64,000 bases of DNA from an uncultured bacterium. Lineage in GTDB: Bacteria; Bacteroidota; Bacteroidia; NS11-12g; UBA9320. The translations under genes were made by a program, and so were the position numbers. Shown piece by piece: positions 1 to 64,000 of this stretch. Numbering within the stretch: position 1 is the stretch's first letter; each line of letters begins with the position of its first letter. The stretch is from positions 116,546 through 180,545 of the forward strand of contig CAXDRX010000001.1 of assembly GCA_963991985.1 (NCBI GenBank). The letters are read 5' to 3'. The notes under the pieces are model-generated. The model worked only from the letters and a program-made list of their open reading frames with translations, did no database searches and was not told the origin of the DNA.

Positions 1-1
1 T

Positions 2-691
2 GGTCATCACATTCACACCATATTTTTTGTAAATTTTGGCCATCATTTTAGAAACTTCTTCATCTTCGTTGGGGAGCAGTCGATCCAAATATTCGACAAT
101 GGTTACTTCAGTTCCCATTTTTTGGTAGAAATAGGCAAATTCCATCCCGATAGCTCCAGAACCCACGATCACCAGTTTCTCCGGTTGCTTGGGCAAGACC
201 ATGGCTTCATGATAACCGACAATTTTTTCACCATCTATCTTCATAAAGGGCAATTCTCTTTCTCTGGCACCGGTTGCCAAAATGATGTGCTTGGCTTCTA
301 CTATTGAAACTTTTCCGTCTTTTTCAACTTCAACTTTTCCTTTCTCCTTAATTTTACCGCGACCTGCAATGATTTCAATTTTGTTTTTCTTCATCAGAAA
401 TTGAACTCCTTTGCTCATTCCACCTGCCACATCCCTACTCCGCTTGATCACGGCAGCAAAATCATGGCTTGCATTACCAACCTTTATGCCATAATCTTCC
501 GCATGATTGATATAATCATATACCTGAGCAGATTTTAATAATGCTTTTGTAGGAATACATCCCCAATTTAAACACACCCCGCCCAATTCTGCTTTTTCTA
601 CAATGGCAACTTTCATTCCCAATTGAGATGCCCTGATGGCCGCAACATAACCTCCTGGACCGCTTCCGATAATTACGATGTCAAAACTCAT
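2..691 (-). CDS. lpdA: Dihydrolipoyl dehydrogenase, N-terminal part (runs off the left edge)
   Basis: Not in the ORF track. Manual translation from ATG 691 gives MSFDIVIIGSGPGGYVAAIRASQLG...GGVCLNWGCIPTKALL (FAD motif and redox CxxxxC) and VIVGSGAIGMEFA; the frame stays open to the edge. Confidence 0.95.
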   Translation of the reverse strand, partial: MSFDIVIIGSGPGGYVAAIRASQLGMKVAIVEKAELGGVCLNWGCIPTKALLKSAQVYDYINHAEDYGIKVGNASHDFAAVIKRSRDVAGGMSKGVQFLMKKNKIEIIAGRGKIKEKGKVEVEKDGKVSIVEAKHIILATGARERELPFMKIDGEKIVGYHEAMVLPKQPEKLVIVGSGAIGMEFAYFYQKMGTEVTIVEYLDRLLPNEDEEVSKMMAKIYKKYGVNVMT

Positions 692-702
692 TATTTTCAC
701 TG

Positions 703-710
703 CAAATCTA
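703..710 (-). promoter_or_regulatory. Bacteroidota -7 promoter element TAGATTTG upstream of lpdA
   Basis: Exact TAnnTTTG match 11 nt upstream of ATG 691. Confidence 0.65.
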
Positions 711-790
711 AGGCTTTCCAAAATTCAATCCCACAAATACTTCCATTCATGAAATTAAATTAGATTTTTGCACCAAACGCAAGGCAATTT

Positions 791-2059
791 ATGCTTGAAT
801 TAGGCAAACTCAGATCATCTCACCAAGATTTTGTTCAAAGACTTTCTAAACGAGGAGTTGACTTCTCTGTTTCCATTTCCAAAGTATTGGAACTTGATTC
901 GCAACGAAGAAAAATTCAAGTTGAATTGGACAATTTGAGAGCGAAAAACAACAAAATTTCTCAAGAAACAGGTAGATTGTTCAAAGAAGGAAATGAGGAA
1001 GAAGCAATAGCATTGAGGAAAATAAGTTCCACCACTAAAGGAGAAATAAAATCTTGGGAAGACCAACAGAAAAAAAATGAGCAGGAGCTACAAGAAGCAT
1101 TGTATTTGCTACCCAATATACCGGCACAAAGTGTGCCACTAGGACAATCGGATAGCGACAATCAAATAGTACTCGAAAATGGATCCAAACCAAATTTCAC
1201 ATTCAAGCCCCAAAATCACTGGGAATTGGCTAAAAAGTATGATCTAATCGATTTTGAATTGGGTGTTAAAATCACAGGGGCAGGCTTCCCGGTTTACAAA
1301 GGAAAAGGTGCCCAGCTTCAAAGGGCGTTGATCAACTTTTTTTTAAGTGAGGCTGACAATCATGGATACCTTGAAATTCAACCCCCAATTCTAATCAATA
1401 AAGCCAGTGGTTTGGGAACAGGCCAATTGCCTGACAAAGACGGGCAAATGTATTTTGCCAATGAAGACAATTTATACCTTATTCCTACTGCGGAAGTACC
1501 CATAACCAATATCTACAGAAATACCATTGTTCAGTTGAATGAATTGCCCATAAAGCATTCAGGCTATACGCCTTGTTTTCGAAGAGAAGCAGGCAGCTAC
1601 GGTAAGGATGTTCGCGGTTTAAATCGGCTCCATCAATTTGACAAAGTTGAAATAGTACAAGTAGTACACCCGGAGGAAAGTTACAATATTCTAGAAGAAA
1701 TGAGTTCCTATGTCCAAAGTCTTCTAAAAAAATTAGAGTTGCCGTATCGTGTTCTGAATTTATGTGGTGGAGACCTTGGGTTTACATCTGCAAAAACTTA
1801 CGATATGGAGGTTTGGAGCGGAGCACAAAAAAAATGGCTGGAAGTGAGTAGCGTAAGTAATTTTGAAACTTTTCAATCCAACCGACTTAAATTACGAATC
1901 GAGGAAAACGGCAATAAAATATTGGCCCACACGCTGAATGGAAGTGCTTTGGCACTGCCACGAATCGTTGCAGCTCTGCTAGAAAATAACCAAAAAGAAA
2001 AAGGCATAGACCTTCCTGAGGTTCTTCATCCCTTCCTAAATTTTACAGAAATTTTGTAA
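791..2059 (+). CDS. serS: Serine--tRNA ligase
   Basis: N-terminal coiled-coil arm; LIPTAEVP, CFRREAGSYG, GLNRLHQFDKVE, HTLNGSALALPR. Confidence 0.97.
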   Translation: MLELGKLRSSHQDFVQRLSKRGVDFSVSISKVLELDSQRRKIQVELDNLRAKNNKISQETGRLFKEGNEEEAIALRKISSTTKGEIKSWEDQQKKNEQELQEALYLLPNIPAQSVPLGQSDSDNQIVLENGSKPNFTFKPQNHWELAKKYDLIDFELGVKITGAGFPVYKGKGAQLQRALINFFLSEADNHGYLEIQPPILINKASGLGTGQLPDKDGQMYFANEDNLYLIPTAEVPITNIYRNTIVQLNELPIKHSGYTPCFRREAGSYGKDVRGLNRLHQFDKVEIVQVVHPEESYNILEEMSSYVQSLLKKLELPYRVLNLCGGDLGFTSAKTYDMEVWSGAQKKWLEVSSVSNFETFQSNRLKLRIEENGNKILAHTLNGSALALPRIVAALLENNQKEKGIDLPEVLHPFLNFTEIL

Positions 2060-2064
2060 AAAAC

Positions 2065-2072
2065 TATTTTCG
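2065..2072 (+). promoter_or_regulatory. -7 element variant TATTTTCG
   Basis: TAnnTTCG variant 4 nt upstream of ATG 2077. Confidence 0.5.
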
Positions 2073-2076
2073 CCAA

Positions 2077-2922
2077 ATGAGATTGGCCAGCATCCATACA
2101 GGATATTTCAAACTTGACGGTGGCGCTATGTTTGGTACCGTTCCAAAAGTTATTTGGAATAAATTAAACCCCGCTGACGAAAAAAATCTGTGCGCTTGGG
2201 CGATGCGTTGTTTGTTTGTTGAAGAGGGCAATAGGCGAATATTGATTGACACGGGGATCGGAAACAAACAAAGTCAAAAATTTTACAGCCATTATCATTT
2301 GCATGGGGACCAATCATTGCAAAGCAGTTTACATTCTGAAGGAATAAGCTTTGAAGACATTACGGATATTATTTTCACTCATTTACATTTTGATCACTGT
2401 GGTGGTGCTTTAAAATGGAATTCAGGAAAAACGCTTCTCGAACCTGTTTTTCCGAATGCTCGATATTGGGTACATAAAGAACACTGGTTGCACGCCATCA
2501 ACCCAAACCCCAGAGAGAAAGCCTCATTTTTAGATGAGAATATTCATCCCTTGAAAGCAAGTGGTCAATTGAATTTTATTACGGATGACTTAAATTTTTC
2601 GGAAAACATATCTTTTCTTGTTGCTGACGGACATACGGAAAAAATGATATTACCTAAAATAAATTATCAAAACAAAACCCTCTTATTTTGCGCGGATCTA
2701 ATACCCTCTTCCGCACATGTCCCTGTAAACTATGTAATGGGATACGATATAAGACCACTGAAGAGGATGGAAGAATGTAATTTATTTTTGGAACAAGCCA
2801 TCAAAGAAGATTGGGTGCTTTTTTTCGAACATGACCCGATTCATGAATGCGGAAAAGCAAAATCAACTGAAAAAGGACCAAGATTGGACCAAACTTTTCC
2901 TTTGTCCGATTTTATCGCTTAG
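2077..2922 (+). CDS. MBL-fold metallo-hydrolase (YtnP-like)
   Basis: THLHFDHCGG (HxHxDH), LDGGAMFG, GHTE, D-ligand in FCADL, FFEHDP. Confidence 0.9.
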   Translation: MRLASIHTGYFKLDGGAMFGTVPKVIWNKLNPADEKNLCAWAMRCLFVEEGNRRILIDTGIGNKQSQKFYSHYHLHGDQSLQSSLHSEGISFEDITDIIFTHLHFDHCGGALKWNSGKTLLEPVFPNARYWVHKEHWLHAINPNPREKASFLDENIHPLKASGQLNFITDDLNFSENISFLVADGHTEKMILPKINYQNKTLLFCADLIPSSAHVPVNYVMGYDIRPLKRMEECNLFLEQAIKEDWVLFFEHDPIHECGKAKSTEKGPRLDQTFPLSDFIA

Positions 2923-3664
2923 GCAAGATTAAATAGCTTAAGCCAGAACTTAGCAAATTACTTCTTTCACCATCGATATCCGCAGAATTGGCATAAGAAA
3001 AATCTAGTTGCATATTTTCGTTTACAAGGTAGGTAAAACCAGAGTGGAGGAAACGTTTTTGATATTGATTAAAATCCAGTTCTCCTTTAAACTCAATAAA
3101 AAAAGACCATTTATCATTAATTGCATCTACAAAAGAAATGGTTGCAAAAGCAATATCTTCCATTGAATTTCTAGCCTGGTATACCAGATTATAACCCACA
3201 GACCAATGTTTTCCTATGACACTACTTCCCAAGAGACCAATCAAGTAATTGTTGTAATAATAAGATCTACTGAAATCATCCGTTGGCAGCACCCAATGGC
3301 CCATCAATCCAAATTGTGTGACATCTCCTTTTTCTTTGAAAGCATATTTAAAACCAATTTCAAAATTATTCAAACCAGAACGTCGCAAATTGGGAGTGTT
3401 ATTTGACCGTAAGACACTATTATTGATAAACATTCTCAATTCCAATTTATCATTTATTCCCGACCTAAGCAATACATTTGGCATACTCCAATCTAAGGGT
3501 GAGAAGCTATTGTTTTGAGATACGCGCGCAATGCCCGATTCCAGCTGGTAAGATCCTCGAGGAACCACCATGGCAGACTCCGTAAAATCTGGTCGATCTG
3601 TAATGATTTGGGCAGAAACAAAAATCGGAGCTAAAAGAATTACGATATTTAATATTCTTCTCAT
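2912..3664 (-). CDS. Putative outer-membrane beta-barrel 'transporter' (MetA-pathway-of-phenol-degradation-like family)
   Basis: Signal peptide followed by ITDRPDFTES, alternating beta-strand pattern, C-terminal GLSY strand. Confidence 0.7.
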   Translation of the reverse strand: MRRILNIVILLAPIFVSAQIITDRPDFTESAMVVPRGSYQLESGIARVSQNNSFSPLDWSMPNVLLRSGINDKLELRMFINNSVLRSNNTPNLRRSGLNNFEIGFKYAFKEKGDVTQFGLMGHWVLPTDDFSRSYYYNNYLIGLLGSSVIGKHWSVGYNLVYQARNSMEDIAFATISFVDAINDKWSFFIEFKGELDFNQYQKRFLHSGFTYLVNENMQLDFSYANSADIDGERSNLLSSGLSYLILPKR

Positions 3665-3729
3665 CTTCGTTGATTAATTGCCTCAAACTAACAATAATAT
3701 TTACTTAGAATCTATTTAATTTGCTTCTT

Positions 3730-5988
3730 ATGCCATCCTTCCAAAAAGAAGCCTTGGATTACCATGCCAAGAGCAAACCAGGAAAAATTGAGGTGATACC
3801 TACAAAACCGACACAGACTCAAAAAGATTTGTCCCTCGCATATTCTCCGGGTGTTGCTGAGCCTTGTTTGGAAATTGAAAAAAATCCTGAGGATGTTTAC
3901 CAATATACAAGCAAGGGAAACCTGGTGGGTGTCATCTCAAATGGAACAGCTGTCCTTGGCCTTGGAGACCTCGGACCGGAAGCATCTAAGCCAGTAATGG
4001 AAGGTAAAGGGGTGCTGTTTAAAGTTTTTGCAGATATCGATGTTTTTGATATCGAAGTTGACAAGAAAGATATAGATGGTTTTGTTGAAACAGTCAAAGC
4101 CATTTCTCCCACTTTTGGTGGAATTAATTTAGAAGATATTGGTGCGCCTGAAAGCTTTGAAATTGAAAGACGACTCAAAGAAGAGACCGACATCCCGATT
4201 ATGCATGACGATCAACACGGAACGGCAATCATCACAGGCGCAGGTCTTTTGAATGCACTAAAATTGGTTGATAAAAAAATAGGAAATGTTAAGGTGATTG
4301 TAAATGGGGCAGGCGCTTCGGCCATGGCTTCTGCAAAGCTTTTTTTGTCATTGGGAGTAAAAAAACAAAATTTATGGATGCTCGATCGCACTGGTTTGAT
4401 CACAAAAAGCAGAAAGGATTTAGACCAATACAAATCATTTTTTGCAGTTGACGAAAAAGATCAGACTTTGGAAGATGCACTTTTTGAGGCGGACGTATTC
4501 GTTGGTCTTTCCGTCGGAAATATTCTTGCGGCTGAATGGCTCCATAAGATGAATAAAGATCCTATTGTATTTGCCCTTGCCAATCCTGATCCCGAAATAG
4601 ATTATCAAAAAGCGATTAGCACGCGTGAGGATATCATAATGGCTACAGGACGCTCCGACCATCCCAATCAGGTAAATAATGTGCTGGGTTTCCCATTTAT
4701 CTTTCGTGGAGCACTCGATGTTCGAGCCAAAGGGATAAACGAGGAAATGAAGATAGCTGCCGTGCATGCACTGGCAGAATTGACCCACGAGCCGGTTCCC
4801 GAAATTGTAACGCAAGCCTATGGTTTGCAACAACTAACTTTTGGAAAAGATTATTTGATTCCAAAACCAATTGATCCAAGACTAATTACTGCCGTTGCTC
4901 CAGCAGTTGCACAAGCGGCTATGGAGAGCGGGATAGCAAGATTAGAGATAACAGACTGGGGAAAATACAAAACAGATTTACGCAAGCGAATGGGGTTGGA
5001 CAATAAATTCATTCAAAAGATCAGTACTATCGCCAAAAAACATCCAAAAAGAATTGCTTTCTGTGAAGGTGACCACCCAAGTATTTTGCAAGCTGCCGCC
5101 GAAATGATGTCCCAAGGGAGTGTGGAACCAATCCTATTGGGTAAGAAACAGAAAATAGAATCCTTAATAGATGAACTGAATCTTGAGATGCCCTATGTGC
5201 CTATCATAGATCCATTGAAAGAATTTGAACGAAGAAAGAAATATGCAGAATTGCTTTACCAAAAAAGAAAAAGAAAAGGAATCACTCGGGATGATGCCGT
5301 CAAACTAATGCGTCATAGAAATTACTTCGCAAATGCTATGATGGCCAACGAAGAAGTGGATGTAGTAATATCAGGGCTTACCAAAAACTACCCAAGTGCG
5401 GTGAGTCCAGCCCTGCAACTAACAGGACTTGAGGAAGGTTTGGAAAGAGTGGCAGGGATGTATGCCATGGTCAGCAAAAGAGGACCTCTCTTTTTTGCGG
5501 ATACGACCATAAACATCAATCCGTCATGGCAAGACTTGGTCAACATAGCCTTGTTGACCCACAAAACCGTCAAAAGATTAGGTTACCAACCAATTATTGC
5601 GATTGTTAGCTATACCAATTTTGGTTCTGCCAAAGGAGAAACGCCTGAAAAAGTTCAAAAAGCCATTGCCTATTTGCATAAAAATCATCCTGAGCTTACA
5701 ATCGATGGAGATTTACAAGCCAATATTGCGCTTGACCAAGGTCTTAGAGATGACATTTTTCCTTTTAATAAACTCTGTGGCAAAGAGGTAAACACACTCA
5801 TATTTCCTAATCTGGCAGCAGGAAACATCGCGTACAAATTGGTTTCTAGTACGGGACCAACGGAGGCCTTGGGACCAATTCTTATGGGATTTAAAAAATC
5901 CGTGCATGTTTTACAACTGGGCAGTTCCGTTAGGGAAATCATTAATATGGTAAACTTGGCGATTGTAGATGCTCATAACAAAGCTTAA
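3730..5988 (+). CDS. maeB: NADP-dependent malic enzyme with C-terminal PTA-like domain
   Basis: ALDYH, LSLAYSPGVA, ISNGTAVLGLG, MHDDQHGTA, ATGRSDHPNQVNNVL, C-terminal FPNLAAGNIAYKL. Start moved from TTG 3721 to ATG 3730. Confidence 0.95.
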   Translation: MPSFQKEALDYHAKSKPGKIEVIPTKPTQTQKDLSLAYSPGVAEPCLEIEKNPEDVYQYTSKGNLVGVISNGTAVLGLGDLGPEASKPVMEGKGVLFKVFADIDVFDIEVDKKDIDGFVETVKAISPTFGGINLEDIGAPESFEIERRLKEETDIPIMHDDQHGTAIITGAGLLNALKLVDKKIGNVKVIVNGAGASAMASAKLFLSLGVKKQNLWMLDRTGLITKSRKDLDQYKSFFAVDEKDQTLEDALFEADVFVGLSVGNILAAEWLHKMNKDPIVFALANPDPEIDYQKAISTREDIIMATGRSDHPNQVNNVLGFPFIFRGALDVRAKGINEEMKIAAVHALAELTHEPVPEIVTQAYGLQQLTFGKDYLIPKPIDPRLITAVAPAVAQAAMESGIARLEITDWGKYKTDLRKRMGLDNKFIQKISTIAKKHPKRIAFCEGDHPSILQAAAEMMSQGSVEPILLGKKQKIESLIDELNLEMPYVPIIDPLKEFERRKKYAELLYQKRKRKGITRDDAVKLMRHRNYFANAMMANEEVDVVISGLTKNYPSAVSPALQLTGLEEGLERVAGMYAMVSKRGPLFFADTTININPSWQDLVNIALLTHKTVKRLGYQPIIAIVSYTNFGSAKGETPEKVQKAIAYLHKNHPELTIDGDLQANIALDQGLRDDIFPFNKLCGKEVNTLIFPNLAAGNIAYKLVSSTGPTEALGPILMGFKKSVHVLQLGSSVREIINMVNLAIVDAHNKA

Positions 5989-6003
5989 TACAAAACTAAA
6001 CTT

Positions 6004-6441
6004 ATGGAGATTGATTTTTTTGCATCCCGGTGGGGCTCATCAAGCCAATTAGAATCTATAAGACTGCGCGAAAATGTGCTGAGAAGACCTTTAGGTTTAG
6101 CTTTTTCAACTGAAGAGCTAATGGAGGAACGTGACCAACACCATTTGATTGCGCAAATAAAAAAACATGTCGTTGGCATCTTGATCCTATCTCCACTAAA
6201 TCGGAATGAAATAAAGATGAGGCAAGTAGCCATTCATCCAAGTTATCAAAACAAAGGAATTGGCAGCCAATTGGTTCTTTTTGCTGAAGAATATGCAATG
6301 AATTTATGCTTTCCAAAAATCACTTTACATGCTCGTAAAACAGCATTCAATTTTTATCAAAAATTAAAATATCAGACAAACAAAAAACCTTTTTTGGAGG
6401 TTGGAATTCCTCACTATTTGATGTGGAAAATTTTAATTTGA
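6004..6441 (+). CDS. GNAT family N-acetyltransferase (ElaA/YjcF-like)
   Basis: MRQVAIHPSYQNKGIGSQL acetyl-CoA motif, NFYQKL, FLEVGIPHYLM. Confidence 0.88.
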   Translation: MEIDFFASRWGSSSQLESIRLRENVLRRPLGLAFSTEELMEERDQHHLIAQIKKHVVGILILSPLNRNEIKMRQVAIHPSYQNKGIGSQLVLFAEEYAMNLCFPKITLHARKTAFNFYQKLKYQTNKKPFLEVGIPHYLMWKILI

Positions 6442-6541
6442 CGTATAAAACATAATTTAATATTACTTCATAATATATTCATTTTCAATAAATTATACCT
6501 AAAAAAATATCCAAGCTAAATTAGACTATATACATTATAAC

Positions 6542-6549
6542 TATTTTTG
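6542..6549 (+). promoter_or_regulatory. -7 promoter element TATTTTTG
   Basis: Exact TAnnTTTG 4 nt upstream of ATG 6554, at the end of a very AT-rich spacer. Confidence 0.65.
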
Positions 6550-6553
6550 AGCT

Positions 6554-7321
6554 ATGCCCGATTTACAACTACACAGGCCTTTAATAATATTCGATTTGGA
6601 AACCACCGGACTCAACATTCAAAAAGACCGGATTGTCGAAATTTGCTGCATAAAAGTAGAAGTTAATGGAGAGGAATCCATTATGCATGAAATCGTCAAT
6701 CCTGGCATCCCCATTCCAGAAGAAGTAAGCAGAATTCACGGCATCTCCGACGAACACGTAAAAGAAAAGCCTAGTTTTCAAAAATTAGCCCCGTCACTAA
6801 ACCAATTTATTGGCAATTCTGATTTCGCTGGTTTCAATAGCAATAAATTTGACTTCCCCATTTTGGTAGAAGAATTTTATAGATCGGGGATAGATTTTGA
6901 AACAGAAAACAGAAAATTTCTTGATGCGCAAAGAATTTATCATTTGAAAGAGCCGCGAAACCTAAGCGCTGCATATTCTTTTTATTGTGAAAAAAAATTG
7001 GAAAATGCCCACAGTGCAAAAGCGGATACCTTGGCCACGTGGGAAGTAATTAAAGCTCAAATGAAAAAATACAAAGACCTACCCAATACCATCGAAAAGA
7101 TTCATGAATTAACAGGGCAAAATCGTATGGTAGATTTGGCAGGGAGGATTCAAAAAAATTCTAAAAATGAAATCATTTTTGGTTTTGGGAAATATAAAGA
7201 CAAGATCGTCCATGAAATTTTTACCAAAGATCCAGAATATTATAATTGGATGATGCGAAGCGATTTTCCGGAAAATACTAAGCGAGTCATTACGCGAATA
7301 AAATTAGAAAAAATTCATTAA
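6554..7321 (+). CDS. DEDDh 3'-5' exonuclease (DNA polymerase III epsilon-like)
   Basis: FDLETTG, FNSNKFD, AHSAKADT; C-terminal FGKYK...DPEYYNWM module. Confidence 0.9.
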   Translation: MPDLQLHRPLIIFDLETTGLNIQKDRIVEICCIKVEVNGEESIMHEIVNPGIPIPEEVSRIHGISDEHVKEKPSFQKLAPSLNQFIGNSDFAGFNSNKFDFPILVEEFYRSGIDFETENRKFLDAQRIYHLKEPRNLSAAYSFYCEKKLENAHSAKADTLATWEVIKAQMKKYKDLPNTIEKIHELTGQNRMVDLAGRIQKNSKNEIIFGFGKYKDKIVHEIFTKDPEYYNWMMRSDFPENTKRVITRIKLEKIH

Positions 7322-7331
7322 TCATATTCCA

Positions 7332-8783
7332 ATGAAAATAATTGATAGGCAACCTTTTCAAATTCAAGACTTGGACCTTTGGCTTAAAGACAAAATTGGT
7401 TTGGCCGAGGAACAAAAACAAAAAATCATAGAAAACCACAATTTTTTATTAACCAAAGTAAAAGAAAACAAACCGATTTATGGTGTTAATACAGGATTTG
7501 GTGCTTTGTGCGATACTTTGATTTCCACCGAAGACTTAAGTAAGCTTCAAGAAAAACTGATTCAATCCCACGCGGTGGGTGTTGGAGCTGTACTGCCCAA
7601 GAAAATAAGCAAGACAATGTTGCTTTTTAAAATAATAGGGCTGGCAAAAGGTTATTCTGGTGTAAGCATTCAACTAATTGAAAAACTCATACACCTATAC
7701 AATACAGACCTTATACCTATAGTATATGAACAGGGATCTCTTGGCGCTTCGGGTGACTTGGCGCCCTTAGCTCACCTTGCATTGCCCATCATTGGGGAAG
7801 GGAAATTATGGTATGGAGAAGACATCAAAGAGGCCAAAGACTTAGCATTTGAATCTTTAAAATTACATCCGAAAGAAGGTTTAGCGCTAATCAATGGTAC
7901 TCAATTTATGTCCGCACATGGGGCAATTGTTATTCACAAAGCCAATCAACTTTTTCAAAAAGCATTGACCATCGCTTGTCTTTCTTTGGAAGCATTCCAA
8001 GCCAGCCAGACACCGTTTTATGCTGTCAATCACCAGATAAGGCCACACAATGGACAAAAATATGTTGCCAATAAAATTTTGGAATTGTTATCAGATTCTA
8101 AACTTTTTAAATCTGAAAAAAACACGGTTCAAGACCCATACAGTTTTCGTTGTATTCCTCAAGTACTGGGTGCGTCATGGGATGCGATTCAACACGTCGA
8201 AAGTATTTTCTCGATAGAAATTAATTCGGTAACAGACAATCCCAACATATTTGAAAAGGAAAATGCTATCTATTCTGCAGGCAATTTTCATGGCCAACCG
8301 CTTTCCATTTCTTTGGACTACCTGGCCATTGCACTTGCAGAAATTGGAAGCATTTCGGAACGAAGAAGCTATAAATTACTGAATGGCCTGCGCAATTTGC
8401 CGCCCTTTCTGATACCCAAGCCTGGTTTGGACAGTGGTTATATGATTTTACAATATACTGCCGCTAGTTTGGTGAGCCAAAATAAACAATTGTGCACCCC
8501 CTCAAGTGTTGACACAATCGATAGTTCCAACGGGCAAGAAGACCATGTGAGCATGGGAGCAAATGCGGCAACTAAGGTTCTTAGAGTTTTGAAAAACTTA
8601 GAACATATTCTATCCATAGAATATCTGTTGGCTTGCCAAGCCATTGACTTTAGGGAAACCAAAAACATGGGTACTGCAACAGAACATTTGTATCAACAAC
8701 TCAGGGCCAAAATCCCTTTTGCCGAGGAAGATCGACTATTTGAGAAGGACATGATTTATGCCCACGGCATTGTGACCCATTAA
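7332..8783 (+). CDS. hutH: Histidine ammonia-lyase
   Basis: YGVNTGFG, GSLGASGDLAPL (MIO-forming ASG), QDPYSFRC, GQEDHVSMG. Confidence 0.95.
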   Translation: MKIIDRQPFQIQDLDLWLKDKIGLAEEQKQKIIENHNFLLTKVKENKPIYGVNTGFGALCDTLISTEDLSKLQEKLIQSHAVGVGAVLPKKISKTMLLFKIIGLAKGYSGVSIQLIEKLIHLYNTDLIPIVYEQGSLGASGDLAPLAHLALPIIGEGKLWYGEDIKEAKDLAFESLKLHPKEGLALINGTQFMSAHGAIVIHKANQLFQKALTIACLSLEAFQASQTPFYAVNHQIRPHNGQKYVANKILELLSDSKLFKSEKNTVQDPYSFRCIPQVLGASWDAIQHVESIFSIEINSVTDNPNIFEKENAIYSAGNFHGQPLSISLDYLAIALAEIGSISERRSYKLLNGLRNLPPFLIPKPGLDSGYMILQYTAASLVSQNKQLCTPSSVDTIDSSNGQEDHVSMGANAATKVLRVLKNLEHILSIEYLLACQAIDFRETKNMGTATEHLYQQLRAKIPFAEEDRLFEKDMIYAHGIVTH

Positions 8784-8792
8784 AACTGAATA

Positions 8793-11700
8793 CTACTTTT
8801 TGTTTTTTCTTTCTTCCCCCTCAATGTCAACAACCACTGGGGTTGCAATGCCTACAGAAGAATAGGTCCCTACCAAAATTCCAACCAAAAGGGCAAAAGT
8901 GAACCCTTTTAAACCTTCGCCACCAAATAAAAACAAAATCAGTACAACTAGTAGAGTAGTAAATGAAGTCACTACTGTTCTACTCAATGTTGCATTGATG
9001 GAATTATTGATTACCACAGCAGTTTGCTTTTCATGTTTGTGAAGACCTAAAAATTCTCTTACTCTATCAAACACAACCACTGTATCATTGATTGAATACC
9101 CTACAACAGTAAGAATGGCTGCAATGAAGGCTTGATCAATGTCCAATGGAAACGGCACAATACCTTTTAGTAATGAATATATTGAGAAAACGATAAGAAT
9201 ATCGTGAAAAAGCGCAGCAGTTGCACCCAGCCCAAAACCTACCTTTCTGAACCTCAAAACAATGTAAACAAACATCCCAACCAACGATAAAATGATGGCT
9301 GTAGTGCTTGCATTTCTTGTATCATTTGCTATAGTTGGACCTACTTTACTTTCTGACAATATACTTTCATTTGTACCCTTAAATTTGGACAAAGCCTTTA
9401 CAACGGTTGCTTTCACTTCATCAGAAAGTGTTTCGCCCTTGTCGTTAATTCTGTAGGCCGTAGTTATTTTAAACTGATTGTTGGTGCCGTATGTCTTAAC
9501 TTCTGTATTGTCGGGAATTACTTTGCCAATTTCAGATTTAATTTCTGCAGTTGACACTATTTCGTCTAATTGAACAATATAACTCCAGCCGCCCTTAAAA
9601 TCAACTCCAGAGGAGAGCCCTTTGGTAAATAAAGATATCAGTCCTGCCAAAATGATAAGAGAAGAAACGATGTAAAATACTTTTCGTGACTTTATAAATT
9701 GAAAATTTGGTTTTGTGAATAATTTTTTCGAAAGAGGAGTGTCAAATTTTATGTTTCCTCTTCTATTAAAATGCCATTCTATCAAGAGCCTTGTCACCAA
9801 CATAGAAGTAAATAAGGAACAACAAATACCTATGCCTAAGATAATGGCAAAGCCAAAAACGGGACCCTTACCAAAAACACCCAAAATAATGGCTACAATA
9901 ATGGTTGTGATATTTGCATCTAATATGCTCGACTGGGCTTCCTTATAACCAGCTTTAATGGCGGCTTTGATTGTCTTACCTCCAAAAATTTCTTCTTTTA
10001 TTCTTTCGAAAATAAGCACATTGGCATCCACGGCCATCCCTATAGTCAAAACCAAACCCGCCATTCCTGGTAGGGTGAGGGCGGCGCCATAACCCGCCAA
10101 TACTGCTATAATCAGCAATAGATTTAACAACAAAGCCAAAACAGAAAATACACCCGCTGTATTGTAATAAATAATCATAAAGAAAATGACCAGGATGAAT
10201 CCAATCAACAATGATGAAATACCTGCCGCTATAGCACTTCTACCTAAAGTAGGGCCCACAACCGTTTCTTCTACAATCTGGGCTTTTGCTGGCAATTTTC
10301 CTGTCTCAAGTATGTTGGCCAAATCCTGGGCTTCATTTTGTGTGAAATTACCACTAATTTCTGACCTTCCATTTGGTATTTCACCCTGCACTACTGGGGC
10401 TGAATAAACTTGCCCATCCAATACAATAGCAATGCACTCTTTTGGTGTCTTTCTGGAAGCATTGGAGGTAATTATTTTCCATTCGTTCGCTCCATCTCTA
10501 TTCATGCTCATGGAGACACCCACCTCCCCATTGGGATTTGTACTTGGCCTTGCACTTTGAACCACATCTCCACTCAGAGCGGGTTGATTGCTTCTACTAC
10601 CCTTTAGTGCATACAAATAAAAAAACTCAAGGCCATTGTCTGTCAATTCAGGTTTAAAACTCCATGCAAAGCGTACATTATTTGGGATTTGGTCCTGAAC
10701 ATCCACTCGGTCAAGCATCAATTCCACCTTTTCCTTGTCTTTTGCTTGCACACTGCCGATGATGGCAGATGGCGCCCACTGTGCACCATTCTCCCCTTGA
10801 AAAATATATGGTGAAATTTTTCCAGTAAGTGGATTTTTACGTGCAAATTCCTCTGCAGTCATTTGTGTTTTTGAACTGTCTTCCTGGGGGTTTGAAGTGT
10901 CGCCTTCCAGAATATCCTTAGGATCGACTACTGAGTCCTCTTCCTGATTTACCCCGAGTGATTCTAAAAGTTCATCCCCTGTATTGACCCCTTGGTTTTG
11001 TACATTTTTTTCCTCAGAAATTTTATTTTCCAGACCATCAATATTGATGATTTTTTTGTTGACTGCTTCTAAGATTTTGTAAGCTTCATAATTTTGATAG
11101 GTATACCAAAACTCTAGCTCAGCTGAACTTTGCAAAATGTTTCTTACCCTTTGAGGATTGTCTACACCCGGAAGTTCAACCAAAATCCTACCGCCATCAA
11201 GTTGTTGAACATTTGGTTGAGTAACACCAAACTTATCAATTCTAGCAGATAGTACGTTGTAGGTATTGTCTACCTTGTCAGACATCACTTTTCTCAGATA
11301 AGCAACCACTTCTTCGTTGCTTGACGTGCTCTTGATAAGTTCTTTGTTTTGTAATGTGGCAAATATGGGGGCCAACTTGCCAGAAGGGGATATTGTTTTG
11401 AATTTTTCGAAAAACAAGGCAATAAAATCTCCCGAACCTTGATATTCGCCTTCTGCCTGTTCCAAAGCAGTTGTGAAATCCATGGCAAGCTTTGATGTAC
11501 CCTGATTTCCTGCCAAAGCCTTTATGATATCTGGAGCTGAAACTTCAAGCGTAACATTCATCCCTCCCTGCAAATCAAGTCCAAGATTTAAGGCCCGCTG
11601 TTTTACTTGGGCATAATTGAATTTAAAAATACCCAAATTATAAGCAACCTCTCCTCTTATGCTGTCTATATAACTGCTGTAACTTTTCCCCATTTTGCTT

Positions 11701-11816
11701 GTCGTTTCCTTGGCTTTTGACTCAAGGGATCGAGCTTTCCAAGTGAAAGAAAGCTGATACAAGGAAAACACAATTAAAGAAAGGGTAACCGTGATGACAA
11801 AACCTTTATTTTTCAT
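8793..11816 (-). CDS. secDF: Protein translocase fused SecD/SecF
   Basis: LGLDLQGG, GMAVDANVLIFERIKEE, GVDFKGG, GYSINDTVVVFDRVRE. Confidence 0.97.
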   Translation of the reverse strand: MKNKGFVITVTLSLIVFSLYQLSFTWKARSLESKAKETTSKMGKSYSSYIDSIRGEVAYNLGIFKFNYAQVKQRALNLGLDLQGGMNVTLEVSAPDIIKALAGNQGTSKLAMDFTTALEQAEGEYQGSGDFIALFFEKFKTISPSGKLAPIFATLQNKELIKSTSSNEEVVAYLRKVMSDKVDNTYNVLSARIDKFGVTQPNVQQLDGGRILVELPGVDNPQRVRNILQSSAELEFWYTYQNYEAYKILEAVNKKIINIDGLENKISEEKNVQNQGVNTGDELLESLGVNQEEDSVVDPKDILEGDTSNPQEDSSKTQMTAEEFARKNPLTGKISPYIFQGENGAQWAPSAIIGSVQAKDKEKVELMLDRVDVQDQIPNNVRFAWSFKPELTDNGLEFFYLYALKGSRSNQPALSGDVVQSARPSTNPNGEVGVSMSMNRDGANEWKIITSNASRKTPKECIAIVLDGQVYSAPVVQGEIPNGRSEISGNFTQNEAQDLANILETGKLPAKAQIVEETVVGPTLGRSAIAAGISSLLIGFILVIFFMIIYYNTAGVFSVLALLLNLLLIIAVLAGYGAALTLPGMAGLVLTIGMAVDANVLIFERIKEEIFGGKTIKAAIKAGYKEAQSSILDANITTIIVAIILGVFGKGPVFGFAIILGIGICCSLFTSMLVTRLLIEWHFNRRGNIKFDTPLSKKLFTKPNFQFIKSRKVFYIVSSLIILAGLISLFTKGLSSGVDFKGGWSYIVQLDEIVSTAEIKSEIGKVIPDNTEVKTYGTNNQFKITTAYRINDKGETLSDEVKATVVKALSKFKGTNESILSESKVGPTIANDTRNASTTAIILSLVGMFVYIVLRFRKVGFGLGATAALFHDILIVFSIYSLLKGIVPFPLDIDQAFIAAILTVVGYSINDTVVVFDRVREFLGLHKHEKQTAVVINNSINATLSRTVVTSFTTLLVVLILFLFGGEGLKGFTFALLVGILVGTYSSVGIATPVVVDIEGEERKNKK

Positions 11817-11849
11817 TAAAATTATTGCTTATTTTACTGACGAAGTCTG

Positions 11850-11857
11850 CAAAAATA
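11850..11857 (-). promoter_or_regulatory. -7 promoter element TATTTTTG upstream of secDF
   Basis: Exact TAnnTTTG followed by CA, 33 nt upstream of ATG 11816. Confidence 0.65.
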
Positions 11858-11884
11858 AGAGTTTTACAGAAGTACACGAATCAA

Positions 11885-12505
11885 TCACCGGTATATTCCT
11901 CTCTGCGTAAGAAAATCAATGAGCATTTGCGCACTTTTTCTTTTTGAATCCTTGTTCTGTAAAATAAAATCTGCTTGTTTTTTTTGGGGCAATAAATATT
12001 TTTCAGTTGTGGGTAAAACATGATGAGTCCACTGATAATTGATTTGCTCCAAACTCTGTCCTCTTTGTGTTTGGTCCCTTCTCTGTCTCCGTACTAAATT
12101 CAATTCATTAGAGGAGTCTATATAAATTCTACAATCCAGAAATTTATCAATAGGGAAAGGATCAAAAAGAAATAGACCTTCCAGAAACAAGATTTTTGTA
12201 GAATAGAATGTAAAAATCCTATTTTTTGCATTTGGATTGTTGTAGTTGTAGGCGGGTTTTGTAAGTTTTTCTCCTGAGCATAATTTTTGGACATCTGAAA
12301 CAAATCTATTGTGGTCAATACCCTTCGGAAGATCAAAATTTATTTTTCCTTGTTCGTCCATTGCTTGTTCCTCCGCAGGCCTATAGTATAAATCCTGGGA
12401 CAACACTTCCACCTGGGAAAAACCCATCAGTTTTTTTACTTCTTTTAAAATTGAGCTTTTCCCTGAACCACTTGGCCCAGTAATTCCGATGATCGTTGGA
12501 TTCAT
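11885..12505 (-). CDS. udk: Uridine kinase family protein
   Basis: GITGPSGSGKS P-loop, SQDLYY, NFDLP, LEGLF; start overlaps the hutI stop (TAATG). Confidence 0.8.
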   Translation of the reverse strand: MNPTIIGITGPSGSGKSSILKEVKKLMGFSQVEVLSQDLYYRPAEEQAMDEQGKINFDLPKGIDHNRFVSDVQKLCSGEKLTKPAYNYNNPNAKNRIFTFYSTKILFLEGLFLFDPFPIDKFLDCRIYIDSSNELNLVRRQRRDQTQRGQSLEQINYQWTHHVLPTTEKYLLPQKKQADFILQNKDSKRKSAQMLIDFLTQRGIYR

Positions 12506-13713
12506 TAAATATGTTGTATTTCTATTTCTCCCATTTGGTAGGGAATTTCTGATAACCTCTCCACATTTGGGACTGCAATAAGTTTGGCTTTTTTCCCTTT
12601 TTCTATACTCCCTATTTGCTTTTGAAGTCCAATGGCCTTAGCAGCATTAATCGTTAAAGCATTGAAAGCTTCTTCCGGAGTCATTTTCATTTTCAAACAG
12701 GCTAGACTCCATATAAAAAATGGGTTAAAAACATGAGAAGACCCAGGATTAAAATCACTTGCCAAAGCAATTGGAAGACCTGCACTGATTAATTTTCTTG
12801 CTGGTGCGTATGGAATAGAAATAAAAAAAGAACAGGCAGGAAGCAAAACAGGCATTGTATCGTGATCCCTTAACAGTTCTATATCTTCTTCCGTCAAAAC
12901 CTCCAAATGATCAACACTTATAGCACCATAATCTAGTGCAAGTTCTAAACTCCCAAACGAGTTAAATTGATTTACATGTGCTTTGATTCCAAGATTACTT
13001 TCTTGGCCTGCTTGAAAAATTCTTTCAGTTTCTTCAAGGTTAAAATAATTGGGTTCGCAAAATACGTCAATAAAATCTGCCAAATTTTCTTCCACAATTT
13101 GAGGAAGCATTTCTTTGACAATTGAATCTATATAATAACTATGATTGTTCTTATATTTCTTCGGAAATGCATGGGCGCCCAAAAATGTAGATTTCACGAT
13201 AAGATTGGACTCCTTGGAAATACGTCGAATGACCCGAAGCATTTTGATTTCGTCATTTACTGTTAGTCCATAACCACTTTTTATTTCAATTGTCCCCAAT
13301 CCTTTATCTTCTATTTTATTAATTCTTTCCAAAGACATTTCAAACAATGCTTCTTCCGAAGTTTTTTGCAAATGGTGCGAAGAATGTAAAATTCCACCCC
13401 CATTTTTTGCAATTTCTTGATAACTCATACCCGCATTTCGTTGAACAAATTCTAAGTCTCTTGTTTTTGAAAAAACAGCATGGGTATGACAATCCACAAG
13501 AGCGGGAAGTACCATATGACTTATTTGAATTTCTTGAATTTTATCATCCTTTACATACTCCTGCATCGGACCAAAATTCTCAATCACATCGTTCTCAACG
13601 ATAATGTAAGCATTATCAATGCAATTTACCTTGCCCATGTCTTCTCCCCTTTTCTCCAATTCTCCAGCAGTAATTCCTACTAGCTTGCTTATGTTTGTCA
13701 ATGCTATTTTCAT
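12505..13713 (-). CDS. hutI: Imidazolonepropionase
   Basis: DCHTH, EIKSGYGL, HVNQF, DHLE, ALASDFNPGS. Confidence 0.95.
   Translation of the reverse strand: MKIALTNISKLVGITAGELEKRGEDMGKVNCIDNAYIIVENDVIENFGPMQEYVKDDKIQEIQISHMVLPALVDCHTHAVFSKTRDLEFVQRNAGMSYQEIAKNGGGILHSSHHLQKTSEEALFEMSLERINKIEDKGLGTIEIKSGYGLTVNDEIKMLRVIRRISKESNLIVKSTFLGAHAFPKKYKNNHSYYIDSIVKEMLPQIVEENLADFIDVFCEPNYFNLEETERIFQAGQESNLGIKAHVNQFNSFGSLELALDYGAISVDHLEVLTEEDIELLRDHDTMPVLLPACSFFISIPYAPARKLISAGLPIALASDFNPGSSHVFNPFFIWSLACLKMKMTPEEAFNALTINAAKAIGLQKQIGSIEKGKKAKLIAVPNVERLSEIPYQMGEIEIQHI
13690..13697 (+). promoter_or_regulatory. -7 element TATGTTTG lying inside (antisense to) the hutI coding region
   Basis: Exact TAnnTTTG 14 nt upstream of ATG 13712. 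Confidence 0.5.
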
Positions 13714-14233
13714 GGATTATCAAGCAATTTTACGCAAAGCAATCAAAAAAGGCACAAATGTTTTTCTTGCTCCGAATGCAACGGTCATTGGTAATGTGTC
13801 GATTGGGGATGAAAGTTCTATTTGGTTTGGAGCTGTTCTTCGAGGAGACAGTGATAAAATTATCATAGGCAAGAAAAGTAATATCCAGGACAATTCTATT
13901 GTTCATTGCGACCCTGGATTCCCAGTAATTATTGGCGATGGAGTAGTTGTAGGTCATGGTTCTATAGTTCATGGTGCTAAAATTGCCAACAACTGCTTGA
14001 TAGGAATGGGTGCAACATTGCTCAATGGAGTTGAAATTGGTGAAAACTCAATAATCGGGGCAAATACATTGGTTACAGGGAATACAATTATTCCTCCAAA
14101 CTCACTTGTACTAGGAAGCCCAGGAAAAGTGGTTAAGGCCATTGTCCCACAACAAATTGAAAATATAAAGGAAAACGCGAAAGTTTATGTTGAAAAAGGG
14201 AAGCAATTTTTGGCTTTCTTCGATCAACATTAA
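13712..14233 (+). CDS. Gamma-class carbonic anhydrase family protein
   Basis: Hexapeptide repeats, IWFGAVLRGD, NIQDNSIVH, VGH/VHG zinc His ligands. Start set at ATG 13712 rather than 13619. Confidence 0.9.
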   Translation: MDYQAILRKAIKKGTNVFLAPNATVIGNVSIGDESSIWFGAVLRGDSDKIIIGKKSNIQDNSIVHCDPGFPVIIGDGVVVGHGSIVHGAKIANNCLIGMGATLLNGVEIGENSIIGANTLVTGNTIIPPNSLVLGSPGKVVKAIVPQQIENIKENAKVYVEKGKQFLAFFDQH

Positions 14234-14320
14234 AGCAATTTATTGTTCATTAATTTTTATTTTTTCGTTTTTAATTGTATTAGAACATAACTTTCTTTGT
14301 AGGAGCATATATTTTTAAAA

Positions 14321-14950
14321 ATGGTACTAACCGGAAAAAAAGCACCTTCATTTTCTACTGGAGCAGTAATTAATGGAGAAGAACTAGTGGAGAATTTTTC
14401 ATTAGATCAGTATTTAGGTAAAAAGAATGTGGTATTATTTTTTTATCCAAAAGATTTCACATTTGTATGTCCTACGGAGCTACACGCTTTTCAAGAAAAA
14501 TTAGATGAATTTAGAAATAGAGACACAGAAGTGGTTGCCTGCAGCTGTGACTCACAAGAAAGTCATTGGGGCTGGTTACAAGTGAGTAAAGACAATGGTG
14601 GTATAAAAGGGATAAACTATCCAATTATTGCTGATTTTGAAAAAACCGTTTCTACCAATTTCGGAGTTTTACACGGTGAGTACGAGTATGATGAGGAAGG
14701 CAACTTAACTACCACAGGTCCAATGAAACCCTTGAGAGGATTATTCTTAATTGACAAGGATGGATTGGTTCAGCACCAAGTAGTTAATATGTACGCTTTA
14801 GGAAGAAGTGTGGATGAGGCATTGAGAATGGTTGATGCTTTGGCTCATTTTGAAGAAAAAGGTGAAGTATGTCCAGCCAACTGGGAAAAAGGGAAAGATG
14901 CTCTACACGAAACTTTTGAAGGTGTGGCAGATTACCTATCCAAACATTAA
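14321..14950 (+). CDS. ahpC: Typical 2-Cys peroxiredoxin (AhpC/Prx1)
   Basis: YPKDFTFVCPTE, GRSVDEALR, EVCPANW. Confidence 0.93.
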   Translation: MVLTGKKAPSFSTGAVINGEELVENFSLDQYLGKKNVVLFFYPKDFTFVCPTELHAFQEKLDEFRNRDTEVVACSCDSQESHWGWLQVSKDNGGIKGINYPIIADFEKTVSTNFGVLHGEYEYDEEGNLTTTGPMKPLRGLFLIDKDGLVQHQVVNMYALGRSVDEALRMVDALAHFEEKGEVCPANWEKGKDALHETFEGVADYLSKH

Positions 14951-14960
14951 TTATTCCATG

Positions 14961-14990
14961 AAAAAGCACCCTTATTTTGGGTGTTTTTTT
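14961..14990. terminator. Probable bidirectional rho-independent terminator
   Basis: AAAAA-GCACCC-ttatttt-GGGTGT-TTTTTT between the convergent ahpC and cox-downstream genes. Confidence 0.75.
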
Positions 14991-15403
14991 TATTTACTCG
15001 AAGGATCGAATTTTCTGTAAGGTGCCGTGAGATAAATCAACAACATTCTCGAGAATCGAAAAATAATTGGTACAAGACTGACAATGACAATCATCATACA
15101 AAATGCCATTGAAAAGAAATACCGATCCAAACCAAAGTAAAAAAAGAACATCATTAGGGGAACACAAATAGCAACCACTAAGGCATAGCTAAAGTACATT
15201 GCTCCCCAAAAGTATCCTGGTTCTGGCTCAATTCTAACACCGCAAAAAGGACAAAAAGTGTGCATTTTTGTGAAACTTTTAAGATTGTAAGGACCACTTA
15301 AAAAAAAATCCCCCTCCCTGCACCTCGGACATTTACAAGCAAACATTGCTCCTAATAATGACCGTCCAGCTAGGCTCTTTTTTTTCTTTTGTTGTAAAAC
15401 CAT
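14990..15403 (-). CDS. DUF983-like protein (Cys-pair knuckle plus 2 TM helices); start uncertain
   Basis: CKCPRCREG...CPFCG...EPGYFWGAMYFSY, followed by two hydrophobic segments. Confidence 0.75.
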   Translation of the reverse strand: MVLQQKKKKSLAGRSLLGAMFACKCPRCREGDFFLSGPYNLKSFTKMHTFCPFCGVRIEPEPGYFWGAMYFSYALVVAICVPLMMFFFYFGLDRYFFSMAFCMMIVIVSLVPIIFRFSRMLLIYLTAPYRKFDPSSK

Positions 15404-15597
15404 GCACCTCCAACGATAGCAACTGCAATGTAAGGAGTTGCCAAAAGATATAAAATTCCATCGTTTAAACCTGCACCTTTGCTATGTCCTTTTCCATCTT
15501 TCCTCGCAGATTCTACTGCTGTTTTGCACATCGGACACTGCGCCTGCACCTGGCCTAAGGCGGCAAACAAAATGGTGAAAAGCAGAATTTTTCTCAT
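15370..15597 (-). CDS. Small secreted/membrane protein with CxxC (conserved hypothetical)
   Basis: Signal peptide ending AQA, then QCPMCK, GLNDGILYLLATPY, a TM helix and a basic tail. Confidence 0.75.
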   Translation of the reverse strand: MRKILLFTILFAALGQVQAQCPMCKTAVESARKDGKGHSKGAGLNDGILYLLATPYIAVAIVGGAWFYNKRKKRA

Positions 15598-15601
15598 GGA
15601 A

Positions 15602-15609
15602 CAAAGATA
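15602..15609 (-). promoter_or_regulatory. -7 promoter element TATCTTTG
   Basis: Exact TAnnTTTG 4 nt upstream of ATG 15597. Confidence 0.6.
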
Positions 15610-15631
15610 ATCAGGATCCTATTAATTTGGA

Positions 15632-16162
15632 CTAAAAAGAATAAAATGGCTCAATCATTAGGTAAACAATTACACCCGTAAAGGTAACGTATAACCATAT
15701 GGGGTAACTAAACCTTGTCATTCGCTTATGTTTCTCAAAATCATTATTTAATGCATAATAAAAAGACATCAGAACTAGAGGCAATACAATTGCAGCCAAA
15801 AGTATATGAGATACAAGGATTAAGTAGTAAAAGGTTCTCATTGCTCCTTGACCACCATAGGTTGTTTCGTCATATAACCAATGAAAAATAACATAACTCA
15901 CCAAAAAAAGAGCAGATAAAAAAAACACAGAAATATTGATTTTCTTGTGTTGCTCAATTTTTTTGGCTTTTATTTTACCCAAGCTTACCAAAAGAAGAAC
16001 GAAACATGACCCATTAATCATGGCATTTATAAAAGGCAAATGCCTTGTAAATAAAGGAATCCTTGATGGTCTGGGCAAAATATTCTCGTTGAGAACAACA
16101 ACTAAAGCCGCAACAACAATACTTACTCCTAGAACAACTCTAAAAATCTTTTTCTCGCTCAT
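15632..16162 (-). CDS. DUF420 membrane protein (cox-associated, CtaM-like)
   Basis: NAMING, FLVSYVIFH, ILVSHILLA, IWLYVTFTGVIVY. Confidence 0.88.
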   Translation of the reverse strand: MSEKKIFRVVLGVSIVVAALVVVLNENILPRPSRIPLFTRHLPFINAMINGSCFVLLLVSLGKIKAKKIEQHKKINISVFFLSALFLVSYVIFHWLYDETTYGGQGAMRTFYYLILVSHILLAAIVLPLVLMSFYYALNNDFEKHKRMTRFSYPIWLYVTFTGVIVYLMIEPFYSF

Positions 16163-16817
16163 TTTCTTCTAAATCTTTGTATTCTTTAAATAACATTTTG
16201 ATGTCTTCAACAACTTTTCGATATACATCATGAGTCCTGCTTTCGTAAATTCCTCTTATTCTTTTTTCTCGATCCACCAGAAAAAATTTTTCACTATGGA
16301 TAAAATCCACTGGATTGTCTCCAGATGTAGTTACTGCATGATAATCGTACTGAGCTAAGTCATATATTTCCGACTTCTTTCCTGTAACGAAATGCCATTT
16401 CTTCGTTTCAAATCCATAACGTTTTGAATAGTTCCGTAGTACCGCAACACTATCATGTTCTGGATGAACAGTATGGGAGATAAATTTCACTCCAGGGGTT
16501 TTTTCAAATTTTTCTACCAAATAACTTAAATTCCGATTCATTTCTGGACAAATGTCAGGGCATGATGCGAAAAAGAAATTTGCAATAAAGATTTGGTCTT
16601 CAAATGTTCTAAGATTTACACTGTCCCCCTCTTGATTAACAAATGAAAAATCTCCTATTTTGTATGGAATTGTATCCCCTGGTATTGTCTCTGTATCTCC
16701 AAGGATGGGCAAGTAATGATATACTACACGACTTTTGAATTTGTATATCACCACCCACAGGGTTGGAATTATCAAAAGGCAAATTAATGTTATAAATACT
16801 CCTATTTTTTTGGTCAT
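16140..16817 (-). CDS. SCO family copper chaperone
   Basis: FFFASCPDICP (CxxxC), HSEKF His ligand, N-terminal TM. Start 16817 overlaps the upstream TGA. Confidence 0.92.
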   Translation of the reverse strand: MTKKIGVFITLICLLIIPTLWVVIYKFKSRVVYHYLPILGDTETIPGDTIPYKIGDFSFVNQEGDSVNLRTFEDQIFIANFFFASCPDICPEMNRNLSYLVEKFEKTPGVKFISHTVHPEHDSVAVLRNYSKRYGFETKKWHFVTGKKSEIYDLAQYDYHAVTTSGDNPVDFIHSEKFFLVDREKRIRGIYESRTHDVYRKVVEDIKMLFKEYKDLEENEREKDF

Positions 16818-17176
16818 GCAGCAAACCAAGCATTTCCTTCCTGCAACATCCAAATGATGAAGAAAATAATAAAAAATACAGGTAAAATAATAGACATAAT
16901 AAGATCTACGCGCTCATGCTTTAGGTGCATAAATGTCCCCACAATATAATAGGCCTTAGCAATACCAAATACGATGAACAGAGATGCCTTTATGGGCATC
17001 GCCAAAATAGCCTCAGGGAAAAAGTATATAATGATATCGATGAGTGTAAGGCCAAGAAGAATCCAAAATTTCTGCCAAATATCCTTTGTGCCATGGCTTT
17101 CTGCTTTTGGAACCCAGGTTTCAGCTACAAAGTTTTTTTCTTCATGAATGTTTTCTGTTGTCATTTCTTGCTTCAT
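16814..17176 (-). CDS. ctaF: Cytochrome c oxidase subunit IV family protein
   Basis: KAYYIVGTFMHLKHE; three TM helices; position in the cox operon. Confidence 0.85.
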   Translation of the reverse strand: MKQEMTTENIHEEKNFVAETWVPKAESHGTKDIWQKFWILLGLTLIDIIIYFFPEAILAMPIKASLFIVFGIAKAYYIVGTFMHLKHERVDLIMSIILPVFFIIFFIIWMLQEGNAWFAA

Positions 17177-17177
17177 T

Positions 17178-17933
17178 TTAAATTAAATAGAAAAAGGTAA
17201 ATACAAATACCCATACCAAATCGACAAAGTGCCAATATAAACCTACTTTTTCTACCATCTCATAGTGACCTCTTTTGTCAAAGTCCGACCGAACGTTCAT
17301 AATATATACAATGATGTTGAGGACAACGCCACTAAATACATGAAATCCATGAAATCCGGTTACCACAAAGAAAAATGCGGCAAAATCTGGAACACCGAAT
17401 GGATTGCTCGTTAGGCTTGCCCCTTCCGTAATAAACTGGGTCCACTCCCATGCTTGACAACCAAGAAATGCAAAACCACCTAGAATGGTCATGATCATAT
17501 ATTTTGAAACCTCCTTGCGTTGCATTCTTTGTCCTGCCTCCACAGCCAAAACCATGGTAACCGAACTAAAAATGAGGATAAAAGTCATGATAGATACGAA
17601 AATTAGTGGCAAATGTATTCCATGAGCAAAAGGCAAATGATTGAAAACCAAATCGGGTGCAGGCCATGTATTCTGTGTAAAATATCCCTCATGCTGCATG
17701 GTTTCTATAAAATGTCCAAATTTATGATGCAAATCTGTCCCAAAAGGTATCTTTAAGATAGGGGCGGCAACAGAACTAAATCTAAGCGCTCCATATGCTA
17801 TCAGAAGTCCCGAAAAGGTAAAGGCATCCGAGAGGAGAAATATCCACATCATTAGCTTTCCCCAACTTACTCTAAATGGAGAGTTTCCCCCACCCCATTT
17901 TTCTAATTTAGATGGTGTTACTGCTTGGGCCAT
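17178..17933 (-). CDS. ctaE: Cytochrome c oxidase subunit III (second, CoxP-type)
   Basis: WGKLMMWIFLLSDAFTF, TGFHGFHV, GLYWHFVDLVWVFVFTFFYL. Confidence 0.92.
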   Translation of the reverse strand: MAQAVTPSKLEKWGGGNSPFRVSWGKLMMWIFLLSDAFTFSGLLIAYGALRFSSVAAPILKIPFGTDLHHKFGHFIETMQHEGYFTQNTWPAPDLVFNHLPFAHGIHLPLIFVSIMTFILIFSSVTMVLAVEAGQRMQRKEVSKYMIMTILGGFAFLGCQAWEWTQFITEGASLTSNPFGVPDFAAFFFVVTGFHGFHVFSGVVLNIIVYIMNVRSDFDKRGHYEMVEKVGLYWHFVDLVWVFVFTFFYLI

Positions 17934-17943
17934 GATTTAAGGT

Positions 17944-18519
17944 TTATTTATTCGCAAAATACAAAAACAAATATAAGTAGACCCAAAGAATACCTATAAA
18001 ATGCCAATAGGTATTTAACATGTTTATAGATAAGATATTTTTTTTGTGAATTTCCATTCGAAAAGCACGAGCAATCAAGACGAATAGCGCTACCAAACCT
18101 CCCAACAAATGGAGCCAATGAACTCCGGAAATCACATAAAAAAAACTGGCAGAAATTTTATCCCCTTTTTGAACAAAATGTAATCCCCTAGCCACCAATT
18201 CACCAAACCCAATAATTTGCAAAACAAGAAATAGGATACCAAAAAAACAGGTGATCAACAAACCAATACGGACAAATTTTATATCGTCCCGTTTTGCTGA
18301 TTGATAGGCCCATTGCATAAAGAAAGAACTGATTGCAATGATTATTGACGAATACAAAAAAGCATCTGGCAAGTCAAATTTCAACCAATTTCCTTCCTTG
18401 ATGCGAACAATATAGGCACTTGTAAATCCAGCAAATAGCATAATGATGGTAATCAAAAACAACCACAAGCTAAACTTATTGGGATTTACATTTTCTGTTG
18501 AACTTTTTGTCGTATTCAT
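17944..18519 (-). CDS. ctaE: Cytochrome c oxidase subunit III-like (first, CoxO-type)
   Basis: FAGFTSAYIVR, SGVHWLHLLGG, YWHFIGILWVYL. Confidence 0.88.
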   Translation of the reverse strand: MNTTKSSTENVNPNKFSLWLFLITIIMLFAGFTSAYIVRIKEGNWLKFDLPDAFLYSSIIIAISSFFMQWAYQSAKRDDIKFVRIGLLITCFFGILFLVLQIIGFGELVARGLHFVQKGDKISASFFYVISGVHWLHLLGGLVALFVLIARAFRMEIHKKNILSINMLNTYWHFIGILWVYLYLFLYFANK

Positions 18520-18523
18520 ACGT

Positions 18524-19375
18524 CTAAATTTTGTCTATGATGAAAAAGATATACAACAATGGATTGTATATGATAGAAGCAAACATGAGTTGCTTAGCAG
18601 ATTTCTTATCTTTATTTCTTCCCAATTTACCTGAAAAATAAATCATTCCAAGCCCCAAAAATATTGCCGCAATCAAGTAAATCTTCCCTGTCATCATAAA
18701 AATGGTAGGAAGAACTGAAACCAAAACCAACATGATGGTATACCAATAAATTAGTTGTGAAACCGAAGTCATATTCTTTGAAGGCAGTAGTTGGTAACCT
18801 GCTTTTTGGTAATCTTCTTTCAATATCCACCCAATCGACCAAAAATGTGGAAATTGCCAAATAAATTGTATGCCAAATATCAATATCCCTTGGAAGTTTA
18901 CTTCATGTGTGGCTGCAGTCCACCCGATTAGTGGTGGGAAAGCACCCGGAAATGCACCAACAAATACAGAAAAGGAACTAATCTTTTTCAAAGGGGTATA
19001 CAAAAAAGCATAAGAAATTAAAGACACAAAACCTAAAAAGGAAGACAAAGGATCAACATAAAAATACAGCAATGCAATTCCAATAAGCCCAGAAAGTAAA
19101 GCAAATACAATGGCATTCTGCTTGCTTATATTTTGAACAACCAATGGACGATTTGCAGTCCTAATCATTTGGGCATCTTGTTTGATTTCAAAAAGTTGAT
19201 TAAAGGTATTCGATGAAGATACAACCAAAAATCCGCCAAAAGCCAAAAAGACAAAAGTTGGCCACTCGAATGAATTGCATCCGATGAGATATCCAAATAA
19301 GGCTGAAAGCACAACGGTAACGGTCAACCGAAATTTTACCAACCCCACATAGGCTGAAAGCTCTGGTCTATGCAT
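18524..19375 (-). CDS. ctaB: Protoheme IX farnesyltransferase (heme O synthase)
   Basis: LVKFRL, DAQMIRTANRPL, LYTPLK, WQFPHFWSI, EDYQKAG. Start is ATG 19375 or TTG 19387. Confidence 0.93.
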   Translation of the reverse strand: MHRPELSAYVGLVKFRLTVTVVLSALFGYLIGCNSFEWPTFVFLAFGGFLVVSSSNTFNQLFEIKQDAQMIRTANRPLVVQNISKQNAIVFALLSGLIGIALLYFYVDPLSSFLGFVSLISYAFLYTPLKKISSFSVFVGAFPGAFPPLIGWTAATHEVNFQGILIFGIQFIWQFPHFWSIGWILKEDYQKAGYQLLPSKNMTSVSQLIYWYTIMLVLVSVLPTIFMMTGKIYLIAAIFLGLGMIYFSGKLGRNKDKKSAKQLMFASIIYNPLLYIFFIIDKI

Positions 19376-20369
19376 TTTGGCGAACAATTGACTTTAATGT
19401 ATAGAATTGTAAACTTAACAATAAAGCAGCAAAAAAAATGTGACTTGCTTGCCAAAATCCTGGGAAATCAAAGAATAAGTTTAAACTACCATTCAAAGCT
19501 TGAAAAAGAACAAGCAATAAAATATAAAAAGAAACCGACTTTTTTTGATACCCAAACATTCGAAATTGTAAGAAAGATAGCAACAAAACTAGAACAAATC
19601 CTAGGCGATGATATGAGAAAGATGGGCCCAAAATTTTGTACGCATTTAAATCAAAAACAACGCCTTCCGAATGTCTAAGGTCTACAATTTCTCTCACCCA
19701 AGTTCCAAAAAGAAGTTGAACAAATAAAACCACGGACAATAATACAATTGTATTCTTTTTTGGTTTGGTCGTTAAATTAAATTGAAACGGATGGCTCCAT
19801 ATGAGCGACAACAATGCAAGCATAGCGAAAAAAAAATGAAAGGTTACCATCCCACCCAGCAGATTTGAATCAACTACTTTTGATCCAATCCAGCCATTCG
19901 CTATAACCAATAAAAAACCTGCAATTGGCCACCAAAGAGATATCCTTGGATCTTTCTTGCCCAAAAGAGACAAAACCAACATCACAAATACACAAAGCCC
20001 AACCAAAGCACCCCACAAACGATTGATGTATTCTATGTACGCTTTCACAACATTAAATTGATGATTGTTTTTTAAGTATGGACTTAGCATGATGGCGTTG
20101 GCCTGACGATCCATACCAACGGATCGTAAAAAACGCACCAACTTATCGACTTTCTCCAATCTCTGTTGGTTGAAAACTTCTCGGTAATCTATCGGAAGAT
20201 CCTTCTCCACAAGAGGGGGAGCCAGCATCCCATAACATAAAGGCCAGTCAGGACAACCCATTCCAGAACCAGTACTTCGAACAAGACCGCCTAGAACAAA
20301 TAGACCAAAAACGCCGATTACCGAAAAACCCGAGAAAGTTTTGTACAAACTCCCACCAAGAAATTGCAT
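19368..20369 (-). CDS. ctaA: Heme A synthase (COX15/CtaA)
   Basis: LGGLVRSTGSGMGCPDWPLC, EYINR, VTFHFFFA, ASHIFFA. Confidence 0.88.
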   Translation of the reverse strand: MQFLGGSLYKTFSGFSVIGVFGLFVLGGLVRSTGSGMGCPDWPLCYGMLAPPLVEKDLPIDYREVFNQQRLEKVDKLVRFLRSVGMDRQANAIMLSPYLKNNHQFNVVKAYIEYINRLWGALVGLCVFVMLVLSLLGKKDPRISLWWPIAGFLLVIANGWIGSKVVDSNLLGGMVTFHFFFAMLALLSLIWSHPFQFNLTTKPKKNTIVLLSVVLFVQLLFGTWVREIVDLRHSEGVVFDLNAYKILGPSFSYHRLGFVLVLLLSFLQFRMFGYQKKSVSFYILLLVLFQALNGSLNLFFDFPGFWQASHIFFAALLLSLQFYTLKSIVRQNA

Positions 20370-20373
20370 TCTT

Positions 20374-22239
20374 TTATGCTACCCCTTGATTAAATCCAAA
20401 CCAACGCTTTAGAAGAGTAGAGAATGAAACACTTGTATCCACCATTTCTTTCTCCTCCTTCGTGGGATTGAGCTCTGGTGAAATTAAGGGATCTGTTTGC
20501 CCCTCTTCTGGAACTGTCTGTAGAATAAAGTCTTCTTCTGCACCAGGCTTGCTGTAATCATAAGCCCATCGATAAACTGTGGGTAATTCACCCGCCCAAT
20601 TGCCATGAATTCCTTCGATAGGTGAAGTCCATTCCAATGTATTGGCTTTCCACGGATTTTGTGGCGATTTTTCCCCAATAAACATACTGCTAAAGAAGTT
20701 GTAAATAAAAATCAATTGAGCAATTCCACCAATGATGGCAGCAATGGTAATTAGTACATTCACATCCATCCAAACACCGTATTCGGGTAGCAAAGTAAAC
20801 TGATAGTATCGCCTTGGAACACCTGCCAATCCCATAAAATGCATTGGAAAGAAAACCAAATACGCAGAAATAAACGTCAACCAAAAATGAATGTAACCAA
20901 GTGGCTTATTCATCAATCTCCCAAACATTCTTGGATACCAATGGTAAATTCCCGCCAACATCCCAAAAATTGCCGAGGCGCCCATAACAATGTGAAAGTG
21001 CGCCACCACAAAATATGTGTCGTGGAGTTGAATATCTAGGGTAGCATTTCCTAGCCATATTCCTGTCAATCCCCCAGAAATAAATAAAGAGACCAATCCT
21101 ATCGCAAACATCATCCCATTGGTAAATCTCAAGTTACCCCGCCACAAAGTAGCAAGATAATTGAATACTTTAACCGCTGAAGGAACTGCAATGATGAGCG
21201 TGGTAATAAGAAAAACTGTGCCCAAGAAAGGATTCATGCCTGTAATAAACATGTGATGTCCCCAGACAATAAATGAAAGAAATGAAATTCCCAAAAGCGA
21301 AATCACCATGGCTCGGTAGCCAAAAATGGGCTTTCTTGAGTTGACCGAAATCACCTCAGAGGCAATGCCCAAAGCAGGCATAATGATGATGTAAACTTCG
21401 GGATGTCCTAGAAACCAGAAAAGATGCTGAAATAAAATTGGACTTCCGCCCGTATGCTCCAATGCACCTACTCCACTTAAGTAAATATCTGACAGGTAAA
21501 AGCTAGTTCCTGCCAGTCGATCAAACATTAAAAACAAGCCACCCGACAAAAGCACAGGAAAGGACAACAAACCAACTATAGCTGTAAACAATAAAGCCCA
21601 GACAGTAAGAGGCATCCTACTCATACTCATTCCTTTTGTTCTCATATTGAGGATGGTTGAAATGTAATTGATCCCTGCCATCAGTTGAGATACTATGAAA
21701 AGAACAATAGACGTCAGCCACAGGGTCATACCCAAGCCAGAACCAGCCATGGCTTGTGGCAAAGCAGAAAGTGGAGGATAAACAGTCCAACCACCGGAAG
21801 CAGGACCCGTTTGTACAAAAAACGAGCTCATCAAAACCAAAGTTGACAAAAAGAAAAACCAATACGACAGCATATTGAGTGTGGGAGAAGCCATGTCGCG
21901 CGCGCCCACCTGCAATGGAATAAGCAAATTGGCAAATGTACCGCTAAGACCTGCGGTTAGAACCCAAAACACCATAATAGTGCCATGGATGGTTACCAAA
22001 GCCATGTAATAGCCTGGGTCCAATTTTCCTTCTGGAGCCCATTTGCCAAAAAACCATTCCAAGATTGGAAAACTGGTGTCAGGGTAAGCCAATTGCAAAC
22101 GAAACAATATAGACATTGTCATTCCAATGACACCCATAACAATTCCTGTGATCAGGAACTGTTTGCTTATCATTTTGTGGTCTCTACTAAAAATGTACTT
22201 AGAGACAAAACTTTCCTTGTGGTGTTCGTGTGTGCTCAT
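20374..22239 (-). CDS. ctaD: Cytochrome c oxidase subunit I, A1 type
   Basis: TIHGTIM, GARDMA/LN (D-channel), FWFLGHPEVY, WGHHM, VKVF (K-channel), AHFH, PRRY. Confidence 0.97.
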   Translation of the reverse strand: MSTHEHHKESFVSKYIFSRDHKMISKQFLITGIVMGVIGMTMSILFRLQLAYPDTSFPILEWFFGKWAPEGKLDPGYYMALVTIHGTIMVFWVLTAGLSGTFANLLIPLQVGARDMASPTLNMLSYWFFFLSTLVLMSSFFVQTGPASGGWTVYPPLSALPQAMAGSGLGMTLWLTSIVLFIVSQLMAGINYISTILNMRTKGMSMSRMPLTVWALLFTAIVGLLSFPVLLSGGLFLMFDRLAGTSFYLSDIYLSGVGALEHTGGSPILFQHLFWFLGHPEVYIIIMPALGIASEVISVNSRKPIFGYRAMVISLLGISFLSFIVWGHHMFITGMNPFLGTVFLITTLIIAVPSAVKVFNYLATLWRGNLRFTNGMMFAIGLVSLFISGGLTGIWLGNATLDIQLHDTYFVVAHFHIVMGASAIFGMLAGIYHWYPRMFGRLMNKPLGYIHFWLTFISAYLVFFPMHFMGLAGVPRRYYQFTLLPEYGVWMDVNVLITIAAIIGGIAQLIFIYNFFSSMFIGEKSPQNPWKANTLEWTSPIEGIHGNWAGELPTVYRWAYDYSKPGAEEDFILQTVPEEGQTDPLISPELNPTKEEKEMVDTSVSFSTLLKRWFGFNQGVA

Positions 22240-22249
22240 TTTTCTTTGT

Positions 22250-23986
22250 TTAATTTATACTGGCCAAATTTTGTTTTGGGGGTTCAACACTTTCGTGGAT
22301 TTGATCTACGAAAATGCCCGACTTTTCAGACAACCATTGATTGTAAGACTTTTGATCTTCTACAATTACTTTTAATTTCATATTGAAATGGGCATTTCCA
22401 CAAATTTTATTACACACCAAATAGTAATCAAAGTCTTTGTTTTTCTTTTTTGAACGCATCTCCTTACTGGTAATTATAGGTGTAAAAGTAAATTCTGTAG
22501 GCAAACCAGGGACCACATTCATTTGCGTTCTAAAGTGGGCAAAATAAGCTGAATGAATAACATCTCTCGCTCTAAACTTCATGGTTACTGGCTTATTCAC
22601 TACGAGGTGAATTTCATCGTCTACCACAATATCGTCATTCCCTTTTTGATCATACATATTCCCCTCCTCAACTGCTAATGATTGATTGATTCTTTCGATT
22701 TGAACGTTTTTTCTTTTGATGGCTCTTCTATATTCACCAAGTTTTTCACCACTTTCCAAAGCCTTCATTTTCTCTTGGTGAGATTTTTGTTCTTCTCCCA
22801 TCAAACCTCCATAACTAGCCTTCAATTCTCCCAATTTTATGGGAATCTCTTGGATTTCTTTTTCTATCCCCTCAATTTCTTCCTGTAAAGTTTCAATCAA
22901 TAATTTGGCCTCTGTTCGATTGGCAATTCCCAACTCATTCGTAGAGGATATTAAATTGTAACTGGCCTTACCCAGCTGATTGTCTTCTCCTGGATAGCGG
23001 GCTTTCCAACCAAACTGATAGGCGAACAACTCAATCTTTTGGGTATTTTCCGTATCCACATAAACAATTTTTTGCCATGTCTGCAAACCCCTTGTCACCA
23101 AAAGCGTAAGGAAAATGGCTGGAATAATCGTCCAAACCAATTCCAGTTTATCATTAACAGGGTAATAAAGCGCCTTCTGGTTCGGTTTTTCTTGATATCG
23201 AAATGAGAAAAAGAATAGTAAGAATTGGGTAATAAAAAATACAATAGAGGTAATGATGAGAGTAGTGGTCATCATGTTGTCGATCCAAACTCCATGCTCA
23301 CTAGCTGCACTGCCGAGCAAAGTATATTTTCCATGAATGGTAAATTCATAAATGGTCAATCCAAACAATGCTGCAAGGAAGATTAGAAATAGATTGCCAT
23401 TCAATCTGTTCCATCGAATCAAATCTTTACCCAGCAGTTTGCTCACATTGTCCAAAATCTTAAAGAGCAGAATAATCATCGCCAACAGGGCAAGCAGAAT
23501 AAGCGCCAAGCCCCAACTAACCTTTTTTACCATCTCTTTGGAGGGAGCAGCAGAAACGGTCTCCGTCTTCCCTGTCCCACCTGAAGGTGATCCTCCACCT
23601 GCCGAAGCATCCTCAATATACATTACAATACTCCCAATTTCTTCGTCACTCAAGTTTTCAAAATTGTTCATTATTTGCGGCTTGTATTGTTCCCAAACCG
23701 CCAAGGCTTGTACATCGCCAGATTTGATCATTTTCTGACTATTTCTGATCCATTTTTTCAACCAATCAAAATCATATTTTTCATGAACATTTTTTAGCGC
23801 AGGACCAACCAATTTGTTGTTCAATGCGTGACAGGATGCGCATTTGCTGGCATATAACTTTTTTCCATTGGCGATGTAAGATTCAGAAATCTCAAAACCT
23901 GTAATAGTTTGGTCCAATGCCATAAGATTTGGCACTTCGAAAAAAAGACAAAAAAACAGAGTGAGGATCAGAGCAATTATTCTCAT
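22250..23986 (-). CDS. ctaC: Cytochrome c oxidase subunit II with N-terminal monoheme cytochrome c domain and an insertion in the CuA domain
   Basis: Signal peptide, CASCH...IM, four TM helices, ASEHG, KLELVWTIIP, YQFGW, DVIHS, CNKICGNAHFNM. Start 23986 is supported by the -7 element at 23998-24005. Confidence 0.95.
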   Translation of the reverse strand: MRIIALILTLFFCLFFEVPNLMALDQTITGFEISESYIANGKKLYASKCASCHALNNKLVGPALKNVHEKYDFDWLKKWIRNSQKMIKSGDVQALAVWEQYKPQIMNNFENLSDEEIGSIVMYIEDASAGGGSPSGGTGKTETVSAAPSKEMVKKVSWGLALILLALLAMIILLFKILDNVSKLLGKDLIRWNRLNGNLFLIFLAALFGLTIYEFTIHGKYTLLGSAASEHGVWIDNMMTTTLIITSIVFFITQFLLFFFSFRYQEKPNQKALYYPVNDKLELVWTIIPAIFLTLLVTRGLQTWQKIVYVDTENTQKIELFAYQFGWKARYPGEDNQLGKASYNLISSTNELGIANRTEAKLLIETLQEEIEGIEKEIQEIPIKLGELKASYGGLMGEEQKSHQEKMKALESGEKLGEYRRAIKRKNVQIERINQSLAVEEGNMYDQKGNDDIVVDDEIHLVVNKPVTMKFRARDVIHSAYFAHFRTQMNVVPGLPTEFTFTPIITSKEMRSKKKNKDFDYYLVCNKICGNAHFNMKLKVIVEDQKSYNQWLSEKSGIFVDQIHESVEPPKQNLASIN

Positions 23987-23997
23987 AAATGTTTGTA

Positions 23998-24005
23998 CAA
24001 ATTTA
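23998..24005 (-). promoter_or_regulatory. -7 promoter element TAAATTTG for the cox operon
   Basis: Exact TAnnTTTG 11 nt upstream of ATG 23986. Confidence 0.6.
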
Positions 24006-24146
24006 TCCATAGCACCACATTCGAAGCAAAAAAGATGAAAAAAAATTTTCCACAACAGAATTTAGAAAACGTTTAAATAAAATATGGTCACAAAAGGAGT
24101 TTTTTTCGGTACAACTAACTGAAAACCAAACGAATGTTAGTTGTTG

Positions 24147-24953
24147 TTAAACAGAAATATTGAAAGCTCTTAATGCCTGGTTGAGACTCGTTTTCCTATC
24201 TGTACTTTCCTTTCTTTGACCAATGATCAATGCACAATTGACATGAAAAGTACCAGCCTCGAATTTTTTTGGTATACTTCCCGGAATAACAACGGATCTC
24301 GGCGGGATTTCTCCTTTTATTTCTTTCGGTTTTTCTTGGCTTACATCAATAATTTTTGTACTCTGGGTTAAAGTTACTCCTGCACCAATCACCGCTTCCT
24401 TACCAATTTTGACCCCCTCCACGATGATACATCGTGACCCGATAAAAGCACCATCTTCTACAATCACTGGCGCTGCTTGTACCGGTTCTAAAACGCCCCC
24501 AATACCTACTCCGCCACTCAAATGAACATCTTTGCCTATTTGAGCGCACGAACCAACCGTCGCCCAGGTATCTACCATCGTTCCTTGATCTACATAGGCG
24601 CCAATATTAATGTAGCTTGGCATCATGACCACGGAAGGGGCAATATAGGCTCCATACCTTGCCACAGCATGCGGAACAACGCGTATTTGCTTTTCTGCAT
24701 AACCCGTTTTTAATTTCATTTTGTCATGAAACTCAAAAGGGCCCACCTCCATTTTTTTCATCTTACTAATGGGGAAAAACAGGATAATCCCTTTTTTGAC
24801 CCAATCATTTACCAACCATTTGTCGCCGCTTGGCTCCGCACATCTCAATTTCCCCTCATCGAGTCGCCCTATCAACTCTTGGATGGCCTCTTGAACATAC
24901 TTCTCCTTGAGTAGTTTTCTGTCCATCCAGGCAGATTCAATTGCTTCTTTCAT
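24147..24953 (-). CDS. dapD: 2,3,4,5-tetrahydropyridine-2,6-dicarboxylate N-succinyltransferase
   Basis: WVKKGIILFF, RVVPHAVARYGA, MVDTWATVGSCAQIG, GGVLEPVQA. Confidence 0.96.
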   Translation of the reverse strand: MKEAIESAWMDRKLLKEKYVQEAIQELIGRLDEGKLRCAEPSGDKWLVNDWVKKGIILFFPISKMKKMEVGPFEFHDKMKLKTGYAEKQIRVVPHAVARYGAYIAPSVVMMPSYINIGAYVDQGTMVDTWATVGSCAQIGKDVHLSGGVGIGGVLEPVQAAPVIVEDGAFIGSRCIIVEGVKIGKEAVIGAGVTLTQSTKIIDVSQEKPKEIKGEIPPRSVVIPGSIPKKFEAGTFHVNCALIIGQRKESTDRKTSLNQALRAFNISV

Positions 24954-24986
24954 CTTAGTATTACAAATATGACGTTACGAATGCTT

Positions 24987-24994
24987 TATTTTTG
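24987..24994 (+). promoter_or_regulatory. -7 promoter element TATTTTTG
   Basis: Exact TAnnTTTG 8 nt upstream of ATG 25003. Confidence 0.6.
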
Positions 24995-25002
24995 ATTCTT
25001 CA

Positions 25003-27162
25003 ATGAAAAATCTTTTTGTTCTCATTTTGTTCATTCTTATTAATCCTTTTGTCTATGGGCAATCAAAAATGTTGAGTATAACCGATGCTGTTTTGGGCAC
25101 TTATGGCAAGCTTGCACCCAGTATTCCTGGCAGATACCAATGGACCAAAGAACAGAATTCATTTTCGATGATAGAGCGCAATTCATTAACCTTGTACCAA
25201 ATTGCAAAGGATGGCAATCATGGGTACAAAACAGTATCGCTTAGTAAAATTAATGCTGCCCTTAGGTTAATTGGAGCAGATTCATTGAAATATTTTCCTC
25301 GCATCGTTTGGAAAGAAGGGTTTGCCATGCAATTCAAAGCTGGAAAAAGCAATTACACCTATTATGTGAATGAAAACAGGTGTGAACGAATTTTTACTTT
25401 CCCAGATCCTTTGGCAAACATGCAAATTGAAAAAAACAATCGTGGGCTTTCAGGAACAGATGGAGAAAATCTTCATATCGTATACCAACTAAAGGATGGA
25501 TCCTTCCAAAAAATATTTGCTGAGCAAGATGAGGTAAGAGGAACCGTTTTTGGTCAGGCCGTGCATAGAAACGAATTTGGCATCAACCAAGGAGTTTTTT
25601 GGTCTCCAAACGGAAACAAAGTGGCTTATTATACCATGGACGAAACCATGGTTACGGATTATCCCATCTATCAACTCAAGGATACGCCAGCCAGTACCCA
25701 GCCAATCAAATATCCCGTAGCTGGAGCTCCAAGCCACCACGTCAATGTTTTGGTTTTTGACTTACAAAAAGAGAAAAAAATAAAATTGGAAAATAAATTT
25801 CCCAAGGAAGATTATTGGACCAACGTAAGTTGGGGCCCCAATGAAAAATACATTTACATCACCCACCTCAACCGAGCACAAAATCATGCCAAACTCTGCC
25901 AATACGATGCACAAACGGGTGATTGGGTCAAAACCTTATTTGAAGAAAAAAATGAAAAGTACGTAGAGCCCGAACACCCATTAACCTTTTTGAAAGACAA
26001 ACCCGAACAATTTATCTGGTGGAGTGAAAAAGATGGCTACCAACATTTGTATTTGTACAATACCAATGGAAAAATGCTTGAACAACTTACTAAAGGGAAA
26101 TGGGTTGTTACAGATTTGATTGGGGTTGACGAAAGTCAGCAACAAGTTTATTTTATGGCAACCAAAGACTCACCCCTCGAAAGACATCTTTATGCGGTAT
26201 CCCTTGTAACCAAAAAAATTAAAAAATTAACCCAAGAAAAAGGAACCCATCGGGTATGGCCAAATGCTGACTATTCTCTGTTTTTTGATTATTTTTCCAA
26301 TACAAGCACACCAGCAAAACTTCAAATGATTTCGGGAAAAAATGGAAAATCAATGGAAATTTTCCATGTGGCGGAAAACCCCTTGCAAGAATATAAACTT
26401 GGGGAAATGCAGCTGGGTACCATCCAAAATAAAAACCAAGATGATTTGTATTACCGATTGATCAAACCCATAGATTTTGATCCCAACAAAAAATATCCTG
26501 TTGTTGTGTATTTGTACAATGGCCCACATGTTCAATTGGTCAAAAATTCTTGGCTTGGAGGATCAAATCTTTGGTACCAATATATGGCCCAGAACGGCTA
26601 CGTTGTGTTTACCATCGACGGAAGAGGGAGTGCCAACCGAGGTTTTGATTTTGAAAGTGGAATACATCGCCAGATGGGCTCTCTTGAAATGGAAGACCAA
26701 GTGGTGGGGCTTGATTGGTTGAAAAGCAAAAGGTGGGTAGACAGTTCTCGCATAGGTGTTCACGGATGGAGTTATGGTGGATTCATGACAACAAGCTTAA
26801 TGACCCGTAAACCAGGTCTTTTTAAGGTAGGCGTGGCAGGGGGACCTGTAATAGACTGGCAATTTTACGAAATCATGTATACCGAAAGATACATGGACCA
26901 TCCTCAAAAAAACCCTAAGGGATATCAACAAGCCAACCTAATGAATTATGTGGATCAATTGCAAGGAAAATTACTCATGATACATGGAGGGCAAGACGAT
27001 GTTGTGCTTTGGCAACACAGCCTCAATTATCTGCAAAAAGCCATATCCTTAGGTGTACAGCTCGATTACTTTGTGTACCCTCATCACGCTCACAATGTAT
27101 TGGGAAAAGAAAGGGTTCATTTGTATGAAAAAATATCCAACTATTTTTTCGAAAATTTGTAA
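25003..27162 (+). CDS. S9B peptidase, prolyl tripeptidyl peptidase (PtpA)-like
   Basis: HRNEFGI, GVHGWSYGG, GVAGGPVIDW..YEIMYTERY, HGGQDDVVLWQHSL, HAHNVLG..RVHLY; this C-terminus resembles Porphyromonas PtpA as recalled. Confidence 0.85.
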   Translation: MKNLFVLILFILINPFVYGQSKMLSITDAVLGTYGKLAPSIPGRYQWTKEQNSFSMIERNSLTLYQIAKDGNHGYKTVSLSKINAALRLIGADSLKYFPRIVWKEGFAMQFKAGKSNYTYYVNENRCERIFTFPDPLANMQIEKNNRGLSGTDGENLHIVYQLKDGSFQKIFAEQDEVRGTVFGQAVHRNEFGINQGVFWSPNGNKVAYYTMDETMVTDYPIYQLKDTPASTQPIKYPVAGAPSHHVNVLVFDLQKEKKIKLENKFPKEDYWTNVSWGPNEKYIYITHLNRAQNHAKLCQYDAQTGDWVKTLFEEKNEKYVEPEHPLTFLKDKPEQFIWWSEKDGYQHLYLYNTNGKMLEQLTKGKWVVTDLIGVDESQQQVYFMATKDSPLERHLYAVSLVTKKIKKLTQEKGTHRVWPNADYSLFFDYFSNTSTPAKLQMISGKNGKSMEIFHVAENPLQEYKLGEMQLGTIQNKNQDDLYYRLIKPIDFDPNKKYPVVVYLYNGPHVQLVKNSWLGGSNLWYQYMAQNGYVVFTIDGRGSANRGFDFESGIHRQMGSLEMEDQVVGLDWLKSKRWVDSSRIGVHGWSYGGFMTTSLMTRKPGLFKVGVAGGPVIDWQFYEIMYTERYMDHPQKNPKGYQQANLMNYVDQLQGKLLMIHGGQDDVVLWQHSLNYLQKAISLGVQLDYFVYPHHAHNVLGKERVHLYEKISNYFFENL

Positions 27163-27176
27163 TAGTTAGGGATAAA

Positions 27177-27632
27177 ATGAAGATTGGAGACATGATGCCC
27201 GAATTTAGACTGAAAGACGAAAAGGGGAATTGGTTCGATTTTGAGAATCTCCAGGGCACTCCTTGCGTTATTTATTTTTATCCCATGGATTTTACTCCGG
27301 GGTGCATTTCCGAAGCCTGCAGCTTTCGAGACAGCTTCGATATTTTCAATGAATACGGAGCTCAGGTGGTGGGTATAAGCAAAGATAGTCCCGCCCGGCA
27401 CAAGAAATTCAAAAACAAATATGAGCTGCCTTTTACTCTTCTGAGCGATCTCAGCGGAAAGGTAGCCAAATCTTTTGGTGTCAAAACCAATTTTTTTGGT
27501 CTAATGTTGGGTCGAGAAACCTTTGTTTTTGACCAAAACCAAAAACTCATTTCGCATTTTGTTAGCCAAATTCAGGCCAAAAAACATGTTGCCGAGGCAA
27601 TTTCGGCTATACAAAGAAGCAAACAAGGCTAA
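27177..27632 (+). CDS. bcp: Peroxiredoxin Q / Bcp
   Basis: FYPMDFTPGCISEACSFRD (CxxxxC), GISKD, GRETFV. Confidence 0.9.
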   Translation: MKIGDMMPEFRLKDEKGNWFDFENLQGTPCVIYFYPMDFTPGCISEACSFRDSFDIFNEYGAQVVGISKDSPARHKKFKNKYELPFTLLSDLSGKVAKSFGVKTNFFGLMLGRETFVFDQNQKLISHFVSQIQAKKHVAEAISAIQRSKQG

Positions 27633-27755
27633 AAAATTTTATTCCTTGTGGTATCGTCAAGATTCACACCAACGCATGAATTTGAACCAACCAAACAAAA
27701 AAAACGATACTCCAAGAACAAACAACCTGTGCTTTATAAATTTATCGTGTTGTAT

Positions 27756-27763
27756 TAGGTTTG
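27756..27763 (+). promoter_or_regulatory. -7 promoter element TAGGTTTG
   Basis: Exact TAnnTTTG 10 nt upstream of ATG 27774. Confidence 0.6.
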
Positions 27764-27773
27764 TTTTGATTCC

Positions 27774-28229
27774 ATGAGAATTTTAGCAAACAGCGTAGAG
27801 GAATACTTGGCCCAAATTCCAGAAGAAAGGAAAAATATTTTGTCCAAACTACGACAGATTTTAAGCAAGAACTTGCCAGATGGTTTCCAAGAGGAAATGC
27901 AGTACGGAATGCCTAGCTTTGTTGTTCCAAAATCTATTTATCCCCTTGGTTATCATGTAAATCCAAATCTATCATTGCCCTTCATTGCTTTGGCTTCACA
28001 AAAAAATCACATCGGATTTTACCACATGGGGCTGTATGCACACCCTCCTTTGCTCAATTGGTTTACGATGAGATATCATCGTGTATGTGACCACAAATTG
28101 GACATGGGAAAAAGTTGCATTCGCTTAAAAAAAATGGAGCAAATTCCCTACTCACTTTTGGAAGATTTGGCTTCAAAGATGACGCCAAAAGCTTGGATAT
28201 CCGTTTATGAAAAACAATTAAAACCATAG
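27774..28229 (+). CDS. DUF1801 (YdhG-like) protein
   Basis: YGMPSFVVPKSIYP.GYH, PFIALASQKN, LDMGKSCIR. Confidence 0.85.
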   Translation: MRILANSVEEYLAQIPEERKNILSKLRQILSKNLPDGFQEEMQYGMPSFVVPKSIYPLGYHVNPNLSLPFIALASQKNHIGFYHMGLYAHPPLLNWFTMRYHRVCDHKLDMGKSCIRLKKMEQIPYSLLEDLASKMTPKAWISVYEKQLKP

Positions 28230-29393
28230 TTTTCTGCGCTTTTTTTCTTGCAGCAAGAGGGTTAATTCCCTGCCCATCTGACCAGAAACTGCAGAATTCT
28301 CTTCTGCCCTCCGGATCAGGTAGGGCATCACCTCTCGTATTGGGCCAAAAGGCAAATATTTTGCGCAATTGTATTTGTTCGAGGCCAAAACAAAGCTCAG
28401 GTTATCGCTCATGCCAAGCAATTGAGCAAACCAAATTCTCTTGTCCTCATTGTTGAGATTCATTTTTTTCATCATATCCATTATTTTGAGTGTGCTTTTT
28501 TCGTTGTGGGTTCCTGCACAGAAGGAGACAATATCGAGATTATTCATGCACAGAATAACCGCATCGTCAAACATGTCATCTGTCATTTTTTTGTTCTCAT
28601 TGATTGGATTCACTCGTTGATTTTCTGATGCCCACTTCTGTTCTTTTTCCAGATATGCACCTCTTACCAATTTAAATCCGAGAAAAAAACCATCTTGCTT
28701 GGCTTGCTCAAGAAACTTTTTGACAATGTCCAATCCTTCTTTTCGGTAGAGCTGTACCGTATTATAAATCATTGGCTTTTCTTTGTTGAATGTTTTCATC
28801 AGACCCAAAACCAAATCGTCGATGGCGCCTTGAATATAGCTTTCCTCTGCATCGATAAAAATAGGCAAATCTAGACTTGCTGAGAGCGCGCAAATTTTTT
28901 TCATTCGATTTTTCCAATTTTGAAATTGATTTTTTTCTTCTTTTTCTAATGATAGCCCTAGGGTAACTTTTGTCAAAATAGCAGTACTTCCTACCGCAGT
29001 AGATTTGAAAACTGCAAAAGGATAAACATTGGGGTGTTGAGCAGCTTTTCGGATAGCATTTTGCAATTGGAGCGCATTGCTTTCAAACCCTTTTTCATGT
29101 TGCTCCCCCTCAGCAGAATAATCCAAAATTGAACCCACTCGAGATTGCGCCAACAAAAGGGCAGTTTTGTGACTTTCTTCTAGAGTTTCACCCGCACAGA
29201 ATTGGGAAAAAACCGTCTTCTTAATGAGATTTTCAATGGGAAATCGGAAGTAAAGAAATCGAAGCAGAAGAAAAGATCCCAATTTCGTAACCCACGATCT
29301 TTGAAACAGTCGATACAGCAAAATACTTTTTCTTAGACGTCCATCGGACAAATGTTTGAATGCCAACTCAGTATCCGAAAAATGATTTTCCAA
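28218..29393 (-). CDS. Monofunctional proline dehydrogenase
   Basis: IDAEES, YNTVQLYR, KLVRGAY, AQLLGMSD, PYLIRRAEENS. Confidence 0.92.
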   Translation of the reverse strand: MENHFSDTELAFKHLSDGRLRKSILLYRLFQRSWVTKLGSFLLLRFLYFRFPIENLIKKTVFSQFCAGETLEESHKTALLLAQSRVGSILDYSAEGEQHEKGFESNALQLQNAIRKAAQHPNVYPFAVFKSTAVGSTAILTKVTLGLSLEKEEKNQFQNWKNRMKKICALSASLDLPIFIDAEESYIQGAIDDLVLGLMKTFNKEKPMIYNTVQLYRKEGLDIVKKFLEQAKQDGFFLGFKLVRGAYLEKEQKWASENQRVNPINENKKMTDDMFDDAVILCMNNLDIVSFCAGTHNEKSTLKIMDMMKKMNLNNEDKRIWFAQLLGMSDNLSFVLASNKYNCAKYLPFGPIREVMPYLIRRAEENSAVSGQMGRELTLLLQEKKRRKLWF

Positions 29394-29396
29394 AAT

Positions 29397-30770
29397 TTAT
29401 TCTATTATTTTTTGAGGGTTGAGAAGACCTTTGGGGTCGAAAACATCTTTGATGGATTTAAAAAGTTGCAAATGATGATCCGGAAAAATTTCATTCATAA
29501 ATTTTTTTTGCACCCAACCAATGCCATGCTCACCACTTATGGTACCACCAAGAGATTTGCAAAGTTTAAAGATTTCCCGAATGCCTTTTTCCAAGTCCTT
29601 TCCTTGCCATTGTTGGTCGGTCATGCTTCCTTTAAGAATATTTACATGTAAGTTGCCATCCCCGGCATGCCCATAGCAAACAGAATCAAAACCATATTTT
29701 TCGCCAATAGACTTTACTCCTTTGTAAAGTTTTGGCAAATAAGCTCTAGGCACCACGGCATCCTCTTCTTTGTAGATGCTTACTTGCTTAACCACCTCTC
29801 CTATGCTCCCTCTTATTTTCCAAAAATTCTCTTTTTGGTGAGCACTATCGGCAAGTTGAACTTCTCCCGGATAGAACGCTTCAATTGTTTTGAATATTTT
29901 TTCAGCTTGTGTCATCAAATCTTCTTGCGATGGGCCATCTACTTCAATGAGTAAAAAGGCTTGATGGTTGTTCTCTATATGCAAGCTTGCATCTGTATAT
30001 TGAAGGGCAAGATCAACACCCTTTCTTTCCATGATTTCTAGTGCAGAGGGCAATACGCCACTACCCATAATGGAGGGAACAGCCTTGCAAGCATCTTCCA
30101 TGGTTTTAAAAGGGCACCATAAAAGTAAATTCTTTTCCGGTTTTGCCATCAGTTTCAACACAGCTTTGGTGATGATTCCAAGCGTTCCTTCGCTTCCGAT
30201 CATCAATTGCGTTAGATTGTATCCCGTTGAATTTTTCAAGGTATTGGAACCTGTCCAAACAATTTTACCGGTGGGCAATACGACTTCCAAATTGAGCACC
30301 CAGTCTTTTGTGACTCCATATTTCACCGCCCTCGGGCCTCCACTATTGTGGGCGATGTTTCCACCAATAAAGCTAGAACCTTTGCTTGCAGGATCAGGAG
30401 GATAAAAAAAACCTTCGGATTCTACACAATCCCGAATATCCTGATTGATTACGCCAGGCTGCACCACAATTTGAAAGTTCTCCTTATCGAAAGACAAAAT
30501 ATCATTCATTTTTTCAAAACTTATAGATATGCCCCCTTCAACTGGTAAGCTTCCACCACTTAAGCCTGTACCTGCTCCACGAGGTGTCATAGGGATGTTG
30601 TTTTCGTAACCGTAATTGACAATTTTTTGGACTTCCTCCGTATTTTTTGGCAATACCACTGCATCGGGAAGAAAACACAAGTCTTCTGTATAATCTGACC
30701 CGTAGAAACGTAGCCTTTCTTTTTCCAGAATGAGGCGTTCGTTTCCCAAAAGATTTTTCAAAAAATCCAT
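29397..30770 (-). CDS. FAD-linked oxidase, GlcD/D-2-hydroxyacid dehydrogenase family
   Basis: RGAGTGLSGG, PPDPASK, GSEGTLG, GHAGDGNLH, SGEHGIG. Confidence 0.88.
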   Translation of the reverse strand: MDFLKNLLGNERLILEKERLRFYGSDYTEDLCFLPDAVVLPKNTEEVQKIVNYGYENNIPMTPRGAGTGLSGGSLPVEGGISISFEKMNDILSFDKENFQIVVQPGVINQDIRDCVESEGFFYPPDPASKGSSFIGGNIAHNSGGPRAVKYGVTKDWVLNLEVVLPTGKIVWTGSNTLKNSTGYNLTQLMIGSEGTLGIITKAVLKLMAKPEKNLLLWCPFKTMEDACKAVPSIMGSGVLPSALEIMERKGVDLALQYTDASLHIENNHQAFLLIEVDGPSQEDLMTQAEKIFKTIEAFYPGEVQLADSAHQKENFWKIRGSIGEVVKQVSIYKEEDAVVPRAYLPKLYKGVKSIGEKYGFDSVCYGHAGDGNLHVNILKGSMTDQQWQGKDLEKGIREIFKLCKSLGGTISGEHGIGWVQKKFMNEIFPDHHLQLFKSIKDVFDPKGLLNPQKIIE

Positions 30771-30778
30771 TTCTTCAG

Positions 30779-30786
30779 CGAATTTA
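30779..30786 (-). promoter_or_regulatory. -7 element variant TAAATTCG
   Basis: TAnnTTCG variant 8 nt upstream of ATG 30770. Confidence 0.45.
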
Positions 30787-30850
30787 TATAGAAAGCAAGT
30801 GAGAGAATAAAAAAGTTTGATGTCGTTGGTATTAAATGTATAATTGAAGC

Positions 30851-33037
30851 ATGAGATTTTTCGCCGTTTTACTGTTTTTTTTCTTTTACTGTCCTTTGGA
30901 AGGACAAAACAAAAAAGACATTACTTTAGAATCCATCTGGAAAAATTATGATTTTTATCCAATAAATTTGGGGGGATTCAAACACCTTCAAGACGGGCAT
31001 TCATATTCTATTTTCGAAGTAAATAAATCCACCAGGAGTGTTGAGGTCAACAAGTATGAATATAGAAAAAAAGAAAAAATAAATACTCTTATCAGTGCCC
31101 ATGCCATTTGTAAAACTAACGGGCTTGAGCAGTTTTATTTTAGTGATTACCAATTCAGTGCTGATGAATCGATGGCCTTACTGAGTTCCGAGGTAGAAAA
31201 TATATACAGACACAGTTCCAAAGCTATTTATTTTATATGGTTCAAGGCCAACAACCAACTTTCTAAATTAAGGGAAGAGAAAGTAATGTATGCTACGTTC
31301 GGCCCCAAAGGAGAAAAAATTGCTTACGTGCTAGACAACAATCTTTGGATTTATGACATCGCCAAACAAAAACATAGCCAAATCACCAATGATGGGAAGA
31401 TCAACGAAACTATAAATGGTTCAGTAGATTGGGTCTACGAAGAAGAATTTTCCATGGACAAGGGCTTTTTTTGGAACATCGATGGAAGCCAAATTGCTTA
31501 TTACAAATTCGACGAAAGCGCCGTTAAAGAGTGGCAAATGAAAAAATTTGGCAGTTTGTATCCTAACGTATACAAATACAAATATCCAAAAGCAGGTGAA
31601 GACAATTCAGTGGTAAGAGTTTTTGTAGCAGATGTAAAAAGTAAAAAATCTAAGGAAATTGAAGTCAATGCCAACCAGAATCAATACATTCCCAGAGTTC
31701 AATGGACAAAGACCCCTCATCTTTTGAGTATACAAAGACTAAATCGACTTCAAAATCAGTGGGAACTTGTACTGGCCAATACTTCTAAAAATAGCCAAAA
31801 AGTTGTTTTGACAGAAAAAAACAAACGCTATATAGACATCCACAACGATCTTTATTTTTTAGATGATAAAGAACATTTTATTCTCAAAAGTGAACGGAAT
31901 GGCTTTTGGCATTTGTACTTGCATAAAAACAATGGACCACAAGTTTTTCAAATCACCAAAGGAGACTGGGAAGTTGATGAAGTAATAGGATTGGACGAAA
32001 AAAAAGAACGTTTGTATTATACAAGTACTGAAGAATCACCTCTTGAAAGGCACCTGTATTCCATTGGTTTTGACGGAAACGAAAAAAAACAAATTAGCCA
32101 ACATAATGGTACCCATCATGCAGAGATTTCAACAAATGGAGACATTCTTTACCATCATTATTCTAGCTTTACCGAACCAAGCAAATATTTCTTTAGAACT
32201 TCCAATGGGGAAATTATTCGAACCTTAGAAGACAACAAAAAATTCAACCAAAAATTAAAAAGTTATCAACTTTCCGAGCCACAATTTGAAGCGCTTGATT
32301 TGGGCTATGAAAATTTTAACTTTTGGATCATCAAACCATTCAATTTTGATAGCACAAAAAAATATCCTTTGCTAATGCACGTATACGGAGGACCAGGTTC
32401 TCAAACGGTCACAAATGAATGGGGATGGTTCAACTATTTCTGGCATCAGATGTTGGCCAATAGGCATGGAATTATTGTGGTATCTGTGGATGGAAGAGGT
32501 ACCGGTGGGCGTGGCGATGAATTCAAAAAGCAAACCTATTTGCAACTTGGTAAATTTGAATTGGAAGATCAAATCAATGCAGCAAATGCCCTAGGTAAGA
32601 TAAAATATATCGATAAAAAAAGAATTGGGATTTGGGGCTGGAGTTTCGGCGGATATATGAGTAGCTTGGCCATCACCAAAGGACATAAGGTGTTTTCAAC
32701 CGCAATTGCCGTTGCACCGGTAACCAATTGGCGATTCTACGACAATATTTATACCGAAAGATTTATGCGAACACCCCAGGAAAACGGCAGCAATTATGAC
32801 ATCAACTCCCCCATCAACCACGTAGACTCAATTCATGGAAAATATCTCATTATTCATGGAACGGGTGATGACAATGTGCATTTTCAGAATTCAGCTGAAA
32901 TGGTAAAAATCATGGTTCACAAAAATATTCCGTTCGATTCAGAATTCTATCCCAACAAATCGCATGGAATTTCAGGTGGATTTACCCGACTTCACTTGTA
33001 TCAAAAAATGACCAATTTTCTACTGGAAAACCTATAA
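30851..33037 (+). CDS. Dipeptidyl peptidase IV (S9B)
   Basis: DWVYEEEF, YPKAG, GIWGWSFGG, HGTGDDNVHFQN, NKSHGI. Confidence 0.92.
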   Translation: MRFFAVLLFFFFYCPLEGQNKKDITLESIWKNYDFYPINLGGFKHLQDGHSYSIFEVNKSTRSVEVNKYEYRKKEKINTLISAHAICKTNGLEQFYFSDYQFSADESMALLSSEVENIYRHSSKAIYFIWFKANNQLSKLREEKVMYATFGPKGEKIAYVLDNNLWIYDIAKQKHSQITNDGKINETINGSVDWVYEEEFSMDKGFFWNIDGSQIAYYKFDESAVKEWQMKKFGSLYPNVYKYKYPKAGEDNSVVRVFVADVKSKKSKEIEVNANQNQYIPRVQWTKTPHLLSIQRLNRLQNQWELVLANTSKNSQKVVLTEKNKRYIDIHNDLYFLDDKEHFILKSERNGFWHLYLHKNNGPQVFQITKGDWEVDEVIGLDEKKERLYYTSTEESPLERHLYSIGFDGNEKKQISQHNGTHHAEISTNGDILYHHYSSFTEPSKYFFRTSNGEIIRTLEDNKKFNQKLKSYQLSEPQFEALDLGYENFNFWIIKPFNFDSTKKYPLLMHVYGGPGSQTVTNEWGWFNYFWHQMLANRHGIIVVSVDGRGTGGRGDEFKKQTYLQLGKFELEDQINAANALGKIKYIDKKRIGIWGWSFGGYMSSLAITKGHKVFSTAIAVAPVTNWRFYDNIYTERFMRTPQENGSNYDINSPINHVDSIHGKYLIIHGTGDDNVHFQNSAEMVKIMVHKNIPFDSEFYPNKSHGISGGFTRLHLYQKMTNFLLENL

Positions 33038-33078
33038 ATTTAAAAAACATATTTTTACCAAAATTTAATAAATAAAAA

Positions 33079-34590
33079 ATGAACCAGGCTACAACAAAAA
33101 AAGGTCATCCAAAAGGACTAATGACTTTGTTTTTCTCCGAAATGTGGGAACGATTTTGCTACTATGGGATGCGTACTTTGCTTACCCTTTATTTGGTAAA
33201 ATCTCTTCTAAAAGGAGACGCTGAAGCTTCATTAATTTATGGAGCCTATACTGGTCTTGTCTACGCAGCACCTATTTTAGGAGGACGACTTGCGGATAAA
33301 TATTTAGGGTATCGATATGCCATCATTTTGGGAGCAATTCTTATGGCCATTGGCGAGTTTCTTATCGTTGGTGGAAAATACTTTTTACCTGGCGGAGATG
33401 AATTTGCCCTTTTGGCAGGGATGGGTGCTTTGATCATTGGGAATGGTTATTTCAAAGCCAATATTTCAACAATTGTAGGAAAACTTTATGACGATGGCGA
33501 TCCAAGAAGGGATTCTGGTTTTACCATCTTTTATATTGGGATTAATGTTGGTGCCTTGTTGGCAACCACAGTGGTAGCATTCATTGGGGAAACTTACGGA
33601 TTTGACAAAGGCTTTGCTTTGGCTGGCATTGGTATGCTGCTCGGATTGTTCATATTTTATGGCGGAAAAAACAATTATGCCGCCGCTGCAGGTTTGGACA
33701 TCAAGGAAGAGGCTAAGAAAAAAGTTTTTGGTCCGTTCAATTCTGTTCATCTTATTACCCTCGGTTCTCTTTTCTTAATTCCGCTTTGCTATTTATTGAT
33801 TTTGAAAAATAGTCTAATGGACTACATTCTACTTGGTCTTTTTCTGTATATATCGTATTACATGTTCCACCAAGGCAAAAAAGCAGATCAAGAAAATGGC
33901 ACAAAAATGTGGGCCGACCGAATGATTGCCCTCATCATTTTTATGATCATCAATATTGCTTTTTGGGCTTGTTTTGAACAGGCAGGAACATCCCTAACCT
34001 TGTTTGCGGATAGAAACGTAAATAGATCTCTGCTTGGCTGGACAATGCCTGCCTCAATGACTCAATTCTTCAATCCAGCGTTCATTATAATTTTCGGTTC
34101 TATTTTTTCTATTATGTGGATTCGATTGTCTGAAAAAGGAAAGAATCCAAGTATTCCATACAAGTTTGCCTTTGGGATTATTCAATTGGCCTTAGGGTTT
34201 TTGGTTACCCAAATTGGATTTCAATTTGTAAATGCTGATTTTCAAGTTCCACTTTTGACACTTGTTTTTCTTTATATGTTGCACACAACAGGTGAACTAT
34301 TTCTCTCTCCCATTGGACTCTCCATGGTTACCAAATTGTCTCCAAAAAATATAGCCAGTACAGCAATGGGTGCTTGGTTTCTCAGCTTTGCAATTGCCAA
34401 CTATGTAGGTGGTAAAATTGCAACCTTAACTGGTGGTCATGGTGAGGAAGGGCAAACATTGACACCCAGTGAAGGATTGGAAAAATATATTTCGGTATTT
34501 ACCAATATGGGTTTCATTCTTTTGGGCTTGGCTTTTCTCATTATTTTGGCCAACAAACCATTAAAAAAGCTAATGCACGGAGTGGAATAG
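33079..34590 (+). CDS. POT/PTR family proton-dependent di-/tripeptide transporter
   Basis: FFSEMWERFCYYGMR (ExxER), GNGYFKANISTIVG (PTR2), FEQAGTSL, ELFLSPIGLS. Confidence 0.94.
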   Translation: MNQATTKKGHPKGLMTLFFSEMWERFCYYGMRTLLTLYLVKSLLKGDAEASLIYGAYTGLVYAAPILGGRLADKYLGYRYAIILGAILMAIGEFLIVGGKYFLPGGDEFALLAGMGALIIGNGYFKANISTIVGKLYDDGDPRRDSGFTIFYIGINVGALLATTVVAFIGETYGFDKGFALAGIGMLLGLFIFYGGKNNYAAAAGLDIKEEAKKKVFGPFNSVHLITLGSLFLIPLCYLLILKNSLMDYILLGLFLYISYYMFHQGKKADQENGTKMWADRMIALIIFMIINIAFWACFEQAGTSLTLFADRNVNRSLLGWTMPASMTQFFNPAFIIIFGSIFSIMWIRLSEKGKNPSIPYKFAFGIIQLALGFLVTQIGFQFVNADFQVPLLTLVFLYMLHTTGELFLSPIGLSMVTKLSPKNIASTAMGAWFLSFAIANYVGGKIATLTGGHGEEGQTLTPSEGLEKYISVFTNMGFILLGLAFLIILANKPLKKLMHGVE

Positions 34591-34613
34591 ACGGATTCTT
34601 ATTATTCCACCAT

Positions 34614-34650
34614 TAGATTTGCCCTAATTCAGAACATAAAAGTATTTTCG
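34614..34650 (+). promoter_or_regulatory. Two candidate -7 elements: TAGATTTG (34614-34621) and TATTTTCG (34643-34650)
   Basis: One exact and one variant match in the spacer before ATG 34659. Confidence 0.5.
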
Positions 34651-34658
34651 CACCCGAA

Positions 34659-35915
34659 ATGAATCGTATTTGTGTTGTAGGCCTTGGGTACGTTGGTTTG
34701 CCCCTTGCCGTAGAGTTCGGTAAAAAGTACCCTACTCTAGGTTTTGATATCAATAAAAAGAGAATTGAGGAACTCAAGACTGGTCATGATGGCACATTGG
34801 AGGTTTCATCGGAAGATCTTCAAAATGTAAATCATTTGAGTTATTCTCACCAAGAAAAAGATTTAGCCAATTCCAATGTATACATCATAACCGTTCCTAC
34901 GCCAATTGATCAAAATAAAAAGCCGGATTTAACACCTCTTCAAAAATCTAGCGAAATGGTTGGAAAATATCTTAAAAAGGGAGATTTGGTCATTTATGAG
35001 TCTACGGTTTATCCGGGCTGTACCGAAGAAGTGTGCGTACCAATTTTGGAAGCCTCCAGCAATCTTCGTTTTAATGAAGATTTTTATTGTGGCTATTCTC
35101 CAGAACGAATCAACCCAGGGGACAAAGTTCATACCGTAACCAAAATCACCAAAGTAACATCGGGATCAACTCCACAGATTGCTGAAAAGGTAAATCAATT
35201 GTACAATAGTATTATTACTGCAGGAACTTATTTGGCAGAGAGCATTAAGGTTGCAGAAGCTGCGAAAGTAATTGAGAATTGCCAACGAGACCTAAACATC
35301 GCTTTTGTAAATGAACTTGCTCTTCTTTTTGACAAATTAAATATCGACACCTTATCCGTATTGAAAGCGGCAGGTACCAAATGGAACTTTCTACCCTTTC
35401 GGCCCGGTCTTGTTGGAGGACATTGCATAGGTGTAGACCCCTATTACCTCACACACAAAGCAGAAGAAGTTGGCTACCGCCCAGAAGTAATACTTTCGGG
35501 TAGAAGAATCAATGACGGCATGGGAAAACATATCGCCAATAAAGTGGTAAAATTACTTGTCAATAGTGAGGAAAAAGTAAAAAATGCAAAAGTTTTAATA
35601 TTGGGCATAACCTTCAAAGAAAATTGTCCGGACATACGAAATACTAGGGTTACAGACATAATTGAAGAATTGGACGAATTTGGCTGCAACATTCAAACCT
35701 TCGACCCCTGGGCAAACAAGGAGGAGGTCAAACAAACATTTGGTATAGACTTACTCGAAAATATAGAATCGGAAGCTCCTTACAATGCGGTTATTCTCGC
35801 AGTAGGACACAAACAATTTATGTCAATTGACCTCAAGAAAATTACGACAAGTTCATCTGTAATTTATGATGTGAAGTCCTTCTTAAAAGAACAAGAAATA
35901 ACGGAAAGACTTTAA
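34659..35915 (+). CDS. UDP-N-acetylhexosamine C6 dehydrogenase (TviB/WbpO-like)
   Basis: VVGLGYVGLP, YESTVYPG, YSPERINPGD, GGHCIGVDPYYL, GITFKENCPD. Confidence 0.9.
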   Translation: MNRICVVGLGYVGLPLAVEFGKKYPTLGFDINKKRIEELKTGHDGTLEVSSEDLQNVNHLSYSHQEKDLANSNVYIITVPTPIDQNKKPDLTPLQKSSEMVGKYLKKGDLVIYESTVYPGCTEEVCVPILEASSNLRFNEDFYCGYSPERINPGDKVHTVTKITKVTSGSTPQIAEKVNQLYNSIITAGTYLAESIKVAEAAKVIENCQRDLNIAFVNELALLFDKLNIDTLSVLKAAGTKWNFLPFRPGLVGGHCIGVDPYYLTHKAEEVGYRPEVILSGRRINDGMGKHIANKVVKLLVNSEEKVKNAKVLILGITFKENCPDIRNTRVTDIIEELDEFGCNIQTFDPWANKEEVKQTFGIDLLENIESEAPYNAVILAVGHKQFMSIDLKKITTSSSVIYDVKSFLKEQEITERL

Positions 35916-35962
35916 ATCATCAAAAAAAATAGTCTAAACCCGCTTTTTATACTGGCATAAAC

Positions 35963-35970
35963 TAAGTTTG
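35963..35970 (+). promoter_or_regulatory. -7 promoter element TAAGTTTG
   Basis: Exact TAnnTTTG 13 nt upstream of TTG 35984. Confidence 0.6.
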
Positions 35971-35983
35971 CTTTCTTCTCGAT

Positions 35984-37213
35984 TTGGAATTGTTCAGAGA
36001 AATAGGGCAATCTTTAAGTAGAAATAGGCTTAGGACGCTTCTTACTGGTTTTGTAATGGCTTGGGGAATCTTCATGTTGGTCGTTTTGCTCGGCATTGGG
36101 AAAGGATTTCAAAATGGTTACTCCAAAGAGTTCAAAGATGATGCAGTCAATAGCATTCGAATTAGAAAAGGACAAATTTCTCGTCCTTACAAAGGACAAC
36201 AAGTGGGGAAATATATCCAGCTCACCAATCAAGATTTGGATAACATTGCTCAAAATCTTCAAGGGATTGAACACATTTCTGCGAGATGGAATCAATATCG
36301 AAACAATGTTGTATCTTATCAAGAAAAGTCCGTTAGTTATATCATTAAAGGGGTACACCCAGACCATAAATACCTTGAAAAAACAATTGTCACAGAAGGG
36401 CGTTTTTTAAACAATTTTGACATTCATCAAAATAGAAAAGTAATCGCCATAGGTAAATGGGTCAACCAGGAATTATTTGGAAATCAATCTGGCCTAGGCA
36501 AGTGGATTTTTGTTAATGGTATCTCCTTTCAAGTTGTAGGCATCTTTAGGGATGAAGGTAGTGATGATGAAAATAAAGTTGTATTTATTCCAGTAACTAC
36601 CGCACAAAGTGTTTTTGAAGGAGCGCCAAACATCGACCACATAATATTCAGCATCCCCAATGCCAACCTGGAAAAATCCAAAGCACTGGCAATGGAAGCC
36701 AAAGAAAGATTGGCTAAAGTGCACCAGTTTGACCCCAATGACCCCAGAGCCTTGTTTGTAAGAAACAATTACGAAAATTTTCAAAAATTTTTAAGCGTTT
36801 TTCATGCCATTGATGTATTTATTTGGATTATTGGTCTGATGACCATCATTGCGGGAATTATAGTTGTAAGCACAATCGTTTTGGTCAGCGTGAAAGAAAG
36901 AACAAAAGAAATTGGAATTCGAAAGGCCATTGGCGCCACACCATTTGCAATCAACAAAATGATTTTGCTAGAAAGCATGACACTTACCGCTATTTCAGGT
37001 TATGTGGGGATGATTTTTGGCCTACTCTCACTAGAATGGATGAATTCTTTTTTTACCACAAAAGCTTCCTGGATGATCAGCAATCCTTCGGTATCTCTTA
37101 CAATTGTATGGACTTCTACTTTGATATTTATTTTTGCTGGGGTCGCTGCGGGAGCAGTTCCTGCAATTAGGGCATCCAAAGTAAAACCTGCAATTGCCTT
37201 AAAAAGCCTATGA
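35984..37213 (+). CDS. ABC transporter permease, MacB/FtsX type (TTG start)
   Basis: RLRTLLTG, MacB periplasmic core, VKERTKEIGIRKAIGA. Confidence 0.9.
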   Translation: MELFREIGQSLSRNRLRTLLTGFVMAWGIFMLVVLLGIGKGFQNGYSKEFKDDAVNSIRIRKGQISRPYKGQQVGKYIQLTNQDLDNIAQNLQGIEHISARWNQYRNNVVSYQEKSVSYIIKGVHPDHKYLEKTIVTEGRFLNNFDIHQNRKVIAIGKWVNQELFGNQSGLGKWIFVNGISFQVVGIFRDEGSDDENKVVFIPVTTAQSVFEGAPNIDHIIFSIPNANLEKSKALAMEAKERLAKVHQFDPNDPRALFVRNNYENFQKFLSVFHAIDVFIWIIGLMTIIAGIIVVSTIVLVSVKERTKEIGIRKAIGATPFAINKMILLESMTLTAISGYVGMIFGLLSLEWMNSFFTTKASWMISNPSVSLTIVWTSTLIFIFAGVAAGAVPAIRASKVKPAIALKSL

Positions 37214-38454
37214 TAGAGATTTATAAAGAAGTAGTTCAAACTTTATTCCGTAATTTTTTTAGGACACTTGTGGTTGTTTTTTGCGTAGGATGGGGACTTC
37301 TCATGCTGATTATCGTTTTGGGTTCAAGTGAAGGTTTAAAAAATGGAATTACAAAAAGCTATGCGGGTTCATCTTCCAATGCCTTTTTTATCTGGGGAAG
37401 AACTACAAGTAAGTCCCATTTGGGTTTGCCTAAACGAAGAAACATCCAATTTACCAATAGCGATATCAACTATATCAAAAAACAGGTTCCCGAATTGGAC
37501 CACATAGCACCGCGCAACCAATTGGGAGGTTACCGTGGTGGAAATAATGTAACACGAAAAGGTAAAAGTGGGGCTTTTCAGGTAAATGGAGACTTTCCTG
37601 ATATTATGAAAATCAACAGATTTAGGCTTCAATCAGGTAGATTTATAAATCCAAATGACATTAAAGACAGAAGAAAGATTGCGGTGATTGGCACACAAGT
37701 AGTTAAAATTCTTTTTGGACAAGGTGAAAATCCAATCGGGGGTTTTCTTGAAATTAATGGAGTATATTTTCAGGTAGTGGGAATTTTTCAGTCCACCGCA
37801 GACAACGATGAACAAGAACGCTATGCAAACAGTATTTTAATTCCATTCAGCACTTTTCAAAACGCTTTCAACATGAACAATAAGGTGCGATGGTTTGCTT
37901 TTACTGCCAAGCCCGAATATCAGGCTGAATGGGTAGAAAAAAAAGTAAAAAAAGTTTTGGCACAAAAGCACAAAGTTCATCCAAACGATCTTCAAGCATT
38001 TGGTAGTTACAATGAAGCCAGAGAATTCCAAAGATTACAATCTATTTTTTATACCGTCAAAGGTGTTGGGTGGTTTGTAGGACTACTTACATTATTTGCA
38101 GGGATAATTGCAGTAAGCAACATCATGCTGATTACAATAAATGAAAGAACGCAAGAGTTTGGTATTCGAAGGGCCATTGGAGCAACTCCCTTCCAAATTC
38201 TTTTGCATGTAATGATTGAAGCTTCTATGCTTACCATTTTTTCAGGTTATTTGGGACTCATTTTGGGCATCTGGAGCCTAGAGCTTTTTTCATCCCTGAA
38301 TATAAGCTCAGAGAGTTTTCAAAACCCAAGTGTGAACTTAAAAACAGTACTCATTGCATTTTTTATACTTATATTTTCCGGTATTTTGGCTGGTATTTTG
38401 CCAGCTGTAAAAGCCATTAGGATAAAACCGATCGAGGCGCTAAAATTTGAATAA
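37210..38454 (+). CDS. ABC transporter permease, MacB/FtsX type (second)
   Basis: GRFINPND, NIMLITINERTQEFGIRRAIGA, IKPIEALK; 4-nt overlap with the previous gene. Confidence 0.9.
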   Translation: MIEIYKEVVQTLFRNFFRTLVVVFCVGWGLLMLIIVLGSSEGLKNGITKSYAGSSSNAFFIWGRTTSKSHLGLPKRRNIQFTNSDINYIKKQVPELDHIAPRNQLGGYRGGNNVTRKGKSGAFQVNGDFPDIMKINRFRLQSGRFINPNDIKDRRKIAVIGTQVVKILFGQGENPIGGFLEINGVYFQVVGIFQSTADNDEQERYANSILIPFSTFQNAFNMNNKVRWFAFTAKPEYQAEWVEKKVKKVLAQKHKVHPNDLQAFGSYNEAREFQRLQSIFYTVKGVGWFVGLLTLFAGIIAVSNIMLITINERTQEFGIRRAIGATPFQILLHVMIEASMLTIFSGYLGLILGIWSLELFSSLNISSESFQNPSVNLKTVLIAFFILIFSGILAGILPAVKAIRIKPIEALKFE

Positions 38455-38457
38455 CCA

Positions 38458-39747
38458 ATGAAAAACATCATTTCTTTTTTGTTTTTATACCTATCCATTT
38501 TCGCCAGACTCCATGGTGGATTTCTGCCCGTGGAATACAAAAACAAGGTATACGATTCAAAAATCAAAACAGTCATCTTAAGCAAAGCAGGCGATCTCAA
38601 CAATCGGTCAGCAATTGTGAAGCTTGAAAGCGCTGAAAAACTTTTGTTGACCTTTGATGATTTGAGCGCCAGCAATGATTTTTTTCAATATACCTTTATA
38701 CATTGTGACGCTCAATGGGAACCTAGCTCCATCTACAATTCCGAATATTTAGAAGGAAATTCAATGGGAAATATTGATCACTTTCAATTTTCTACCAACA
38801 CCTTGGTTTCTTATACACATTACCAACTTACTTTTCCAAACGATGACGTAAAAATTACAAAGTCAGGAAATTATTTACTTAAAATTTTTAGAAATTTTGA
38901 TGAAGATGATTTGGTGATTACCAGAAGATTTGTTGTTTTTGACCCCCAGGTTTCGATTGCGGGAAACGTTTCTGCAGCCTCTGATGTCCGCTACAGAAAT
39001 CAAATGCACGAAATTGATTTGAATGTCGACTTAAGATCTTACCAAGTTCCCAACCCTTATCAAGATGTTCGAGTCACTATTGTGCAAAACAATGCCTGGC
39101 CAACGGCAATTTATGGGCTTCAGCCCCGAATGGTCAATGCCAATCACCTAAATTTTAATTATGAAGATAGAAATCTATTCCAAGCCTCAAACGAATACCG
39201 TTTTTTTGACATAAGATCCCTTAGATATTTTAGCCAAAATGTAAAAACAAAATATAGAGATAGCCTCGTTCATGTGGTGCTCAAGAATGAACAAACCAAA
39301 GGCCACTTAAATTACATTTTTTGGAGAGATTTTAATGGAAAAAGAGTTGTTCAAAACAAAGATGGGGCAGATATTTCAGAGGATGCCGACTATGCCCTTG
39401 TGGTTTTTCGTTTAGAGGCTGAACACCCATTTTCATTCGAGCCTATTTATGTTTTTGGAGAACTTACAGACTGGCAATTGAAGGATGAATATCAGCTAAA
39501 GTACAATCCATTAGAAAAAGTATATTTCTGCGAAGTTTTACTGAAACAAAGCTATTACAACTATCTATATGTCTCAAAAAATGATCAAAATGAAATTGAC
39601 TTTACCTATACCGAAGGAAATCATTACCAAACAGAAAACGACTATTTTGTCTATTTTTACCACAGAAATCAATTTTACGACTACGATGAATGTGTAGGTT
39701 TTTTGCAACTAAATTCTTCCAATCTAGGCAATGGAAATAGCCGATGA
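38458..39747 (+). CDS. DUF5103 protein, likely type IX secretion system plug protein
   Basis: LTFDDL, YTFIHCDAQW.PS, YTHYQLTFPN, SGNYLL, NEYRFFD, LLKQSYYNY, EGNHYQTENDY. Confidence 0.75.
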   Translation: MKNIISFLFLYLSIFARLHGGFLPVEYKNKVYDSKIKTVILSKAGDLNNRSAIVKLESAEKLLLTFDDLSASNDFFQYTFIHCDAQWEPSSIYNSEYLEGNSMGNIDHFQFSTNTLVSYTHYQLTFPNDDVKITKSGNYLLKIFRNFDEDDLVITRRFVVFDPQVSIAGNVSAASDVRYRNQMHEIDLNVDLRSYQVPNPYQDVRVTIVQNNAWPTAIYGLQPRMVNANHLNFNYEDRNLFQASNEYRFFDIRSLRYFSQNVKTKYRDSLVHVVLKNEQTKGHLNYIFWRDFNGKRVVQNKDGADISEDADYALVVFRLEAEHPFSFEPIYVFGELTDWQLKDEYQLKYNPLEKVYFCEVLLKQSYYNYLYVSKNDQNEIDFTYTEGNHYQTENDYFVYFYHRNQFYDYDECVGFLQLNSSNLGNGNSR

Positions 39748-40822
39748 ATTGGTATATCTTATCGCGCTCAACAAAATAGATAAAATTGGTCCTTTATTGG
39801 GCAAAAATTTGATTGCCTATCTAGGATCGGCCCAAGCTGTTTTTGAGACACCCAAAGGGCAATTACAAAAGATCCCTGGAATTGGTCCGGCACTATCAAA
39901 AAATATTGATAGCAAAAAAAACATCAAACAGGCCGAAGATGAAATTATTTTGGCCAAAAAAAATGGAGTCGAGATTGTTAGCTTTTATCATGAAAAATAT
40001 CCAAAAAGAATCAAGCAAATTAGAAGCAGTCCCTTGGTACTTTATATGAAAGGTGAATTCAAAACAAATCCTCCCATTTGTATTTCTATTGTTGGAAGCA
40101 GAAAACCAAATACTTATGGTTTGAGCCAAGTAGAAAAATTTGTTTCTGAAATAGCGCCCTACCAACCTCAAATAGTGAGTGGCATGGCCTATGGAATTGA
40201 CATACACGCTCATCAAATGGCATTAAAATATGGCCTTCCAACCGTGGGTGTTTTGGCCAATGGCTTGGATTCTGTCTATCCTAAATCTCACCACCACATT
40301 GCAGGTGAGATGATTAGGGAACAAGGAGGATTAATTAGCGAATTTCCTTTATACACGAGCGCAGAAAGGGAAAATTTCCCAAAAAGAAATCGACTTATCG
40401 CCGCTTATTGCGACGTACTTTTTGTTGCCCAAACAGAAACCAAAGGAGGTTCAATTATTACGGCCAATTTGGCTTTTGATTATGACAAAACAATATTTGC
40501 CCTTCCGGGAAGAATAAGCGAAAAAAAAAGTCAAGGATGTCACATGTTGATCAATCAAAACAAAGCTTACCTCTATGAAAACATAGCCCATTTTCTTGAG
40601 GAAATGCAATGGATTACCCAAGCCCCTTCCCCCAAAAAACAAGCGAAAAACAAACTACAGAATGACATTTTACTTCTGTTGGAGCAATATACCTCTCTTA
40701 GTTTATTGGATATTTCAACAAAACTTTCAGTTGCCCCACAAAAGATTTCTATCGAAATACTCCATATGGAATTAGAAAATTTACTTACCTCTGCACCGGG
40801 CAACAAGTACAGCATTTGTTAA
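39731..40822 (+). CDS. dprA: DNA-protecting protein DprA
   Basis: SIVGSR, IVSGMAYGID, FPKRNRLIA, GSIITA; C-terminal winged-helix-like segment. Confidence 0.93.
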   Translation: MEIADELVYLIALNKIDKIGPLLGKNLIAYLGSAQAVFETPKGQLQKIPGIGPALSKNIDSKKNIKQAEDEIILAKKNGVEIVSFYHEKYPKRIKQIRSSPLVLYMKGEFKTNPPICISIVGSRKPNTYGLSQVEKFVSEIAPYQPQIVSGMAYGIDIHAHQMALKYGLPTVGVLANGLDSVYPKSHHHIAGEMIREQGGLISEFPLYTSAERENFPKRNRLIAAYCDVLFVAQTETKGGSIITANLAFDYDKTIFALPGRISEKKSQGCHMLINQNKAYLYENIAHFLEEMQWITQAPSPKKQAKNKLQNDILLLLEQYTSLSLLDISTKLSVAPQKISIEILHMELENLLTSAPGNKYSIC

Positions 40823-40825
40823 CAA

Positions 40826-41977
40826 ATGAAAATACAGCATTTTGACTATCATCTCCCAAAGGAACTTGTTGCACAAATACCAACATCGAAAAGAAGTGCA
40901 TCTAGCTTGGTTTTGAGCAAAAATCAGAAAATTATTCATTTACCTTTCTCGGAATTGCCAAAGCTGTTGGATAAAGATAGTCACTTGGTCTTTAATCATA
41001 CAAAGGTTATTAAAGCCAGAATCAGGGTAGCTATTGAAAACAAATGGAAAGTAGAGTTTTTTTTGCTAAATCCTCACAATCAAACATTTGAAGAAGCTCT
41101 TCAAAGGCAAAAATCTGTTGCTTGGGTTTGCCTAATTGGGAATAAAAAAAAACTCAAAACAGTAGATAAGGTACAAGCGATTGTTCATGGTCTCCATTGC
41201 ACATTTCAGTTACTTTCTTACCAAGAAAATATTGTGAAAATAGCATGGGAAACATCTGAAAATTTTGATCAAGTACTTCAAAAAATTGGGGACATACCAC
41301 TACCTCCTTACATCAAAAGATCAACGGAAGAGTCCGATAGCAAAAGGTATCAAACCATCTTTGGGGAAAAACTTGGATCTGTTGCTGCGCCTACAGCTAG
41401 CCTTCATTTTGATCAAAAACTTTTAAATACACTCAAAGAATCTTATGCGACAAGTGAGGTAAATCTCCATGTTGGACTTGGTACCTTCAAACCGGTATCC
41501 AACGAAAACATTCGAGAACATGAAATGCATGCAGAAAATTTCGAGCTTGATATCCGCGATTTGCAAAACATAATTGACAAAAAAAATATATTGGCCATTG
41601 GCACAACTGTTTTGAGGCTTTTGGAGAGCTTGTATTGGTTGGGCCTTAAAAATGATAAGTCAAACCTAACCCTGAATCAATTTGAAAATGAATCCCTAGA
41701 GGACAAGGGCAACGGCTTGGAACGCTTGCTGGAACACTGTCTAAAAAAAAATATAGAAACCATACAAGGTAAAACTTCACTATTTATTTTACCTGGCTAT
41801 CAATTCAAGGTAAGCCGACAACTCATCACCAATTTTCACATGCCAAAAAGTTCGTTGTTACTTTTGGTTGACGCCTACACAAAGGGAAACTGGCGAGACC
41901 ATTACAAATATGCTATAGAAAATAGACTCCGTTTTTTTAGCTATGGGGATGCAAATTTGTTCTCTCTCAATCGATGA
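40826..41977 (+). CDS. queA: S-adenosylmethionine:tRNA ribosyltransferase-isomerase
   Basis: FDYHLP.ELVAQ, RYQT, SVAAPTASLHF, LHVGLGTF, TNFH.PKS, FSYGDA. Confidence 0.94.
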   Translation: MKIQHFDYHLPKELVAQIPTSKRSASSLVLSKNQKIIHLPFSELPKLLDKDSHLVFNHTKVIKARIRVAIENKWKVEFFLLNPHNQTFEEALQRQKSVAWVCLIGNKKKLKTVDKVQAIVHGLHCTFQLLSYQENIVKIAWETSENFDQVLQKIGDIPLPPYIKRSTEESDSKRYQTIFGEKLGSVAAPTASLHFDQKLLNTLKESYATSEVNLHVGLGTFKPVSNENIREHEMHAENFELDIRDLQNIIDKKNILAIGTTVLRLLESLYWLGLKNDKSNLTLNQFENESLEDKGNGLERLLEHCLKKNIETIQGKTSLFILPGYQFKVSRQLITNFHMPKSSLLLLVDAYTKGNWRDHYKYAIENRLRFFSYGDANLFSLNR

Positions 41978-42324
41978 TCAGCAGGATTTTATATTCATTT
42001 AAAATGGCTTTTGTGGGCATTTATACGGCCTTTCGATCAGAAAGAAACATAAAAATTCAAAGTTGTGTATTTGTCCTTGTTGTTTTATGTGGCATTTGTT
42101 TCAAAATCTCGTCCTTGGAATGGGCTGTTATTTTGTTGTCCAGTGCTTTTGTTTATTGCACAGAATTGTTGAATACCGCTCTGGAGAACATTTGTGATTT
42201 TATCGAACCCCAGAACAATCAAAAAATCAAAAACATCAAAGACATCGCAGCAGGGGCAGTGCTAATTGCGAGCTTACTATCTTTGGTGATTGGTCTTATC
42301 ATTCTGATTCCTTATTTTTTTTAA
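41974..42324 (+). CDS. dgkA: Prokaryotic diacylglycerol/undecaprenol kinase family protein
   Basis: ELLNTALENICD, KDIAAGAVL, three TM helices. Confidence 0.88.
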   Translation: MISRILYSFKMAFVGIYTAFRSERNIKIQSCVFVLVVLCGICFKISSLEWAVILLSSAFVYCTELLNTALENICDFIEPQNNQKIKNIKDIAAGAVLIASLLSLVIGLIILIPYFF

Positions 42325-43018
42325 TCTTCCCCCTTGGCTGCAAAGGCCGTACCTCAAAATTTACAGGGTGAAAGTTAAAATTCGTCTCCATTAGTTGTAT
42401 AATGGACTCAACAAGTTCTGAAGGCATGAGCATGTTGTCATGTGCTTGGATACTTTCTACCTCATCAAAAAAATTGGTCTTTACACTTCCAGGATAAACG
42501 CAAGTTACCTTGATCCCAAAATCTCTAACCTCTTTGTAAAGAGCGTTTGACAAGCCTCTAACAGCAAATTTGGTTGCATTGTATCCACTACTTTGCGCAT
42601 AACCTTCCAAACCCGCAATCGAAGATATATTTATGATATGACCTCTTTCTTGTTTTTTCATTAAAGGCAAAACCATTTTGGACAAATAAAACATTCCATG
42701 AACATTCACATCAAACATCTCGTGCCATTGTTCAATTGTATAATTTTCTAGCGAAGAGAAAATACCGAGTCCAGAATTATTTACCAAAAAGTCAACCTGG
42801 AAATCTACTTTTTTAAACAAACGATTGCAAGCATTTTCAACTTCCAAATGGTTTCGGATGTCTGCTTTCTCAAAATGAAATTTGGAATTGGTGATGTTGG
42901 GCTGATTTCTACCTAAGCCCAATACGATACAACCCTTGGCCAATAGCTGTTTGGCCATTTCATTTCCAATTCCTTTGCTTACGCCACTAATAATGGCAAC
43001 ATGATTGCTTAAACTCAT
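42299..43018 (-). CDS. Short-chain dehydrogenase/reductase
   Basis: ISGVSKGIG, VNNSG, NISS, YNATK (YxxxK). Start moved to ATG 43018. Confidence 0.9.
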   Translation of the reverse strand: MSLSNHVAIISGVSKGIGNEMAKQLLAKGCIVLGLGRNQPNITNSKFHFEKADIRNHLEVENACNRLFKKVDFQVDFLVNNSGLGIFSSLENYTIEQWHEMFDVNVHGMFYLSKMVLPLMKKQERGHIINISSIAGLEGYAQSSGYNATKFAVRGLSNALYKEVRDFGIKVTCVYPGSVKTNFFDEVESIQAHDNMLMPSELVESIIQLMETNFNFHPVNFEVRPLQPRGKIKKNKESE

Positions 43019-43035
43019 AGAATTTAGATACGAAG

Positions 43036-44637
43036 CTAAACCTCTTTTTGCATTTTCGACAAGGCAAAAACAATAATCAACAATACAAGCAAACACAAAA
43101 TCAAAGCAAACCAAACATTTAGACCAAAACTCACTGGCACAATTCCAGCAAATAATGCGACAAGGCCGATTAGAATTGCATAAGGCATTTGAGTTCTTAC
43201 ATGCTCGATATGGTTACAACCGGTAGACATTGAACTCATAATTGTTGTATCAGAAATAGGAGAAATATGATCCCCAAATACGGCCCCACTCATAATACAT
43301 GCTATGGTTAAAGAAAATAAAGATTCCGCTTGATTCACCAAATTCGCATTTGTATAAAGTTGCCATGCTGTGGACAAAATAAGGGGAAACAAAATGGCCA
43401 TAGTTCCCCATGAAGAGCCAGTTGAAAATGAAACCAAAATAGCCAAAACAAATACAACGGAGGGCAACCAATTAGGAGGTACATGACCAGAAATTATTTC
43501 TTCCAAAAATGAAGCTGTTCCTAAATCATCTAAAACTCCAGAAAGAGACCAAGCCAAGATTAAAATAATTACGGCCTCGATCATGCTTTTGTACCCCAAA
43601 AACAAAGATTCTATTGATTGCTTTAGGCTTAGTTTTTTATACCACAAACTTGACAATACACCTACAATACTTGCCACAAAACTGCTCCAAAGCAATGCAT
43701 GGTAAGAATTGCTTTCTCCTATTGTCCTAGAAAGTTTTAAGGTCAATGAAAGTTCTGAATTTTGCCATACATTTTCGGAATATCCAGAAACAAGCAACCC
43801 TATCAAAGTACCAATAGACAAAATGGATAGCGGCAAAAGGGCCAGCCCAATCGGTCCATTTTCGTTCACTTGTTTATCCGCATAGGAATCCGTTGATTCT
43901 GTTATTTGCGCTGCATCTTCGGCCCTTTTCATTGGCCCAAAATCAATATTTTTTATGACGATTAATGGTATAAAAACCAAAGTTAATATGGCATAAAAAC
44001 TATAAGGAATGGAAGACAGAAATAGCGCGTAGGCACTTTTTTCCAGATCAACCAAGCCTTTCGTACTATCAGAAATATAAGTTAATTCTGCACCTATCCA
44101 AGTTGTGGCAAAGGCAAGCGCTGCAATAGGTGCCGCTGTACTGTCTACGAGATAGGCCATTTTTTCTTTACTAATTTTGAATTTTCTTGCCAATCCTCGA
44201 GTAGTATTCCCAACGATCAATGTGTTGGCATAATCATCAAAAAAAATCAAAATACCCATTAGATAGGTAAGCATTTGAGTTTTCTTTTTATTGTTAGCAA
44301 AGTGCGAAAGTTTATGAACCAAGGCAGACATCCCCCCATTTTTTTGAATCAACATTGAAACTCCGCCAATCATCACAGAAAAAATTAAAATAGAAATATG
44401 ACCTCGATCTACCTGACCATTTTCTGGGTTGGGGACAACCGATTGGGGCAAGTAAGTATCTATCAAAACAAAAGGACTTTGCAAAACACCAAACCATTGA
44501 TCTTTTTGATATTGGACAATCATGACCCCCAGCAACAAGCCTGACAACAATGAACTAACAACCTCCTTAGTGATAAAAGCTAGAAGTATAGCCAAAATTG
44601 GCGGCAAAATGGTAATCCACTCAGGAAGTTGAATCAT
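43036..44637 (-). CDS. NhaC family Na+/H+ antiporter-like transporter
   Basis: FFDDYANTLIVG, DSTAAPIA, TGSSWGT, GDHISPISDTT. Confidence 0.88.
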   Translation of the reverse strand: MIQLPEWITILPPILAILLAFITKEVVSSLLSGLLLGVMIVQYQKDQWFGVLQSPFVLIDTYLPQSVVPNPENGQVDRGHISILIFSVMIGGVSMLIQKNGGMSALVHKLSHFANNKKKTQMLTYLMGILIFFDDYANTLIVGNTTRGLARKFKISKEKMAYLVDSTAAPIAALAFATTWIGAELTYISDSTKGLVDLEKSAYALFLSSIPYSFYAILTLVFIPLIVIKNIDFGPMKRAEDAAQITESTDSYADKQVNENGPIGLALLPLSILSIGTLIGLLVSGYSENVWQNSELSLTLKLSRTIGESNSYHALLWSSFVASIVGVLSSLWYKKLSLKQSIESLFLGYKSMIEAVIILILAWSLSGVLDDLGTASFLEEIISGHVPPNWLPSVVFVLAILVSFSTGSSWGTMAILFPLILSTAWQLYTNANLVNQAESLFSLTIACIMSGAVFGDHISPISDTTIMSSMSTGCNHIEHVRTQMPYAILIGLVALFAGIVPVSFGLNVWFALILCLLVLLIIVFALSKMQKEV

Positions 44638-45823
44638 GATTTTTTATACTTTCTAAAAAATAATTTTCCAAAATTTTGGCAACAATATCCCAATCGAAGT
44701 TTTCTCGAACATGCTGATAACCCAACTTTGCCATGCGTTTAGCAAATTGCTTATCCTCCAGTAATTTATTGACATTTTCAGAGAATTCAGATGCACTCTT
44801 GGCCAATAAAACACCATGACCATGTCTTATTTTTAGTCCTTCAAATCCAATGGGGGTGCACACTACGGGTTTCTCCATGGCCAATGCTTCCAAAACTTTA
44901 TTTTGAGTGCCTGCACCTATTCTCAATGGAGAAACAATTACTGTCGCTTTTTGATATTGACCGGCTATATCTTCTACAAAACCTGTTACTTCAATTTCCT
45001 CAGATGCCAATTCTCTTACCAGTTTTGTAGGATTTTGCCCAGCAATCACAAACCTTGCATTGGGGTGTTTTTTGCGAATTTTCGGCCATATTTGACTGAC
45101 AAAATATCGAACAGCATCTATGTTGGGCGTATAATTCATATTGCCGGTAAACAATATGGTTTGCCGTTCATAAGTCGACGCCGCTTGTCCCTTCCGAAAA
45201 GTCCTTAAATCTACTCCATTCGAAAGCAATTCAACATTCCCAAGTTGATGATGGGTTTCCAAATATTTTTGATCTTCGGCTGAACACACCAAAACTTTGT
45301 CAAACTTTTCCAATTTCTTTTCAAACCTGAAAACTCTTTTATACTCCAATTGCTTAAAAAATTTCATGATTATATTTTTTTCTTGTTTTACTTTCCTAAA
45401 CCAATACATAGAATAAGCATCAGGAAGATCAAGAATTTTGGGTAAAACTATCGGAAGACCGTAGGGAAGCATTCTCAAGTGTTGGATATGGACAGCGTCA
45501 AACTTATGCTTAGCCAAAATATAGCCTACTTTCTGTCTAAATTTTTTGTTTTGAAAATAAATAACCTGAAATGGTTTATTGGAGAAAAAACCGAAAAAAA
45601 CATTTGCATAACGTTTCCATGTTGACAAGGGAATTAAATGGACGGCTTGAAATATTTTTTTCAATTCTATCTCATATTTCAACTCCATTTTGTTTTCCGT
45701 GAAGGTAACCAAATGTAAATCATGACCCAACTCTTTCAGACGCAAAGCCAAATTGTATATTTTCAACTTATCTCCCCGGTGAGGTGGATATGGAATTCTA
45801 TTGGCTATGAAAAGAAGTTTCAT
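44621..45823 (-). CDS. Glycosyltransferase family 4
   Basis: NRIPYPPHRGDKLK, FTGNMNY.PN.DA, GAGTQNKVLEALAM. Start moved to ATG 45823. Confidence 0.9.
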   Translation of the reverse strand: MKLLFIANRIPYPPHRGDKLKIYNLALRLKELGHDLHLVTFTENKMELKYEIELKKIFQAVHLIPLSTWKRYANVFFGFFSNKPFQVIYFQNKKFRQKVGYILAKHKFDAVHIQHLRMLPYGLPIVLPKILDLPDAYSMYWFRKVKQEKNIIMKFFKQLEYKRVFRFEKKLEKFDKVLVCSAEDQKYLETHHQLGNVELLSNGVDLRTFRKGQAASTYERQTILFTGNMNYTPNIDAVRYFVSQIWPKIRKKHPNARFVIAGQNPTKLVRELASEEIEVTGFVEDIAGQYQKATVIVSPLRIGAGTQNKVLEALAMEKPVVCTPIGFEGLKIRHGHGVLLAKSASEFSENVNKLLEDKQFAKRMAKLGYQHVRENFDWDIVAKILENYFLESIKNHDSTS

Positions 45824-45865
45824 TTTAAACAAAGATTTAAAAAACTCAGAAACCAACCTAACTGT

Positions 45866-45873
45866 TACATTTG
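45866..45873 (+). promoter_or_regulatory. -7 promoter element TACATTTG
   Basis: Exact TAnnTTTG; it contains the TTG 45871 that the ORF track used as a start, which favours TTG 45883. Confidence 0.6.
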
Positions 45874-45882
45874 AAAATAATT

Positions 45883-47088
45883 TTGGCAAAAGAAAAATTA
45901 GACAGTATTGAAGAGGCAATCGAAGCAATAAAAAAGGGTGACCTTATCATTGTTGTAGATGACGAGGATAGAGAAAATGAGGGGGATTTTTTATGCGCTG
46001 CCGAGTGTATTACACCTGAAAAGGTAAACTTTATGGCCAAGGAAGGAAGAGGATTGATTTGTACACCCCTTACTGAAAATAGGTGCGAAGCGCTAGGTCT
46101 AGACCTTATGGTTGGAAAAAATACTGCTGCTTTTGAAACTCCTTTTACAATCAGTGTTGACCTAATTGGCAATGGAACAACAACCGGAATAAGTGCTTCT
46201 GACCGAGCAAAAACAATTTTGGCTTTGGCCAATCCCAAAACATCACCAGAAGTTTTGGGGAAACCTGGGCATATATTTCCCCTAAAAGCAAAAAATGCAG
46301 GCGTACTCCGAAGAGCAGGTCATACTGAAGCTGCCATAGATTTTGCGCGTCTTGCAGGATTTGAACCCGCTGGAGTAATCGTCGAGATTATGAAAGAAAA
46401 TGGAGAGATGGCAAGATTGCCTGACCTATTGAAGATTGCCTCAAAGTTTGACTTAAAAATTGTTAGTATCGCCGATTTGATAGAATATAGACTCCAAAAT
46501 GATTCACTCATCAGTTCAGAAGTATCTGTTAAAATGCCTACTGAATTTGGCAATTTTGATATGACTGCATTTCGACAAACCAATAAAAATCGATTACACC
46601 TTGCCTTAACCAAAGGGTCTTGGAAAAAAAACGAGGCAGTTTTGGTTCGGGTGCACTCCAGTTGTGTTACTGGTGATATTTTTGGATCGTGCAGATGCGA
46701 TTGCGGTCCACAATTACATCATGCTATGCAAATGATCGAAAAGGAGGGAAAAGGTGCAATAATTTACATGAATCAAGAAGGTCGCGGTATTGGCCTTCTG
46801 AATAAGTTGAGGGCTTATAAACTTCAAGAAAATGGCTTTGACACGGTGGAAGCCAATGAAAAACTGGGTTTTGGGATGGATGAACGTGACTATGGCATAG
46901 GTGCACAGATTTTGCGAAATCTTGACATCCAAAAAATGCGCCTAATGACAAACAATCCAAAAAAGAGAAATGCACTGGGTGGCTATGGTTTAGAAATTGT
47001 AGAAAATGTGCCCATTGTTATTCCCCCGAACAAACACAATAAAAATTATTTGGACACCAAAAAACAAAAAATGGGTCATGAGTTATGA
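45883..47088 (+). CDS. ribBA: Bifunctional DHBP synthase / GTP cyclohydrolase II
   Basis: [42 protein letters not shown]. Confidence 0.96.
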
Positions 47089-48022
47089 GCAACTCAAAAC
47101 TGATTTTTTAATTAAATCTCCTTTTTATTCTCCATCGATTAATCTGGCCATTGAAGAGTTTTTTCTAAAATCAAGTAGAAATGAGTTTGCCATTTTTTAT
47201 CAAAACGATCCTGCCGTTATCATTGGCAAACATCAAAATATTTTTGCAGAGGTGAATTATCCATTTTTGGTTGCCAACAAGATTCCAATCCGAAGAAGAC
47301 TAAGCGGGGGAGGAACTGTATACCACGATCGGGGAAACTTAAACTTTTGTTTTATCACCAATATAAAAAATAAAAAATGGATCGATTTTGATCTACAAGT
47401 ACAACCCATCGTTTCATTCTTGAAATCATTGGGTCTTGAAATAAGCAAACAAAAAAATACAAGCTTGTTTGTCAATCAAAAAAAAATTAGTGGGAATGCA
47501 GAACATATCGATCAAAAAGCAAAAAGAATTTTACACCACGGGACCTTACTCATCAACAGCAATCTAGAAATGCTCGACAAAATATGTGCCCCAAGAAACA
47601 ACAAATTTTCCGACCTCGGGATACCATCGGTCCGAAGCAAAGTCGAAAACCTTACCCAATGGACAGATCTTACGGCTCCAGAATTACAAGAAAAATGTAT
47701 CCAATCTGTCGCCCCCAATTGCAAAATGTACCATTTGACGGACTTCGATAAAATGGAAATTCAAAAAATTGCCAATGAAAAATATGAACAATGGGCTTGG
47801 AATATTGCTTATGGACCAAAATTTACCAAAAGTGTATTCTTCAAGGAAAGCCATTTTCAATTGCAAGTAAAAAAAGGCATTATTGAAGATTGTTTTTGGT
47901 TGCAAAAGCCAATTTTCTCAGAAAAAGATATCCAAGGGAAAAAGTTTGAATGGAATACCATAATGAAGTTCCTCGAAAAACATCATTTGCCTCAGGAGCT
48001 TATTACAAAGATTTTTACATGA
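47078..48022 (+). CDS. lplA: Lipoate--protein ligase
   Basis: [37 protein letters not shown]. Start moved to ATG 47078. Confidence 0.9.
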
Positions 48023-48654
48023 CCAAAAAAGAAAAAGCAACAAAAATCCTTGATATTCTTGAAAAATATCACCCAAACCCTCCTATTCCTCTCCAACATA
48101 CTGATTCCTACACTTTACTAATTGCTGTTCTTCTCTCGGCACAATGTACCGACGAAAGAGTCAATAAAATAACACCTATTCTTTTCTCAAAAGCAAATAA
48201 TCCTTTCGACATGGTTAAATTGAGCGTTGAGGAAATAAAAGAAATTATCCGACCATGTGGTCTATCACCTGCCAAATCAAAGGCAATTCACGGACTCAGC
48301 AAAATATTGATCAAGAAATATAAGGGAGAAGTACCAAATAAGATAGATCTATTGGAAGAATTACCGGGAGTCGGTCATAAGACTGCTTCCGTAGTGATGG
48401 TCCAATGTTTTAATACCCCTGCATTTCCCGTAGATACGCACATACATAGACTTGCCTATCGTTGGAAACTAAGTACAGGAAAGTCCATTGATCAAACAGA
48501 GAAAGATCTTAAGTCGTGCATCCCAAAAGAAAAATGGGCGCTGGCACACCTTCAAATTATATTTTTTGGTAGATCACATTGCCCAGCAAGAGGCCACAAC
48601 CCACTTGAATGCCCTATTTGTAAAGACTATGGAAGAAGAAGCTTATTTAAATAA
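48019..48654 (+). CDS. nth: Endonuclease III
   Basis: LLSAQCTDERVN, LPGVGHKTA (HhH, catalytic Lys), PVDTHI (catalytic Asp). Start 48019 by ATGA coupling. Confidence 0.93.
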   Translation: MTKKEKATKILDILEKYHPNPPIPLQHTDSYTLLIAVLLSAQCTDERVNKITPILFSKANNPFDMVKLSVEEIKEIIRPCGLSPAKSKAIHGLSKILIKKYKGEVPNKIDLLEELPGVGHKTASVVMVQCFNTPAFPVDTHIHRLAYRWKLSTGKSIDQTEKDLKSCIPKEKWALAHLQIIFFGRSHCPARGHNPLECPICKDYGRRSLFK

Positions 48655-49765
48655 ATCGACGATTGCGCCTAATCAAATAATAACTTAAAAATAAAACCAA
48701 GGGCATGACTTCCACCAAAACTGCTTGCCCATGTAGACCAGAGAGGTAAAACAAAACCTGTGAAAAATAAATCCACAGCAATATCTTCTTTATATTTTTA
48801 TTCTCTGATAAAAAAGGCATACACCCTAAAATAGGATTGGCCCAGAGGAGGTTAAAATTCATTTTGGTGGTTGGGTGAAGGGTAAATAAAACCAAAAAGA
48901 GCAGTAAAATACTTATCAAAATAGTAACTGTATAGGTCACTTTGTAAATAAAAAGTCCAACGCCTTTGTTTCGCAGAAAAAAAGCAATTGTAAAAAACAA
49001 ACCAATCGAAAACCATGGAAAATCCCAAAAATTTACCTCACTACGTTGATGTTTCGCTCGAAGGAGCTTCCCTGATGGGCTTGATATTTTTTTATTGTTT
49101 TTTTTCATCATCTTCAAAGCTTTAGACAAATAATTGGGCAAGAAAGATGCCGTTCGCAAATCCACTTTTTCATCCACCGGCCTCCCCAAAATCAAATCGA
49201 TCCCCAAACCCAACCAAGGCTTTTCAGAGAGATAAACGTGCAGTAAGTCCCGAAAAGTAGAATCTTTATAGAGCCCCGACGAATCAACTTTTACCTCAGA
49301 AATATCAAACAAAACATCGGCAATTCGGGTGGCACAATTGTTCGATTTAAAATCATATAAATAGTACCTATTCTCCGGTTTGTATTCTTGTTTCAACCGA
49401 TCATATATTTTTTGTTTATCCGAATTGGATAGAATTAATTTTTGGATATTAACAAATCGACCTTCATAGCCATAAAACCTTTGCAAATCCACCACATCGT
49501 CTATTGACAATTTATATTTCAAATTGCCCAAAACAAACTTTAGGTAAAAATTATCCTCGTCGAAATCAAACGTTCCATAATTATATACCTCATCAATTTT
49601 GTTGGTTTTGTCTAAAACCCATAATGCACTATGTCCAAAACAAGAATATAATGCCTGTCCAGGACCGATTGTTAGCAAAAAAATGTCTGCTTCTTGACTT
49701 AATCCTTGGGATGAAGAAGTTTCAGTGAAACTAAAAAACAAAATTAAACACACTATTTTTTTCAT
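48647..49765 (-). CDS. DUF4105 membrane protein, Lnb-like lipoprotein N-acyltransferase candidate
   Basis: FGHSAL, YNYGTFDF, YDFKSNNCATRI; C-terminal TM bundle. Confidence 0.75.
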   Translation of the reverse strand: MKKIVCLILFFSFTETSSSQGLSQEADIFLLTIGPGQALYSCFGHSALWVLDKTNKIDEVYNYGTFDFDEDNFYLKFVLGNLKYKLSIDDVVDLQRFYGYEGRFVNIQKLILSNSDKQKIYDRLKQEYKPENRYYLYDFKSNNCATRIADVLFDISEVKVDSSGLYKDSTFRDLLHVYLSEKPWLGLGIDLILGRPVDEKVDLRTASFLPNYLSKALKMMKKNNKKISSPSGKLLRAKHQRSEVNFWDFPWFSIGLFFTIAFFLRNKGVGLFIYKVTYTVTILISILLLFLVLFTLHPTTKMNFNLLWANPILGCMPFLSENKNIKKILLWIYFSQVLFYLSGLHGQAVLVEVMPLVLFLSYYLIRRNRRFI

Positions 49766-49793
49766 CTTACCTTCATTTTGTCTACAGGCTGAA

Positions 49794-49820
49794 CAAAACT
49801 ATCACATTCCTTTACATTTG
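49794..49820. promoter_or_regulatory. Back-to-back divergent -7 elements: TAGTTTTG (minus, 49794-49801) and TACATTTG (plus, 49813-49820)
   Basis: Two exact matches in the 59-nt spacer between the DUF4105 gene and rnr. Confidence 0.62.
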
Positions 49821-49824
49821 TTGA

Positions 49825-51951
49825 GTGGCGAAAAAGAAAAAGAAGAAAATTCAGAACATCCCTGTTTTGTATCAAAAAATACTCGCCCATTTTCAGAGTC
49901 ATCCTTCTCAAGTATATAACTACAAACAAATCGCTGCCCAGCTAAAAATTAGCTCTGAGAAGGAACGAAATGAGGTAAATGAAATATTAAAGCGTCTATG
50001 TTCCGCTGAAAAAATTGAAGAATTACGCAGAGGAAAATATAGATATATTTCTGATTTCACCATATGCACAGGGCAAATAGAAATTACATCTCGAGGCACA
50101 GGCTATGTAATTGTCGAAGAAATGGAAGAAGACGTTCAAATAAATTCATCTCTTACCGGCAAAGCTTTGCATGGCGATTTGGTTCGGGTAGAATTGCTTC
50201 ACCAAAATGCCAAACATCAAGCGCAGGGCAGAATTTTGGAAGTTATCGATAGAAAAACAAAAACATTTGTCGGAACTCTTCAAAAAACAAAAGACCACGC
50301 CTTTGTTGTGCCAGACAACAACAAAATTCATGTGGATTTTTTCATTTCAAAGAACAAACTAAATGGTGGTAAAAACAAACAAAAAGTAGTTGTTGAACTA
50401 ACCGATTGGCCTGACAATGCAAAAAATCCTTTTGCAAGGGTTTTAGAAATATTAGGCAATGCTGGAGACAACGATGTGGAGATGCACAGCATAGTACACG
50501 AATTTGGATTTGAGGTAAACTTTCCCGAAGAAGTCATAATCGAAAGTCTTAAACTTCCAGAAAAAATTGATGAATTAGAAATTCAAAGAAGAAGAGATTT
50601 TAGGGAAACCCTTACTTTCACCATAGACCCAGCAAATGCAAAAGATTTTGACGATGCAATTTCCTTCAAAAAAATAAATGCAGACCATTTTGAAGTTGGC
50701 GTTCACATTGCCGATGTATCTCATTATGTAAAAGCCGGAAGCGCGCTAGACGAAGAAGCTTCACAAAGAGGAACTTCTATATATTTGGTAGACCGCACCA
50801 TTCCCATGCTCCCAGAACGTATTTCGAATGAACTCTGTTCACTGCGTCCACAAGAAGAAAAATTAACTTTTTCTGCTGTTTTTAAAATGAATACAAATGC
50901 ACAGGTGCTAGATTTTTGGTTCGGAAAAGGGATCATCTACAGTCAGAAAAGATTCACCTACCTAGAAGCGCAAAAAAGTATTGATTCAAATGCGGGAGCT
51001 TTCAATGAAGAACTTTCCATTTTGAATAAATTGGCCAAAATCCTAAAAAGCAACCGAATGAAAAATGGAGCCATTTCATTTGAAACAGAAGAGGTAGAAT
51101 TTAAACTAGACCAAGATGGCAGACCCATAGCCGTTCAAAAAAAGATTCGTAAAGATGCCCATAAACTAATAGAAGAGTTCATGCTTCTTGCCAATCGCAG
51201 TATTGCAAATCACGTTAAAACCAAACTAAAAGAGGAACAACCCATTGCCTATCGGGTACACGAACCACCCGTATTTGAAAAATTACAACCACTGGCCCAG
51301 ATGGCAAAAAAACTTGGTTATCCCATCCACTTAGACAACCCTGACGGGCTATCATTCTCCCTGAATAAAATGTTGGAGAAGGTAGAAAACAAGCCAGAAG
51401 CAAGTGTGCTCCAACCGATGGCAATTAGAAGTATGGAGAAAGCTTATTATACCTCAAAAAAGTGTCATCATTTTGGATTGGCCTTCGAGCACTACTGTCA
51501 TTTTACTTCCCCAATCCGAAGATATCCCGATTTGATTACACATAGGCTTTTGTTTGAATACATCAATGGTGTACCAAAAATTGATATCGAAAAGCTAGAA
51601 AATGTTTGTTTTGAATCATCAAAAAATGAAATTAGAGCAAATGATGCGCAGCGAGCCTCCATAAAATATAAACAAACTGAATTTCTAAATAGCAGAATTG
51701 GAGAAGTGTTTGAGGGAACAATTTCCGGGGTTACTGAATGGGGAATTTATGTTGAGATAAAAGAAAATAAATGCGAAGGAATGATCCGGCTAAAGGATAT
51801 CAAAGGAGATTTTTTTGAATATTTTGAAAAAAAATTTTATGTAGAAGGAAGACGCTCAAAACAACGCTACACTTTGGGAGAATCTGTTTGGGTTCGAGTA
51901 AAAAAAACAAATCTTCTCAAAAGAACCATTGATTTTGAATTTATTGATTAA
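49825..51951 (+). CDS. rnr: Ribonuclease R (GTG start)
   Basis: ALHGD, TIDP..AKDFDDA, IEEFML.AN, HFTSPIRRYPDL, C-terminal S1 domain. Confidence 0.96.
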   Translation: MAKKKKKKIQNIPVLYQKILAHFQSHPSQVYNYKQIAAQLKISSEKERNEVNEILKRLCSAEKIEELRRGKYRYISDFTICTGQIEITSRGTGYVIVEEMEEDVQINSSLTGKALHGDLVRVELLHQNAKHQAQGRILEVIDRKTKTFVGTLQKTKDHAFVVPDNNKIHVDFFISKNKLNGGKNKQKVVVELTDWPDNAKNPFARVLEILGNAGDNDVEMHSIVHEFGFEVNFPEEVIIESLKLPEKIDELEIQRRRDFRETLTFTIDPANAKDFDDAISFKKINADHFEVGVHIADVSHYVKAGSALDEEASQRGTSIYLVDRTIPMLPERISNELCSLRPQEEKLTFSAVFKMNTNAQVLDFWFGKGIIYSQKRFTYLEAQKSIDSNAGAFNEELSILNKLAKILKSNRMKNGAISFETEEVEFKLDQDGRPIAVQKKIRKDAHKLIEEFMLLANRSIANHVKTKLKEEQPIAYRVHEPPVFEKLQPLAQMAKKLGYPIHLDNPDGLSFSLNKMLEKVENKPEASVLQPMAIRSMEKAYYTSKKCHHFGLAFEHYCHFTSPIRRYPDLITHRLLFEYINGVPKIDIEKLENVCFESSKNEIRANDAQRASIKYKQTEFLNSRIGEVFEGTISGVTEWGIYVEIKENKCEGMIRLKDIKGDFFEYFEKKFYVEGRRSKQRYTLGESVWVRVKKTNLLKRTIDFEFID

Positions 51952-52898
51952 TGAAATTACAGGAATATATAGATTTGGCATCCAGAATTCTCAATGAAAG
52001 CGATTTCGATGGAAAACCACAAAACCTTTACAATCCCCTCAATTACATCACCAAATTGGGAGGGAAAAGAATACGCCCCGCACTGTCATTATTGGGCTAT
52101 CACATCGTAAAGGCAAATTGGCAAGAAGCGGTGCCATTGGCCAAAGCAGTGGAATATTTTCATAACTTCAGCCTTATGCACGATGATATTATGGACAAAA
52201 GTCCCTTACGAAGAGGAAAAGAAGCGGTGCATGTAAAATGGAATGAGCCCACTGCCATTTTATCGGGAGATCTCATGCTCATCAAATGTTATGAAGAATT
52301 GGCCAAACTAAAAAACTGGCAAATTTTCAATACCTTTTGTCAAATGGCCGAAGAAGTTTGCCAAGGGCAACAATTGGATATGGATTTTGAATCCGCCAAA
52401 AACATAACCATAAAAGAATATGTAGAAATGGTAAGACTTAAAACTTCCGTTTTGATTGGAAAGGCTTTAAGCATGGGAGCACGATTGGCGGGAGCATCAA
52501 AAATTGCAATTGTTTGCTTAGAAAAATTTGGCACCCACCTAGGAATTGGATTTCAAATAATGGATGACTATTTAGACACATTTGGTCAGAGTTCTAAAAC
52601 AGGCAAACGAGTAGGACAAGATATTTTGGATCAAAAACGTTCGCTACCCTACCTACTCGCAGAAAATACATTGGATGAAAATGGAGTTAATGACTTTAAA
52701 AATCTGTTCTCTACTTTCGAAGAAGAAATTTTGGTAGACAAAGTAAGAAAGTTTCTTATCCAAAGAAATATTGATCAAAAAACCATAAAAATGGCTCAAG
52801 AATATTTCGATTTAGCGCAAAAAGAACTCGACAGTTTGGAGTACTCTACCGGGGCTCTTCGAGAATTGTTGTCCTTTTTAAAAGACCGTGACTTTTAA
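51951..52898 (+). CDS. Polyprenyl diphosphate synthase (IspA/GGPPS family)
   Basis: GGKRIRP, HDDIMD, GQQLD, FQIMDDYLD. Confidence 0.92.
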   Translation: MKLQEYIDLASRILNESDFDGKPQNLYNPLNYITKLGGKRIRPALSLLGYHIVKANWQEAVPLAKAVEYFHNFSLMHDDIMDKSPLRRGKEAVHVKWNEPTAILSGDLMLIKCYEELAKLKNWQIFNTFCQMAEEVCQGQQLDMDFESAKNITIKEYVEMVRLKTSVLIGKALSMGARLAGASKIAIVCLEKFGTHLGIGFQIMDDYLDTFGQSSKTGKRVGQDILDQKRSLPYLLAENTLDENGVNDFKNLFSTFEEEILVDKVRKFLIQRNIDQKTIKMAQEYFDLAQKELDSLEYSTGALRELLSFLKDRDF

Positions 52899-52904
52899 CA
52901 AATG

Positions 52905-53420
52905 CTACAAAAAGCCAACCAGGGCGAACAATAAATAAATTAACAATACAAAAAGAGCTAAACTTAGCAACCACAAAAGAAGGCCATCAAGAAAAGAAAA
53001 TAGCAAAGCCAACAAAATCACAATCAAAACAATGTATAACAAATCACTTTGTGATGAAGAAACCTGCTTGTTGTCTTGTTTAACCATCCTTTTCATATTT
53101 TTCATATCCTTTCGAGAATATGACGTGTTTTTTTGGCGTTCTGTGGTGTTTTCTTGTTTTGGAGCCTCAAAATCCAGCGTTTTTTCATCTATGTTAAAAT
53201 CATTTAAATAATTTTTTTTCACGACCATAGGACTTGGACTTGATTGTGAAGCATACAAGGAAATTGCTTCTCTACGTTTAATAGGCTCTATCGTATCGGT
53301 GTATCCTCTAGAAATATGATTTTTTTTTGATTTTACTCTTTTAAAGTAAGCATACTGCTTGGGAGAGCAACCCGATAACAGCAACCCAAAAGCGAGAAGA
53401 GGAAAAAATATTTTATTCAT
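52905..53420 (-). CDS. Hypothetical lipoprotein-like protein with C-terminal TM hairpin
   Basis: MNKIFF...LLLSGC lipobox, charged middle region, hydrophobic C-terminus of about 40 aa. Confidence 0.65.
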   Translation of the reverse strand: MNKIFFPLLAFGLLLSGCSPKQYAYFKRVKSKKNHISRGYTDTIEPIKRREAISLYASQSSPSPMVVKKNYLNDFNIDEKTLDFEAPKQENTTERQKNTSYSRKDMKNMKRMVKQDNKQVSSSQSDLLYIVLIVILLALLFSFLDGLLLWLLSLALFVLLIYLLFALVGFL

Positions 53421-53424
53421 ACAC

Positions 53425-53432
53425 CAAATTTA
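53425..53432 (-). promoter_or_regulatory. -7 promoter element TAAATTTG
   Basis: Exact TAnnTTTG 4 nt upstream of ATG 53420. Confidence 0.62.
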
Positions 53433-53470
53433 ACTTTATACTTTCAAAAATCTTGATTTATTTGCCTTCT

Positions 53471-54328
53471 ATGTTCTTGGATCCGTCTAAAAATTGTTCC
53501 TTCGAAGAAGCAGATGCTGTTATTCACCAAATCCCATATGAATATAGCTCAAGCTACCTTAAAGGTTCATATAGAGGCCCCTCCGAAATAATCAAATCAA
53601 GTCATTATGTAGAGTTGTTTGACGATGAATTGAAAAGAGAAACAATAACACATACAAAAATTCATACATGTCCTCCTCTCGACATTAATGGGAAGTTCAA
53701 TCAGGAAGCCATGAAGTCCATTCAAGACTACGTCAAAGAAAAGAATTCAAAGAAAGGAGTATTCCATATATACCTTGGCGGGGAGCACAGTGTTTCGTAC
53801 CCGATAATAAAACATTATGCGCTAAATAATAAAGATTTTGGCATTTTTCAAATCGATGCACATGCAGATTTAAGAGAAAGCTATCAGGGCAATAAATATT
53901 CTCATGCTTCGGTAATGGCAAGAATATCCGAGCTTAATTTACCAATAACACAGGTAGGAATAAGGGCCTTGTCTGAAGAGGAGCATTTTAAAATATCCAA
54001 AACAAAAAATATCCTTTCATTTTTTGACTCTAAAACACAGTATAATTTAGATACTTGGCAAAAAATCGGACATAGCTTGCCAAAAAATATTTACATCACT
54101 TTGGATACGGATGGACTAGACCCTTCGGTATTTCCTGCAGTGGGAACTCCAGAACCAGGCGGACTGAAATGGAACGAAATTCTTTCTCTTTTAAGATTCC
54201 TATTTAAAGAAAAAAATGTATTGGCCATGGATGTCGTGGAATGTTGTCCACTTGAAAATGATATTCGAACACAATACAATCTCGCCAAACTTATCTATCG
54301 AGTTATCGGATACAAATTTGGGGCTTAA
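53471..54328 (+). CDS. speB: Agmatinase (ureohydrolase family)
   Basis: LGGEHS, DAHADLR, YSHAS, LDTDGLDP..FP.VGTPEPGG. Start is probably ATG 53471 (ORF track: TTG 53453). Confidence 0.85.
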   Translation: MFLDPSKNCSFEEADAVIHQIPYEYSSSYLKGSYRGPSEIIKSSHYVELFDDELKRETITHTKIHTCPPLDINGKFNQEAMKSIQDYVKEKNSKKGVFHIYLGGEHSVSYPIIKHYALNNKDFGIFQIDAHADLRESYQGNKYSHASVMARISELNLPITQVGIRALSEEEHFKISKTKNILSFFDSKTQYNLDTWQKIGHSLPKNIYITLDTDGLDPSVFPAVGTPEPGGLKWNEILSLLRFLFKEKNVLAMDVVECCPLENDIRTQYNLAKLIYRVIGYKFGA

Positions 54329-54352
54329 GGGAAAGCATCTTTACTTTGCAAA

Positions 54353-55513
54353 ATGAGGGAGATTTATTTAGACAATGCAGCTACTACGCCGATGTATCCT
54401 GAGGCGATTGAAGCAATGCACGAAGTACTTAAGAATGTATATGGCAATCCCTCCTCGACTCATTCCTTTGGGCGAAAAGCAAAATCCTTGTTGGAAAATT
54501 CTAGAAAGGAACTCGCCGAACTTTTGAATTGTAAGAGCCACGAAATATGTTTTACCTCAGGGGGTACCGAAGCGGACAATACGGCAATCAGAAGCGCCGT
54601 AAACCATATGGGGGTAAAAAATATAATCACCTCGAAATTGGAGCACAAGGCCGTTTTAGACACCTCCATTTTGATGGAGAAAATGAATTTAGCAAAAATT
54701 CATTGGGTTGAAAATGATGAACAAGGCCACATAAATTACGACCACCTCAAACACTTGGCCAACAACAATCGCAATTGTTTGATTACAATCATGCATGCCA
54801 ACAACGAAATTGGAACCCTAAATAATTTGGAATTTATTCAAGAAATTGGGAAGCAAAATAATGCAATTGTTCATTCAGACACAGTCCAAACCATTGGTCA
54901 TTTCCCAATTGATCTGAGTTCTATTTCATTGGATTTTATTGCTGCTGCAGCACATAAATTTCATGGTCCTAAAGGAGTTGGATTTTTGTATTGCAACAAA
55001 AGAAATAATTTGAAAGGGCTCATCACTGGTGGTGGACAAGAAAGTAATAGAAGAGCTGGAACTGAAAATGTAGCCGGTATTGTGGGCATGGTTACTGCTC
55101 TAAAGAAGAGTATCGAAACCATGCAAGTAAATGCGAAAAAAATGCGTGAAATGAAAAACTATTTGATCGAAAAATTAAGATCCGAAATACCCCAATTGGG
55201 ATTTTTTGGAGACATCAGTGAAAATAGTTTGTACACAGTCCTAAGTATTGCATTGCCGCAAAGATTTAACGCTTCAATTTTGCCATTTCAGCTAGATATG
55301 AAAGGAATATGTATTTCAGCGGGCTCGGCTTGTAATTCTGGAGCTGTAAAAGGAAGCCACGTAATAGAAGCATTAAAATCTAATACAAACCAACATCCGC
55401 TGAGAGTGAGCATCAGCGAATTCAATAGCTACGAAGATCTAGACTACTTTGTTGCTTCATTAAAAACACTTGATGTAAGTCAAGAAAAATCTGTCGCCGA
55501 AGCAAATAATTAG
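54353..55513 (+). CDS. iscS: Cysteine desulfurase (IscS/NifS group I)
   Basis: YLDNAATT, FTSGGTE, HKFHGPKG (PLP Lys), SAGSAC (catalytic Cys). Confidence 0.9.
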   Translation: MREIYLDNAATTPMYPEAIEAMHEVLKNVYGNPSSTHSFGRKAKSLLENSRKELAELLNCKSHEICFTSGGTEADNTAIRSAVNHMGVKNIITSKLEHKAVLDTSILMEKMNLAKIHWVENDEQGHINYDHLKHLANNNRNCLITIMHANNEIGTLNNLEFIQEIGKQNNAIVHSDTVQTIGHFPIDLSSISLDFIAAAAHKFHGPKGVGFLYCNKRNNLKGLITGGGQESNRRAGTENVAGIVGMVTALKKSIETMQVNAKKMREMKNYLIEKLRSEIPQLGFFGDISENSLYTVLSIALPQRFNASILPFQLDMKGICISAGSACNSGAVKGSHVIEALKSNTNQHPLRVSISEFNSYEDLDYFVASLKTLDVSQEKSVAEANN

Positions 55514-55562
55514 GCCAAAATAATTCTTATTTAAGTTAAACCAAAAAACCCAAAAGGTATTT

Positions 55563-56936
55563 TTACGGACCCACTTCGTGGTTGGCACTTTCCAAAACAA
55601 AAGGGTGATTTTTTGGATAAAGGTCTGCCTTAGACAAAGAATTTCTTACGATATAAGAGAAAAGACCAAAGAAAAATATGCCAAAACCTATTTCAATAAG
55701 TCCAATATTTGCTTTTTCCCCTACTACGCCTGGCATAACCATCAAATATATGTCCAGCCAGTGTCCGACCAAGATAAGTCCTCCACCAATCAGTGTGATG
55801 TATTTATTTCTTTTGGCATAACGAGCGATTAGAATCAAAAATGGCAAAAAGAAGTTCATTACAATATTGGCAACAAAAAATGGATAATATTTGCTCACCC
55901 ATCTTTCGTAGAAGTAAATACTTTCTTCAGGTAAATTTGCGTACCAAATCAGTAAAAATTGCGCCAACCATATGTAAGCCCAAAAAATAGAGAATCCGAA
56001 CATAAATTTAACCAAATCATCCAAAATTTCTTCATCAACCAAATTTAGATAACCTTGCCCTTTTAAAAACAAAACCAAAAAAGTAATCACCGTAACAGAA
56101 CTTACAAACATGATTGCAAAATTGTATACAGAAAATATTGTACTAAACCAGTGAGGATCAATACTCATCATTATGAGCCATGTAAATACAGAAAAAGTAA
56201 AAGCAAATATGACAATGAATGCTGCCGAGAAGCGGATAGATTTCTGAAAAAAAGAAATTCCACCTTCTACATCTTCTTTGAGCGATAATTTCCTGAGTGT
56301 GGTTCTTAAAGCAAACCAAATGGCAACAAAAATAATGGGTGCTATATACAACCAATTTTTATTTAAAAACCATGTTTTTCCATCCAGAAGTTTGTCTGCG
56401 GGCAACTCATTTTTGTGGTTATTGTAATAAAGCCATTCATAAAGGTGCTCACCTCCAAAATAGACTGCAATCATGAGCAAAACAAAACCGATAGGAATAA
56501 ATGCACTCATAGATTCAGCCACTCTTTTAATAAGCGTTGCCCACCCTGCATTTGCAACATAGTTGACCGCGACAAAAAACAAACCTCCTACAGCAAAAAG
56601 GAAAAAATAATACGCATTTACTAAGAAAGAGGCCCAAACACGACTAAGCCAACCTGTGGTATGATGCCCTTCGAGATGACTTTCTGAGTGGGTATGATGT
56701 TCTTCAAGGTCTTTGGAATGAGCATTCGAATGCGATAGGGATCCATCATGATGTTCAACGTGACTTCCTTGAATTTCTTCAACATTATGTTGTGAATGCC
56801 AAGATTTTTTTAATGTTGAAGCACCAATTCCTGCCAACAGTAAACCCAACAACATAATCAAGCCAGTTACAACACGACCTCTTTTTGAAAAAACATATTT
56901 TTCATTCGGTAATTCGGTAATATAGTGATGTCCCAT
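55563..56936 (-). CDS. actF: Alternative complex III subunit ActF
   Basis: NrfD-like polytopic protein, AGWA..IKRVAE, PHWFST, IWYAN.PEE; His-rich loop; last gene of the act cluster. Confidence 0.9.
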   Translation of the reverse strand: MGHHYITELPNEKYVFSKRGRVVTGLIMLLGLLLAGIGASTLKKSWHSQHNVEEIQGSHVEHHDGSLSHSNAHSKDLEEHHTHSESHLEGHHTTGWLSRVWASFLVNAYYFFLFAVGGLFFVAVNYVANAGWATLIKRVAESMSAFIPIGFVLLMIAVYFGGEHLYEWLYYNNHKNELPADKLLDGKTWFLNKNWLYIAPIIFVAIWFALRTTLRKLSLKEDVEGGISFFQKSIRFSAAFIVIFAFTFSVFTWLIMMSIDPHWFSTIFSVYNFAIMFVSSVTVITFLVLFLKGQGYLNLVDEEILDDLVKFMFGFSIFWAYIWLAQFLLIWYANLPEESIYFYERWVSKYYPFFVANIVMNFFLPFLILIARYAKRNKYITLIGGGLILVGHWLDIYLMVMPGVVGEKANIGLIEIGFGIFFFGLFSYIVRNSLSKADLYPKNHPFVLESANHEVGP

Positions 56937-56940
56937 ATTT

Positions 56941-57546
56941 TTATTTTTCTACATTAGGTTGATCGTACACAAACTCATCTCCTAGGCTTAAACTTCGAAC
57001 ATAATGAATGACTTTCCATCTCTCTGAAGGCGTAAGCATGTGAGCGTGAGAACCCATTAATCCTTTCCCATGTGTAATGGTATGATAGATTTTCCCATTA
57101 GGGAGTTCCTTTATGTATTGGCTTGTATATCCCTCCCAAGGTACACCAATGTAACCTTGTTTTACGACAGGACCATCATTGTTTCCATTTTTACCGTGGC
57201 AGTGCCAGCAATAAATCTCATATAGTTTTTTCCCTTGCGCAATATTTTCTTCCGTTTTTGGTATAGTGGACCTAAAAGTAGCAGCAGCCTCATAACCCTC
57301 CAAAGTATTTGGGTGAGGATATTGATAGTCCAACTGACCTTTTGCAATGGTTCCTTTTACTGGAAGTCTGGAGGACATCTTTTTCGGGTTATAAGACCAT
57401 CCTTCCTCCAACTGACTGTATGGTTCTGGTGTCTTTGAAATATACATATTAGGAGCATATTCATATCCTGGATGATTTCCTTTTGATGTACACCCTTGCC
57501 AAATAATAGTCAAAATTGAGATGATGTAAAGGAATGAATTATTCAT
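56941..57546 (-). CDS. actE: Alternative complex III monoheme cytochrome c lipoprotein ActE
   Basis: Lipobox WQGC, YAPNMY, CWHCH, ITHGKGLMG, ERW.VIHYV. Start moved to ATG 57546. Confidence 0.9.
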   Translation of the reverse strand: MNNSFLYIISILTIIWQGCTSKGNHPGYEYAPNMYISKTPEPYSQLEEGWSYNPKKMSSRLPVKGTIAKGQLDYQYPHPNTLEGYEAAATFRSTIPKTEENIAQGKKLYEIYCWHCHGKNGNNDGPVVKQGYIGVPWEGYTSQYIKELPNGKIYHTITHGKGLMGSHAHMLTPSERWKVIHYVRSLSLGDEFVYDQPNVEK

Positions 57547-58120
57547 CTTTTTTGGTTTTTTCTGTATTTCTTTCATAAAATTCAACTGCCCCTTCTTCCT
57601 TAATTAAGGCTTCAAATTCTTTTTTACTAATATTTAATTTTTGAGGTTCGACAGCGAGTACAAGTCTGTCATCTGTTTGGCGGATATCAATCAAATCTTC
57701 TTCAATACCATGAACCATTCTTGACCGAGCAAAAAATAAGATTCCCATACCAAAGGCAGTAAACAGTATCGTTAACTCAAATGTTACCGGCACAAAACTT
57801 GGTATTACTCGCCAATCCAATGGTTTTCCACCAATGATCATTGGCCAGCTTTTAAAAGTGCCAAAGGTATCGGTCATCGTATAGAGTTGTAAAGAAATTC
57901 CACACAAAAAACCAACCAAACCACAGAGAAACGCACCAAAAACTAATCTCGATCTTTTGACACCCATGGCCTTATCCAAATTGTGCACTGGGTAGGGTGT
58001 GTAACAGTCAAAAATCTCTATACCTCTTTCTCTCAGATTAACAACTGTTTGATACAACTTATCTCCATCGTTAAAAATACCGATAAGCAAATTTTTCTTT
58101 AGTATATTTTTTGCTGCCAT
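57539..58120 (-). CDS. actD: Alternative complex III subunit ActD (DUF3341)
   Basis: YTPYPVHNLD, WPMIIGGKP, PVTFE.TILF. Confidence 0.9.
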   Translation of the reverse strand: MAAKNILKKNLLIGIFNDGDKLYQTVVNLRERGIEIFDCYTPYPVHNLDKAMGVKRSRLVFGAFLCGLVGFLCGISLQLYTMTDTFGTFKSWPMIIGGKPLDWRVIPSFVPVTFELTILFTAFGMGILFFARSRMVHGIEEDLIDIRQTDDRLVLAVEPQKLNISKKEFEALIKEEGAVEFYERNTEKTKKDE

Positions 58121-58121
58121 A

Positions 58122-59468
58122 TTACTCTTTATCGTTGATTATACTCTTTACTTCTGCCATATTGATGATGGGCAGATATCTTAGAAATAAGAAAAAACAA
58201 GTGAAAAATAGGCCCAAAGTACCCAAGAACAGCGCGACCTCTGTAAATGTAGGCATATACAAGACCCAAGACGAGGGAAGATAGTCCCTATGAAGCGATG
58301 TTACAATGATAACAAATCGCTCAAACCACATCCCTATATTTACAACAATCGACATCATAAAAATGAACCATGGTGTTGTTCTAGACCACTTAAACCAAAA
58401 AACTTGGGGTGCAATTAAGTTACAAAACATCATCGTCCAATAAGCCCATGCAAAAGGGCCCGTGGCTCTGTTTAAAAATGCATATTGCTCATACTGAACC
58501 CCTGAATATTGAGCAATAAAAAATTCCGTTAGATACGCCAAACCAACCATTGACCCGGTTAGCATGATGACCTTTGTCATTGCATCCAAATGATTGATGG
58601 TGATGTAGTTTTCTAGGCTTAATATTTTTCGAGCAATCACCAATAGGGTGAGAACCATACCGAAGCCGGAAAAAATCGCACCTGCAACAAAATAGGGAGG
58701 GAATATGGTGGTATGCCAACCTGGGATCACTGAAGTTGCAAAATCAAAGGATACGATGGTATGAACAGACAAAACCAAAGGTGTAGAAATACCTGCCAAT
58801 ATTAGAGATACAATTTCGTATCGGTGCCAAGTGCGCGTTGATCCATTCCAACCCATGGAGAAAAAACCATAGACTGCTTTGCTAACCTTATTTTTTGCTC
58901 TGTCACGAATGGTGGCGATATCTGGGATAAGACCCAAATACCAAAACAGAAGGGAAACTGAAAAATATGTTGAAATAGCGAATACGTCCCAAAGAAGAGG
59001 TGAATTAAAATTCACCCAGAGTGAACCAAATGCGTTGGGCAAAGGAAGCACCCAATAAGCCAGCCATACTCTTCCCATATGAAACAAAGGATAAATAGCG
59101 GCGCATATTACGGCAAATATTGTCATTGCTTCTGCCGATCGATTGATCGCCATTCTCCACTTTTGTCTGAAGAGGAGCAGTATTGCCGATATGAGCGTAC
59201 CTGCATGTCCTATACCTACCCAAAATACGAAGTTTGTAATATCCCAAGCCCAAAAAACAGTTTTATTTACCCCCCATGTTCCAATACCAACCGTTACGGT
59301 ATTGTAAAGTGCCCATACCATCAGCATCAAAAAAAGGAAAGACACAGAGAAGCCCATCAACCAGCCTCGAGTCGTTTTACTTTCAACTGACTTCAACACG
59401 TCGTTTGTTACGTCCGCAATTTTTTTGTCTCCTTGAACAAGCTTATTTCTTATTTCTGCTATGTACAT
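58122..59468 (-). CDS. actC: Alternative complex III quinol-binding subunit ActC (NrfD/PsrC family)
   Basis: WAWDITNFVFWVGIGHAGTLISA, HMGR, SPLLWDVFA, PGWHTTIFPPYF, WFERFVI. Confidence 0.95.
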   Translation of the reverse strand: MYIAEIRNKLVQGDKKIADVTNDVLKSVESKTTRGWLMGFSVSFLFLMLMVWALYNTVTVGIGTWGVNKTVFWAWDITNFVFWVGIGHAGTLISAILLLFRQKWRMAINRSAEAMTIFAVICAAIYPLFHMGRVWLAYWVLPLPNAFGSLWVNFNSPLLWDVFAISTYFSVSLLFWYLGLIPDIATIRDRAKNKVSKAVYGFFSMGWNGSTRTWHRYEIVSLILAGISTPLVLSVHTIVSFDFATSVIPGWHTTIFPPYFVAGAIFSGFGMVLTLLVIARKILSLENYITINHLDAMTKVIMLTGSMVGLAYLTEFFIAQYSGVQYEQYAFLNRATGPFAWAYWTMMFCNLIAPQVFWFKWSRTTPWFIFMMSIVVNIGMWFERFVIIVTSLHRDYLPSSWVLYMPTFTEVALFLGTLGLFFTCFFLFLRYLPIINMAEVKSIINDKE

Positions 59469-59476
59469 TTTTTATG

Positions 59477-62400
59477 TTATGAGTGATGATTACTTTTCCC
59501 TTCCTCTTTTACGTTCCTTATTTTGGTCATATACATGATGGAGGGTTTCACGTCCAATTCTTCCAGTGCATGGTAAGACCTGTCATTTTCATAGAGTTTT
59601 GAAATTTTGCTCTCACGGTCATTTAAATCTCCAAAAACAATAGCACCGGTAGGGCAAGTCTGCGCACAAGCAGTCTTCACTTCATTTGATTTAAGTTTTC
59701 GGTTTTCTCTTTTGGCATTCAATTTGGTTTCTTGAATTCTTTGAACACAAAAGCTACATTTCTCCATCACACCTCGAGAACGAACTGTTACGTCTGGGTT
59801 GATAACCATTTTACCTAAGTCATTGTTAAAATAGAAATCGAATTTGTCGTTGTCGTAATATTTAAACCAATTGAATCTCCTCACTTTATACGGACAGTTG
59901 TTGGCACAATACTTTGTTCCCACGCAACGATTGTAAGTCATTTGATTCAATCCTTCTGAAGAGTGCGTTGTTGCCAAAACTGGACAAACCGTTTCACAAG
60001 GGGCATTGTCACAGTGCTGACACAACATGGGTTGATAGACCACTCGAACATTTTCATAATGAGATTGCTCTTTATTAATTTGACTTGTTTTTGCAATTTT
60101 CTTTTCCTCGGTGAGATATTCATCCTCGTGCGCAAAAGAATAGTAACGATCAATTCTGAGCCAAGTCATCTCACGACGTCTTATAATTTCATCTTTACCA
60201 ACAACAGGAACATTATTTTCAATACTGCAACTCACAACACATGCATGGCATCCGTTACACTTATTGAGGTCTATGGCCATGGCCCAATGATGCCCCTCTT
60301 TGTAGTCATGATTTCTCCACAGAGAGACCAAGTTGTGTTTGTGTTCGTTTCTTACTTTCGGGTTTGCCTTGTATTCGTCTATACTCGCTTCCCTTACAAT
60401 ATCTCGAGCCTCTATCGAATGATGGGTTTGTGTTTGCGCCATTTTCTGACGTTCCCCCGTTTTTTCTATCGAAACATTGGGTAGGGTGTATTTTTCTGAA
60501 GATTTTTTATGATTTACCAAAACATAGGCATTCGCCCCCAGATTGTTTAAATCATTTTGGGTTTTTGAAATGTGATTTCTACCATATCCTAGCGCAATAC
60601 CTATCGTTTGATTCGTTTGGCCTGGTTGAATATAGGCTGGCAATGTTATGCTTAGATTGCCCGTTGAAATTTTAACAATATCCCCCGTTGAAATTGATTT
60701 TTCATCTGCCAACAATTTGGAAATGGTTGCATAATTGTCCCAACAGATTTTGGAAACTGGATCTGGCATTTCATGAATCCATGGTGTTGGTGCATCACAG
60801 CCATCGCGCGGACCTACTTTTTGGTACAGGTTAAGCTCGAGATTGTTGTTGCCCAATTGCGTTTCTTGGGCAATCTTTTGAGCTTCTGATTCATAATTAA
60901 TGGAAAAAGAGACAGGTACACTAATTTCATTTTTTTCAAAAAAACCCTGTTCTATTGCTTCATTAAAATTGGAACGAATCCAAAATTTCTTTAGGTCTAG
61001 ATATGTTTTTGAAAAGCCTTCTTCGCCCAACACATTTTCACCACTCCAAGCCAAAAGTGACTCGTAAGCCTGTCTTGTATTAAACACTCTAGAAATTGTT
61101 GGCTGAGAAAAAACATAGCTTCCGTGGACCGGTTCAAAAACGTTCCAGGACTCAAGAAAATGATTGTCAGGACATACATAATCAAAATCCTTATTGGTTT
61201 CATCGAGATGCGTATGAATCGCAACTTTAAGCTCCACTTTAGAAATGAGCTTTTCTAATTCAGAACCAATAGGACTCGCATAAATAGGATTTGCATTTTT
61301 AACAATTAAAGCACCAATTTTATTGTTTTTTAAATCCTCAACAAATTGGTAAAATTTCTCCGAATCATACTTCGTGATGTTGGAATAATTTGTTAAATCA
61401 ATGGTTTCTCCATAACTGCCCAACATGTTATTAATTGCATTCACTATAATTTGATTTTCCACCAAATTAGAGCCGGATACTACAAGAGATTTTCCTTTGT
61501 TTCTCCAAAGAGATTTTGCTGCATTTTTAATCATTCCTCCGGCCACTTCGAGTTCATCCTTGATCGGCATTTGTCTCCATCCAGCCAATTTGGCAATTTC
61601 GTTGTGAAGTTTTATAAGATGCAAACCTTCTCTTGAGGCTTTGATGGGTAAACGATAGTCTGCATTCGAGCCAGTCATGGACAGGTTTGCTTCAAATTGA
61701 AAATGCTGATTCATATCACCCGCGTGATTTGGCGATTTAAATTCGGCATAATCTTGGGCATATTTGTTCGATTCGAGCCAAGTACCTAAAAAGTCGCAAT
61801 TAAAGGATGCTATTACTTTTGCTTTATCAAATCGGTAGCTTGGTATAACTCTTTTCCCAAAGGACTTTTCATTTGCCTTGAGCATACCTTGGTAAGAAAT
61901 CGCATCAAAAAGCACGTGCTCAACATTGTTATATCTATCCTTTATTTTTTCAATTGCTTTTCCATGGAGCAGGCTATTATCGGTATTAGAAAGAAAAATT
62001 ATTTTCTTTCCCTTGGTGGAAATGTTTTTTAGACCTTTCAAAATATTTTCATCAATTTTCTGCCAATCGCCGGTTACTAGCTTGCCCTCAATTCTTTCCA
62101 TAGGGCTCTCAATTCGGTTTGTGTCGTAAAGGGAAAGAAGAGATGAATGTGCATTTGCCAGAAGATTTCCACTTACGATCTTTGAATTTTTATTGGGTTC
62201 GAATTTTATCGGTCTTCCTTCTCGAGTTTTTACCAAAGCTGGAACAACTTGATTGTTCACTACAATAGCCGATGCATAATACAAGGCACTTGAGGGCGTT
62301 ATTTGCTCTGGCTTTTCTACGTAAGGCACCGCATACTTTACCGGAGTTTTGTTGCATGCTGCAAGCGTCACCGCACCCAAACTAAATCCAAAAATCTTGA

Positions 62401-62554
62401 GAAAATCTCTTCGATTGGTATTTAAGGCCTGGTCACCATCTATGGCTTGTTCAAGTGGTAAGCCTTCAAAAAACTCATTGCGTTTGTCTTGTTGAAATTC
62501 TGGAGAATTCTCTAGTTCTTCAATTCCTCTCCAATATTGTTGATTATTACCCAT
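59477..62554 (-). CDS. actB: Alternative complex III subunit ActB (molybdopterin-oxidoreductase-like plus Fe-S domain; Tat lipoprotein)
   Basis: YWRGIEEL, RRDFLK...LAAC, CNGCHAC, CQHCDNAPCETVCP, CVGTKYCANNCP, EKCSFC, CAQTCP. Confidence 0.95.
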   Translation of the reverse strand: MGNNQQYWRGIEELENSPEFQQDKRNEFFEGLPLEQAIDGDQALNTNRRDFLKIFGFSLGAVTLAACNKTPVKYAVPYVEKPEQITPSSALYYASAIVVNNQVVPALVKTREGRPIKFEPNKNSKIVSGNLLANAHSSLLSLYDTNRIESPMERIEGKLVTGDWQKIDENILKGLKNISTKGKKIIFLSNTDNSLLHGKAIEKIKDRYNNVEHVLFDAISYQGMLKANEKSFGKRVIPSYRFDKAKVIASFNCDFLGTWLESNKYAQDYAEFKSPNHAGDMNQHFQFEANLSMTGSNADYRLPIKASREGLHLIKLHNEIAKLAGWRQMPIKDELEVAGGMIKNAAKSLWRNKGKSLVVSGSNLVENQIIVNAINNMLGSYGETIDLTNYSNITKYDSEKFYQFVEDLKNNKIGALIVKNANPIYASPIGSELEKLISKVELKVAIHTHLDETNKDFDYVCPDNHFLESWNVFEPVHGSYVFSQPTISRVFNTRQAYESLLAWSGENVLGEEGFSKTYLDLKKFWIRSNFNEAIEQGFFEKNEISVPVSFSINYESEAQKIAQETQLGNNNLELNLYQKVGPRDGCDAPTPWIHEMPDPVSKICWDNYATISKLLADEKSISTGDIVKISTGNLSITLPAYIQPGQTNQTIGIALGYGRNHISKTQNDLNNLGANAYVLVNHKKSSEKYTLPNVSIEKTGERQKMAQTQTHHSIEARDIVREASIDEYKANPKVRNEHKHNLVSLWRNHDYKEGHHWAMAIDLNKCNGCHACVVSCSIENNVPVVGKDEIIRRREMTWLRIDRYYSFAHEDEYLTEEKKIAKTSQINKEQSHYENVRVVYQPMLCQHCDNAPCETVCPVLATTHSSEGLNQMTYNRCVGTKYCANNCPYKVRRFNWFKYYDNDKFDFYFNNDLGKMVINPDVTVRSRGVMEKCSFCVQRIQETKLNAKRENRKLKSNEVKTACAQTCPTGAIVFGDLNDRESKISKLYENDRSYHALEELDVKPSIMYMTKIRNVKEEGKSNHHS

Positions 62555-62563
62555 TTTTTTCTC

Positions 62564-63478
62564 TTAATAATGACACTTACTACACTCCAATCCACCATTT
62601 TGAGCTACGGTATAGAAGGCTTTTCCTTCCAACTTCATTTTTTTATGAATCTCCTCGTAGTAGTCGTTGTTTTTGGCATCAATACCACGCTGCCTATGGC
62701 AATTGATGCACCACCCCATTTGAAGATTACTGTATTGATATACCTTCTCCATTTCCTCAATTGGACCATGGCATAATTGACATTCTAAATTACCCACCTT
62801 AACATGTTGAGAGTGATTGAAATAAGCCAAATCGGGCAAATTATGTATTCTTACCCACTTTATTGGCTTTTGGTCATAGTCTTTGATGTATCGTGCTTGT
62901 TCAGCATCGTAGCCCACCGCATCATATATTTTTTGAATTTCTGGTGAAACTTCCCCATCGTATTTTTCTCTTGCTTGGACGCCTTTATGGCAGTTCATAC
63001 AGGTATTGGCGCTCGGAATGCTTGCAGACTTTGCATAGGAAGCAGTTGAATGGCAATATTGACATTCAATTTGAAGCTTTCCCGCATGTAAAGCGTGGCT
63101 ATATGCAATGGGCTGTTCAGGAGCATAACCTTTTTGGACACCCACTTTTTTGTTGGCAAAATTAAAAAACCAAGCCCCAAACAACAATATTAAAACCGTA
63201 CCAACAGAAAGAGAGGCAATAATTGGATTCCATTGGGACACTATGGGTTTTATTTTTGATTGAAAAAAAGAAGGTGAAGGAATCTCTCCCTCTTTTTCAT
63301 GGATGATTCTTTTTAGATTTTTATTGAGTACATTCAACAATAAAACCAACAAAACCATTACTCCTAAAAGAATAAGGAGAGAGGTATAGCTATTGGATGA
63401 ATAAAAGGCGGACTGAGCAAAAAGTACGTTTTGGGAAAGAAAAGTATATAGCGTGATTGAGAAGATTTTTTTTGACAT
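62564..63478 (-). CDS. actA: Alternative complex III pentaheme cytochrome ActA (no N-terminal monoheme domain)
   Basis: Five CxxCH: CQYCH, CMNCH, CQLCH, CINCH, CSKCH; QPIAYSH.LHAG; WVRIHNLPD; YFNHSQH. Start is ATG 63478 (track: TTG 63481). Confidence 0.95.
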   Translation of the reverse strand: MSKKIFSITLYTFLSQNVLFAQSAFYSSNSYTSLLILLGVMVLLVLLLNVLNKNLKRIIHEKEGEIPSPSFFQSKIKPIVSQWNPIIASLSVGTVLILLFGAWFFNFANKKVGVQKGYAPEQPIAYSHALHAGKLQIECQYCHSTASYAKSASIPSANTCMNCHKGVQAREKYDGEVSPEIQKIYDAVGYDAEQARYIKDYDQKPIKWVRIHNLPDLAYFNHSQHVKVGNLECQLCHGPIEEMEKVYQYSNLQMGWCINCHRQRGIDAKNNDYYEEIHKKMKLEGKAFYTVAQNGGLECSKCHY

Positions 63479-63507
63479 CAATGTATGGTCGAATCGTTAA
63501 CTCGAGG

Positions 63508-63515
63508 CAAATATA
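63508..63515 (-). promoter_or_regulatory. -7 promoter element TATATTTG for the act operon
   Basis: Exact TAnnTTTG 29 nt upstream of ATG 63478. Confidence 0.62.
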
Positions 63516-63561
63516 CCAAGTGGAATTGTCAGGGAAAAACATGTTTTTAACATCTATCAAT

Positions 63562-63999
63562 TTAGACGTTTTCTAAAGACTTAACTTCATCTTTCTTTCT
63601 TGTATCTACTAAAATTTGAACACACAAAATGTATAACGATACATAGGCAAAAAACAAGACGGAAGCCTCTATCAAACTTAAGCTCTTTAAAACAAAAAAA
63701 CCAAGCAAGATCGGAGCAATATTTAAGGAATACATGATGATGCTGACCTTGCTGTGCTTTTGTGAAACTTTTTTGAGCAAGATATGGTGCAAATGATTTT
63801 TGTCTGGACGGAATGGCGATTTGCCCAAATACAGACGGATTAAAAAGACTCGAAGAGTGTCAAAAATTGGGATAAAAAGGATAAGAATTGTCAAGAAAGG
63901 CAGGTTGGAAAAGCCTATTTCCAACAGTGAAATTTTGTTGTTTAAATTGAGAAACTTTAGGGCCATTATGCTTACAAAAAGACCCAAGATCATACTACC
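63562..63999 (-). CDS. MraY/WecA-family polyprenyl-phosphate N-acetylhexosamine-1-phosphate transferase, C-terminal part (enters from the right edge)
   Basis: GSMILG, IPIFDTLRVF..R...GKSPFRPDKNHLHH. Confidence 0.88.
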   Translation of the reverse strand, partial: GSMILGLFVSIMALKFLNLNNKISLLEIGFSNLPFLTILILFIPIFDTLRVFLIRLYLGKSPFRPDKNHLHHILLKKVSQKHSKVSIIMYSLNIAPILLGFFVLKSLSLIEASVLFFAYVSLYILCVQILVDTRKKDEVKSLENV

Positions 64000-64000
64000 C

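Follow-up and report, generated by a model that had tools for sequence, protein, structure and literature searches.

The window (the whole 64-kb stretch of DNA analysed, from an uncultured marine bacterium of the Bacteroidota) holds a cox operon and an act operon, which lie 31 kb apart. The gene of interest in the former is ctaC: on the minus strand, an open reading frame runs without interruption from 22250 to 24055, and the ATG at 24010 gives a CtaC protein of 586 residues. The span singled out in the original prediction, 23519-23986, corresponds to residues 9-164 of this protein, comprising its signal peptide, cytochrome c domain and linker. The features to which we refer are as follows:

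22250..24010, minus strand: ctaC, aa3-type oxidase subunit II with an N-terminal cytochrome c domain, 586 aa (continuous ORF, Pfam, Foldseek)
23918..24010, minus strand: signal peptide, aa 1-31, with the hydrophobic core IIALILTLFFCLFF (translation; AlphaFold2 helix 2-23)
23609..23875, minus strand: class I monohaem cytochrome c domain, aa 46-134 (PF00034, E 1.9e-13; match to 6BTM_A)
23828..23842, minus strand: haem-binding motif C57-A-S-C60-H61 (invariant in 55 homologues)
23669..23671, minus strand: M114, likely distal haem ligand (invariant column)
23540..23602, minus strand: flexible Gly/Ser/Pro/Thr/Ala linker of ~20 residues, aa 137-157 (pLDDT <50 at aa 141-153)
23321..23539, minus strand: extra two-helix hairpin (TMa, TMb), aa 158-230 (AlphaFold2 helices 158-193 and 200-230)
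23060..23299, minus strand: canonical subunit II transmembrane (TM) pair, aa 238-317 (PF02790, AlphaFold2, alignment to R. sphaeroides subunit II)
22328..23041, minus strand: CuA cupredoxin domain, aa 324-561 (PF00116; AlphaFold2 strands and helices, pLDDT ~90)
22673-22918, minus strand: helical insert of ~80 residues in the CuA domain, aa 365-446 (AlphaFold2)
22379..22414, minus strand: CuA ligand loop C533-x3-C537-x3-H541-x2-M544, with H486 upstream (invariant in 55 homologues)
20374..22239, minus strand: ctaD, oxidase subunit I, directly downstream of ctaC (PF00115, E 2.8e-139)
15632..20369, minus strand: remainder of the cox operon, namely ctaA, ctaB, two CoxIII-like genes, CoxIV, SCO1/SenC and DUF420 (Pfam)
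55563..62554, minus strand: actB, actC, actD, actE (monohaem) and actF of alternative complex III (ACIII) (Pfam Fer4, NrfD, ActD, Cytochrom_C)
62564..63478, minus strand: actA, a pentahaem ActA without the monohaem domain, having a signal-like N-terminus, an FYSS motif, a two-helix hairpin and five CxxCH motifs (translation; multihaem families only in Pfam)

CtaC is built, from its N-terminus, of a signal peptide (cleaved, to judge from the sequence, most likely after L-M-A), a class I cytochrome c domain, a disordered linker, four TM helices and a CuA domain. Pfam recognizes three parts of this arrangement: Cytochrom_C (PF00034) at residues 46-134, with 52 bits against a cut-off of 21.3; COX2_TM (PF02790) at residues 243-304, with 29.8 bits against 22.8; and COX2 (PF00116) at residues 459-546, whose 20.7 bits fall slightly below the 22-bit cut-off because the match is weakened by the insert in the CuA domain. 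This insert is missing from the fused CtaC forms of ~490 residues. The AlphaFold2 model (mean pLDDT 81) reproduces the helices of the cytochrome c and has long helices at residues 158-193, 200-230, 238-271 and 287-317, and a Foldseek search with this model returned aa3 subunit II chains as its top matches, with TM-scores of 0.65-0.71 relative to them. CtaC thus has what is expected of an A-type subunit II: a TM pair followed by a cupredoxin, the CuA ligand set, and the genes of subunit I and of haem A synthesis as neighbors. Translation, Pfam and the structural model therefore bear out the original prediction of a cytochrome c domain fused to the N-terminus of CtaC ahead of four TM helices and CuA, and the peptide strings that it quoted are present in the translation. 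No NCBIfam model scored above its cut-off for CtaC. Relatives of the fused protein are annotated only as 'c-type cytochrome', or score below the cut-off of the CoxB model.

The residues expected to bind the cofactors are strictly conserved. Among 55 homologues, there is no variation in the CuA ligands H486, C533, C537, H541 and M544, nor in the CxxCH residues C57, C60 and H61, nor in M114, which by analogy with class I cytochromes c is the likely distal haem ligand. One departure from the subunit II pattern concerns the site of electron entry, the tryptophan equivalent to W143 of R. sphaeroides in its Q-W-Y-W motif: CtaC aligns here with Q332-F333-G-W335, in which F333 is invariant. The same residues occur in unfused Bacteroidota CtaC, and Q-F-G-W is a variant of the site that gives no ground to exclude CtaC from the subunit II family.

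A separate cytochrome c gene could in principle have been joined to ctaC through misassembly or sequencing error, and misassembly at the linker was a doubt raised along with the original prediction. Single contigs from three independent metagenomes cover positions 22900-24100 (at least 99%) without indels or joints, and a metatranscriptome contig covers 23403-23955, including the junction between the linker and the first TM helix. The same continuous reading frame recurs in the more than 118 protein clusters of independent source, and in the 32 genome loci, single-cell genomes among them, that are described below. Misassembly at the linker is thus ruled out, and we give an artefact of either kind a negligible probability. 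The metatranscriptome contig also establishes that the fused ctaC is transcribed.

The TMa/TMb hairpin that follows the linker is found as well in Bacteroidota CtaC that has no cytochrome c. An alignment by phmmer of CtaC residues 12-229 to residues 16-243 of ActA suggested that the whole module had been transferred together with its membrane anchor. We rejected this candidate because all types of Bacteroidota CtaC possess the hairpin, and because the hairpins of CtaC and ActA, compared as profiles, gave probabilities of only 4-27%, so that no homology was detected between them, as against 99.2% (E 3e-19, hhalign) between the hairpins of the five-haem and six-haem forms of ActA. TMa/TMb is thus native to Bacteroidota CtaC generally, and did not move with the cytochrome c domain.

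The kinship of the domain itself is clear. Its best match in the PDB is 6BTM_A, residues 55-153 (E 4.6e-21, ~50% identity), which is the mobile monohaem domain at the N-terminus of F. johnsoniae ActA; the ActA string given in the original prediction matches residues 55-110 of this chain. The ACIII-aa3 supercomplex of F. johnsoniae was reportedly described by Sun et al. in Nature in 2018 under the same PDB entry, 6BTM. The second-best solved relative, the SCO1/SenC fusion 2L4D (E 5e-12), trails by nine orders of magnitude; it has the W..W...D.M....D signature in common with CtaC, but belongs to a copper chaperone and is carried neither by an oxidase subunit nor by ACIII. In all, 4184 representative proteins match the domain at E<=1e-3, and the family extends to dihaem proteins and a protein of 801 residues. 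Many of the cytochromes c of 120-260 residues that seemed to stand alone in the representative search are pieces from the N-terminus of ActA or CtaC, and so do not count as separate architectures. The domain has the ActA-type attributes (class I fold, CxxCH, distal Met, and an N-terminal position between a signal peptide and a linker leading to a TM helix), except that ActA is not its carrier.

It is instructive to compare this arrangement with that of the caa3 oxidases. In the enzymes of Thermus thermophilus (2YEV), Rhodothermus marinus and Bacillus subtilis, the cytochrome c is C-terminal, following the CuA domain and packed against it. CtaC resembles their subunit II in having a covalently attached monohaem cytochrome c as the point of electron entry, but its domain is N-terminal, and four TM helices and a flexible linker separate it from CuA; the sole CxxCH of CtaC is at residues 57-61, and the protein ends 25 residues past the CuA domain. 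Nor are the two kinds of domain related at the level of a PDB sequence search: none of the 76 matches of the CtaC domain at E<=1 is a caa3 cytochrome c domain, and 2YEV_B matches CtaC only through its TM part (residues 254-340).

In F. johnsoniae, the sixth haem of ActA, at its N-terminus, has been proposed to act as a mobile shuttle to aa3 (Lorencik et al. 2021, PMC8552683) and is said to replace functionally the caa3 cytochrome c domain (PMC5928083). ActE is dispensable in that organism, and the unresolved mobile domain of ActA is assumed to carry electrons out of ACIII (PMC8552683). The CtaC domain is of the same family, is likewise N-terminal after a signal peptide, is joined by a similar disordered linker to a TM helix that has its N-terminus on the periplasmic side, and presumably does the same job between ACIII and CuA; here, however, CtaC is the carrier, and the anchors are non-homologous. 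The linkers of CtaC-borne and ActA-borne forms are of similar length.

The window's own ActA provides the counterpart to this arrangement. Apart from CtaC, the only CxxCH-bearing reading frames within the 64-kb window are ActA (five motifs), ActE (one) and ActB (one); the ActA encoded in the window has five haems and no monohaem domain, in keeping with the original prediction. The rest of the genome may encode a second act operon, a six-haem ActA or soluble cytochromes c. Its FYSS motif lies at residue 25, as compared with ~141 in six-haem ActA, a shift of ~111 residues. Because the protein keeps both this motif and the homologous hairpin anchor, it looks like a six-haem ActA that has lost its N-terminal domain. 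Its 120 nearest homologues, of 261-337 residues, all lack PF00034.

Fused CtaC is found in more than 118 protein clusters and in 32 of 80 species-level genome loci; a further 26 loci encode a CtaC with the hairpin only and no cytochrome c. The fusion is thus common to a large clade and not special to the source genome. That it might prove to be already described and common was one of the reservations attached to the original prediction: it is common, but we found no mention in the full-text literature of a subunit II that bears cytochrome c at its N-terminus, although an earlier mention may exist. The N-terminal fusion of an ActA-type cytochrome c to subunit II is therefore real and apparently undescribed. 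Two proteins first taken for unfused close relatives (P0119 and P0120, 415-423 residues) are gene calls cut short, since they start within the first TM helix.

Gene order differs between the two forms. Where CtaC is unfused, the act operon is found immediately upstream, and each of the 14 loci in which a full actA is visible encodes the six-haem form (a count that includes one motif masked by ambiguous bases in L049), as anticipated if the domain resides on one protein or the other. Where CtaC is fused, none of the 32 loci has the act operon linked to the cox operon, and the same holds for the window. Fused CtaC and five-haem ActA are seen together in the window and on a 979-kb JGI contig, whose CtaC is 53% identical to that of the window. 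The unlinked operons would fit a self-contained oxidase of the caa3 kind, in which the N-terminal cytochrome c is fixed on CuA and fed by ActE or a diffusible carrier, the linker serving only as a connection and no part shuttling. R. marinus offers a precedent, since its ActA has five haems and its ActE gives electrons directly to the fixed cytochrome c of caa3 (PMC5928083, PMC8552683), and the window likewise pairs a five-haem ActA and an ActE with an oxidase-borne cytochrome c. We nevertheless consider such a static oxidase unlikely: the domain does not belong with those of caa3 oxidases, and its disordered linker equals in length the one that holds the mobile domain of ActA.

To place these proteins, we examined trees of both the CtaC core and the domain. 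In the core tree, unfused CtaC forms one clade (99), and fused CtaC with its derivatives forms the other (99). In the domain tree, the window's domain falls in a group (100/96) made up of CtaC-borne domains and the two N-terminal domains of a seven-haem ActA; this group is sister to one that contains the domains of six-haem ActA, including that of F. johnsoniae, and the grouping with ActA domains is supported at 100/96 and 91/83. Trees and PDB search agree that the nearest relatives outside CtaC are N-terminal domains of ActA, upholding the original assignment to the ActA type. The dihaem proteins of the same family, of ~300 residues, form a separate clade, and five-haem ActA is a clade nested among six-haem and seven-haem ActA. 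The window's domain shares 53% of its residues with a six-haem ActA domain, and 57% with its best counterpart on CtaC. The domain of the ~490-residue fused CtaC is on average 62%, and at most 77%, identical to those of a large six-haem ActA clade, which is as close as these CtaC domains are to one another.

Each subgroup of CtaC-borne domains pairs in the tree with its own ActA-borne subgroup, and a single origin of the CtaC-borne domains was rejected only marginally by the AU test (p 0.035, 96 columns). This interleaving of the two kinds of domain suggests that the module, made up of signal peptide, cytochrome c and linker, has passed from one protein to the other on more than one occasion. 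ActA and CtaC both start with a TM helix that leaves the N-terminus in the periplasm, so each can take the module at its front. We tentatively propose, at somewhat less than even odds, that in Bacteroidota the module has passed several times between ActA and CtaC, with intermediates bearing it on both and derived forms, such as the 26 loci with hairpin-only CtaC, on neither, giving rise to 'c-aa3' oxidases with an N-terminal tether as a large and unstudied class.

The paired subgroups, and the high identity of short fused CtaC to the six-haem ActA clade, also suit a rather different possibility: copies of the domain were ancestrally present on both ActA and CtaC, electrons hopping from one to the other, and the lineage of the window lost the ActA copy, so that the fusion adds to the shuttle instead of relocating it. 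Exact fused CtaC and exact six-haem ActA sequences occur in the same lake metagenome runs, so that some genomes may encode the domain on both; the re-tethering of the original prediction would then be a special case. The UKL13-3 genome (CP012155) has an act operon with six-haem ActA and no adjoining cox genes, as in fused-CtaC genomes. A shared run is not a shared genome, however, and no single genome with both was found: three six-haem ActA proteins were absent from the 80 assemblies by exact look-up, and ActA has five haems in both genomes where it is seen together with fused CtaC. We regard this two-station arrangement as a possibility, but one with odds of roughly one in three.

The size of the family leaves room for a donor other than ACIII, such as a periplasmic dehydrogenase or a sulfur-oxidation cytochrome, the likeness to ActA then reflecting common descent only. 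The family also includes the dihaem, 801-residue and SCO1/SenC-fusion proteins, and the CtaC domain gives weak NCBIfam matches to SoxX, far below the cut-off. Against this, the position of the domain correlates with the state of ActA, its nearest relatives are ActA domains, and in F. johnsoniae ACIII is described as the only electron source of aa3 (PMC8552683), making another donor very improbable.

We conclude, with a probability of about 0.72, that CtaC is an aa3-type subunit II which bears, flexibly tethered at its N-terminus, a cytochrome c of its own for the delivery of electrons, the corresponding domain being gone from the window's ActA. In the tethered arrangement, export and cleavage of CtaC would place the monohaem domain in the periplasm, where the disordered linker of ~20 residues would keep it within reach of CuA on the same polypeptide. 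The domain would take electrons from ActE or ActA and move, so that electrons would pass from menaquinol through ACIII (the five-haem wire of ActA, together with ActE) to the CtaC-tethered cytochrome c, and then via CuA and haem a to haem a3-CuB. ACIII and the oxidase may form a supercomplex in the source organism, with a different architecture. Other III-IV supercomplexes have tethered cytochromes c, namely the membrane-anchored cytochrome cy and the dihaem QcrC of Actinobacteria (PMC8361435), in which a carrier anchored to a complex or membrane likewise takes the place of a diffusible one; they differ in carrier protein, anchor and partner complex, which is bc1 or bcc, not ACIII.

These results bear on the marine and freshwater Bacteroidota more widely. 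Because fused CtaC goes by 'c-type cytochrome' or scores too low for the CoxB model, inventories of their oxidases can miss or misname subunit II. If the module has indeed passed repeatedly between the two proteins, its location would track whether act and cox share one operon, and might decide whether ACIII and the oxidase are bound into an obligate supercomplex; in that case, the CtaC-borne state would define the 'c-aa3' class in abundant aquatic bacteria. As to how electrons leave ACIII, the clades with fused and unfused CtaC amount to a swap performed by nature: in a large clade of aquatic Bacteroidota the domain is on the oxidase and ActA has five haems, while the sister clade has the reverse. 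Their comparison bears on whether electrons must pass through the domain as their last carrier, whether its movement is required, and whether ActE is essential when ActA has no such domain.

The window CtaC is a subunit II of the aa3 type that begins with a class I cytochrome c domain, and its gene lies on the same strand as a complete operon for alternative complex III (ACIII):

Features of ctaC and the act operon
22250-24055, minus strand: ctaC open reading frame, without interruption; the ATG at 24010 gives 586 residues
CtaC residues 46-134, minus strand: Cytochrom_C domain (Pfam, E 1.9e-13)
CtaC residues 243-304, minus strand: COX2_TM (Pfam)
CtaC residues 459-546, minus strand: COX2 (Pfam)
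55563-63478, same strand as ctaC: act operon, actA to actF, complete, 31 kb away from the cox genes

In the AlphaFold2 model of CtaC (55-sequence alignment, mean pLDDT 81), a helical signal segment is followed by the cytochrome c helices, residues 141-153 have pLDDT below 50, and there are four long helices (158-193, 200-230, 238-271 and 287-317); the top PDB matches of this model in Foldseek are aa3 subunit II chains. The CxxCH residues C57, C60 and H61, together with M114, are invariant across the 55 homologues, as are the CuA ligands H486, C533, C537, H541 and M544. The original description of the protein (signal peptide, cytochrome c domain, linker, four TM helices, CuA domain) was thus correct in every particular, quoted peptides included, since reading frame, Pfam, model, Foldseek and invariant ligands all agree.

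Two local features of CtaC were also observed. A helical insert of ~80 residues (residues 365-446; 22673-22918, minus strand), with four helices at pLDDT ~90, splits the CuA cupredoxin domain and might contact ACIII or other subunits; it is kept in long fused and hairpin-only CtaC, is missing in the fused form of ~490 aa, and has a shorter version in unfused CtaC. At residues 331-334 (23009-23020, minus strand), the sequence is Q-F-G-W where proteobacterial aa3 has Q-W-Y-W, the electron-entry tryptophan site; this Phe is invariant across the 55 homologues and is found in unfused Bacteroidota CtaC too.

By Pfam, ctaC is followed downstream on the same strand by ctaD, ctaA, ctaB, two CoxIII-like genes, CoxIV, SCO1/SenC and a DUF420 gene. 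The last (15632-16162, minus strand), after SCO1/SenC, ends the cox operon; its family includes CtaM, an assembly factor of the Bacillus oxidase. For each of the adjoining CoxIII-like genes (17178-18519, minus strand; 251 and 191 aa), the match to COX3 is confined to the five C-terminal helices, in agreement with a subunit III reported to be without helices 1-2 in F. johnsoniae (PMC8361435).

The fusion is not an artefact. A misassembly at the linker had been named as grounds for abandoning the proposal, and DNA and RNA contigs span the junction without an indel: positions 22900-24100 are covered at ≥99%, with no indel or joint, by contigs of three independent metagenomes (marine, estuary and seawater), and for 23403-23955, a stretch that includes the linker and the first-TM junction, there is a metatranscriptome contig. 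The same architecture occurs in >118 clusters at 90% identity.

The cytochrome c domain itself is of the ActA type. Against all PDB sequences, its best match is F. johnsoniae ActA residues 55-153 (6BTM chain A, E 4.6e-21, ~50% identity), followed by a SCO1/SenC-cytochrome c fusion (E 5e-12). The F. johnsoniae domain seems to be a functional replacement for the caa3 cytochrome c domain (Sousa et al., PMC5928083). Among 1.84 billion representative proteins, the family numbers 4184 at E≤1e-3, in five architectures: 6-haem ActA, 7-haem ActA with two tandem copies, CtaC of ~590 aa (long), CtaC of ~490 aa (short), and dihaem proteins of ~300 aa. In a tree of the ActA- and CtaC-borne domains, the window domain joins seven long-CtaC domains and both domains of the 7-haem ActA P0246 (support 100/96); the sister group (91/83) combines domains of short CtaC with those of a large 6-haem ActA clade and with that of F. 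johnsoniae. Forcing all CtaC-borne domains into one group lowers the log-likelihood by 44 units (AU p = 0.035). The dihaem proteins, placed in a separate, larger tree, form their own clade. This tree comparison, which the original prediction had proposed as its check, favours the ActA-type assignment because the window domain is placed with ActA-borne domains and the dihaem proteins stand apart.

The dihaem proteins (P0251-P0275 and similar) contain this domain type twice, with a C-terminal TM helix. The 7-haem ActA variants (P0245, P0246, P0248, P0249, P0257, P0277, P0280, P0295, P0298, P0333 and P0378) have two tandem N-terminal monohaem domains, then the hairpin (two TM helices), then the pentahaem part; their duplications are independent, since the two copies are mutual nearest relatives in most.

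The window ActA has exactly five CxxCH motifs and no PF00034 domain; the domain is also absent from all 120 of its nearest homologues (261-337 aa). Its N-terminus has a signal-like segment, then FYSSNS, then a hairpin whose homologue in 6-haem ActA comes after the cytochrome c domain (profile comparison, probability 99.2%, E 3e-19); the FYSS-type motif has a median position of 30 in 115/120 5-haem ActA versus 141 in the 6-haem form. Because of this homology and this shift, the window ActA looks, from its sequence, like a 6-haem ActA minus domain and linker. In a midpoint-rooted tree of the pentahaem part, with modest support, 5-haem ActA form a clade inside the 6- and 7-haem forms, beside P0246 and the large 6-haem clade. 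The database gene call (P0123, 264 aa) begins within the first TM helix; the actA reading frame (62564-63481, minus strand) permits a start at ATG 63478, adding the signal-like segment and FYSS motif, and among homologues the long start is called in some and the short start in others.

We surveyed one genome per species and classified CtaC by HMM at 80 loci:

CtaC types and proximity of the act operon
Type 1, cytochrome c, hairpin and core: 32/80 loci (16 long, carrying the helical insert, and 16 short); act operon within 10 kb in none
Type 2, signal peptide, short stub, hairpin and core, no cytochrome c: 26/80 loci; act operon within 10 kb in none
Type 3, beginning at the hairpin itself, no cytochrome c: 22/80 loci; act operon directly upstream in 15

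At type 3 loci, ActA is 6-haem with the N-terminal domain in 14 of the 14 with the full gene visible, counting locus L049, though ambiguous bases mask one motif there. In the CtaC core tree, type 3 (21 rows, support 99) stands apart from types 1 and 2 (58 rows, support 99); the single apparent exception, locus L056, is cut off at a contig end. Hairpin-only CtaC (type 2) probably lost the cytochrome c domain, since it is sister to three fused forms in this tree. At its 26 loci (L015-L041), a haem-less stub of 35-60 periplasmic residues, with a QPPxEF..W.W motif in one subgroup, separates the signal peptide from the four TM helices. On a 979-kb JGI contig, as in the window, a 5-haem ActA accompanies a fused CtaC (53% identical to that of the window). 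The closest named genome, the marine MAG 'Bacteroidetes bacterium MED-G17', has a CtaC 82% identical to the window CtaC. The fusion is a clade-wide architecture, no oddity of the window genome.

In evolutionary terms, the chief rival is a relay, with some lineages carrying a copy on both ActA and CtaC. Three observations speak for it. Short-CtaC domains resemble those of one 6-haem ActA clade at a mean of 62% and a maximum of 77%, as closely as they resemble each other. Certain lake metagenome runs contain both a short fused CtaC and a 6-haem ActA as exact matches. The complete genome of Bacteroidetes bacterium UKL13-3 also has a 6-haem ActA, in an operon with no cox genes after it. In that genome (CP012155.1, 17100-20700; L081), no actF is called after actE, and the next feature of note is a transposase gene (DDE_Tnp_1), ~2.5 kb downstream from actE; where this ActA occurs in two other records, the actF position is taken by a 436-aa gene.

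What ActA and CtaC have in common is a signal peptide, cytochrome c domain and linker ahead of a TM helix with a periplasm-facing N-terminus. Linker lengths are alike in both hosts (medians 13-18 residues from domain profile end to first TM helix, equal to ~21-26 when counted from the domain's last helix). The extra two TM helices of CtaC were ruled out as part of an ActA-derived module: they are found in every Bacteroidota CtaC examined, unfused too, and profile comparison of the CtaC and ActA hairpins gave no credible homology (4-27% probability).

Oxidases with cytochrome c on subunit II (caa3) are already known, and so is the tethered cytochrome c of ActA; an ActA-type domain at the subunit II N-terminus with a matching 5-haem ActA is a variation on these that appears to be new. 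Fused CtaC is common in public sequence data, listed under no more specific name than 'c-type cytochrome' or 'cytochrome c oxidase subunit 2', and falls below the NCBIfam CoxB cut-off; we found no description of the N-terminal ActA-type domain on subunit II in the searchable literature, with a passing mention elsewhere possible. The analysis supports, in the main points, the proposal that an ActA-type carrier has been re-tethered to the oxidase. The main mechanistic rival is static, caa3-like docking of the domain. We consider a built-in carrier most likely: the exported domain would hang from a ~20-residue tether in the periplasm, receive an electron where the ACIII haem chain ends (at ActE or the last ActA haem) and hand it to CuA of the same polypeptide. 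Such an oxidase would resemble caa3 in having a built-in carrier, but that carrier would be an ActA-type domain and would sit at the other end of subunit II.

Follow-up and report, generated by a model that had tools for sequence, protein, structure and literature searches.

How ACIII hands its electrons over to the oxidase is still debated. The window, i.e., the whole 64,000-nucleotide stretch of DNA analyzed here, bears on this question through an ActA whose signal peptide is followed almost directly by its first membrane helix (TM1), with no cargo between the two. Why would such a protein have kept a signal peptide and an extra helix? In Flavobacterium johnsoniae, the sixth heme of ActA lies in an N-terminal mobile domain; this unresolved heme domain has been proposed to act as a swinging shuttle, and ActE is dispensable (PMC8552683). 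We consider it likely that the window ActA is a domain-deleted version of this six-heme form, and that the shuttle was moved from the donor complex to the oxidase subunit CtaC.

The act operon and the start of ActA

In the window, actA is the first gene of an actABCDEF operon. The genes and the elements around the actA start are as follows.

62564-63481, minus strand: actA open reading frame, with candidate start codons TTG (63481) and ATG (63478)
63476-63481, minus strand: TTG-ATG start region, in which the TTG occupies 63479-63481
63508-63515, minus strand: putative -7 promoter box of the Bacteroidota type, TATATTTG, located 30 nt before the ATG
55563-62554, minus strand: rest of the ACIII operon, from the ORF list
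59477-62554, minus strand: actB, Fer4 (Pfam)
58122-59468, minus strand: actC, NrfD (Pfam)
57539-58120, minus strand: actD, ActD PF11821 (Pfam)
56941-57585, minus strand: actE, monoheme, Cytochrome_CBB3 (Pfam)
55563-56936, minus strand: actF, a 457-aa polytopic protein

Counted from the ATG, ActA is 304 aa long, the length given in the original prediction. In an 88%-identical relative (L097), the TTG is kept and the ATG is replaced by ATA; the conserved TTG may be the true start rather than the ATG. The block CTTGGTATATTTGCCTCG is also kept in this relative, with the remaining spacer having diverged and acquired an indel. The promoter box TATATTTG was recognized purely by its match to the consensus and is putative. 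An 80-nt gap separates actA from the upstream ORF, which ends at 63562 and is devoid of CxxCH motifs, in keeping with the earlier statement that no split monoheme domain is encoded there. This ORF had been called WecA-like, but a 145-aa fragment of it gave no Pfam hit.

The public gene call for the window ActA (P0002, 264 aa) begins at M42, within TM1, and is too short. The same M42 was chosen by gene callers for the 88% relative (P0003, also 264 aa), which could be taken to mean that the gene does start at this codon, that ActA is a single-helix protein, and that the supposed signal peptide and TM1 are an artefact of annotation, being an untranslated leader. This explanation, already disfavoured, is hardly credible. 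A start at M42 would fall in the middle of TM1, the stretch between codons 2 and 42 is free of in-frame starts, a promoter-like box is conserved upstream of the TTG/ATG, and the FYS motif and TM1 are conserved in more than 100 homologues as well as in six-heme ActAs. Comparison with the 88% relative across codons 23-53, which encode the residues between signal peptide and TM1 (the stub) and TM1 itself, revealed 16 synonymous and 5 non-synonymous differences, a coding pattern that likewise speaks against the M42 start; 16 of the 24 changes fell at third positions, with no indel and no stop, and the reading frame was also maintained across the signal-peptide codons. Judged by these substitutions, the stub and TM1 of ActA are translated and under constraint.

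Anatomy of the window ActA

The layout of ActA, derived from hydropathy and AlphaFold2, is as follows.

63416-63478, minus strand: signal peptide MSKKIFSITLYTFLSQNVLFA, residues 1-21, with a predicted SPase I site between A and Q
63383-63415, minus strand: periplasmic stub QSAFYSSNSYT, residues 22-32, uncharged, with the putative deletion junction and FYSxxT
63323-63382, minus strand: TM1, residues 33-52, running from periplasm to cytoplasm, hydropathy 3.5
63221-63322, minus strand: cytoplasmic loop, residues 53-86, with the motif P-S-F-(F/Y)...K-I-K-P...W-N-P
63158-63220, minus strand: TM2, residues 87-107, running from cytoplasm to periplasm, called from hydropathy
62567-63157, minus strand: periplasmic pentaheme domain, residues 108-304, with five CxxCH

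By its five CxxCH in conserved spacing and its homology to solved chains (6BTM_A, E 1.8e-71; 8K9E_A, 2.3e-31; 6F0K_A, 1.8e-29), the protein is an ActA. It contains exactly five such motifs (C139, C160, C233, C257 and C299, ATG numbering), as had been predicted, and each would attach one heme. Amongst the other window ORFs of at least 80 codons, CxxCH was found only in ActE (CWHCH), CtaC (CASCH) and ActB (CNGCH), the last of which sits within an Fe-S motif. Since only ActE and CtaC add CxxCH motifs outside Fe-S motifs, the heme count put forward for the window, i.e., five in ActA and one each in ActE and CtaC, is right. The equality of this total with that of Flavobacterium had been offered as evidence for relocation of the domain, but carries no weight by itself.

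The proposed order of signal peptide, about 10 residues, TM1, loop, TM2 and pentaheme domain was also found, with a stub of 11 residues. Hydropathy, charge and AlphaFold2 together point to a protein that is anchored by its N-terminus and whose heme domain is periplasmic. AlphaFold2 draws helices at residues 28-62 (TM1, pLDDT 79-88) and 85-110 (TM2, pLDDT 83-90), and models the heme domain poorly (mean pLDDT 58). The loop holds six K/R versus three D/E, in line with the positive-inside rule, and its residues P69, W83, N84 and P85 are conserved within the clade of short ActAs to which the protein belongs (see below). The anchor helices of 8K9E_A and 6F0K_A align with TM2, which corresponds to the single anchor helix of Rhodothermus and Roseiflexus ActA.

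The predicted signal peptide consists of an n-region (MSKK), an h-region (IFSITLYTFLSQNVL) and a c-region in which FA precedes and QS follows the cleavage site, with a small residue at -1 and Gln at +1. The h-region (residues 5-19) is weakly hydrophobic, its maximum 15-residue hydropathy being 1.08. The AQS site is kept in the 88% relative, and comparable signal peptides, ending in A, G or S before Q, are present in other relatives and in six-heme ActAs. The site fits the Q-rule for SPase I sites of Bacteroidetes (PMC5837995), and cleavage is thus predicted. The first hydrophobic segment might conceivably escape cleavage and persist as a TM0, in which case ActA would have three helices and a cytoplasmic N-terminus; this topology is equally consistent, AlphaFold2 draws residues 2-20 as a helix, and our signal-peptide call was made from hydropathy and the sequence of the site. 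We nevertheless judge a TM0 improbable. The hydropathy of the segment is low for a membrane helix (1.08, versus 3.5 and 2.3 for the other two) and it contains S, T, Q and N, while the conserved A-Q-S site is what the Q-rule would lead one to expect of a cleaved segment. Moreover, the segment is fast-evolving (11 non-synonymous and 3 synonymous changes) and is absent or truncated in several clade members, and in the six-heme relatives its homologue must either be cleaved or export the cytochrome domain. The reading that we retain is a cleavable signal peptide followed by a two-helix hairpin.

Evidence for loss of the monoheme domain from ActA

The F. johnsoniae ActA (6BTM chain A, 444 aa) aligns from residue 175 onward to residues 38-305 of the window ActA; a class I cytochrome c domain occupies residues 55-144 of the F. 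johnsoniae protein. In an N-terminal alignment, the signal peptide, FYSxxT, TM1, loop and TM2 are common to short ActAs and their six-heme relatives, whereas the cytochrome c domain (~90 aa) and its Ala/Pro/Gly linker are absent from the former, the gap being bounded precisely by the cleavage site on one side and the FYS motif on the other. FYSxxT stands directly before TM1 in both the short clade and the six-heme sister lineages, and F25 and Y26 are nearly invariant across 32 clade members. The window ActA therefore has the signal peptide and two-helix hairpin that precede the pentaheme domain in the six-heme type; it has no monoheme domain between signal peptide and TM1, that interval comprising 11 residues, and no sixth CxxCH. 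The alignment agrees with the original prediction, which described a Flavobacterium-like layout minus the monoheme domain and linker and singled out positions 63330-63478; these encode residues 1-50, i.e., the signal peptide, stub and TM1.

A maximum likelihood tree of ActA (80 rows, rooted on single-TM ActAs; supports given as UFBoot/SH-aLRT) placed the window protein in a short clade in which 15 of 15 members have five hemes (99/92). Its sister group consists of nine ActAs with six or seven hemes (100/97), the two being joined at a node with 97/86 support. The next group out is mostly six-heme (99/99 for all 28 rows), and the whole lies inside a mostly six-heme radiation. The short clade is thus nested at three successive supported nodes, as expected of the derived, in-frame loss that had been proposed. 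The 120 closest ActA homologues, of 261-337 aa, have five hemes (one has four), while the 150 best cluster representatives at 50% identity include 82 six-heme and 15 seven-heme proteins. On these data, the deletion is ancient and common to a large clade, not peculiar to the window genome.

The five-heme ActA is also the form found in Rhodothermus and Chloroflexota, and one might suppose that a short two-helix ActA is ancestral in Bacteroidota, with the monoheme domain having been inserted later in Flavobacterium-type lineages. This is already disfavoured and we hold it to be very improbable. The outgroup five-heme ActAs possess just one helix and are without a signal peptide, whereas the short clade lies three supported nodes deep among six- and seven-heme forms. 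If shortness were ancestral, homologous domains would have to have been inserted several times independently at exactly one point, between signal peptide and FYS motif. Nor does a function-first explanation account for a cleavable signal peptide and an extra helix without cargo, and the signal peptide is being lost in some relatives. Indeed, some short-clade members also have no signal peptide, which indicates that it is dispensable. The alignment and the tree together provide good support for the window ActA being a derived, domain-deleted version of the Bacteroidota six-heme ActA.

An ActA-type domain at the N-terminus of CtaC

A cytochrome c domain of the kind missing from ActA is present in the window, at the start of CtaC.

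23516-24010, minus strand: CtaC N-terminal module (gene 22250-24055), comprising a signal peptide, a CASCH domain and a Gly/Ser/Pro linker

The CtaC N-domain is an ActA-type class I cytochrome c whose lone CxxCH, at residue 72, lies before the membrane helices. The C-terminus of the protein ends after the CuA site, and the C-terminal cytochrome c by which subunit II of a caa3 oxidase is recognized is absent. The unfused CtaC of Tamlana aligns only from residue 187 of the window CtaC, starting directly with the helix; only a signal peptide, a domain and a linker had to be added before that helix, and the topology thus permits the fusion. Fusion was found in 118 of the 120 closest CtaC homologues. 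Two candidates for an unfused close CtaC were set aside: P0434 is cut by the contig end, and P0433, on a 3.2-kb contig, starts inside the same helix and is probably truncated.

The best PDB match of the CtaC N-domain is the N-domain of 6BTM_A (E 5e-20), followed by 2L4D, which is fused to Sco (1e-11), and by the free R. marinus cytochrome c (3CP5; 6e-6 to 7e-7). The best non-CtaC matches of 330-1050 aa were six-heme ActAs (38-51% identity, E 1e-22 to 1e-13), in a search whose length filter left out free-standing small cytochromes c, for which the PDB entries were the sole control. In a domain tree, the CtaC N-domains fell within a 100/98 cluster of ActA N-domains, far from ActE; the tree comprises 107 columns, its backbone has no resolution, and the main CtaC clade is not placed among particular ActA lineages. 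On average, that clade is most similar to the N-domains of those six-heme ActAs that stand closest to the short clade (49%, score 236), compared with 41% and a score of 177 for other ActAs and a score of 60 for ActE. The CtaC version also carries ~15 extra residues (ITESxTG..VSE) ahead of the domain.

Short ActA and N-terminally fused CtaC occurred together in five of the five assemblies in which both could be placed, by shared contig or record; these were drawn from lists centred on the window proteins, which a short ActA paired with an unfused CtaC would escape.

The window: short ActA and fused CtaC, with act and cta 31 kb apart
979,151-bp JGI contig: short ActA P0037 and fused CtaC P0344
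JAGYJG010000001.1: short ActA and fused CtaC
JAGDZU010000001.1: short ActA and fused CtaC
GCA_020635455.1: short ActA and fused CtaC

In Tamlana, a six-heme ActA is followed by actBCDEF and then by the unfused 355-aa CtaC, directly downstream of actF. Within 10-kb flanks of act, cta was not reached in the short clade or in its six-heme sister. Contigs were scanned with a chimeric ActA+CtaC alignment, of which the ActA patterns only were used, and the extent of the match split six-heme from five-heme loci.

Proposed relocation of the domain

Relocation to CtaC, also put forward in the original prediction, gained from the ActA-type identity of the CtaC domain, the five co-occurrences and the unfused CtaC of Tamlana; it is supported, but less firmly than the loss from ActA. 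Close relatives with a short ActA and no CtaC fusion would have argued against it, and the relatives proved the opposite, being both short and fused.

According to the explanation that we favour, the ancestral ActA would have comprised a Sec signal peptide, a mobile monoheme domain, an Ala/Pro/Gly linker, FYSxxT, TM1, loop, TM2 and the pentaheme domain. In the ancestor of a large uncultured clade of aquatic Bacteroidia, an in-frame deletion would then have removed the cytochrome c domain and linker only. Such a deletion would leave the topology intact: the signal peptide would still start export, cleavage between A21 and Q22 is predicted to leave an uncharged 11-residue periplasmic tail, TM1 and TM2 would form a hairpin, and the five-heme wire would remain periplasmic as before. 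With the topology preserved in this way, the signal peptide and TM1 may be regarded as vestiges of the lost N-terminal cargo. Loss of the signal peptide would have followed in some members of the clade. Subunit II of the aa3 oxidase in this clade, CtaC, bears three elements ahead of its first helix, which would begin in the periplasm: a signal peptide, a monoheme domain of the ActA type and a flexible linker. Electrons would pass from menaquinol via the [3Fe-4S] cluster of ActB to hemes 1-5 of ActA and the heme of ActE, and from there to the CtaC-tethered cytochrome c domain, CuA and heme a/a3. The shuttle would thus be anchored on ACIII in F. johnsoniae and on the oxidase here.

We infer that the CtaC domain is physically descended from the ActA domain, probably because the 5' module was duplicated and the actA copy of the domain then lost, given that both ActA and CtaC keep a signal peptide. 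Owing to these separate signal peptides and the lack of shared flanking sequence, no physical trace of the transfer is left. The CtaC domain might otherwise have been recruited independently, its donor being a cytochrome of the same subfamily, free-standing or not, and the ActA domain would have been lost as redundant; gain in CtaC and loss in ActA would then be tied by function and not by DNA descent. The unresolved backbone of the domain tree, the separate signal peptides, the ~15-residue extra segment on the CtaC version and the existence of related domains in other contexts (the Sco fusion 2L4D and the free R. marinus protein 3CP5 mentioned above) are all compatible with independent recruitment, and small cytochromes lay outside the homology search. 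We nonetheless think it unlikely: in the domain tree, the N-domains of CtaC lie inside the cluster formed by those of ActA (100/98), they show the highest similarity to N-domains from ActA lineages close to the short clade, and an ActA N-domain is their best PDB match by eight orders of magnitude. In addition, a second kind of fused CtaC pairs specifically with the N-domain of another ActA, P0176 (100/91), whose nearest ActA relative is also short. Descent from ActA is therefore the origin that we prefer for the CtaC domain.

Comparison with other ACIII and oxidase systems

The window ActA shares with that of F. johnsoniae the pentaheme domain, the two-helix hairpin, the operon and the kind of signal peptide, but lacks ~120-140 residues (domain plus linker) and has five hemes, not six. 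The oxidase of F. johnsoniae is an aa3 type without heme c (PMC8552683). Compared with F. johnsoniae and Tamlana, the domain is located on CtaC in the window, and act and cta are 31 kb apart.

In having a five-heme ActA and a cytochrome c tethered to oxidase subunit II, the window system resembles the ACIII (6F0K) and caa3 oxidase of Rhodothermus marinus, for which a logic of direct ACIII-to-oxidase electron transfer has been described (PMC5928083). The R. marinus ActA, however, is of the outgroup type (E 1.8e-29), with one N-terminal helix, no signal peptide and no TM1, and the cytochrome c of its subunit IIc is C-terminal, whereas that of the window CtaC is N-terminal and appears to be of ActA origin. 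By analogy, the window oxidase would be functionally like caa3, with its cytochrome c at the opposite end of subunit II and of different origin. The ActAs of Roseiflexus castenholzii and Chloroflexus (8K9E, 6LOD) are also pentaheme proteins with a membrane anchor (PMC7439408), but have a single anchor helix, auracyanin as acceptor and no oxidase-tethered cytochrome.

The clade may be viewed as a natural experiment, in which ACIII has been stripped of this domain and oxidase subunit II has acquired it as a tethered module. This would support the final ACIII-to-oxidase hop as the job of the domain, and would suggest that proximity matters and not the side of attachment. To placement on ActA (Flavobacterium) and at the C-terminus of subunit II (Rhodothermus caa3), the clade would add a third arrangement, at the N-terminus of subunit II. 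Our literature search found no description of an N-terminally fused CtaC or of a stub ActA. In public annotation the proteins are labelled only “cytochrome c3 family” or “c-type cytochrome”, and the ActA gene calls are truncated; metabolic reconstructions for abundant marine Bacteroidia would consequently miscount hemes and miss a caa3-like oxidase.

Possible repeated transfers

The ActA tree indicates that the ActA domain was lost at least four times independently. The CtaC N-domains form at least three groups, two of which pair with the ActA N-domains of particular lineages (100/91 and 97/87), and an AU test of a single origin gave p 0.044. The second kind of fused CtaC (P0442) and the short ActA P0183 come from different samples, and no link between them was found. 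It is possible, although doubtful, that a tethered monoheme cytochrome c hopped from ActA to CtaC more than once in Bacteroidota, leaving the same ActA stub each time. Were this the case, the anchoring side of the shuttle would be freely interchangeable in evolution, and TM1 would have been kept for structural reasons, either within ACIII or where ACIII meets the oxidase.

Organization of the act operon and translation of ActA

The window encodes a complete actABCDEF operon for alternative complex III (55563-63481, minus strand) and an aa3 oxidase subunit II, CtaC. ActA residues are numbered from the ATG at 63478.

ActA, TTG 63481 or ATG 63478 to 62564, minus strand: 304 aa counted from the ATG
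ActA N-terminus: MSKK, then a weakly hydrophobic segment up to ..LFA, followed by QS
ActA stub: 11 uncharged residues, QSAFYSSNSYT
ActA TM1, residues 33-52: very hydrophobic
ActA loop, residues 53-86: rich in K/R
ActA TM2, residues 87-107: followed by the heme domain
ActB, minus strand: Fe-S protein
ActC, minus strand: NrfD
ActD, minus strand: PF11821
ActE, minus strand: monoheme
ActF, minus strand: last member of the operon
CtaC, 22250-24055: signal peptide, cytochrome c domain (CASCH), Gly/Ser/Pro linker, then four helices and the CuA domain

A CxxCH scan of the window ORFs located five motifs in ActA (C139, C160, C233, C257, C299), with ActE and CtaC holding the only other heme-type motifs, one each, in agreement with the counts of the original prediction. 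Its description and coordinates of ActA were likewise borne out by the motif positions, the hydrophobic segments and AlphaFold2, in which TM1 and TM2 are confident helices and residues 19-26 a low-confidence break.

In public databases, this ActA and an 88%-identical relative (P0002, P0003; 264 aa) are annotated to begin at M42, which lies midway along TM1 (annotated and candidate starts at 63355-63481, minus strand). As a coding test, we compared the 5' part of the gene with the DNA of that relative (L097). Codons 23-53 showed 16 synonymous and 5 non-synonymous differences, mostly at third positions. Signal-peptide codons 1-22 changed fast (3 synonymous, 11 non-synonymous) with the frame and AQS site kept, and the spacer 5' of the start had low identity and an indel, except for a conserved TATATTTG box. 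Judged from this comparison, the true start is TTG at 63481 or ATG at 63478, not M42, and the stub is real protein, not untranslated leader. Of the two candidates, the TTG may be the one used, because L097 has ATA in place of the ATG and conserves only the TTG.

At the actD/actE boundary, the two ORFs overlap by 47 nt (57539-57585) if the first TTG is taken as the actE start. A start at the later Met of MNNSFLYIISILTIIWQGC, with a lipobox-like Cys, appears more likely, and agrees with the lipid anchor reported for ActE. One Flavobacteriales MAG with a short ActA (GCA_020635435.1; L005:15910-16986) encodes an ActE of 358 aa with an OmpA-like domain (PF00691) C-terminal to the cytochrome c domain.

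Loss of the monoheme domain from ActA

The original prediction held that ActA had lost, in frame, the monoheme domain that six-heme ActAs of the Flavobacterium type carry between signal peptide and TM1, and that this domain had been relocated to CtaC. The match of the window's ActA to that of F. johnsoniae (6BTM_A, 444 aa; E 1.8e-71) begins at residue 175 of the latter, i.e., the start of TM1, and residues 55-144 of 6BTM_A form a class I cytochrome c domain. Alignment of the N-termini of short (five-heme) and six-heme relatives showed that both share a signal peptide, mostly ending in A/G/S followed by Q, and an (S)FYSxxT motif immediately ahead of TM1. Between the two, six-heme ActAs carry a ~90-aa cytochrome c domain and a 20-35 aa Ala/Pro/Gly/Thr linker, whereas short ActAs carry nothing. 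Since the landmarks are shared and only the domain and linker are absent, we read the short N-terminus as the trace of a precise deletion that kept the frame. Among the representative-search matches, three five-heme ActAs (P0206, P0216, P0213) have a heme-less segment of ~70 residues between signal peptide and TM1, perhaps what is left of a degenerated monoheme domain, or else a sequence that replaced it.

In a search of 5.8 billion proteins, the 120 closest ActA homologues were all short (261-337 aa; five hemes in 119, four in one) and fell into essentially one cluster at 50% clustering, while the next 150 representatives (50% clustering) included 82 six-heme and 15 seven-heme proteins. We built an ML tree from TM2 and the pentaheme domain (225 columns, 80 rows), with single-helix ActAs as the root. 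The window's clade was short throughout (15/15; UFBoot 99/SH-aLRT 92), with the window as first branch; its sister comprised nine six/seven-heme ActAs (100/97; joint node 97/86). The next group outward contained one short and three six-heme ActAs, all 28 rows (99/99) lying within a mostly six-heme radiation. By this tree, the short form must have arisen independently no fewer than four times. Given this nesting and these origins, the tree indicates that the loss is derived, ancient in the window's clade and recurrent elsewhere, and that it is clade-wide rather than specific to the window's genome. The predicted in-frame loss is thus supported by both the N-terminal alignment and the tree.

Within the short clade, TM1, the FYS motif and the loop are conserved. 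At three loci (L005, 9991-10030; L020, 5904; L063, 5982), an in-frame stop lies 3-4 codons ahead of MS(G/S)xFYSNST, and ActA begins at the FYS motif without a signal peptide; in P0019, the signal peptide is truncated. As some members lack it, the signal peptide of short ActA is, by this comparison, a dispensable vestige, and its absence in one subgroup and truncation in P0019 suggest stepwise decay.

The seven-heme ActAs carry two monoheme domains in tandem (P0177/L041:5811-7545, P0218, P0251, P0185, P0232, P0236). The two copies of one such protein pair together in domain trees, suggesting several independent, recent tandem duplications.

An ActA-type domain at the N-terminus of CtaC

The unfused CtaC of Tamlana (355 aa) starts straight at the helix aligning to residue 187 of the window's CtaC. 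The module added to the latter would therefore comprise the signal peptide, domain and linker only, which fits the membrane topology. Relative to the Tamlana protein, the window's CtaC also has a long charged helical insertion within the CuA domain (22640-22925; residues about 378-470); Tamlana CtaC has a different insertion, closer to the C-terminus.

When the CtaC N-domain was searched against proteins of 330-1050 aa, CtaC fusions ranked first and six-heme ActAs next (38-51% identity). Its top PDB match was the 6BTM ActA N-domain (E 5e-20), ahead of a Sco-fused cytochrome (1e-11), cytochrome c555 (1e-9) and free R. marinus cytochrome c (6e-6 to 7e-7). In domain trees, CtaC N-domains fell within a 100/98 cluster of ActA N-domains, distant from ActE, with a polytomous backbone. 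These results support assigning the domain to the ActA type. By mean similarity, the main CtaC clade came closest to two six-heme groups, those nearest to the short ActA clade: their N-domains shared 49% and 46% identity with it (scores 236 and 227), compared with 41% and 177 for other ActA N-domains and a score of 60 for ActE. Such a pattern is expected if the CtaC domain came from the ActA of the window's lineage.

Co-occurrence of short ActA and fused CtaC

CtaC was N-fused in 118 of the 120 closest homologues. Of the two exceptions, one is cut by a contig end, and the other, from a 3.2-kb contig, begins inside the same helix and also looks truncated. Short ActA and fused CtaC occurred in one assembly in all five cases where both could be placed: the window itself; a 979,151-bp JGI contig (P0037 and P0344); JAGYJG010000001.1 (2.4 Mb; ActA at 1.28 Mb, CtaC at 0.53 Mb); JAGDZU010000001.1; and GCA_020635455.1. 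Conversely, a Tamlana gene string (L096:10001-21293) encodes six-heme ActA, actBCDEF, unfused CtaC and CtaD, and the six-heme ActA of F. johnsoniae is paired with an aa3 oxidase (PMC8552683). As both homologue lists were built around the ActA and CtaC of the window itself, sampling was one-sided, and a complementary distribution is supported but not proven. The ActA-type N-domain, the 5/5 co-occurrence and the unfused CtaC of six-heme Tamlana all favour the predicted relocation.

Tamlana has the act and cta genes side by side. In the window they are separated by 31 kb and in two relatives by about 750 kb of one contig, and they are likewise unlinked in the six-heme sister lineage (compared at L098).

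Proposed route and possible recurrence of the transfer

The ActA signal peptide would be cleaved between A21 and Q22, a site that fits the Bacteroidetes Q-rule (PMC5837995), and the TM1-TM2 hairpin would keep the wire of five hemes on the periplasmic side. From ActE, electrons would reach the CtaC-tethered cytochrome c domain, and then CuA. ActA and CtaC both keep a signal peptide, which makes it likely that the 5' module of actA was first copied onto ctaC and the domain then deleted from actA. Sousa et al. (PMC5928083) noted that in F. johnsoniae the extra domain of ActA apparently takes the place of the one that caa3 subunit IIc has for cytochrome c; the window's clade would present the converse swap, with an ActA-type domain at the N-terminus of oxidase subunit II. 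Our literature search found no description of a stub ActA or an N-terminally fused CtaC.

A second kind of N-fused CtaC, of about 495 aa and without the long helical insert, was also found (L089:10001-11491 (P0442), P0437, P0440). This CtaC shares 59% identity over the N-domain with ActAs of the P0176/L048/L028 group, and its N-domain groups with that of P0176 in the domain tree (100/91). The ActA closest to P0176 is another short one, P0183 (L088:414-1403). This kind may represent an independent relocation, with P0442 and P0183 coming from different samples. Two supported pairings between CtaC and ActA N-domains (100/91, as above, and 97/87), together with an AU test of a single origin (p 0.044), hint at several independent relocations from ActA to CtaC.
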